Below, piece after piece: positions 1-26,867 of a stretch of DNA of 26,867 bases. The position numbers were made by a program, and so were the translations under genes. Every line of letters starts with the position of its first letter. The first letter of the stretch is position 1. This DNA comes from Pseudovirgaria hyperparasitica. Lineage: Eukaryota. Location of the stretch: the NCBI GenBank assembly GCA_010093815.1, contig ML996579.1. The stretch is one strand, 5' to 3'. Under the pieces are notes generated by a model. The model was not told where the DNA came from. It saw nothing but the letters and a program-made list of their open reading frames with translations, and searched no databases.

Positions 1-810
1 CCACGCCCATAACCATTTGCGCGCTCGTCCCACGGTAGACATTTTCCCTGCGGGCTCAGTACTCCCAGGTTCGATAGTGCGATCACTAGGTCTGGGTTCA
101 TGGACAGGTGGGCGACACATGCAATCGCAATTTTCGCCTCTCCACTGCGGATACTCTGCGCCGCGAGGTGCAGAGCCGCCATACCGCCCGAGCATCCTGT
201 ATCTGTAGTGACGCTGGGCCCGCGCAAGTCGTAGAAGTGCGAAATGCGATTTGAGTACATGGCGGCACCATTGCCAGTGAAGTAAGACGCGGGTAGCGTT
301 TCGGGGTCCTTTATAAGGCGGTCACTATAATCACGGCCGAATGTGCCTGAAAAGACCGAGGTGTTTGAACCGGCCATGCGTTCGAGTGTGTAGCCGGCAT
401 CTTCGAATGCTTCGAATACTCCTTCCATCGAGAGTCTCAGCTGAGGATCCATGGCCTCCGCCGCCTCCGTTGCAACTCCGAAGAATGGCGCGTCGAATGC
501 GCTGATGTCCTCGTCGAGGAAATACCCTCCCTGTACATGATGCTAATTTTCTCATTAGTATCGGTTGATTCATAATATCGATCTCGCTAAGAGTAGGAGT
601 GTGACTTACTCGGTCTAGTCGCTGCTGCTCAGGGTGGTACAAGGACGCACCGTCGAAGCGTGTGGCTGGGATTGGGGACCATGCGTCTGTACCAGAAGAA
701 AGGAGAGTCCAGAGCTTGGATGGTGTGCTTGAAGAACCTGCGAAGCGGCAGCTTAAGCCAGTAATGGCTAATGGGCGAGAAGATGGTGGTTTAGGCGATG
801 GAGGTACCAT
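1..810 (-). CDS. Iterative type I polyketide synthase, reducing (HR-PKS-like), N-terminal KS domain only; gene continues off the left edge. Exons 810-610 and 542-<1
   Basis: ATG at 810 gives MVPPSP..LAITGLSCRFAGSSSTPSKLW. Intron 609-543 has GTAAGT donor, TACTAAT branch and TAG acceptor. Exon 2 reads HHVQGGYFLDEDISAFDAPFF..AMDPQLRL..SNRISHFYDLRGPSVTTDTGCSGG (KS catalytic Cys near 192-194)..WDERANGYGRG. The protein starts directly with KS (no SAT domain), typical of reducing PKSs. Downstream domains are not visible. Confidence 0.93.
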
Positions 811-1126
811 TTTGGACGTTGAAGATTTGTGGAAGTTGAGATGTAGGAACTGGGAGAGAAGAAAGCAGAGAACTGGCTGTTTCAGACTGGGACTGGGCTA
901 CGTGAAGTTAACTTGAATGTTAAGTTGCCATATATGTTGTGTTGCGTACAAGCACTCGTCCATTCACTCACGCTCACACGCACACATACGCGTAGCCAAA
1001 TTACACGCGCGTGCGATGTGAAATTGTTCTTGAAAACATTTGCCCACTCGTATTATTACTTATTTCTACTCAGCGCAAATATCTTCCTCGGGCACATTGC
1101 GAGGATAATATAAGTCTCCAATCCAT

Positions 1127-1200
1127 CGCAAACAGACATGACTACCGCAAATAGACATTACCACCGGAAGCAGACATTCACGTCGCACATACAACCCCTG
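1127..1200. repeat. Degenerate 19-bp tandem repeat (3-4 copies) upstream of the PKS
   Basis: Units start at 1127, 1146, 1165 and 1184: CGCAAACAGACATGACTAC / CGCAAATAGACATTACCAC / CGGAAGCAGACATTCACGT / CGCACATAC. Confidence 0.6.
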
Positions 1201-1295
1201 CCAACTTGCGAAAATACTCCGAGCGCATCCATGTCCACCGCCCACTTTATTAGTGATCTAACAATAATTTCAGGTGCATGAGTCAACATTGTATA

Positions 1296-1348
1296 GTGAA
1301 GAGCCAACATAGCAAGTAAAGAGCTAAAATCGTGGGTGAAGAGCTAAC
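1296..1348. repeat. Three copies of GTRAAGAGCYAA at exact 20-bp spacing upstream of the PKS
   Basis: GTGAAGAGCCAA at 1296, GTAAAGAGCTAA at 1316, GTGAAGAGCTAA at 1336. Confidence 0.6.
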
Positions 1349-2051
1349 CGCGTATCCCTGCACGATCCTCGGAGAATTTTGATAGTATGTATGGCGTGAA
1401 AATTAATCAACCAGAGTGTGGAGAAGAGTTTAAGTTATTAATTCTGCCTGGCCTCGGCAAAAAAAGACGTGGTCCCTGAGGAGAAACTGAGCCACCGGCA
1501 GTTGCAGCGTTGGGAGCGCTGTATGCTGTACACGTGGAGAGATTTCAGGCCCGGCGATACTATCGGAGGTAGCTCCGAACGTAATTGTAGAGCCGGGGAA
1601 ATGTTGTGCCTACCACTGATCTCCAAGTTCAGGTAGCTTCATAATGATATGCCATGAATGCACCGCAATATCGTTCAGTATGGCCGATGGTTTGGGGGAT
1701 GGGGATGAGCGATAGAAGAGCTATTTGTACAGGCTTCTGCTTGTAGGACAACCCCTGGTAGTGTGAGATGCCGCAATCGCATCATGCCTGTATGAGGATT
1801 TTGGGCATCCATATATATGACTTATTGCAGATTTAGTCACACTAAACGTACTGTTGGGGTGGACATTGACTATCCCATGAACAGTATATGTTTTACTGGT
1901 TAGAAGAAGTTACAATGTTATAGGCATTGTAGCTAGTTAAAAGACTACTACAATTGAAGCTGGAAAGCTCTAGTCCTTGCTGGTCATCTATGAAGCTGCA
2001 TATTTGGCTCTGCGTCTGAAAAGTATCAAACTATGTGGCCAAGAAATGATA

Positions 2052-3763
2052 CTAAGCATCCCTTTTCACCTCCCGTAGCTTCAAAGGTAAAGCCGGCTTT
2101 GTCCAGCTCAAATAACTTTTCATGCACCGCATATCATCCTCGGTAGACCATAATCTATTTGACTCCTTCGGATCTGCTAGCTCCGAATCGAAATTCCATA
2201 TAAAGTTGGCAAGAATCAAGCAAAGTTCGAAATAGGCAAGCTGCTTACCAATACAAGCACGGGGACCTACAGAGAATGGCTGTGAAGCTGCCAAATTATC
2301 TCCTGCAAACTGGTCATCCCAATCAGGATGATCGCGTGAAAGCCAGCGCTGTGGGCAAAACTCATTCGGGCGAGCGAAATTGAACTCCATGTGCGTAATG
2401 GCGAAAGATGGCACAGCAACAGTGCATCCTTTAGGTATAGACTCGCCACATATGACAGCACCTCCTATCGGAACTACTCGCTGTTGGCTCACGGCCGCAG
2501 CTGGGACGAGTCTCAAGGTCTCATTGATCGTTGCGTGGAGGTACGGCAGATTGTCCGGCTGGAGATTAGCCCAGCGAATGTCTTCAACCCTCTTGAACTT
2601 GCCACGGATCTCCCCCACCACCCGGCTGTAGACATGTCGGTCTGCATTGATGAAATAGGCCCACGGCGTCAAGGTACTGGCAGTTGTTTCACTGCCTGCA
2701 CTCACGAGTAAAACCATATTGATCATCAGTTCCATGTCTGAAAGGTCTTGCCGGGCCTCTTTGCTCTTAAGCACAAAGTACATTAGATCTTTGTGGTCTC
2801 TATCTCCGTCCTTGATACGTTTCTCGGTCGCCACCTTTGCTTTTTCAAAATGCAAGCGTCGCCATAGTGCTGCGCTCTTTGGAAGAAGTAATTTCTTGAA
2901 GATAGACTCAGCGTAGGTGTCCACTCCAGTCAGTCGTCTTATAGCTTGCTCCCAAGCTCCGCTCACAAAGACATTGATAATTGCGAGTGACCAGTCAGTA
3001 TCAGCTTTTTTGTCGAGGCATCCAAAGGTCTCCCCGAAAGTAAGTTCGCCCATGATATCAAATGTGGTATAGGTGACTATAGCTATCAGCTTTCAATCAA
3101 CATTGAAAGAATACATATCGCCACTTACACCAATGTAGCATGTTTGGGTGCTCGCCCTTGGCCGCGTAATCTTTCATCACTTGCATGAGTTTTTGGACCT
3201 GCCCTAGAATAATTTCTTGTTGGTTTAAGAGCGCGCCAGTCGTGAAAGAATGTCCTAGAGCTCTGCGATGGCGACTATGATCCTTAGTCGCCAGAGGTGC
3301 CATCGTCAATCCAACACTCCCTTGGACCTTTGGAACTGCTCCAATGAAAACTGGATGTTTTTCCATGTTGGAGTTACCACCCTAAGAGGTACGAGTTGGC
3401 TGGAATGTACGCTCATTGTAGATATATGAACACTCACTCTGTCGTAGATATTCTTCCAAGCATCTGAGTTCACAAAACTGAGCTCACTCGGGCCCACTCG
3501 TACAATCGCACCATACTTGCTGTGAAGTTTTCTGTAGTACGCATGCTGGCGACCTGCTGCTAGTGCAACTGCTGCCGGGATTTCGCTCAAGCTATTGAGC
3601 CAGGGGCCAGGGTATTTGCTCAAAGGGTGGAACACTCGTCTCTGCACGATGAACACCACTATCGCAAATGGAATCTGGAGTCTTATCAGTTGATTTCCTG
3701 GGACTCGAGTCACTCCAGAGTACTTACAACGCATAGAAGTAACGATTGAGGAATTAGAACCAT
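2052..3763 (-). CDS. aba2: Cytochrome P450, Aba2-like (C-1' hydroxylase of the fungal ABA pathway), ~516 aa. Exons 3763-3728, 3674-3438, 3381-3129, 3076-2052
   Basis: Three GT-AG introns of 52-56 nt join to 1551 nt in frame. Motifs: HPLSKYPGPW, WFTYTTFDIMGELTFG, I-helix SAGSETTA, ETLR, PQRW, heme FSVGPRACIG. Segments such as GRQHAYYRKLHSKYG, EKHPVFIGAV, WSLAIINVF and NMVLLVSAGSETTAS closely resemble Botrytis BcABA2 as I remember it. Confidence 0.9.
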
Positions 3764-4184
3764 AGTTACGACGATGTAGACGTGTTTGAGCTAGTGATCA
3801 TACCTCGAATAGAGTAAAGGAATACTTGTCGTGATGGATACTTTGGCGCACTTCAGTGACCATCGTATTTATGTCGCATTGTATTAAGGTCAGTCATCAC
3901 ATGATGACATTGAGCATGAATAGGATCGAATGATTTGGTAGAAACGACTCTTGGCCTGGGGCAAACCGCAAAACATTTGTCCGAAGCGCCAGCATCCGTA
4001 AATGACGCCCTAGTCACACCAAATGGTATTTGTCGCCTGATGCTGAATACAGCTTCTACCTCCATGTTGAAATTGAAATTGAATAGTATTTGGCGGCTGT
4101 TGCCGATGAGGAAGAAGAAAATCGATACGACCTGTCATCTTCACCGCGCGACTCTGTGTGTGACCGTCGTATAATCACACAATC

Positions 4185-5666
4185 ATGAAAGCCGAGCTTG
4201 TTGGTCATCATCGCATCTACTCGGAGCATGAGGATGCTTCGAAAAAGACAGCAGTACTACCAGCTATCGATAGCTGGGGTGCTTACTGGAGAACAATTGT
4301 GGCTATATACTTCTTCGAGTCGTACAGCGGTCTGGACGTCTTCAGCGATCTTCGAAAAAGCCTGAGCAGAGCACTAGACAGAGTCCCCCATCTGACTGGT
4401 ACTCTGGAGCCAACATCTATCAAAACAAGCGACGAGCCAGTCCGTACTTTCCGAAGGGTGAAGGTCACATGGGGGTCTGGTACTCCAGGCGGTGAATTGC
4501 TCGAGTGCAAAACAAACGCACGCATCAAGTCGCTCATACCACCTTCTGCTCAAGCGTCAAGCTTTGTGTGGGACCGATCTGATAAAGCACTTGAGGCACT
4601 CTTTCCTAAATGTCTTTCCGAAACGTCAGGACTCCGTATTCAGCTTACCAAATTCACATGTGGAGGCTTCTCAATCGCTATTGATATGGATCATGCCTTG
4701 GCAGATGCATATACAGTCGCATTATTCATAGGGTATTGGTCATCAGTGCATAATCAGATGTTCCCTACTACAGCAGAGCCGTGCCAATCTGCAAAATTGC
4801 CTGATCTCCTGTTCAGCCCCAGCATTGTGGAAGACAAGATACCAAGCGATGGCAAAAAACTTCTGATGCTGGAGAAATCTACTCATCTGCCTACTCGTCG
4901 TCCTGACTTTCGATTTCTATCCGCACCGAACAAGGAAATCATAGTCTCGCGTGATGGGCCTATACCAAATATGAAAAGACCAAACTCAGTCAGCACTCAG
5001 TATCTATTCCACGTCTCGGAGTATGACTATGAGCGGATTACGCGTGGGGTACAGGCCACAGCAGATGTTCAGGTTACAGATCAGATAGCTTTTACTGCTT
5101 TCCTTTGGGCTGCTCTGAATCAAGCGCGACTACACTGCGGACGTCATTCCCTCGATTTGCATCTATCGCTCAGCCTTCGATGGACCCTTGGCCTCCCAGA
5201 AGGACTAGTAGGTAGCCCCTTAGTTGCAGTCATGTTTGACAGCGGAGAGGATCTCCACACCGTTCGCAGAAGACCATCGGTGCTTGCAACAGCCATCACA
5301 GAGACACTTGAAAAGTACACAGAGGACGCTCTTCTTGGTATAGTCTACGACGCGAGTATGCGTGACAGTCCCACCAGCTCCTCGAGGGGTACTGAGAAGA
5401 GCGAGCGTATGGAGCTCACGTCCGGCGTTGGATCTATCTCAAGTGCTCCTATCTTTGGTTCGTGCAGACCATTGTTCATGGCTCCTCCAGCTTTGCCTGT
5501 CGAGAACTTGTTTATCATGGCAGACTGCTTGTCATCTAATGCTGGGACTACTGCGAAACGATATGCCGATGGTTACAATATATTTGTCAGCTTGCCTAGG
5601 GACGTATACTGTAGTCTAATACAGGATCCGGCCTTCAGTGCTTTTGAGGTGCTGGACGATCTCTAG
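4185..5666 (+). CDS. Acyl-CoA-dependent acyltransferase (BAHD/Tri101-like transferase family), 493 aa, intronless; probable counterpart of the accessory transferase in abl-type clusters
   Basis: Long uninterrupted ORF. LRIQLTKFTCGGFSIAIDMDHALADA carries the HxxxD catalytic motif (4692-4706). LRKSLSRALDRVPHLTGTL matches the usual N-terminal signature. The C-terminal DFGWG motif is degenerate (PIFGS). Divergently transcribed from aba2. Confidence 0.85.
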   Translation: MKAELVGHHRIYSEHEDASKKTAVLPAIDSWGAYWRTIVAIYFFESYSGLDVFSDLRKSLSRALDRVPHLTGTLEPTSIKTSDEPVRTFRRVKVTWGSGTPGGELLECKTNARIKSLIPPSAQASSFVWDRSDKALEALFPKCLSETSGLRIQLTKFTCGGFSIAIDMDHALADAYTVALFIGYWSSVHNQMFPTTAEPCQSAKLPDLLFSPSIVEDKIPSDGKKLLMLEKSTHLPTRRPDFRFLSAPNKEIIVSRDGPIPNMKRPNSVSTQYLFHVSEYDYERITRGVQATADVQVTDQIAFTAFLWAALNQARLHCGRHSLDLHLSLSLRWTLGLPEGLVGSPLVAVMFDSGEDLHTVRRRPSVLATAITETLEKYTEDALLGIVYDASMRDSPTSSSRGTEKSERMELTSGVGSISSAPIFGSCRPLFMAPPALPVENLFIMADCLSSNAGTTAKRYADGYNIFVSLPRDVYCSLIQDPAFSAFEVLDDL

Positions 5667-6141
5667 AGGTACTGTTAACTTATATATTCTGTTGAGATCT
5701 CTGATTCTGCGCATCGGGGTGCGACATTATTGAGATACGTTCTACAGTGTAAATGGAGTCTATGTAGTCTTTACACATGATTTGCATAGGGTTAGGAATT
5801 GAGTTAGGCAGATTCTTAGTGTGCATATCATAGGTTAGGTGGAGAAATGAGAAGAGACTGTCTCATGAAAAAGAGATACCAATACAAGTCTCTAACCATT
5901 GAATTCATCGACCGGAGTGCTCTAGCTATTCACGAAAATTCTATCTGATACATATTTTAGATTCATAGTTCCAAGGTAAAGCAGTTTGTATACAATGGTG
6001 GAATTGTAGAAAGTGGACTCGAGTAAGGGAAGTAGGAAGGTCATTTCACAATTTTCATATCGCGCACAAACTAATAGCTTGAATAGCCAACAATCGAGTC
6101 AATACTCTAACGCAAACGCTATTGACCGTGAGAAGTGCCTG

Positions 6142-7518
6142 CTAAGTTTGCGAGAAGACTTCATTAAGCTCTGGGAAGATGAGCGCAGCTCTTTCATGGA
6201 GCGTATCCAGATGTGCTGACCAGGTGCTCCGACAGGACAGACAAAGCACAACACCTCCAAACCGACCATGTGCTTCTGCACCATAGTAATCTCGAAAATT
6301 ACAGCTGGAGCAGTTCTGGTCGCTTTCAAGGTAGCCACAAAGCCCAGGAAACATGTATATCTCACTTCCGGTGGACACAAGATGACGAAAACGATCCTCG
6401 TCCTTCATCCGTTCGTCATCAGAGTCAACCCTGTACCAAAGCTTACGATTCTTCCTGGCTTGATCAACAACATCTCGAGTTTCAGAGCGTCCGATTGTGA
6501 GTTCTTCCTCAACAAATCTGTATCGTCTCATCATTATATGGATGGGACCTCCAAAGAAACGCACAAAATTTAGAACGGGTGTGTACTCAGCTCTTCTAGA
6601 GAGGGCCACATCAAGGGCCCATAGGACCTCTCGAGCCTGATGGAAGGCGGTTATGCGCTTGTCCGACGGCATATAGGCGAATGTGCTGTTAGTTTCCCCC
6701 TCGCTCCGATGTTTGAAGAATGCTACTGCATCATAGAGGGTGTCTCCAATCTCTGTGAGGATCTCGTACTCGCCATCTGACAACTTCACACTGTCAAGAT
6801 CATTACAAGCCAGTGCGGAGGCTATAGTAAATCGGGCCAGGGCGTCTGCGTCCCTCATTCTGAACCCTGGCGAGGGGAGCGAGCAAGCGCATTCACATAT
6901 CGCCGAAAGAGGACACCATTGCGGCGGTTGCTCGACTTGTCTGCAGTTATCAGCAGGAACGACCTATATTCACGGCACATATTTTCACTGTTGGGTTCAA
7001 AAGTCAGTTATGGCTCTAATAGCGGGTGGAGCTCTTACTAGTCTGCCGTCCCGGCGAACAGATCGTCGAGAACTTCTTGAAGATTATATCCTAGAATATT
7101 GTCTCCTGCTGTTACATCGACTAGGCTTCCTTTGAACTCTGCAATAACACCCATGATGATGATCCGCATGAATGCGATGTACCGCTTCCAATTTGTGTAT
7201 TGCGGAATAACACATCGAGTATACTCCCATGCACAAGCGAAGACTTCTTGTTTGACAACAGTCGACATGTTGAGACTCTCCAGGTCATTGGCAATCTCGC
7301 TGGGATAGTACCACTTATTCTTTGGAGTGAGCTTGTCAGGCTTCTGTATAGGCTCATGTCCAAGATTTGGGCTTTGGTGATTCTCGATAGAGCTGACAAA
7401 GTTTGACGTATACTGCGTGGATGAATAAGCAAATGTTATCGAGCTTTATATTAGTTGAAAGATGACAAACCGCTTGCCAAAGTACCCCCACCTGTTTGAG
7501 AATGTCAATTCCAAACAT
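6142..7518 (-). pseudogene. aba3: Aba3-like alpha-ionylideneethane synthase (non-canonical sesquiterpene cyclase), frameshifted as written; ~415 aa if one base is restored at 6866/6867. Exons ~7518-7492 (tentative), 7412-7039, 6987-6142
   Basis: WYYPSEIANDL..FACAWEYTRCVIPQYTNWKRYIAFMR..IAEFKG, then REYRSFLLITADK..LFRRYVNALA, then MRDADALARFTIASALACNDLD..IGDTLYDAVAFFKHRSEGETNSTFAY..RFFGGPIHIMMRRYRFVEE and C-terminal CSSC..CLSC. These blocks match BcABA3 as I recall it. Intron 7038-6988 has GTAAGA/CTGAC/CAG signals. Exons sum to 1247 nt, not a multiple of 3; CAG GG TTC AGA ATG stands where CAG TGG TTC AGA ATG (QWFRM) is expected. Family assignment is confident; pseudogene versus sequencing error is unresolved. 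Confidence 0.88.
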
Positions 7519-8415
7519 TGAAAGGTCTATGATTATGATTTTCACTATCTATAATCGTCGTGTTGAGTGTAATCTTGGATATCGAGTGGAAATCAGAGGG
7601 TTGCACAACGTATTATCATAGTAAGTTATTGTTTCCAACCTTTGTAGTAAAGCCAAAGAAGGCGACTTCCACGTGCATCTTCAAAAGTTTACGGCTCCTG
7701 CAAGCAAGTCCCTGTAATAAAGCCCATGAACCATTAGCGCAATATTTTCTCACATTGGCAAGGGTGAATTTGTGCGGTAGAGAACTTTACCAGACCGTAG
7801 TAGCCTTGCCTTAATTATGGGAGGCATTCTAAAGGGGACGCTCAAACTTTACTATAATTACTTCGAATGAAAGTAAGCCACACTACTTTACAACCATTAA
7901 TAAATTTAATTCGGGTCCTTGGGAAAAGAAGTGGGTTTGACTTAGAAAGATATTCGCAAGTCGATAATACATTTAGATTGCTGTGTTCTCAAGACGCTAA
8001 ACCGCTACAAGCTGGCCATGGAGCCATGTTAGGTGACCCACTCTCAAAGACCCGAATAGGGGGTTCGGGTGAATTGTCGTGATGAGTCCCGGGATAACTC
8101 TGCATGAGAGACTGAAATTGATTGGCTCCAGGGTACGCACTTCACTTATACCCAAATATTGGCGTTCAATTGATTTGCCGATGCCAGTCAAAGTGTTTGA
8201 AATGCCCGGCGGATGAAAGAAAATCACCTCACATGAGAGCTGCATACGGCTCAGCCTACACAGGAAGCCAGCGAATGAGGTGATTGAAATGGAGGTAGCG
8301 GGATTCTATCTGATGTAAGCCTGTCTACCAGTAGACGATATGAGATGAATGCTTTCTAGATTGTGCCTGATTCGAAGTCTGAGGAATATCTGACAGTGTC
8401 TACTAGCTAAGAGAC

Positions 8416-10214
8416 ATGACATTCAACCCGACGTACAGCCTTCGAACCATGGGCTCTTCTCCGTCTATCACTGAGCAGGAGGTTAGATCTGGAAGTCATA
8501 GTCTTATCTTGATCATCGTCGCAGCTAGCTTTCTAATCTGGCTCCTCTTCTCCGGTGTCTGGTCCTACCGCCGTCTATGTCACATTCCGACTCCTTCAAG
8601 ACTCGCTGGCCTATCGTACCTCTGGTTAGGATATATTACCTGGAGTGGAAAGCAATACTGGGTTCATCGCGATCTACATAAAAAATATGGTCCCTTGGTC
8701 CGCATTGGTCCAAATGAGGTGATGACAGATGATCCTGAGATTCTGAAGAAGGTTGCATCGACAAATAGCACCTACCGCAGAGCAGAATGGTATCTGACGG
8801 GAAGGTTCAACCCCTACTTCGATAACTTGTTCACTATTCTTGATCCAATCCCACACCAGAAGGCCAAACAACGTTCTATGCCAGCTTACTTGGGGAGAGA
8901 GACACCTGGATTGGATGTTATCATTAACGACAAGGTGAAACTTCTCATTAAAGTACTGTGTGACCGACATTTGACTTCTGATCCCGGGCAAAATCCGCCA
9001 CTTGTCAATCTAGGAGTGATTACGAACTATTTTACGATGGATGTTATTACACACCTCGGGTTTGGTCACGAAACAGGATATCTCCGAGACGATCAAGACC
9101 ATTATCGCTTTCTTGAAGGTGTACGCAGACTCTGGCCTCAAATGTCGACTGTTTCTGAGGTCCCTTGGATGCGTAGGGCCCTGTTCTCGACCCCAATGCT
9201 AAAGCTGTTCGGTCCAAAACACACAGACAAAGAGGGTTTCGGGGCGCTCATGGGGTGAGTAGTTCGATTCTATGTATACTGCGGCTAGACTAACATCCAA
9301 GTGCTGCTCGCGAACATGTTAATCGCCGATTCGAGTTGGGAGAGGGAAAGAAAAGTGACATGCTGGTATGATCTGTTTGTAACGTGAAGTAGTCTGATAT
9401 TCACCAAGGACGTCACAGGAAACATTTATCAAGCTAGGGTTCAATCGCCAGGAGTGCGAGTCTGAAGGGCTCTTTCTCCTGCTATCTGGCACTGAAAGTA
9501 CGGCATGTGCTATGCGCCAGATCTTAGTCCACGCCATTACTGCCCCAGCGATATACGATATGGTAAAGGAAGAGATCATGCGTGCCTGTCGCGAAGGGTC
9601 GGTGTCCTATCCCATCACCATGGTGGAGGCCAAGAAGCTTCCTTGTCTCCAGGTACCTTAAACTATCACATGAAACACCAAGAGTATGCTTACAGGTAGT
9701 ACAGGCCATCATCTATGAAGGCATTCGAATGCGACCACCTTTGCTTGGAACTTTTCCCAAGGTTGTTCCATCCTCTGGCGAAACGTTTCATGGCCACTTC
9801 ATCCCAGCAGGGACGTCGATTTGCACCAACGGGTCATCATTGTTGCGCTCCAAGACTCTATTCGGGAACGATGCCGAGGTGTATAACCCCATGCGATTCA
9901 TTCATCTAGAAAAATCCAAACGTGAAGAGATGGAGCGTAACGTGGAGCTTACGTTTGGTTATGGACAATGGATGTGCGCCGGCAAGACAATCGCTTTCAT
10001 GGAAATGAACAAAGTAATATTCGAGGCAAGTTAGCAGGATCATGAATCTTACTGCGAACTGACCGTGTCCGATTAGTTACTCCGTCACTTTAACATTCAG
10101 TTGGTCGACCCGTTGAAGCCCTGTGATGTAAAGAGCTATGGAGTGTTCCTTGAACCCAATCTTTATGTGCGCATTACAAAAGATCAGAACGTATCTTTAG
10201 GAGTGAAAGCATGA
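8416..10214 (+). CDS. aba1: Cytochrome P450, Aba1-like, ~520-531 aa. Exons 8416 (or 8449)-9254, 9302-9365, 9419-9652, 9705-10025, 10077-10214; last intron is GC-AG
   Basis: N-terminal TM anchor, then SGKQYWVHRDLHKKYGPLVRIGP..TDDPEI..WYLTGRFNPY, nearly identical to BcABA1 as I remember it. I-helix LSGTESTA, EGIR, heme FGYGQWMCAG. Exons join to 1596 nt in frame. Divergent from aba3. Confidence 0.9.
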
Positions 10215-11077
10215 ACTAGTCAGGGGGGCGACGGTTGCACTTTCTCTGCGTTTTGAGCCTACTTTTTGCCTTGCGAACGTAAAGCTCGATCAGAGCACAT
10301 GTACTTAGGTGAATAGGTACCAATTCATGTCCATGTTCGATACTGCAGAATGTCGCAAACTTTGAGCTACTCGATGCAGAATCGTGTTTCTCATAATGCC
10401 CTTGAACAATGACATCAAGAATCGTTGTCAGCCGACTGCCTCAGATGAATGTGAGACCAATTAAGCAGCTATTAGCCCATTGGATCACACAAACATCTAA
10501 AGTTTTCCACCTTTACCGTGATATGAAGGCAAGCATGTCGCCAATGCTTTGCTAGGGCTAACGAACATGTCCTAATTACTTGGTAAGCCGGAGAAACATT
10601 ATTGTTAATAAAGTAACGACGTGATATCAAGCAGTTCCTAGCGCATCGACCTAACCTCGGTCTTTCTTCCACAAACCATAATAATACAGATAATGAGCTC
10701 TACCGATTCATGAGTGCTCCGGCTAAATTATAATCCCTGTCGGAGAAACTTCTAGCTCTTACTATTTAGGTTCCATCTAGCTACCGATTGGCAGCGTATA
10801 GTAAGGGCAGCTAATGATTGGACGTGTGTTGTGGGGAGCCTCGCTATAGGTTTGGCTGATATTATTATCATTAATTTTGCACAAGATACTTGGCTGCGGA
10901 AGCTTCATTCGATTTTGGTGATGTGCACTATCATGTACATGAAAATTCGTATTATGCCGTCACATATATTATGCGTCGAGTGGCCTATATGAGATAGAGC
11001 ACCGTACACCGATAGACTCACCACGGCACCGATTTCCAAGGAATACATCTTCTAAGTTGCTGCTCCAGAAAATAGAT

Positions 11078-12835
11078 ATGGCTAAGCCATCCCTTCTATC
11101 CAAGCTTCTTCCGCTACTACTGATTAATATAATTGGTAGCGTGTTTCTGAAGAAATACCACAGCAGCAACGACGCAGGAAGCGCCGTGAACCCTCTCTTG
11201 ATACAAGTTGCTGTCAACCTATCCGTATGGATCTCCTACAAGACCTTCATCTATCCCCGCTTTCTCAGTCGCCTCAGGTCACTACCGACAGCTAAAGTGG
11301 GTAAAAGAACAGTACGTGGAACTTGTTAATGCAGCTGATAGTGATCTCAGAGAACACTACCATTCATTGGCTATGGGCCTGTCCAATTCGCCGATGCCCG
11401 CGGTGAAACATTATTGAAAATGTCCGACACAGTGCCAAACAAAGGCTTGGTTCGGTTTCACGGATTTATGGAAAGCGAATGCCTCCTACTCACGAGTCCA
11501 GAAGCCACTCAAGAAGTACTTGTTCAAAAGTCATATGATTGGATCAAGCCGCCAGCGGCGAAAAAGTTGCTCGAATGGTGGTTCAAAACCGATTTGCTTT
11601 TTTCAACTGAAGGTGCTCGTCACCGTGAGATGAAGAAGAACATGACAGCATTCTTCAGTCTTGCGAAGGTGAAGGTCTTGTACCCACTTCTGTGGGAGAG
11701 GGCTCTTAAGATGGCCGATGAAATTGAACGTGCCGCCAAACTTGACACTTGCAAGAGCGGGACAGTTGATATCAAGCAGTTTGTATGGCAGCATACACTT
11801 GATACTACCAGGCGTACCATCTTTGGGGAGCAGATAGAGAAGTCTCCCCGTAGATATGAGATCATGAAGCTACAAGGATCGGTTTTGGGTACCACCTGGG
11901 ACATGAGAGTCTATTACGCTTTGAATGCCTTCTTGCCGAGGTGGACTGTGAACTTGATTCCCGGTGGTATCAGCGAGAGGGTCAAAAGCTCAAGCGAGGA
12001 TTTGACAAAGGCTATTAGCTCATTCATAAAAGAGGTGGAGTCAGAGACGTACTCAGCAAGTCTGCCTGGAATAGCTGTTCAAATGTCTCAAGCAGGATTT
12101 TTCACTGATGACGAGCTGGTAGCCAACATGTTAGGAATTGTCATTGCAGCGTAAGTCAATTTCACTAACATCGCATACGAACCTAATCCCACGCCACACA
12201 GAGTCGAGCCAACTGCAGCTGCCTTCCTTTGGGTTATATATTATCTATCGAAATATCCCGAGTGGCAAACAAAGGTCCGCGATGAGATGAAAACAAAGAT
12301 ACCATACTCAAGTGCCATTGGACAAACCGAAGTTGTCAACGTCGCCGATACATTTGAAAGCCTTACATATCTAGACGCTGTTTGTAACGAAGCACTACGA
12401 CTAATGCCAACAAACCCTACAACCAATCGTATTGCCAAGGATGACACAACGATACTAGGCCAGTATGTTCCCGCTGGGACAAAGGTCTTCGTCTCTTCAT
12501 ACGTTCTTGATCGCCACCCTCAGATCTGGGGTCCCACAGCTCGGGAATATAACCCGGGCCGCTGGCTGGAGAAGCGCCCGAACGAAAGGCTTGAAAAGCG
12601 TACTGGAGTGGCAACAAGCTCCCACGCGGGATTCTTACCTTTCTTACATGGGTCGCGCAAGTGTATTGGCTTCATGTATGCCCAGGCTGATATTCGCTCA
12701 CTCGTGGCGTCTCTTGTTGGGCGATTCGAGTTTGAGATGGCGGATCTTAATGAGAAAATCATTCCGGCTGGCGTACTTTCGAGCGCGCCCAAAAACGGTT
12801 TGAACATTCGCATTAAGAGAGTAGAGGCATGGTAG
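11078..12835 (+). CDS. Third cytochrome P450 (accessory, abl5-like by context), ~550 aa. Exons 11078-11296, 11351-12150, 12202-12835
   Basis: Hydrophobic N-terminus; two GT-AG introns (54 and 51 nt) join to 1653 nt in frame. Motifs: YLDAVCNEALR (ExxR), YNPGRW, heme PFLHGSRKCIG. The I-helix reads IAAVEPTA. Confidence 0.9.
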
Positions 12836-13220
12836 CATATTCGCGCAGTATGTCCGACATATCGGACAGCGATTTCTCAATGCTATACAGTTTCGATGGA
12901 ACGTGCGGATCGTGCATATAGTTCTCTCTGGTAGAGTAGCTAAATGTGGCTTAAGTTTTAAACTTGGCTTTCCATATATATGATGTGCCATTTCTCCGGA
13001 ACATTGAAGTATATTATGTAAACCTTTTGTCCGAAATGCTATCGTTGAAGTCCCAAATCTCCTGCAACGCCGAAACTTTTTGGCACTATAGGCAGTATTC
13101 TAGCCTTCTAGCATGACAATATGCTGTTCCCAAGACTATACAGCAGCGTTCTGGCACAAAAGCAAAATTGACTGTAAAAGTTCCCAAGTGGGACGAACGA
13201 TGCTCTCTTGTGGGCCGGAA

Positions 13221-15237
13221 TCAGACCAACCCGGCCTCTTCTGTCTTTATTGAATCGAGGAACAACCTGGCTGAGACATTGATGCTTCTCAGCCCATGTA
13301 ACGCATCCAATAGTATTCCTAGGTTGAGTTGGGATTTATCCACAGTCTCAATCGCATGCTGGTATTGACTTGCCTGGATATATCGCACCGCGGAAATCAA
13401 TGTAACTGGCATAAACATAGAACTCTGCAATAGTGTTAGATTGTCGCGCCAGGATCTCTAAACACGCGTCGATAAAAAACGTAGTAAGACACAAGAGAAT
13501 AATAGGACGCTAGTCAAGCAACACTGTAGATAGAGCTCAAGAGCTACCGGGTGTCAAATGTGTCTTCTAGTGGAACTAGACAGTCTACTCACTTTGAAGT
13601 TGGTAGGACACTGGTGGTGTGCAGAACACTGTGCTATTTCCGCTGCTGCTGCATGAGCTCGCCGTAAAGCCCTCTCCTTCACTTCCTGTTCTTCCATACT
13701 CTGTGCAGGAACACTGTCTATAGTCTCAGCGAGATGGATCGGCAGTAAGTGCGCAAACGAACGGGAGAAGATCTGCATAGGATCTTCGCTTGGCAATTCC
13801 TTAGTGCCTGGGGCATCGATACATCTTATACACTCCTCAGCAGCGTTGGAAAGCCATTCGTGTCGCGCTCGTATATCATTGATTCTCTTGAATTGAGGTT
13901 GAGTTCCATGGACCAGGCGTCGATGGGTAAGACACCGACCGTACAAGGTTGCCACCGTGACACACTGGGCAAATGGCGATAAGTTAACCGTGGTCAGATC
14001 GCTCATCAGCTCGGTTAGACAACCCATCTGGATCTGCACCGAACTTTGAAACCAGAGATCTGGTACTGGCAAGCGCAGTCGTATCTGTGCAAGCGTGATG
14101 AACTATCTCCCGGTCAACAACAGCGTAGGGCAGGGCTCACCGTTTCTTCATGCAAGGCCCAAGACATATCGTCTTTCTGGTGTAGAAGGCGATCAAAACA
14201 AAAAGCAAGCCAAAATGTACGTCTTTTCTCTTCTAGTTGGCTCAGTGCGTCATCTTGCGCTGAATGGCTAGAGGCATCCAGCTCGCCAAGGCGAGATCTT
14301 TGAACAAGACGAAGTGCCCGGGATACTGCGTATGCAGTCTGGCGATCTTCCTTGTGCATCCACTCATATACTCCGAGTAGAAGCCAGGCTTGAATCCTTT
14401 CTATTCTAATCTGCTCTGTAGGCCATGGCAGCCCATCATCACAATCATCTAAGCTTTCCAAATATTGAATGGCTTCGTGGTAAAGGAGCTCGCCAATGCT
14501 TTCATACTGTGCGGAGAAAGCGGCAGCGGATGCACGCATAGCTAGTCGAAGGCTGTTGCAAGCTGGGGGAGGGTCCTTTTGACTTGCCCACAATAGATAA
14601 TGATGCTTATGAATGATTGGTGCAGATGGATATACGCGATCGAAGAAAAGCTGTTCTCTAATATGAAGACATCAGATCCCAGATCGCAACTTTCGAATCA
14701 ACTTACAAGTCCATCAGGATAAGTGGTGATAGATGCGAGCCACTCTTCAACATCTGATAATCGGGTATTGGTATGGGCAGGAATAATGTCTCGAGTTGCA
14801 TTGCACTCGGTTCCGCACACATAGGCCCTTCCTGTGAGAGGTCATTAAACATATTGTCTAATAGTAGCATATCGGTCCCTGAAGTGTCAGTGTCGGTTGT
14901 ACCGAGGGATCCGCAGCTTATATCCGGTGAAGTGCCTTGCGTGCCCTGGGGAAGATCGTGCGACTGTGGCCGTCTAGCAAGTTGTCCCTCGAGTAAAGCT
15001 TCAGAATAGTTTCAGTTACCCGTCGCTCCTGGAAGGACGAAGTTTTTGTAGTTTACCTATCCGGTCCCTTAGCGCCTGGAGTTGCCCCTTCTTAGGACCA
15101 CGCTTTTTGCTATCGTGATATACACAAGCCGTGCCGGCCTCGTGGCATGCACCACACTCTGGTCTGACACGATCACATTTTGTCTTACGGCGTCTACACT
15201 GCCCGCAAGATAGGTGTTGGCTCTGTGTCAAAGACAT
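13221..15237 (-). CDS. Zn(II)2Cys6 transcription factor with fungal-specific TF middle domain, ~561 aa; likely the cluster-specific activator (abl7-like by context). Exons 15237-15057, 14998-14707, 14657-14141, 14084-13593, 13424-13221
   Basis: CGQCRRRKTKCDRVRPECGACHEAGTAC is C-x2-C-x6-C-x6-C-x2-C-x6-C, followed by KRGPKKGQLQALRDRI. Middle region: LFFDRVYPSAPIIH, IQAWLLLGVYE, EEKRRTFWLAFCFDR, LRLPVPD. Four GT-AG introns give 1686 nt in frame. The last exon is the least certain. Confidence 0.88.
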
Positions 15238-17359
15238 TTCTTGGTAGTTGAACGGACTCTGAGTTGTTTGGTCGATGGACAACGGCTAAGTTCGATTGCT
15301 TTAATATGAGACAAAGAGGCATGTTAGTTAGGACCTCGATTCGGATCGCCTTCATCAACAGCCTATAAGAAACCCAGTCATGTATAAGGACGTCAGACCA
15401 TGCTTCATTAGTAGTGGCAGTGAAGAATGCAACGACGTAAATCCGTTCACACCACTCTTTAGCTAAACACAATGCACTTGATTGATCTTTGCACGAGGAC
15501 ATGCTTGCTGCGACTCTATGTAGACTATTTCGTCACTGCATTAAGTTTTTGACTTATCCAGTCATTACGTGTTGCCTTGTGCCTTCGGATGTGTCTACGG
15601 TAGACCATCGCTTGCTATGCACGCTAGGGCTCAGGGTCATAGTGCCCCCGCCCGCTACAGTCAGTACACAGGGAAGATGCTTCTAAAATGTTACTCGTGG
15701 TGTTTGACGAGAAAGTTGATAACAAGCCGCGAGAGCTGGGGCCGATACGCATGAAGGTACTCTGCTCATTGAGGTAACTAGAGCGGTACGAGACTGTGGC
15801 ATGATTAGCTGTAGGCTTCATAGAATGAGGACTTAGCCGATACATGGCATGGGTAAATATGTGTGATTGGCAACTTGCAGTTATGAGATTCATGGCTGGG
15901 TGCTATGGTTTGTGATCTGTGGAATCCCCAGCCGTTCAAGTTTACCGTTGTTTCAGGATAAGCATGATATCATTCGTCGTAATTGGACCCCACAGTCTCG
16001 AACTTCCAAGCATCGTTGAAGGTCTTCCTTAGCCTTCATCAATAAGATAAATCAAGGTGGTGTTACTATAGGACTTTAAGCTTACTCGGGTTCGCCCGAT
16101 CTGTTGGGTTATCGACTGCCTATTGTTTCGGCACTGGAACGAGGATGCGATCTTGATGGCGTGAAGAATTATAACCACTTAATTCGACCTACCGGAGCAA
16201 GTTATGTAATCGGATGCGATGCACTTCGGCCTTGTCGGACCGAAGCTAGGCCTGGTCTATGAACGGCCCCACGGCACTTACGCCAAAATTAGGTTTACAA
16301 TTAACAGCCCGTGGGGTTTGGAACCGAATTCGGGATAAGTTCGTTTTCGGTTAGATACGGATAGGATACGCGCCGAAGTGTATCATGCCTGGTTTTAGTG
16401 CCAATGTCCCGTCAGCCCACATAGACTGATCCACTTACCTACGAGATACTTCCATAGCTCGTAGTAATCTAGACGTTTAGCGTCCATACCTATGATAGTT
16501 ACTAGAATTCTTACTCTCCCGTTCTAATAAAGAGGTTCTATCTAATTAATTTTCCTACGTAAGAGTCCTTATACATAAGGTGGATGCTATGTCGACTATC
16601 TCGGCTACGCTCTCTTAAGAGAGTAGTATAACTATCTAAATAGAAATAGGACCTAAAAAGATTCGAGATCATGACCTAATGGATAGGAACGAATGTGAGT
16701 GGCCTAAGTAAAGTAGGAAAATGGTCCTAGCATACATCGATATGTATTATGCCCACCGTATTTACCAAAGACTATCGTCTTTCTATAGAACGTGCGGATA
16801 GTATTAGACCGTTTTTCGCCGTTAACCTACTTATATATATAGTAAACTACTTCCTAGTATATTAGCTATGTACACGACGGGCCGATGCCATGATTAAGCG
16901 TGGAGATTCCCCTACAACCCCACGGTAATTAGACCCACGATCCGTCGGGCTCAAATGCATCGAACACTTTCAGCGCGACTCTTAGTAATCCCTCCGTAAC
17001 CTTTTCTACGTAACCCTTAGCACGTGTTACGCGCGTAATAGATACATTTTCTCTTATTCTTTAAAGATTTATATCTTCTCTAATAACTCTATTATAAAGA
17101 CTATCATGAAGGAGCCGTTCTTTCGATATACGAAAGAACGTGGCACGGGCCTATAGAGGAGCCATGCACGACTCTTGGCATGAAAAACGAGTAATCGAAA
17201 GAACACCTAAGGCAGAGTCGAAAGGCAGCCCTTCCCATGCCTGCACTATCACAAAACTTAGTAATAATACTTATCTATATATAAACTTATGTCCTTTCGA
17301 AAACGAAGTTAAACGGCCTAGTATTAGTAAAGATATAGGCTGGTGAAAAGGATGACTTT

Positions 17360-18110
17360 TTTGAAGTTCTGGTTTTGATGGGGTACTAGCTTAGAATCGG
17401 GGCTCGGCGTTTAGTAAGGAACACCAGAACCCCTCCAGAACCTCTATGTAAAACAAGCCACACCCGGCTATTAATAATGGCTGCACTCTCTCGAAATTTT
17501 AGAATAATACTCTTCTTTCGATTCTACTATGGGTATACTAAGAAAGTAAAAAGATATCTCCTCTCGTTCTATTTATAAAGAGGCGTCGAAGTTTGAAGAT
17601 TTTGGTAAGTGAGACTTCGATGGGGTACTAGCTCGGCACTAAAACCAGGGTCCACACAGTCGACTTTCCATAGAATACTACCACTTTTTACATAAGATAA
17701 GCCACACACGGCCATTAGTAATGGCTGCACTCTCTCGAAATTTTAGAGTAATATTCGTCTTTCGATTCTATTATAGGTATACTAAGAAACTTAAAGGATA
17801 CCTCTTCTCCTTCTATTTATAAAGAGCCGTCGAAGTTAAAGATTACCTTATACTTATATTCTAATAGGGTGCTACCTCTTTAGACTACTTAAATTCTAAT
17901 ATAAGATAAGCTATATATACCTATTAATAATAGCTGCACTCTTATAAAATTTTAGAATAATACTCTTCTTATAATTCTACTATAGGTATACTAAGAAACT
18001 TAAAAGATATCTCTTCTCCTTATATTAATAAAGAGCTATTAAAGTTTAAAGATTCTACTATATAAGACTTTAATGGGGTACTAGCTCGGCGCTAAATCTA
18101 GGGTCCTTCC
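17360..18110. repeat. Tandem array of ~3.3 copies of a ~210-245 bp unit, RIP-diverged
   Basis: Anchor GATGGGGTACTAGC-like sequence recurs near 17377, 17618, 17863 and 18073. The block AAGCCACAC..AATGGCTGCACTCTCTCGAAATTTTAGA..GGTATACTAAGAAA..ATAAAGAG..GAAGTT recurs near 17455, 17699 and 17909. Confidence 0.9.
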
Positions 18111-18700
18111 TAATATGGCTAGACTATATTTCCGACGGCCCTTCCGTTGGAAACCCTCTACTATTAATATTATTAAGTCTTCTATAGTACTCTCTCTTTA
18201 AACTAGACTAATTATAAGAAATATAAGTATATAGACTTAGTCTATACTACTAGATCTATCTATTATTAGACTTATAAGATATAAGATATATATATTAACT
18301 AGCTATAGAGTATATATATCTATTATAATAGATATAACTAAAGTATTACTATACTAGTAAATGAAGATATATTATAATTTAACTTAAGAAGTAAAGATAA
18401 ATCTATATAGATTATAGCTTAAGTATATAGATTAAATAAGATTATATAATATCTCTATACTAGTTCTATCTATTCTAGCTCTATTAAATAATACTTAAGA
18501 TAGAATAAAGCTAAAGTCTATAATATACTCTTATTCTCTAGAGTTTTATTTATATATTAGTTCTATAATTAGAGAAGATATATTTCTATTATAGTATATC
18601 TAGTTATATAATAATAGAGTAGTCTATTACTTCTATTATAATATATAAGATATATAAAAAGTAATAAGATCTTCTCTCTAATATAGTAGATCTAGTTATA

Positions 18701-19607
18701 TATTAGGTACGTGCCTACTAGTTAATTATATATGTATATAGTAGTCGTATATAAGTAGTATACTCCACCCTTAAAGTAGTAGCTTTAAGATTCGGTCCTT
18801 TTAGTATAGTTAGTTAGTATATAGAGCCNNNNNNNNNNNNNNNNNNNNNNNNNNNNNNNNNNNNNNNNNNNNNNNNNNNNNNNNNNNNNNNNNNNNNNNN
18901 NNNNNNNNNNNNNNNNNNNNNNNNNNNNNNNNNNNNNNNNNNNNNNNNNNNNNNNNNNNNNNNNNNNNNNNNNNNNNNNNNNNNNNNNNNNNNNNNNNNN
19001 NNNNNNNNNNNNNNNNNNNNNNNNNNNNNNNNNNNNNNNNNNNNNNNNNNNNNNNNNNNNNNNNNNNNNNNNNNNNNNNNNNNNNNNNNNNNNNNNNNNN
19101 NNNNNNNNNNNNNNNNNNNNNNNNNNNNNNNNNNNNNNNNNNNNNNNNNNNNNNNNNNNNNNNNNNNNNNNNNNNNNNNNNNNNNNNNNNNNNNNNNNNN
19201 NNNNNNNNNNNNNNNNNNNNNNNNNNNNNNNNNNNNNNNNNNNNNNNNNNNNNNNNNNNNNNNNNNNNNNNNNNNNNNNNNNNNNNNNNNNNNNNNNNTT
19301 TAGCTTACCACGTTATATATACTTTATATACGTGACGGATAATATGGTAGTAACGTTACTACGGTAAGTTAGCGTATCTAGTACTAGAGGCGGCATTATA
19401 AATATTAATTATATGCACATGGTTTATACTAGGCCTAGTATAACTAGCGCGTATACTAGGCCTATTATAGCTAGTTTAGTTTATCTTTTATAAGGTAGAT
19501 ACCTATAACGTGTAAGGGTACGCGCCTTTAAAAAGGGGAGATATTATTAGGCACGTGCCTACTAGTTAATTATACATGTATATAGTAGTTATATATAAGT
19601 AGTATAC
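18701..19607 (+). mobile_element. Small LTR-bounded element (possibly TRIM-like/non-autonomous), RIPed, spanning the gap; 3' LTR interrupted at 19608
   Basis: Direct repeat TATTAGG(T/C)ACGTGCCTACTAGTTAATTATA..TAAGTAGTATAC at 18701-18763 and 19545-19607, with TA probably RIPed from TG. The second copy is preceded by a polypurine tract AAAAAGGGGAGA (19530-19541). Confidence 0.6.
18829..19298. other. Assembly gap (470 N)
   Basis: Run of N. Confidence 1.
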
Positions 19608-19774
19608 TGTGGAAGGCCGCTCCTACAGCCCTACATGTATGTGTCCCTAGCTCGATTACATGGCTTCATTATATATTTAAGGAGAGCGTTTTCCTTGGTC
19701 ATTCTACTCGGCGCGCTTCCCCTATCACTAATATTTGACTATTCGATCTTTCCTTATGTTTATAGGCCTCTATA
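19608..19774 (+). repeat. Putative 5' LTR (~167 bp) of the Gypsy element
   Basis: Starts TGTGGAAGGCC exactly where similarity to the host repeat breaks off. Ends GGCCTCTATA, an imperfect RIP-compatible inverted match to the start. TATA-like TATATATTTAA inside. The second LTR is not in the window to confirm. Confidence 0.6.
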
Positions 19775-22700
19775 GGTATTGATTATTAGGCTTAGCTATT
19801 GAAGAATTGATTAAGAGTATTATATAGACCCGTCCTATCGTAAAAGAGAACTAATAAGAAGTCGTGCGTTTAAAGAGAACTTATAATATCTAGGAGAGAT
19901 ACTTGTGAGTTCGTCGCGACTACTATACTAGGAATATAGCTATTTATAAAAGGGATATACGTGGCGATAGCTTACTATAATTTTAGAGGTCGTACCCGGA
20001 CTACGAACTTATAGAGGGAGATTAGGACTCTAAAACTAGCTTAGAGGAAGTATATAGCGTGCCTAATAAGGTAGTCTAGACTTACTAGATCGAAGTTACG
20101 AGTCCGGAAAATAGAGAGTCTAGAGTCGCTAGGGGCTAGCCTCTTAAAAGTAGCCGTAAAAAGCATGTGTATACTAACACGGGTAATAGCGCGACTTAAA
20201 AATGTCTTAGGGGAATAGGATATAAAATAGGGCTAGATAAAGCAGCAAAGAAGAGTTTAAAAACGATAAATATAACCTGTTTAGTACTACTATAGCTATT
20301 ATTTATAAACACGGCTATACGAGTATACTACTTTAGAAACACCTTATATAAAGATAATAACATAAGTAGGATACCGTGAACCTTATATCGATGAAGACGA
20401 TAGTAATAGTTCACCTTATAAAGGGATTAGTTAATATGGAGAAGGGATAATAGGTGTTATAGGTAGACGCATTAGGCCAACCTTTAGTTAAGGTAATCCC
20501 TTAACTAATAACCTTACCCCTAGCGTCTCTACTAGTACACCTACTACTAGTAATAGTGCGATAGGAGCTTAAAATAACGACCTAGTAACTCGTAGAGAGA
20601 TACTTAACTTCTTTGTAGCATTTGCGCGATAAGGAAGGATAGTACCTCTACCTACCCTAGCCCCTAAGCGCTTTAAAGGAATAAACATTACGGCCTTCCT
20701 TCGGAAGTACGAGGACATATATATAAACTACGAAGTTCCGCCTAATAAGAAGATAACCTCCCTACCGTTATACTACGAGGACTATCTCCGTCCTACTATT
20801 AAAGGAATAAGTAGGTTTTAGAAATAGTAGTAGGCCACGCTACGTGAAGAATTATTAAAGGAATTCTCTCTATTTAACTCTGCCCTCGAGGAAGGTACCA
20901 TCTACTTTATCCGAAAATACGTGGAAATAGTTAAAGTAGACCCATCCTACTCTCTCTCTATATACTACTCCTAGTATCGTATTATTATAGAGAAACTTAT
21001 GGCTAAAGGAAGCCTAAGCTCGTATTTATAAATAGAGCTCTTCCTAGAAGGGCTACCTAATAGTCTTAAGGCTCGGGCTATAGAGAAATGTTAACTTACA
21101 ATGGAAGCATATAGTTATAACTAGGTAATTATCTATGGCTTCGTATTACGAAAGGCTAGAGTACTTAAGGAACTAGCTCGTATTAATAAGTACTTAGCCG
21201 TACAAGAGCTAGCTATAGCTATATACTATAAATTAAAGATAGGGAGTAAGAAGACCGGCTTAGAAGAGTAGTCACATGAAGAAAGAAGAACTAATGAATT
21301 TAACTACCCCTCTCTAGTCATAGTACACGTCGCGCTAGAATCGGATAAGTTTAACGAGATAGTAGAGAGATTTAGTAAACTAGACCTTACGTTAATTAAG
21401 ATAAAGTCCTACTTTACCTCTAATCCCTTATTCCTATCCCTTAAGAAGTACAAACCTAAGCTACTTTCGGCTATTATTAACTAGTAGGCGCGAAGGCTAA
21501 ATCTTTTAGCACATCCCTAAGTATAAGACATACCCATAGAACTAACGTAAGTTTATCCATAGAATTATATATAGAATAGAGAATACGTCTCTACCCGAGA
21601 CTCCTAAGGAGGCGTTATAGCCTAGAATAGGCCTCGAAGACCGATTATATATATTATATATAGAGGAGATCACCTAATATATAGATGTCCGGAGATAGTA
21701 GGATATATTAGAGACGGATTACTAAATATTAATAGGGTACGAGTGTTCTAAGGGCGTTTTAGGGCGAACGGAGAAGAAATCCCATTACTACCCTTCTCGG
21801 TAGAGCTATAAGCTACTCTATAAGCTATCCGGAACTACGTAGTAATAGTTTAAAACGGCCTAAGCTAGTACGGAGGAGGAGTAAAGGTTTCTACGTCCGT
21901 AGTAAATATTAACGCTTTATAGAGAGTACTAGTATATAGTATTAGTATAAAACCTACAAAGGGTCCCTACTAGGCCTTGGCGGATAGTAATTCGGAAGAA
22001 GAAGTCACGTCGCCCGAGAGTAAGAAAGATAGATATATAGAATTCCACGAACGCTTTAACGTGGCTAGTAATAGATATATCTATAAGGAGATAGCCCTGG
22101 AAGAGCCTACTATACTTATAATATCTAGAAGGGGGATTATAAAGAGTATACCTAATTATACTAAGGAAAGAAAGATCGCCCGTCTCTACGGAATACGTAA
22201 AGGGTAGTACATAAGGATTATTAAGGAATAGAAGGATAGCGAGAAGAGTAGCGACTAGGGAACGTCTAAATAAGAGCTAACGGCGCTAGAGGATAAGATA
22301 GATAAAGGGGATAGCCTAAATCCTAGTTAAAAGGCACGTATCCGAGACGTTAAGCTTAATAACTATCTACGCAAAGGATAGCGGCTAAGTATAGAAGCTA
22401 GCGAAGCATAGCTAGTACGCGTTCTAGGGATAACTATAAACATTACTATTAGCGAACTATTAAGCCTTAATAGTAACTTATATCGTGTAGTATTCGAGAA
22501 GGGCGCCCCCGACTTTATAGCTAGAGAGATCTATAAGACTCGAGAAGAGAGAGCCGAGAAGAAAGGAAGAAATAACTATACTATGGCTCCTAAGATAAAT
22601 AAACTTAACGTATTAGTACCCCTCTATACTACGGGGACGGCCATTATATAATAAGATATTAATTAGCTTAAGGAAGGGATAGTAAGGCTAGTAGCCGAGT

Positions 22701-25700
22701 ATCCGAGGTACCCCGTAGAAGTTAGTCCTAAAAGGGCGACTAGTATAGTACTATTCGATAGTAGCGTATAGGTAAATAGTATTCGACTAGATACTACGAG
22801 GCGTCTCGGGCTAGCGATATCTTCGCTTCTACTATATATAAAGAACTTAAGTTTAGTTAGCGCTACTTAGTATAGTACTCTATTCGTAGGAATAGTATAG
22901 TAATACCCTATCCATATAGGTCGGATCATTACAGCCACTTTAATATTTATATATAGCAAACTTAATTATAACCTTATCCTAGGGGAGCTATATACTAGAT
23001 AGGCCTTACTTACAGTATAGAGGTTAGCCTCCAGGTAAGTACTCTTAATAGTCTACTCCGTATATAGATAAGAACATATAACCTTCGAAACTAGTCCGGA
23101 CAAGTATATTCTAGTCTTAGAGAAGGAGGGTAACTCTATAGCTAGAGACTAACTATATAGTAGAGTATATCGCTAGAAGCCGGAGTTAAGCCGGATTATT
23201 AGTTAAGGGCTACCCTTAACTAATAATCCATACTAAATAGAGTCCAGTAAACCCACTAACAAAGGGGATAGAATATATTTTTATACGGATATAGAAATAA
23301 GTTATATAGAGTTACTTTCCGAGAAAATCCGGCCTAAAAATATTACTCAGTTATCGAGAAAAGATAACTTAGCCGCCCTAGTTACGGCGGTAAGGTACAC
23401 TACCTTCATATATAAATAAGGCACAATAATAGAACGGCTTATAGTAGGCTCTACCGGCCTCTAAAGACGGTATTCATCCGGGGTATTAAAGGGATTTAGT
23501 ATAGCTACTATATATAAAAGAAAGGGAGTTAAAGTACACCCTATAGATGACTCCGAAGCCCACCGAAAGGTTCCTAGGAATCTATTAGAGTATCTAGACT
23601 AGCGTGAACGAGTAATCGCACGGTAGGCACTTCTTCTAGCCGTCCACCTAGGCCTTAACGTGTTTAATAGGCTAATAGAGCCTTAAAGGGTAACTATCCC
23701 GCTAGGAACACGTCTAACGCCTCTATATATAAGTTAGCTAAAGATTAGAATGGAGCTACGTCCCGCGGAACTTAAGTTACTATATACGATCTTATTATAT
23801 CGCGAGGAAGTACTAGTATGGAAATTCTTATATCTTAGTAAATTTAATAAAGAGGTAGCACCTCCGTAGGAGATCCGAATAGTAGAATATAAGGTATAGT
23901 AGGCCAAGAACTTTAATATTTCTAGAGCCCTTTATAGGAAGGTACTCACGATCCTAAAAGAGCGTCTTAATAGCGGAAGGCTCGAGCCCTATAGTAGTCC
24001 TTATTAAAACGCCTATTTTCTTATAGAAAAGAAGAAGGAAGCTAATAAGGAACGAGATTATAGGTTAATTAATTCGGCGATAGAAATCAACCGAGTTACT
24101 ATTCGTAATGCGGCCACGCCGCCCTCGTGTAAAGAGTTCTTAAAGTACTTTACGGGGATGGCCGTCTTAACGTTTACCGACTTCTTCTTAGAATATAATT
24201 AGATTCCATTAGTAGAGTATTACCGAGACTTAACGGGGTTTATAACGCCCCTAGGATTACTACGCGGGATAATATTACCTTAAGGGGCTACTAATTTAGT
24301 AGCTTAGTTCGTTAGGATTATATTAACTATTATATAAGAACATATCCCGGAGAGGGCTCTACCATTCCTAGATAACTTAGGTATTAAAGGATCTACGACG
24401 AAATATAACTCTAAGGAGGCCCTGCCTAGAATTCGTAGATATATCCTAGAATATTTAATTAACGTAGATAAGGTTCTCGCGGATATAGAGCGCGCCGGAT
24501 ACGCCCTAAGTAGTAAGAAGACTTAGTAGTATATTAAAGCCGCTAACGTTATAGGATACGTCTACGACATTAAAGGGAGGCGACCGAGTAATAAAAAGGT
24601 TACTACTATTAGGGACTAGAAACCCTATAAAAACACGACAAATATACGAGCCTTCCTTAGCGTTTATATATATTTCCGGATATGGATCCCCGGGTACGCT
24701 ATTATTATATCGCCGCTATTTATACTATTAAAGAATAAATCGGCCTAGTAGTAGATAGCTAAGGAGTAGACCTCGATGGACGCGCTAAAGATAGCTCTAA
24801 CTACTACTCCCGCACTAATAACGTTACGGTACGGGATAGGTACGGGAGATATAATTCTAGTAGTAGACTCTAGTAACATTAGATAGAGAGCTACGTTAAT
24901 ATAGGAGAACGAGAATCGTAAACGTTAGCTATCGCGGTATAATAGAGAAATATAGTTAAAAGCTAAGAGAAACTACGATACCGTGAAGCTAGAGTACCGA
25001 GCCCTCCTCTACGCGTTATAGAAGTTCTAGTAATACCTCTATAGTATATACTTTATTATAGAAATAGACGCGAATACTCTAGTCGCTTAAATTAACTATA
25101 CCGTAACTAACTTACTAGGGGCGCTCGTTACTAGGTGGCTCGCGTAGATTTAGCTATGGAACTTTATAGTTAGGCACGTACCTAGAAAGCGTAATATAGT
25201 TACTAACGGTATCTCACGGATGTACGAAGGAGAAGAACTACTAGACGTCCCTACCTTTAATCTAGACGAGTTTATGGACATGGCTCTATATATAGACGTG
25301 CTAGAGATATCGTTAATTAAGCCCGTTAGCGGGAGAGATTATACGATAGGGATACTCGACTATACCGCTATTAAGTCTCCCTTAATAGATGAATATAGCG
25401 ATAAATAGTAGAGGATTACGAAATACCTTACTATACTCGAGAGGCTAACCGACCTAACCGACCGAGCGTATAAGGCCTTTATAACCGACTATCTAAAGTT
25501 CCTCGTATGTAACCGAATACTCTAGCGGAGAGGAGATAGGTATCGCTAATATATACGAGTAATTAAGGATCCGAATACTAGAGCGCGTATAATTACCGCT
25601 ACTTATAATAAGATAGATTATAGAGGTAGCGAAGGGACCCTTAGAAGGATTAAGGATAAGTATTAGTAGGTAGATATACGTAGAGACGTACGATAGCACG

Positions 25701-26867
25701 TAAAAACCTATAATAAATATTAACGACGAAGTAAACTCCTTAGAGGTCTTAATAAAGGGCTCTACCACGTTATAACGCCTATTCTTTAGTAAAGAATATA
25801 CTTAGACGTAATGACGCTATCACCTTCTATAGGGTATAGTAAAGTAGTATCTATACGAGAATAGCTAAGCGGATAGACTAAGGCGGAGGCATGTACGGCG
25901 GCCACGTCTATAGTCGTCGTAAAGTTCCTCTTTAAGAACGTAATCTATAGATACGGAATCATTCCTAAAATTACCTATAACGGTGGTAGAGAAAATATAG
26001 GTGCTATAGAGGAGCTCCTCTAACTCTATAGAATTTATTAGAAGGTTACGTCTACATATAATCCCCGAGTAAATAGGATTATTAAGAGAAGTTTTATACT
26101 ACTCGCTAATGCTCTCGCGAAGATAACTAATGGCGGATTTAAGAACTAGCCCGGCCACCTCCATGCGGTTATCTAGGTAGATAGAATAACGACACGTACT
26201 AGTATAGGGTATAGTACCGTATACCTCGTACTCGGCCATAAACCAATCATACCTATTAAAGTCGAATTCGAGTCGCTCCGAATACTCCCTTAGAACGAGG
26301 TACGATCGACGTCCGACTTACTCGCTCTTCGAGCTAGATAACTTAAGAGAAGATCTAAGGATCTTAAGGAGGCCTATACCCACGCGACACGAACGCGTAA
26401 GGAATCGAGAGAGGCATAGAATAACGACTATTACCTTCGTTAAGAGTCGTTACTAGTCGATATAATTATCCTCCTATACGACTCGTAGTAATAGAAGGAT
26501 ATAGGGTGGAAGCTAAGGTAGTATTAGAGGGGGCCATATAGAATCTAGTCTATATTTAATTATACTTATAAGCTCGCGGAGCTTAATAGAGCTATACTTA
26601 GAGGGACGTTTCCTAGCCATAGGTTAAAGAAATATTTTATAAGAAATGTAAGTAACGAGAGTCACGACAAGCCCTCGCGACTACCAATTAGAAGAATTAC
26701 TAAGGAAAATAAGGAGAGTAGCGATAAGGAAAACTATTATAAATAACTTACGGAACACCTTAACGACGCTATACGAACCCGGGTAGAAGTAGTAATTCCT
26801 ACTCTATAAGACTTTAATAGAGAAGAATATTTACGTTTCCCTAGAATTAACATCTTCTTCTAGGGGA
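19608..26867 (+). mobile_element. Ty3/Gypsy LTR retrotransposon, RIP-inactivated, 3' end beyond the window
   Basis: All in one frame: gag KRFKGINITAFLRKYED (~20666); degenerate CCHC knuckle YIIYRGDHLIYRC (21650-21688); protease LFDSS from DSG (~22751-22765); RT RLINSAIEINRVT..FITPLG..LP*GATN..PFLDN from FLDD (24365-24376); RNase H ILVVDSS..NYDTVKLE..IEIDAN; integrase YLDV..ITYNGGREN..YNPRVNRIIKR; GPY (26531-26539). The order PR-RT-RH-IN is Gypsy. Confidence 0.95.

Follow-up and report, generated by a model that had tools for sequence, protein, structure and literature searches.

A candidate abl-type gene cluster with a putative acylation module and a frameshifted cyclase in Pseudovirgaria hyperparasitica

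ABA clusters in other fungi and the gene content of the window

The Botrytis cinerea genes bcaba1-4 alone suffice for ABA production in yeast (PMC6876084), and therefore a polyketide synthase (PKS) is dispensable for ABA chemistry. Leptosphaeria maculans carries the abl cluster, which consists of abl1-abl7 and PKS5 (Darma et al. 2019, as described in PMC7986464 and PMC8159818 and by database names). A published supplement table includes PKS5, abl1, and the factor abl7 in this cluster, and PMC7986464 describes co-expression of all of its genes in planta. In the tabulated entries, free ABA is made when abl7 is overexpressed, and knocking out either PKS5 or abl1, as reported second-hand, abolishes ABA in vitro. 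The abl1, abl3, and abl6 genes lie on one L. maculans contig and have neighboring accession numbers.

The window, the whole 26,867-nucleotide stretch of P. hyperparasitica contig ML996579.1 that was analyzed, carries seven genes between positions 1 and 15237 (Table 1). A first-pass annotation had assigned them as aba1-, aba2-, and aba3-like genes, an HxxxD transferase, a reducing PKS, an extra P450, and one Zn2Cys6 factor, and all of these are present where it placed them; the 421 bp that it gave for the divergent spacer is exact.

Table 1. Features of the P. hyperparasitica window
Feature	Position	Strand	Basis or remark
Reducing-type PKS, 5' end	1..810	-	Pfam ketoacyl-synt; continues beyond the window
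P450-A, aba2/abl2-like	2052..3763	-	Four-exon public model (516 aa) maps at 100%
Divergent spacer P450-A/acyltransferase, 421 bp	3764..4184		Start codons 3763(-) and 4185(+)
BAHD/Transferase-family acyltransferase, abl6-like, intronless, 493 aa	4185..5666	+	abl6 match, HxxxD
Frameshifted sesquiterpene cyclase gene of ABA3/abl3 type, alpha-ionylideneethane synthase family	6142..7678	-	abl3/BcABA3 identity
Frameshift (about 6865-6867) and 50-nt GT..AG 'intron' 6867-6916	6865..6916	-	Public-model bridge
P450-B, aba1/abl1-like	8289..10214	+	Public model of 511 aa; alternative in-frame ATG 8449
P450-C, extra cytochrome P450	11078..12835	+	Pfam p450; introns 11297-11350 and 12151-12201
Zn2Cys6/fungal-specific transcription factor gene	13221..15237	-	Motif and Fungal_trans; stop 13221
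Gene-poor low-GC flank, right cluster border	15501..26867		GC 0.37-0.38; N gap 18829-19298

The sequence comparison with the abl cluster covered abl1, abl3, and abl6. The ABA3-type cyclase, the aba1-type P450, and the acyltransferase have abl3 (66%), abl1 (66%), and abl6 (56%) as their best named matches, so this kind of cluster has a description and a name already. The similar L. maculans cluster that the first-pass annotation mentioned is real, its 'Acyltransferase abl6' being the closest match of the window transferase and PKS5 being listed among its genes in the table. A PKS and a Zn2Cys6 factor occur in both clusters, and repeat-rich, low-GC DNA adjoins both. Gene order differs from that of L. 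maculans, which by accession numbers is abl6, one gene, PKS5, one gene, abl1, abl3, and abl7, and the hosts of the clusters also differ, P. hyperparasitica being a mycoparasite of rust fungi and L. maculans a plant pathogen of canola. New here are the repeated presence of the accessory genes next to ABA3 relatives in metagenome contigs, the lack of an aba4-type dehydrogenase in the window, and the cyclase frameshift.

B. cinerea and the window share a homologous cyclase and two P450s, with 57-60% identity for aba1 and aba3; aba2 was compared through a presumed Rutstroemia aba2 (46%). The four Botrytis genes include the aba4 dehydrogenase and come without a PKS, an acyltransferase, or a third P450, whereas the window has these three and lacks aba4. 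An aba4-type dehydrogenase was not found in the window by a Pfam search that included the flank, where none of the 28 ORFs of at least 60 aa matched a Pfam family. Both this absence and the cyclase frameshift had been overlooked in the first-pass annotation.

The P450s, transcription factor, and frameshifted cyclase

All three P450s carry the heme-binding Cys motif, and Pfam p450 was placed at 2052-3092(-), 8407-9258/9567-10034(+), and 11345-12835(+). P450-B shares 65.8% identity with L. maculans abl1 (E5A7E1), 57.5% with Bcaba1, and 58% with the first half of a fused Rutstroemia aba1+aba2 model. P450-A matches the second half of that model at 46% over 469 residues (E 9e-141), compared to only 25% for P450-C, which supports the aba2 assignment of P450-A. 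It also resembles Pyrenophora and Lizonia P450s (63-65% identity), one of them named 'abl2' through annotation transfer, and alignment to homologues revealed no conserved internal deletion. The homology search found no close named relative of P450-C, the best matches being 37-39% identical. The factor has a Zn2Cys6 motif at 15124-15207(-) and a Fungal_trans domain at 14114-14671(-) (1.5e-13); its Met at 15237 coincides with the end coordinate of the first-pass annotation.

Pfam gave no family for the cyclase ORF at 6142-6963(-). Its best match, a P. hyperparasitica protein, is 100% identical, followed by abl3 at 65% and Bcaba3 at 60% (65.6 and 60.2% for the cyclase), and the solved BcABA3 structure 8zac is matched with an E of 1e-147. 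All 11 key residues of BcABA3 (list from PMC11695735) are kept. Unlike L. maculans abl3, the gene is one base short within a conserved coding stretch. Frame -1 matches residues 51-185 of abl3 as far as 6867, and frame -3 takes over from 6876 with residues 183-424; the alignment skips no residue across the shift, and the upstream frame reaches a stop at 6857-6855, five codons on. The public model masks the shift with the 50-nt 'intron', which could in principle be spliced; none of the RNA contigs spans it. Its donor is weak, and its removal would cost 17 conserved residues immediately ahead of the equivalent of BcABA3 R202, a pyrophosphate-binding arginine.

The missing base in so conserved a stretch suggests that the pathway is probably inactive, or was recently inactivated, in the sequenced strain, which may make no terpenoid scaffold. 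There is a nearly even chance that the cluster is a decaying relic that makes nothing, with a frameshift that is real and inactivating. The position of the shift between two conserved stretches, the costly bridge, and the location of the cluster at the edge of a gene-poor, repeat-like, gap-containing region all point this way. Against it, the six other genes are unbroken and the cyclase frame remains open for 241 codons past the shift; any loss would therefore be of very recent date. Transcription and splicing are also seen for the third P450 and the factor: the 51-nt P450-C intron is removed in one RNA-like contig, and a 168-nt intron of the factor gene (13425-13592) is removed in contigs from X3 and X4 alike. 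DNA contigs X1 (depth 338) and X2 (depth 261) are identical to the window and reproduce the frameshift, but the assembly was probably built from these runs, so they lend it no independent support.

The accessory enzymes and a proposed acylation pathway

The PKS Met lies at 810-808; exon 1 extends to about 604 and, after a short intron, exon 2 runs from 542 to 1. Pfam ketoacyl-synt was detected on 3-542(-) and 331-897(-) (5e-49). The KS, with active site DTGCSGG, begins about 12 residues past the Met, so the PKS has no SAT domain. Among solved structures, psoA (1.8e-45) and LovB (6.5e-41) match best, ahead of non-reducing PKSs (1e-21). These data bear out the description as a reducing PKS for the part inside the window.

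The acyltransferase has a Pfam Transferase match (PF02458) on 4164-5666(+), and its fold is that of the Transferase family from end to end (TM 0.84). The top match is abl6 at 54-55.8% (55.8% over 477 aligned residues), and one homology search gave only five matches. The claimed HxxxD motif is present as H170..D174 and is invariant in six of six aligned abl6-like proteins.

HR-PKSs paired with a dedicated acyltransferase build the esters of fumagillin (Fma-PKS/Fma-AT), squalestatin, harzianum A (Tri17/Tri18), and the drimane esters. The parts list of the window, a terpene cyclase, P450s, an HR-PKS, and an HxxxD Transferase-family enzyme, matches the fumagillin, harzianum A, and drimane-type pathways. 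The likeness is one of parts list, and the scaffold would here be of the ionylidene/ABA type. Literature searches found neither an ester of the acyl-ionylidene/ABA kind nor a product of the P. hyperparasitica cluster.

We favor, with slightly better than even confidence, the reading that positions 1-15237 are the P. hyperparasitica counterpart of the abl cluster, that its accessory module acylates an ionylidene/ABA-diol scaffold, and that the pathway is probably inactive here. By homology to Botrytis, the cyclase would convert farnesyl diphosphate to alpha-ionylideneethane, the aba1-like P450 would oxidize this to alpha-ionylideneacetic acid, and the aba2-like P450 would add the 1' and 4' hydroxyls. 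The HR-PKS, the BAHD acyltransferase of abl6 type, and the third P450 are a conserved module of this cluster type, and their proximity is no accident. Our best guess is that the synthase supplies an acyl chain that is short, reduced, and probably methyl-branched, and that the acyltransferase attaches this chain as an ester to one of the hydroxyls of the ionylidene/ABA-diol scaffold. With no aba4-type dehydrogenase in the window, the 4'-hydroxyl would be the natural acceptor; a hydroxyl put in by the third P450 is the alternative. The ester may be what the pathway finally delivers, or it may form only transiently and be hydrolyzed to ABA afterwards. The acyl-ester idea is a plausible hypothesis.

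The tabulated loss of ABA in the L. maculans PKS5 knockout would fit a required acylated intermediate, not ABA first and ester later, and speaks against a mere decoration of ABA that has already been formed. The first-pass annotation had proposed such decoration. Its gene assignments, its reference to the abl cluster, and the linkage of the accessory genes stand, and the decoration of finished ABA does not fit the tabulated knockout. It is unlikely that the pathway first completes ABA or a close ionylidene acid, which the third P450 then hydroxylates and the transferase loads with the polyketide chain to give a masked or modified hormone. The gene content suits the logic of an HR-PKS with a dedicated acyltransferase, fumagillin and squalestatin are precedents, and the accessory trio is conserved with ABA3. 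However, if tailoring came last, that knockout would be expected to keep its ABA or make more of it, the abl7-overexpressing strain is tabulated as making free ABA, and no such ester was found in the literature searches. The lack of an aba4-type dehydrogenase in the window also means that finished ABA may never form here.

We similarly doubt that the cluster simply yields free ABA, as is reported for L. maculans, and that its PKS, transferase, and third P450 are required only in an indirect or transient way, as when an acyl group serves as a handle or protecting group during the oxidations and is taken off before release. The tabulated abl7, PKS5, and abl1 phenotypes and the described co-expression of the whole L. 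maculans cluster in planta argue for it. Against it, the Botrytis enzymes reach ABA without these genes (PMC6876084), the Pfam search gave no known esterase or hydrolase in the window, and the knockout information is second-hand.

Linkage of the accessory genes to ABA3 relatives

Linkage was surveyed in 20 metagenome loci carrying an ABA3 relative. An abl6-like transferase lies beside it in six (L008, L009, L010, L012, L015, and L018), which represent about four sequence groups by nucleotide identity, and four of the 20 (L008, L010, L012, and L018) have a P450-C-like gene (31-41% identical). L008 and L018 (21 kb each) combine aba1-like, P450-C-like, and aba2-like genes with ABA3, the transferase, and a PKS in an order unlike that of the window. 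Their HR-PKS is KS-AT-DH-CMeT-ER-KR and ends at the locus edge; the window fragment is 52-56% identical to its KS, a level that alone is no proof of orthology and is not above, by score, the match of the same fragment to unrelated solved HR-PKSs. No transferase, PKS, or P450-C was found in L001, L002, L006, L016, and L019, with flanks of 1.4-3.7 kb. The accessory module is not universal among ABA3 relatives.

The same gene set in other genomes with its order changed places the linkage above chance, and supports the earlier claim that the accessory genes are tied to the terpenoid pathway. That two unrelated clusters adjoin by chance, the PKS, transferase, and third P450 making a separate polyketide, is allowed by interleaved genes with no clean block and by a PKS present only as its 5' end, but this explanation is already weakened and very improbable, since recurrence in rearranged order in L. 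maculans and the metagenome groups is hard to explain without shared function and the transferase and the aba2-like gene have their promoter in common. All eight transferase-linked ABA3 rows fall in one 21-row tree group, with BcABA3 outside it (SH-aLRT 85, weak).

Gene content of the cluster

The current picture of fungal abscisic acid (ABA) biosynthesis comes from Botrytis and involves four enzymes, and the polyketide synthase (PKS) and acyltransferase of the Leptosphaeria maculans abl cluster have reportedly been unexplained since 2019. The gene inventory of the Pseudovirgaria hyperparasitica window was obtained by Pfam scans of its long ORFs. The scan shows the arrangement proposed in the first-pass annotation, with a PKS, an acyltransferase, and a third P450 sitting among the aba genes. 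The 421 bp that it gave for the spacer separating the divergent P450-A and transferase genes is exact, and its cluster boundary at 15237 coincides with the Met of the Zn2Cys6 factor.

Features of the cluster and the basis for their identification
Feature	Coordinates	Strand	Basis
PKS ketosynthase N-terminus	1-897	-	Pfam
P450-A	2052-3797	-	Pfam
Transferase-family (BAHD) protein	4164-5666	+	Pfam
Cyclase ORF	6142-6963	-	protein matches; no Pfam family
P450-B	8407-10034	+	Pfam
P450-C	10943-12835	+	Pfam
Fungal-specific transcription factor domain (Fungal_trans)	14114-14671	-	Pfam
Zn2Cys6 motif of the factor	15124-15207	-	motif; Met at 15237

The cyclase ORF matches a P. hyperparasitica hypothetical protein (100%), L. 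maculans LEMA_P087760.1 (65%), and Bcaba3 (60%). Exact database look-ups name LEMA_P087760.1 'Alpha-ionylideneethane synthase abl3' and LEMA_P087750.1 'Cytochrome P450 monooxygenase abl1', and the top non-self match of the transferase is named 'Acyltransferase abl6'. The abl3, abl1, and abl6 records share one L. maculans contig. The window shares these three components with the abl cluster. Full-length identities are 65.6% to abl3 for the cyclase, which is frameshifted in the window, 65.8% to abl1 (E5A7E1) for P450-B, and 54-56% to abl6 for the transferase, 55.8% in the comparison that gave the other two values. The corresponding values for the Botrytis proteins are 60.2% (cyclase, BcABA3) and 57.5% (P450-B, Bcaba1). 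The cyclase also aligns with the solved structure 8zac (E 1e-147) and keeps 11 of the 11 residues defined in BcABA3 (Glu, Arg/Lys/His/Tyr, and four Cys). Atlas searches returned generic family names and nothing more specific. In the region 8289-8502, the public P450-B model opens with a 9-residue first exon at 8289; an alternative in-frame ATG lies at 8449 within the main exon.

The two remaining P450s were told apart using a fused gene model. Rutstroemia sp. P0257 (1059 aa) belongs to the Bcaba1 cluster. P450-B is 58% identical to its first half, and P450-A is 46% identical to its second half over 469 residues (E 9e-141). P0257 is evidently a fusion of two neighboring P450 genes, one aba1-like and the other presumably aba2-like. 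Locus tags place aba2 next to aba1 in Botrytis (PMC6876084), and we infer that the second half is aba2. These matches, together with the Botrytis gene order, point to P450-A as the aba2-like enzyme and to P450-C, which is only 25% identical to P0257, as the extra P450, the same assignment that had been made from the sequence. Pyrenophora and Lizonia have 526-residue P450s that share 63-65% identity with P450-A, and the name 'abl2' reached the Pyrenophora proteins through annotation transfer. Within that 90% cluster, one record from Pyrenophora teres is titled 'Tyrosine-protein kinase abl2', which looks like a slip in transferring the gene name abl2. A Plenodomus lingam P450 record likewise carries the name 'Tyrosine-protein kinase abl1'; in both cases the gene symbol was evidently spelled out as the wrong product.

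The abl cluster also contains PKS5 and the factor abl7, and the window has the 5' end of a reducing-type PKS and a Zn2Cys6/Fungal_trans factor. The window covers only ~250 PKS residues, with a reducing-type ketosynthase (KS) at the extreme N-terminus. The PKS starts with the Met at 810-808, ~12 residues ahead of the KS, which means that the protein has no starter-unit domain. Among solved structures the fragment matches a bacterial PKS best, followed by psoA (E 1e-45) and LovB (E 1e-41); solved non-reducing synthases score around 1e-21. The transferase gene is intronless and encodes a complete Transferase-family fold, and its HxxxD motif (H170..D174) is invariant in all six relatives compared. 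A word-indexed protein search with the transferase, which is not exhaustive, gave only 5 proteins under E 0.001.

No recognizable gene lies beyond 15.5 kb, where Pfam assigned 0 families among 28 ORFs of at least 60 aa. This right flank (15501-26867) has a GC content of 0.37-0.38 and an A-rich skew, and it contains a 470-base N gap (18829-19298) in very AT-rich surroundings. It resembles degraded, RIP-like repeats and is reminiscent of the TE-rich surroundings reported for the abl cluster of L. maculans.

Recurrence of the accessory module

A single search of JGI metagenome contigs, using an ABA3 alignment as query, yielded 20 loci, and the window proteins were run against all 20 by tblastn. 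In six of them (L008, L009, L010, L012, L015, and L018), ABA3 has an abl6-like transferase (31-50% identical) as a neighbor; these six fall into about four nucleotide-identity groups (L008 with L009; L018; L010 with L012; L015). A P450-C-like gene (31-41%) is present in four loci (L008, L010, L012, and L018), and an aba2-like gene adjoins ABA3 in seven (L006, L007, L008, L010, L011, L016, and L018). The complete set of aba1-like, P450-C-like, and aba2-like genes, ABA3, transferase, and PKS is found in L008 and L018 (21 kb each), in a gene order unlike that of the window. The accessory genes are absent from L001, L002, L006, L016, and L019 within flanks of 1.4-3.7 kb; the contigs of the other loci are too short to judge. 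In both L008 (5352-6880) and L018 (5323-6825), an aldehyde dehydrogenase gene (PF00171) that has no counterpart in the window separates the P450-C-like gene from the aba2-like gene.

The PKS genes of L018 and L008 extend further than that of the window. They encode, in order, KS, AT, DH, C-methyltransferase, HR-PKS NAD-binding, and ER domains and the start of a KR, at which point the locus ends. Judged from these predicted domains, this PKS is a highly reducing, methylating synthase. The KS fragment of the window is 52-56% identical to the KS domains of L008 and L018, an identity that is not diagnostic alone. The use of KS identity as a PKS orthology test was discarded; the fragment aligns end to end and with similar strength to unrelated solved HR-PKSs.

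In a quick tree built from 44 ABA3 rows, all eight transferase-linked rows fall within one 21-row group that excludes BcABA3, with an SH-aLRT of only 85 and with the neighbors of most other members unknown. An early idea that transferase-linked clusters bracket Botrytis is not seen in this tree.

The accessory module accompanies ABA3-type cyclases in unrelated genomes, and it does so both in a rust hyperparasite and in plant pathogens. Its recurrence turns the question of why an ABA cluster needs a polyketide synthase into a defined, testable one.

A putative route to an acylated product

The Botrytis cluster consists of four genes and lacks a PKS and an acyltransferase, whereas the window adds a PKS, a transferase, and a third P450. 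Botrytis also has the short-chain dehydrogenase aba4, which the window lacks: Pfam found no adh_short or other dehydrogenase family among 20 window ORFs of at least 100 aa and 31 further ORFs of at least 60 aa. Known terpenoid-polyketide ester pathways combine an HR-PKS, a dedicated acyltransferase, a terpene cyclase, and hydroxylating P450s, and the window matches this parts list at the level of its genes.

The Botrytis pathway converts ionylideneethane to ionylideneacetic acid and then to the 1',4'-trans-diol acid (PMC6876084). By homology, the cyclase and the aba1-like and aba2-like P450s would carry out the steps from ionylideneethane to the 1',4'-trans-diol acid. The conserved linkage suggests a role on the same scaffold for the third P450, the HR-PKS, and the abl6-type transferase. 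The absence of an aba4-type dehydrogenase makes the 4'-hydroxyl a candidate acylation site, and on chemical grounds the transferase may esterify either this group or a hydroxyl added by P450-C. The acyl group would be a reduced, probably methyl-branched chain.

PMC7986464 provides genetic information from L. maculans. The ABA cluster genes, PKS included, are all co-expressed in a biotrophy expression cluster. A supplementary table lists the PKS5 mutant as losing ABA and lists abl1 alike, and overexpression of the factor abl7 (XP_003843017) leads to ABA overproduction. Pathogenicity was unaffected by the changes in PKS5, abl1, or abl7. Loss of ABA in the PKS5 mutant, as tabulated there, favors an acylated intermediate en route to ABA over a late decoration. 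This preference is held loosely because the information on the mutant is second-hand.

A more general proposal is put forward tentatively, and we consider it rather unlikely to hold. In an entire branch of ABA3-type clusters from several fungal lineages, ionylidene/ABA biosynthesis would be obligatorily tied to a methyl-branched polyketide acyl group by way of a dedicated abl6-type transferase, yielding either an ABA-type polyketide ester or ABA only via acylated intermediates. If the former were true, the real product of the non-Botrytis 'fungal ABA clusters' would be an ABA-type polyketide ester, acting as a pro-hormone or a different signal. If the latter were true, ABA would be reached solely through acylated intermediates. 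Either way, the free ABA measured in L. maculans would arise by hydrolysis or at the end of the line.

The first-pass annotation expected that the cluster type had been described, and the literature does already contain the cluster, the names abl1-7 and PKS5, and co-expression in planta. It also knew of no assigned chemistry for the accessory trio, and we found no paper assigning one in the literature searched. An ester of a terpenoid alcohol with a polyketide acid was not found in that literature for ABA3-type clusters either. The accessory genes are unmentioned in PMC13288456 and PMC12001456, and PMC8939313 holds nothing usable on a PKS. The window is a new member of a published cluster type in a new ecological setting. 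P. hyperparasitica, a member of Acrospermales (Dothideomycetes), is a mycoparasite of rust sori according to PMC3317363. Three points were not found in print: that the accessory trio recurs over several lineages, which domains the partner PKS has, and that the public cyclase model conceals a frameshift. Darma et al. 2019, which lay outside the search, may discuss some of them.

Cyclase frameshift and transcripts

Alignment with five relatives reveals that the public P. hyperparasitica cyclase model lacks 17 conserved residues. They directly precede the equivalent of BcABA3 R202, a pyrophosphate-binding arginine according to PMC11695735. The DNA still encodes these residues in frame with the preceding exon and is then one base short at the Trp codon of the relatives. 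The upstream frame meets a stop at 6857-6855, and the conserved continuation is in another frame. In a tblastn search with abl3, the alignment leaves frame -1 and resumes in frame -3 without skipping a residue. The public model spans the break with a 50-nt GT..AG interval (6867-6916) whose donor is weak by our reading. This protein model is an artifact of bridging the broken frame. No comparable defect was found in the other genes of the window.

Contigs of two DNA runs (depth 338 and 261) show 0 differences and 0 gaps against window positions 1-16000. These contigs exclude an assembler slip. The two runs are probably the source data of the assembly, and for that reason they are not independent confirmation of the frameshift. 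The frameshift probably halts the pathway at its first step in the sequenced strain. It is a practical warning: this strain is poorly suited to product discovery.

Two runs of P. hyperparasitica behave like RNA. Their contigs (X3 and X4) have zero cover over 535-9078, an interval that takes in P450-A, the transferase, and the cyclase together with most of PKS exon 1 and the 5' part of P450-B. Splicing is seen in the RNA-like contigs for the 51-nt second intron of P450-C (12151-12201) and for the 168-nt minus-strand intron of the factor (13425-13592). Within 13997-14645, contigs of both runs also join 14216 to 14422, which removes a canonical 205-nt plus-strand GT..AG interval (14217-14421) inside the coding region of the minus-strand factor gene. 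This joint looks like the product of a spliced antisense transcript, possibly read-through from P450-C. Over 10911-11501, one RNA-like contig retains the 54-nt first intron predicted for P450-C (11297-11350), an interval containing in-frame stops.

What the first reader, a model, noticed from the sequence alone, without database searches (positions are those of the whole stretch)
6855..6872. Single-base deletion frameshifts the committed-step cyclase aba3
On the minus strand the upstream frame reads ..AAT GCG CTT GCT CGC TCC CCT CGC CAG GGT TCA GAA TGA (NALARSPRQGSE*, stop at 6857-6855), while the conserved continuation FRMRDADALARF is in another frame. Inserting one T between 6867 and 6866 restores Q-W-F-R-M, matching the SPRHWFRMRD I recall for BcABA3. 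The truncated product would lose the whole C-terminal half, including RRYR and both CxxC pairs. Both halves are otherwise undecayed and the neighbouring genes are intact, so this is a very recent knockout of the whole pathway or an assembly error. Gene callers would split the gene in two.
Basis: partly seen in the sequence, partly recalled or inferred. Interest (0 to 1): 0.75.

Follow-up and report, generated by a model that had tools for sequence, protein, structure and literature searches.

The report
Frameshifted aba3 terpene cyclase, masked by annotation
In the rust-hyperparasitic fungus Pseudovirgaria hyperparasitica, the cyclase gene that would start abscisic-acid-type terpene synthesis has lost one base and is cut in half, and the public annotation hides this behind an invented intron.

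Summary
On the minus strand the aba3/abl3-type cyclase reads ...SPRQGSE* (stop 6857-6855). The conserved continuation FRMRD... runs in the -1 frame from 6864 to the stop at 6144-6142. Against 81 full-length homologs the break is exactly one column, Trp198 of BcABA3, so one base is missing.

The window is Pseudovirgaria hyperparasitica (100% hit), an Illumina/AllPaths-LG assembly. Contigs rebuilt independently from two DNA runs of the same sample (word depth 338 and 261) match 14.8 kb with 0 differences and 0 gaps. An assembler error is therefore very unlikely.

Gene callers did not split the gene. The deposited 375-aa model bridges the break with a 50-nt GT..AG "intron" (6916-6867). It drops 17 residues that all 81 homologs have, and it lacks a consensus 5' splice site and a branch site.

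Everything else looks undecayed: 102 of 102 near-invariant columns and 15 of 16 residues named in the structure paper are kept. The aba1-type and abl5-type P450 neighbours look whole.

Most likely this is a recent, real loss-of-function mutation. It is ordinary biology, with an annotation lesson. The 5' end may carry a second lesion; this was not tested.

The parts
6866..6867 (-). Site of the missing base: between 6867 (last base of the Gln codon CAG) and 6866 (GG remnant of the Trp198-equivalent codon)
   Evidence: The break is exactly one alignment column (W in 75 of 81 homologs). The frame changes from -1 to -3 here.
6855..6857 (-). Premature stop TGA of the upstream frame. It overlaps ATG 6858-6856, the Met201-equivalent codon of the downstream frame.
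6867..6987 (-). Exon 2, upstream frame (YENMCREYRSFLLITADKSSNRRNGVLFRRYVNALARSPRQ)
   Evidence: It aligns to BcABA3 up to residue 197.
6142..6864 (-). Exon 2, downstream frame. 240 codons from FRMRD to the natural stop. Encodes R202, L207, Y242, H250, F302, R312/Y313 and the four Zn-binding Cys (BcABA3 numbering).
   Evidence: E = 3e-93 to PDB 8ZAC chain A (BcABA3).
6867..6916 (-). 50-nt GT..AG 'intron' of the deposited gene model. It is in fact conserved coding sequence (VLFRRYVNALARSPRQ) plus the break.
   Evidence: these exons reproduce P0001 exactly; 81 of 81 homologs have residues in all 17 skipped columns; 5' site GTGTCC, no CTRAY branch site.
6988..7038 (-). Genuine-looking intron 1 (51 nt, GTAAGA..CTGAC at -20..CAG)
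7039..7331 (-). Exon with the conserved WYYP..DL start of the core, Y96, I117 and E124 (Mg2+-binding Glu)
7332..7678 (-). Annotated 13-codon first exon (7678-7640) and 308-nt intron (7639-7332, GTTGGA..CTGACAAG). This 5' structure is doubtful. It contains ATG 7357-7355, which is one base out of frame with WYYP.
   Evidence: No RNA cover.
8497..10181 (+). aba1-type cytochrome P450, transcribed divergently from aba3
   Evidence: the best full-length relative, P0164, is named 'Cytochrome P450 monooxygenase aba1 [Paramyrothecium foliicola]'; it covers P0164 residues 15-521 of 522, except about 22 residues between two aligned pieces.
11078..12832 (+). abl5-type cytochrome P450 (annotated P0121, 555 aa), with an RNA-supported 51-nt intron at 12151-12201
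   Evidence: 49% identity to 'Cytochrome P450 monooxygenase abl5 [Plenodomus lingam]'.
12985..15285 (-). Zn2Cys6 / Fungal_trans transcription factor gene, with a 168-nt intron at 13425-13592
4164..5666 (+). Transferase-family (PF02458) ORF, 500 codons from stop to stop
2052..3797 (-). Third cytochrome P450. Orthology to aba2 was not established.
3..897 (-). N-terminal ketosynthase part of a polyketide synthase gene that runs off the window

Best explanation
The gene is the ABA3/Abl3-type sesquiterpene cyclase (alpha-ionylideneethane synthase family) of Pseudovirgaria hyperparasitica. It sits in a cluster with an aba1-type P450, an abl5-type P450 and a Zn2Cys6 regulator. In the sequenced strain, one base of the Trp198-equivalent codon is truly absent from the DNA. 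Translation from the N-terminal half ends three codons later, at TGA 6857-6855. The product has the Mg2+-binding Glu but lacks every pyrophosphate-binding residue (R202, Y242, H250, R312/Y313) and the Zn-Cys4 loop, so it cannot cyclise farnesyl diphosphate. The mutation is young, because nothing else in the gene has decayed. The deposited 375-aa protein is an annotation artefact: a gene caller bridged the frameshift with a 50-nt GT..AG pseudo-intron.

Shown: the frameshift, its presence in the reads, the mismatch between the model and the family, and the intact conserved residues.
Inferred: loss of enzyme activity, loss of the cluster's product, and the recency of the mutation.
For: - Frameshift. 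The break is exactly one column in 81 homologs.
- Present in the reads: one Logan contig from each of two DNA runs (word depth 337.9 and 260.8) spans window 1200-16000 with 0 other letters and 0 gaps. The assembly is Illumina HiSeq (2x150 from 270-bp fragments, 2x100 from a 5.8-kb library) with AllPathsLG (PMC7082219, Supplementary Table 5). The missing base is not in a run of its own kind.
- Family and residues: E = 3e-93 to PDB 8ZAC. 15 of 16 residues named in PMC11695735 are identical; the exception, I121V, is at a site the paper calls not strictly conserved. 102 of 102 columns conserved in at least 95% of sequences are kept, 33 upstream and 69 downstream; homologs keep 93-102, median 101.
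- Need for the C-terminal half: Ala substitution of the PPi- and Mg2+-binding residues gave very low activity and no product, H250A excepted, and a natural C-terminally short BcABA3-S is inactive (PMC11695735, section 5 parts 1-2).
- Pseudo-intron: it skips 17 columns occupied in 81 of 81 homologs. Its 5' site is GTGTCC and it has no CTRAY. The gene's first intron and three RNA-supported introns in the window have GTAAGA, GTAAGT, GTGAGT or GTACGT, and each has a CTRAY motif near its 3' end. 15 GT..AG pairs of 40-121 nt could bridge the break with an open frame, so finding one means little.
- Cluster context.
Against: - Both DNA runs come from the same sample as the assembly, so they exclude an assembler error but not a mutation private to that culture. 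Contigs also drop minority variants.
- No RNA contig covers the gene, so splicing of 6916-6867 was not observed either way.
- An undecayed gene with a single lesion is also what a sequencing artefact would look like.
- No whole genome was available to exclude an intact second copy.
- ABA or any other cluster product has never been measured here.
Confidence: 0.85

Rival explanations
1. Sequencing or assembly error: the true genome has the extra base and the gene is intact (392 aa with the annotated start).
For: The rest of the gene is flawless and the neighbours look intact. The window is a scaffolded draft with an N gap.
Against: Contigs rebuilt by another method from two separate runs, at word depth 338 and 261, agree with the window over 14.8 kb with 0 differences and 0 gaps. 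The platform is Illumina, where single-base deletions outside homopolymers are rare (general knowledge). A high-depth alternative would have displaced the deleted form.
Confidence: 0.04
2. The annotated 50-nt intron (6916-6867) is really spliced. A stretch of coding sequence was 'intronised' and rescues the frame, giving a 375-aa protein that lacks 17 residues.
For: GT..AG ends and a length of 50 nt, similar to the real 51-nt introns in the window. The deposited model uses it.
Against: The 5' site GTGTCC lacks the G at +5 seen in all four comparison introns, and there is no CTRAY branch site. The 'intron' still encodes, in frame, 16 residues that match the family; for example F184 is F in 80 of 81, L191 is L in 81 of 81 and P195 is P in 80 of 81. 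81 of 81 homologs have no gap there. 15 alternative GT..AG bridges exist. Deleting 17 conserved residues just before the essential R202 would probably wreck the active site (inference).
Confidence: 0.04
3. Translational recoding. Either a -1 ribosomal slip at CAG-GGT gives a full-length protein with Gly for Trp198, or termination-reinitiation at the overlapping ATGA (6858-6855) gives two half-proteins that assemble.
For: The stop TGA overlaps the ATG of the conserved Met201 codon. A Gly-tRNA on GGT could re-pair with GGG one base back (inference).
Against: There is no X_XXY_YYZ slippery heptamer (sequence view). The 93 nt downstream fold no better than shuffles (z = 0.28; 118 of 200 shuffles fold at least as well). 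Reinitiation after a long ORF of about 150 codons or more is inefficient in eukaryotes (general knowledge). Position 198 is aromatic in 81 of 81 homologs.
Confidence: 0.02

Closest known systems
BcABA3 of Botrytis cinerea (alpha-ionylideneethane synthase; PDB 8ZAC; P0014)
   Same: Same family. The C-terminal half matches 8ZAC at E = 3e-93 and is 61% identical. E124, R202, Y242, H250, R312/Y313 and the four Zn-binding Cys are all encoded. The conserved WYYP start of the core is present.
   Different: The reading frame is broken at the Trp198 codon. The N-terminal extension is short or unclear. Enzyme product not tested.
Abl3 and the abl cluster of Plenodomus lingam (Leptosphaeria maculans) (P0003, P0122)
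   Same: Closest named relative of the cyclase: 69% identity over the alignment, 66%. The window also holds an abl5-type P450 (49% identity) and a Zn2Cys6 regulator beside it.
   Different: The gene content of the L. maculans cluster is recalled (Darma et al. 2019). That paper was not found or read here. No aba4/abl4-type dehydrogenase is seen in the window. The cyclase here is frameshifted.
BcABA3-S, a natural C-terminally short variant of BcABA3
   Same: A natural allele that lacks C-terminal sequence and makes no product, as reported in PMC11695735 citing Takino et al..
   Different: That variant lacks only the 3'-terminal region. Here everything after residue 197 is lost.
Gene-model pseudo-introns that mask frameshifts in automated eukaryotic annotation
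   Same: A short GT..AG 'intron' of length 3n+2 placed exactly over a frameshift, deleting conserved residues.
   Different: Nothing unusual. This is a textbook case.

Membership tests
ABA3-type terpenoid cyclase (BcABA3 family) | Significant sequence similarity to solved ABA3 structures | tested here: met
   8zac_A E = 3e-93, 8zad_A 3.2e-93, bacterial 8zaf_A 2.2e-43, for the 240-aa C-terminal half; the N-terminal half matches P0003 residues 51-185.
ABA3-type terpenoid cyclase (BcABA3 family) | Strictly conserved Mg2+-coordinating Glu (E124) in place of Asp-rich motifs | tested here: met
   Glu in the window and in 81 of 81 homologs.
ABA3-type terpenoid cyclase (BcABA3 family) | PPi-binding R202, Y242, H250 and the RY pair R312/Y313 | tested here: met
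   all five are encoded and identical. However, they lie downstream of the frameshift, so they are not joined to the N-terminal half.
ABA3-type terpenoid cyclase (BcABA3 family) | Four-Cys Zn2+ site (C384, C387, C407, C410) | tested here: met
   all four Cys are encoded, downstream of the break.
ABA3-type terpenoid cyclase (BcABA3 family) | One continuous reading frame through the core | tested here: not met
   frame -1 changes to frame -3 at 6867/6866, with a stop at 6857-6855.
ABA3-type terpenoid cyclase (BcABA3 family) | Converts FPP to (2Z,4E)-alpha-ionylideneethane | not testable with these tools
   Needs an enzyme assay. The bacterial member SkABA3 makes a different product (PMC11695735), so family membership alone does not give the product.
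Fungal abscisic acid gene cluster (aba1-4 / abl) | aba1-type P450 next to the cyclase | tested here: met
   the best full-length relatives are named aba1 / BcABA1 by their sources (47% and 37% identity). The gene covers residues 15-521 of 522.
Fungal abscisic acid gene cluster (aba1-4 / abl) | aba2-type P450 | tested here: inconclusive
   A third P450 lies at 2052-3797. The Atlas gave only generic P450 names. No aba2 sequence was on hand.
Fungal abscisic acid gene cluster (aba1-4 / abl) | aba4-type short-chain dehydrogenase | tested here: not met
   No such ORF appears among the ORFs of the window. It may lie elsewhere. Bcaba4 is reported as not essential in B. cinerea (PMC9920419, passages).
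Fungal abscisic acid gene cluster (aba1-4 / abl) | The organism produces ABA | not testable with these tools
   No chemistry available. No paper on ABA in this species appears among the 15 listed of 21 papers that name it (listing only).
Spliceosomal intron (the annotated 6916-6867) | GT..AG ends and plausible length | tested here: met
   50 nt, GT..AG.
Spliceosomal intron (the annotated 6916-6867) | Consensus 5' site (G at +5) and a CTRAY branch site | tested here: not met
   GTGTCC and no CTRAY. All four comparison introns in the window have both.
Spliceosomal intron (the annotated 6916-6867) | Splice joint seen in RNA | not testable with these tools
   the RNA-like contigs do not cover the gene.

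The most novel reading that the evidence does not exclude
The break is not a dead end. Either the 50-nt stretch 6916-6867 has become a functional intron that rescues the frame (coding sequence turned into an intron after a frameshift), or the overlapping stop-start ATGA lets the cell make the cyclase as two half-proteins that assemble. In either case the cluster would still work in this rust hyperparasite.
Probability: 0.05. Interest if true: 0.6.

Novelty: new member of a known kind. Interest (0 to 1): 0.25.

Why it matters
First, it corrects a public protein record. The 375-aa 'hypothetical protein' of P. hyperparasitica is not a natural ABA3 variant with a 17-residue deletion. It is a frameshifted gene patched by a gene caller. 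Anyone who uses that sequence for family alignments, genome mining or expression would be misled.

Second, it gives a dated snapshot of a secondary-metabolite cluster that has just lost its committed step while its tailoring P450s and regulator remain whole. The organism is a mycoparasite of rust fungi whose closest cyclase relatives are in plant pathogens. If the deletion is fixed in the species, it would fit loss of a plant-directed hormone pathway after a change of lifestyle. If it is private to the culture, it is a caution about type-strain genomes.

Neither outcome is surprising to a specialist.

Tried and rejected
- RNA evidence: no RNA holder was listed for the gene. The two RNA-like runs X3 and X4 cover only about 9.1-16 kb of the stretch and not aba3. 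Nothing can be said on expression or splicing.
- Own-genome search for a second aba3 copy, aba2 or aba4: no genome is held for this window.
- Earlier findings of the scan: none for this genome.
- Naming the two other P450s through the protein Atlas gave only generic P450 clusters.
- Searching with the N-terminal part of the abl5-type P450 against longer proteins returned only the self hit.
- Literature on the L. maculans abl cluster and on aba3 pseudogenes: no relevant paper was found in the library. What I say about that cluster's content is recalled.
- Programmed frameshift: no slippery heptamer, and no unusual downstream structure (z = 0.28).
- Start at the first in-frame ATG (the Met of ..LNMSTVV..): rejected as the native start. 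It lies after the WYYP..DL segment, which is present in 79 of 81 homologs (W in 74, P in 78, D and L in 80 each), and two out-of-frame ATGs precede it.

Full report
**What is in the sequence.** On the minus strand the gene has three parts.
- An exon carries the conserved core start (..KNKWYYPSEIANDL..) and runs to 7039.
- A 51-nt intron follows (7038-6988) with good signals: GTAAGA, CTGAC 20 nt from its 3' end, CAG.
- A second exon starts at 6987.

The second exon reads ...ITADKSSNRRNGVLFRRYVNALARSPRQ, then GSE, then stops at TGA 6857-6855. The frame one base back reads FRMRDADALARFTIAS... from 6864 and stays open for 240 codons, to the natural stop at 6144-6142.

tblastn with Plenodomus lingam Abl3 (P0003) places residues 51-185 in frame -1 (7322-6867) and residues 183-424 in frame -3 (6876-6151). 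I aligned 81 homologs of 370 aa or more, chosen from the 120 best of 353 hits; shorter, mostly metagenomic fragments and the window's own model were left out. In that alignment the break occupies exactly one column. That column is Trp in 75, Tyr in 3 and Phe in 3 of 81. Two bases of that codon remain, so exactly one base is missing.

**Where the window comes from.** The C-terminal half is 100% identical to 'hypothetical protein EJ05DRAFT_494378 [Pseudovirgaria hyperparasitica]' (P0001, 375 aa). The species is a Dothideomycete of the Acrospermales. It is described as a mycoparasite of rust sori (PMC3317363, abstract in the listing; PMC7082219, passages).

**Real base loss or error?**
- The species' assembly was made from Illumina HiSeq reads (2x150 from 270-bp fragments, 2x100 from a 5.8-kb library) with AllPathsLG (PMC7082219, Supplementary Table 5).
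- Two DNA runs, X1 and X2, each give a single Logan contig that spans window 1200-16000 with 0 other letters and 0 gaps, at word depths 337.9 and 260.8.
- Both runs are from one sample that may be the assembly's own source, so they are not independent isolates. They are, however, an independent reconstruction from the reads.
- A base present in the reads at such depth could not have been lost in both runs. The assembly-error alternative is therefore very unlikely (about 4%).
- What stays open is whether the deletion is fixed in the species or private to the sequenced culture. Contigs would also hide a minority allele.

**What the annotation did.** They did not.
- The exons 7678-7640, 7331-7039, 6987-6917 and 6866-6142 reproduce P0001 exactly.
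- The model removes 6916-6867 as a 50-nt GT..AG intron. Its length, 3n+2, moves the frame back.
- The price is 17 columns (BcABA3 182-198) that are occupied in 81 of 81 homologs. They include positions such as F184 (80 of 81), L191 (81 of 81) and P195 (80 of 81), and the window still encodes them in frame.
- The 'intron' begins GTGTCC and has no CTRAY branch motif.
- For comparison, the gene's first intron and three RNA-supported introns in the window (12151-12201, 13425-13592, 14217-14421) begin GTAAGA, GTAAGT, GTGAGT and GTACGT, and each has a CTRAY motif near its 3' end.
- Fifteen different GT..AG pairs of 40-121 nt would bridge the break and keep the frame open. The existence of one is therefore no evidence of splicing.
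- I conclude that the intron is an artefact. RNA could not be consulted, because the RNA-like contigs do not cover the gene.

**What the gene is, and what the break does.**
- The C-terminal half matches the crystal structure of BcABA3 (8ZAC) at E = 3e-93.
- The structure paper (PMC11695735; outline and results parts 1-2 read) names these residues: Y96, I117, I121, E124 (the Mg2+ ligand), F167, R202, L207, Y242, H250, F302, the RY pair R312/Y313, and four Zn-binding cysteines.
- These numbers fit P0014. 15 of the 16 are identical in the window. The exception, I121V, is at a position the paper calls not strictly conserved.
- The break lies four codons before R202. The N-terminal product ends at the equivalent of residue 197 plus three foreign residues. 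It is 154 aa with the annotated start (my count from the coordinates).
- It keeps E124 but loses every pyrophosphate-binding residue and the Zn loop.
- According to the paper, Ala substitution of the PPi- and Mg2+-binding residues gave very low activity and no product, H250A excepted. A natural C-terminally short BcABA3-S is also inactive.
- Loss of function is therefore a strong inference, though it was not measured.

**How old is the mutation?** Read through with X at the break, the gene keeps 102 of 102 columns that are conserved in at least 95% of the 81 homologs: 33 upstream and 69 downstream. The homologs themselves keep 93-102, with a median of 101. The 240 out-of-frame codons have no stop. 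As a rough inference, if about 2.25 non-synonymous sites per codon drifted freely, no hit in 102 such codons bounds the neutral divergence since the deletion at roughly 1.3% (95% level). The mutation is young and could even have arisen in culture.

**Context.**
- The P450 transcribed divergently from the cyclase (8497-10181) is aba1-type. Its best full-length relatives are named 'Cytochrome P450 monooxygenase aba1 [Paramyrothecium foliicola]' and 'BcABA1...' by their sources. The window covers residues 15-521 of 522 of the former, with about 22 residues falling between two aligned pieces.
- The next P450 (11078-12832, annotated P0121) is 49% identical to 'abl5' of Plenodomus lingam.
- A Zn2Cys6 / Fungal_trans regulator follows on the minus strand.
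- To the left lie a Transferase-family ORF, a third P450 and the start of a polyketide synthase.
- No short-chain dehydrogenase (aba4 type) is in the window, and an aba2 orthologue was not identified.
- In B. cinerea, aba1, aba2 and aba3 are essential for ABA, and aba4 contributes (PMC9920419, passages).
- Family members can make other products; the bacterial SkABA3 does.
- So 'ABA pathway' is the best reading for this cluster, but it is not proven, and 'knockout of the whole pathway' remains an inference. No genome was available to look for a second cyclase copy.

**A possible second lesion.** The WYYP..DL segment is part of the conserved core: it is present in 79 of 81 homologs, with W in 74, P in 78, and D and L in 80 each. 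The native start must therefore lie upstream of it. Between the upstream stop (7448-7446) and WYYP there is no in-frame ATG. The nearest ATG (7357-7355) lies 44 nt before the Trp codon. That distance is close to the median N-terminal length of 14 residues in homologs, but it is one base out of frame. A TATAAA lies near 7452. The deposited model instead takes its start from a 13-codon exon at 7678-7640 and a 308-nt intron with a weak 5' site (GTTGGA), whose nearest CTRAY motif starts 8 nt from its 3' end. This may be a second patched defect, or it may be a real 5' intron. I could not test it.

**Rivals.**
- Sequencing error: about 4%.
- A truly spliced rescue intron: about 4%.
- Recoding by a -1 slip, or reinitiation at the overlapping ATGA: about 2%. 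There is no slippery heptamer, and the downstream RNA folds no better than shuffles (z = 0.28).

**Verdict.** This is a real single-base frameshift in an otherwise pristine ABA3-family cyclase gene, hidden in the public record by a pseudo-intron. It is a new instance of a well-known kind of event, the inactivation of a cluster's core gene, with modest scientific interest. Its practical value is as an annotation correction and as a pointer to test whether this rust hyperparasite has just lost an ABA-type pathway. I found no report of it: none of the 15 titles listed, of 21 papers that name the species, concerns ABA, and the aba3 pseudogene/frameshift search gave nothing relevant. Both were seen as listings only.

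Noticed in passing
window 13997-14645: RNA-like contigs of runs X3 and X4 carry a GT..AG joint 14216->14422 (205 nt) on the plus strand. It lies inside the minus-strand Zn2Cys6 / Fungal_trans regulator gene, whose own intron at 13425-13592 reads CT..AC on the plus strand. This looks like a spliced antisense transcript over the cluster's regulator.
   Followed up: partly
window 7311-7678: The 5' end of the cyclase gene has no in-frame ATG before the conserved WYYP. The nearest ATG (7357-7355) is one base out of frame, at the distance typical of homolog N-termini. The deposited model borrows a start from a 13-codon exon and a 308-nt intron with weak signals. This may be a second frameshift.
   Followed up: partly
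window 6855-6858: The premature stop TGA overlaps the ATG of the conserved Met201-equivalent codon of the downstream frame (ATGA). This is probably a coincidence of the conserved FRMRD codons.
   Followed up: partly
window 17000-26867: An AT-rich block (GC 20-39%) with a run of N at about 18.8-19.3 kb starts right after the cluster. It is repeat- or RIP-like, and the cluster sits at its edge.
   Followed up: no
window 3-5666: A polyketide synthase (KS domain, running off the window), a further P450 and a Transferase-family ORF lie directly left of the cyclase. It was not examined whether they belong to the same cluster.
   Followed up: no
hits: Close ABA3 homologs (53-57% identity to the query half) are recorded from actinobacteria (Amycolatopsis, Umezawaea, Streptomyces) among the fungal hits. 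This agrees with the bacterial members described in PMC11695735.
   Followed up: no
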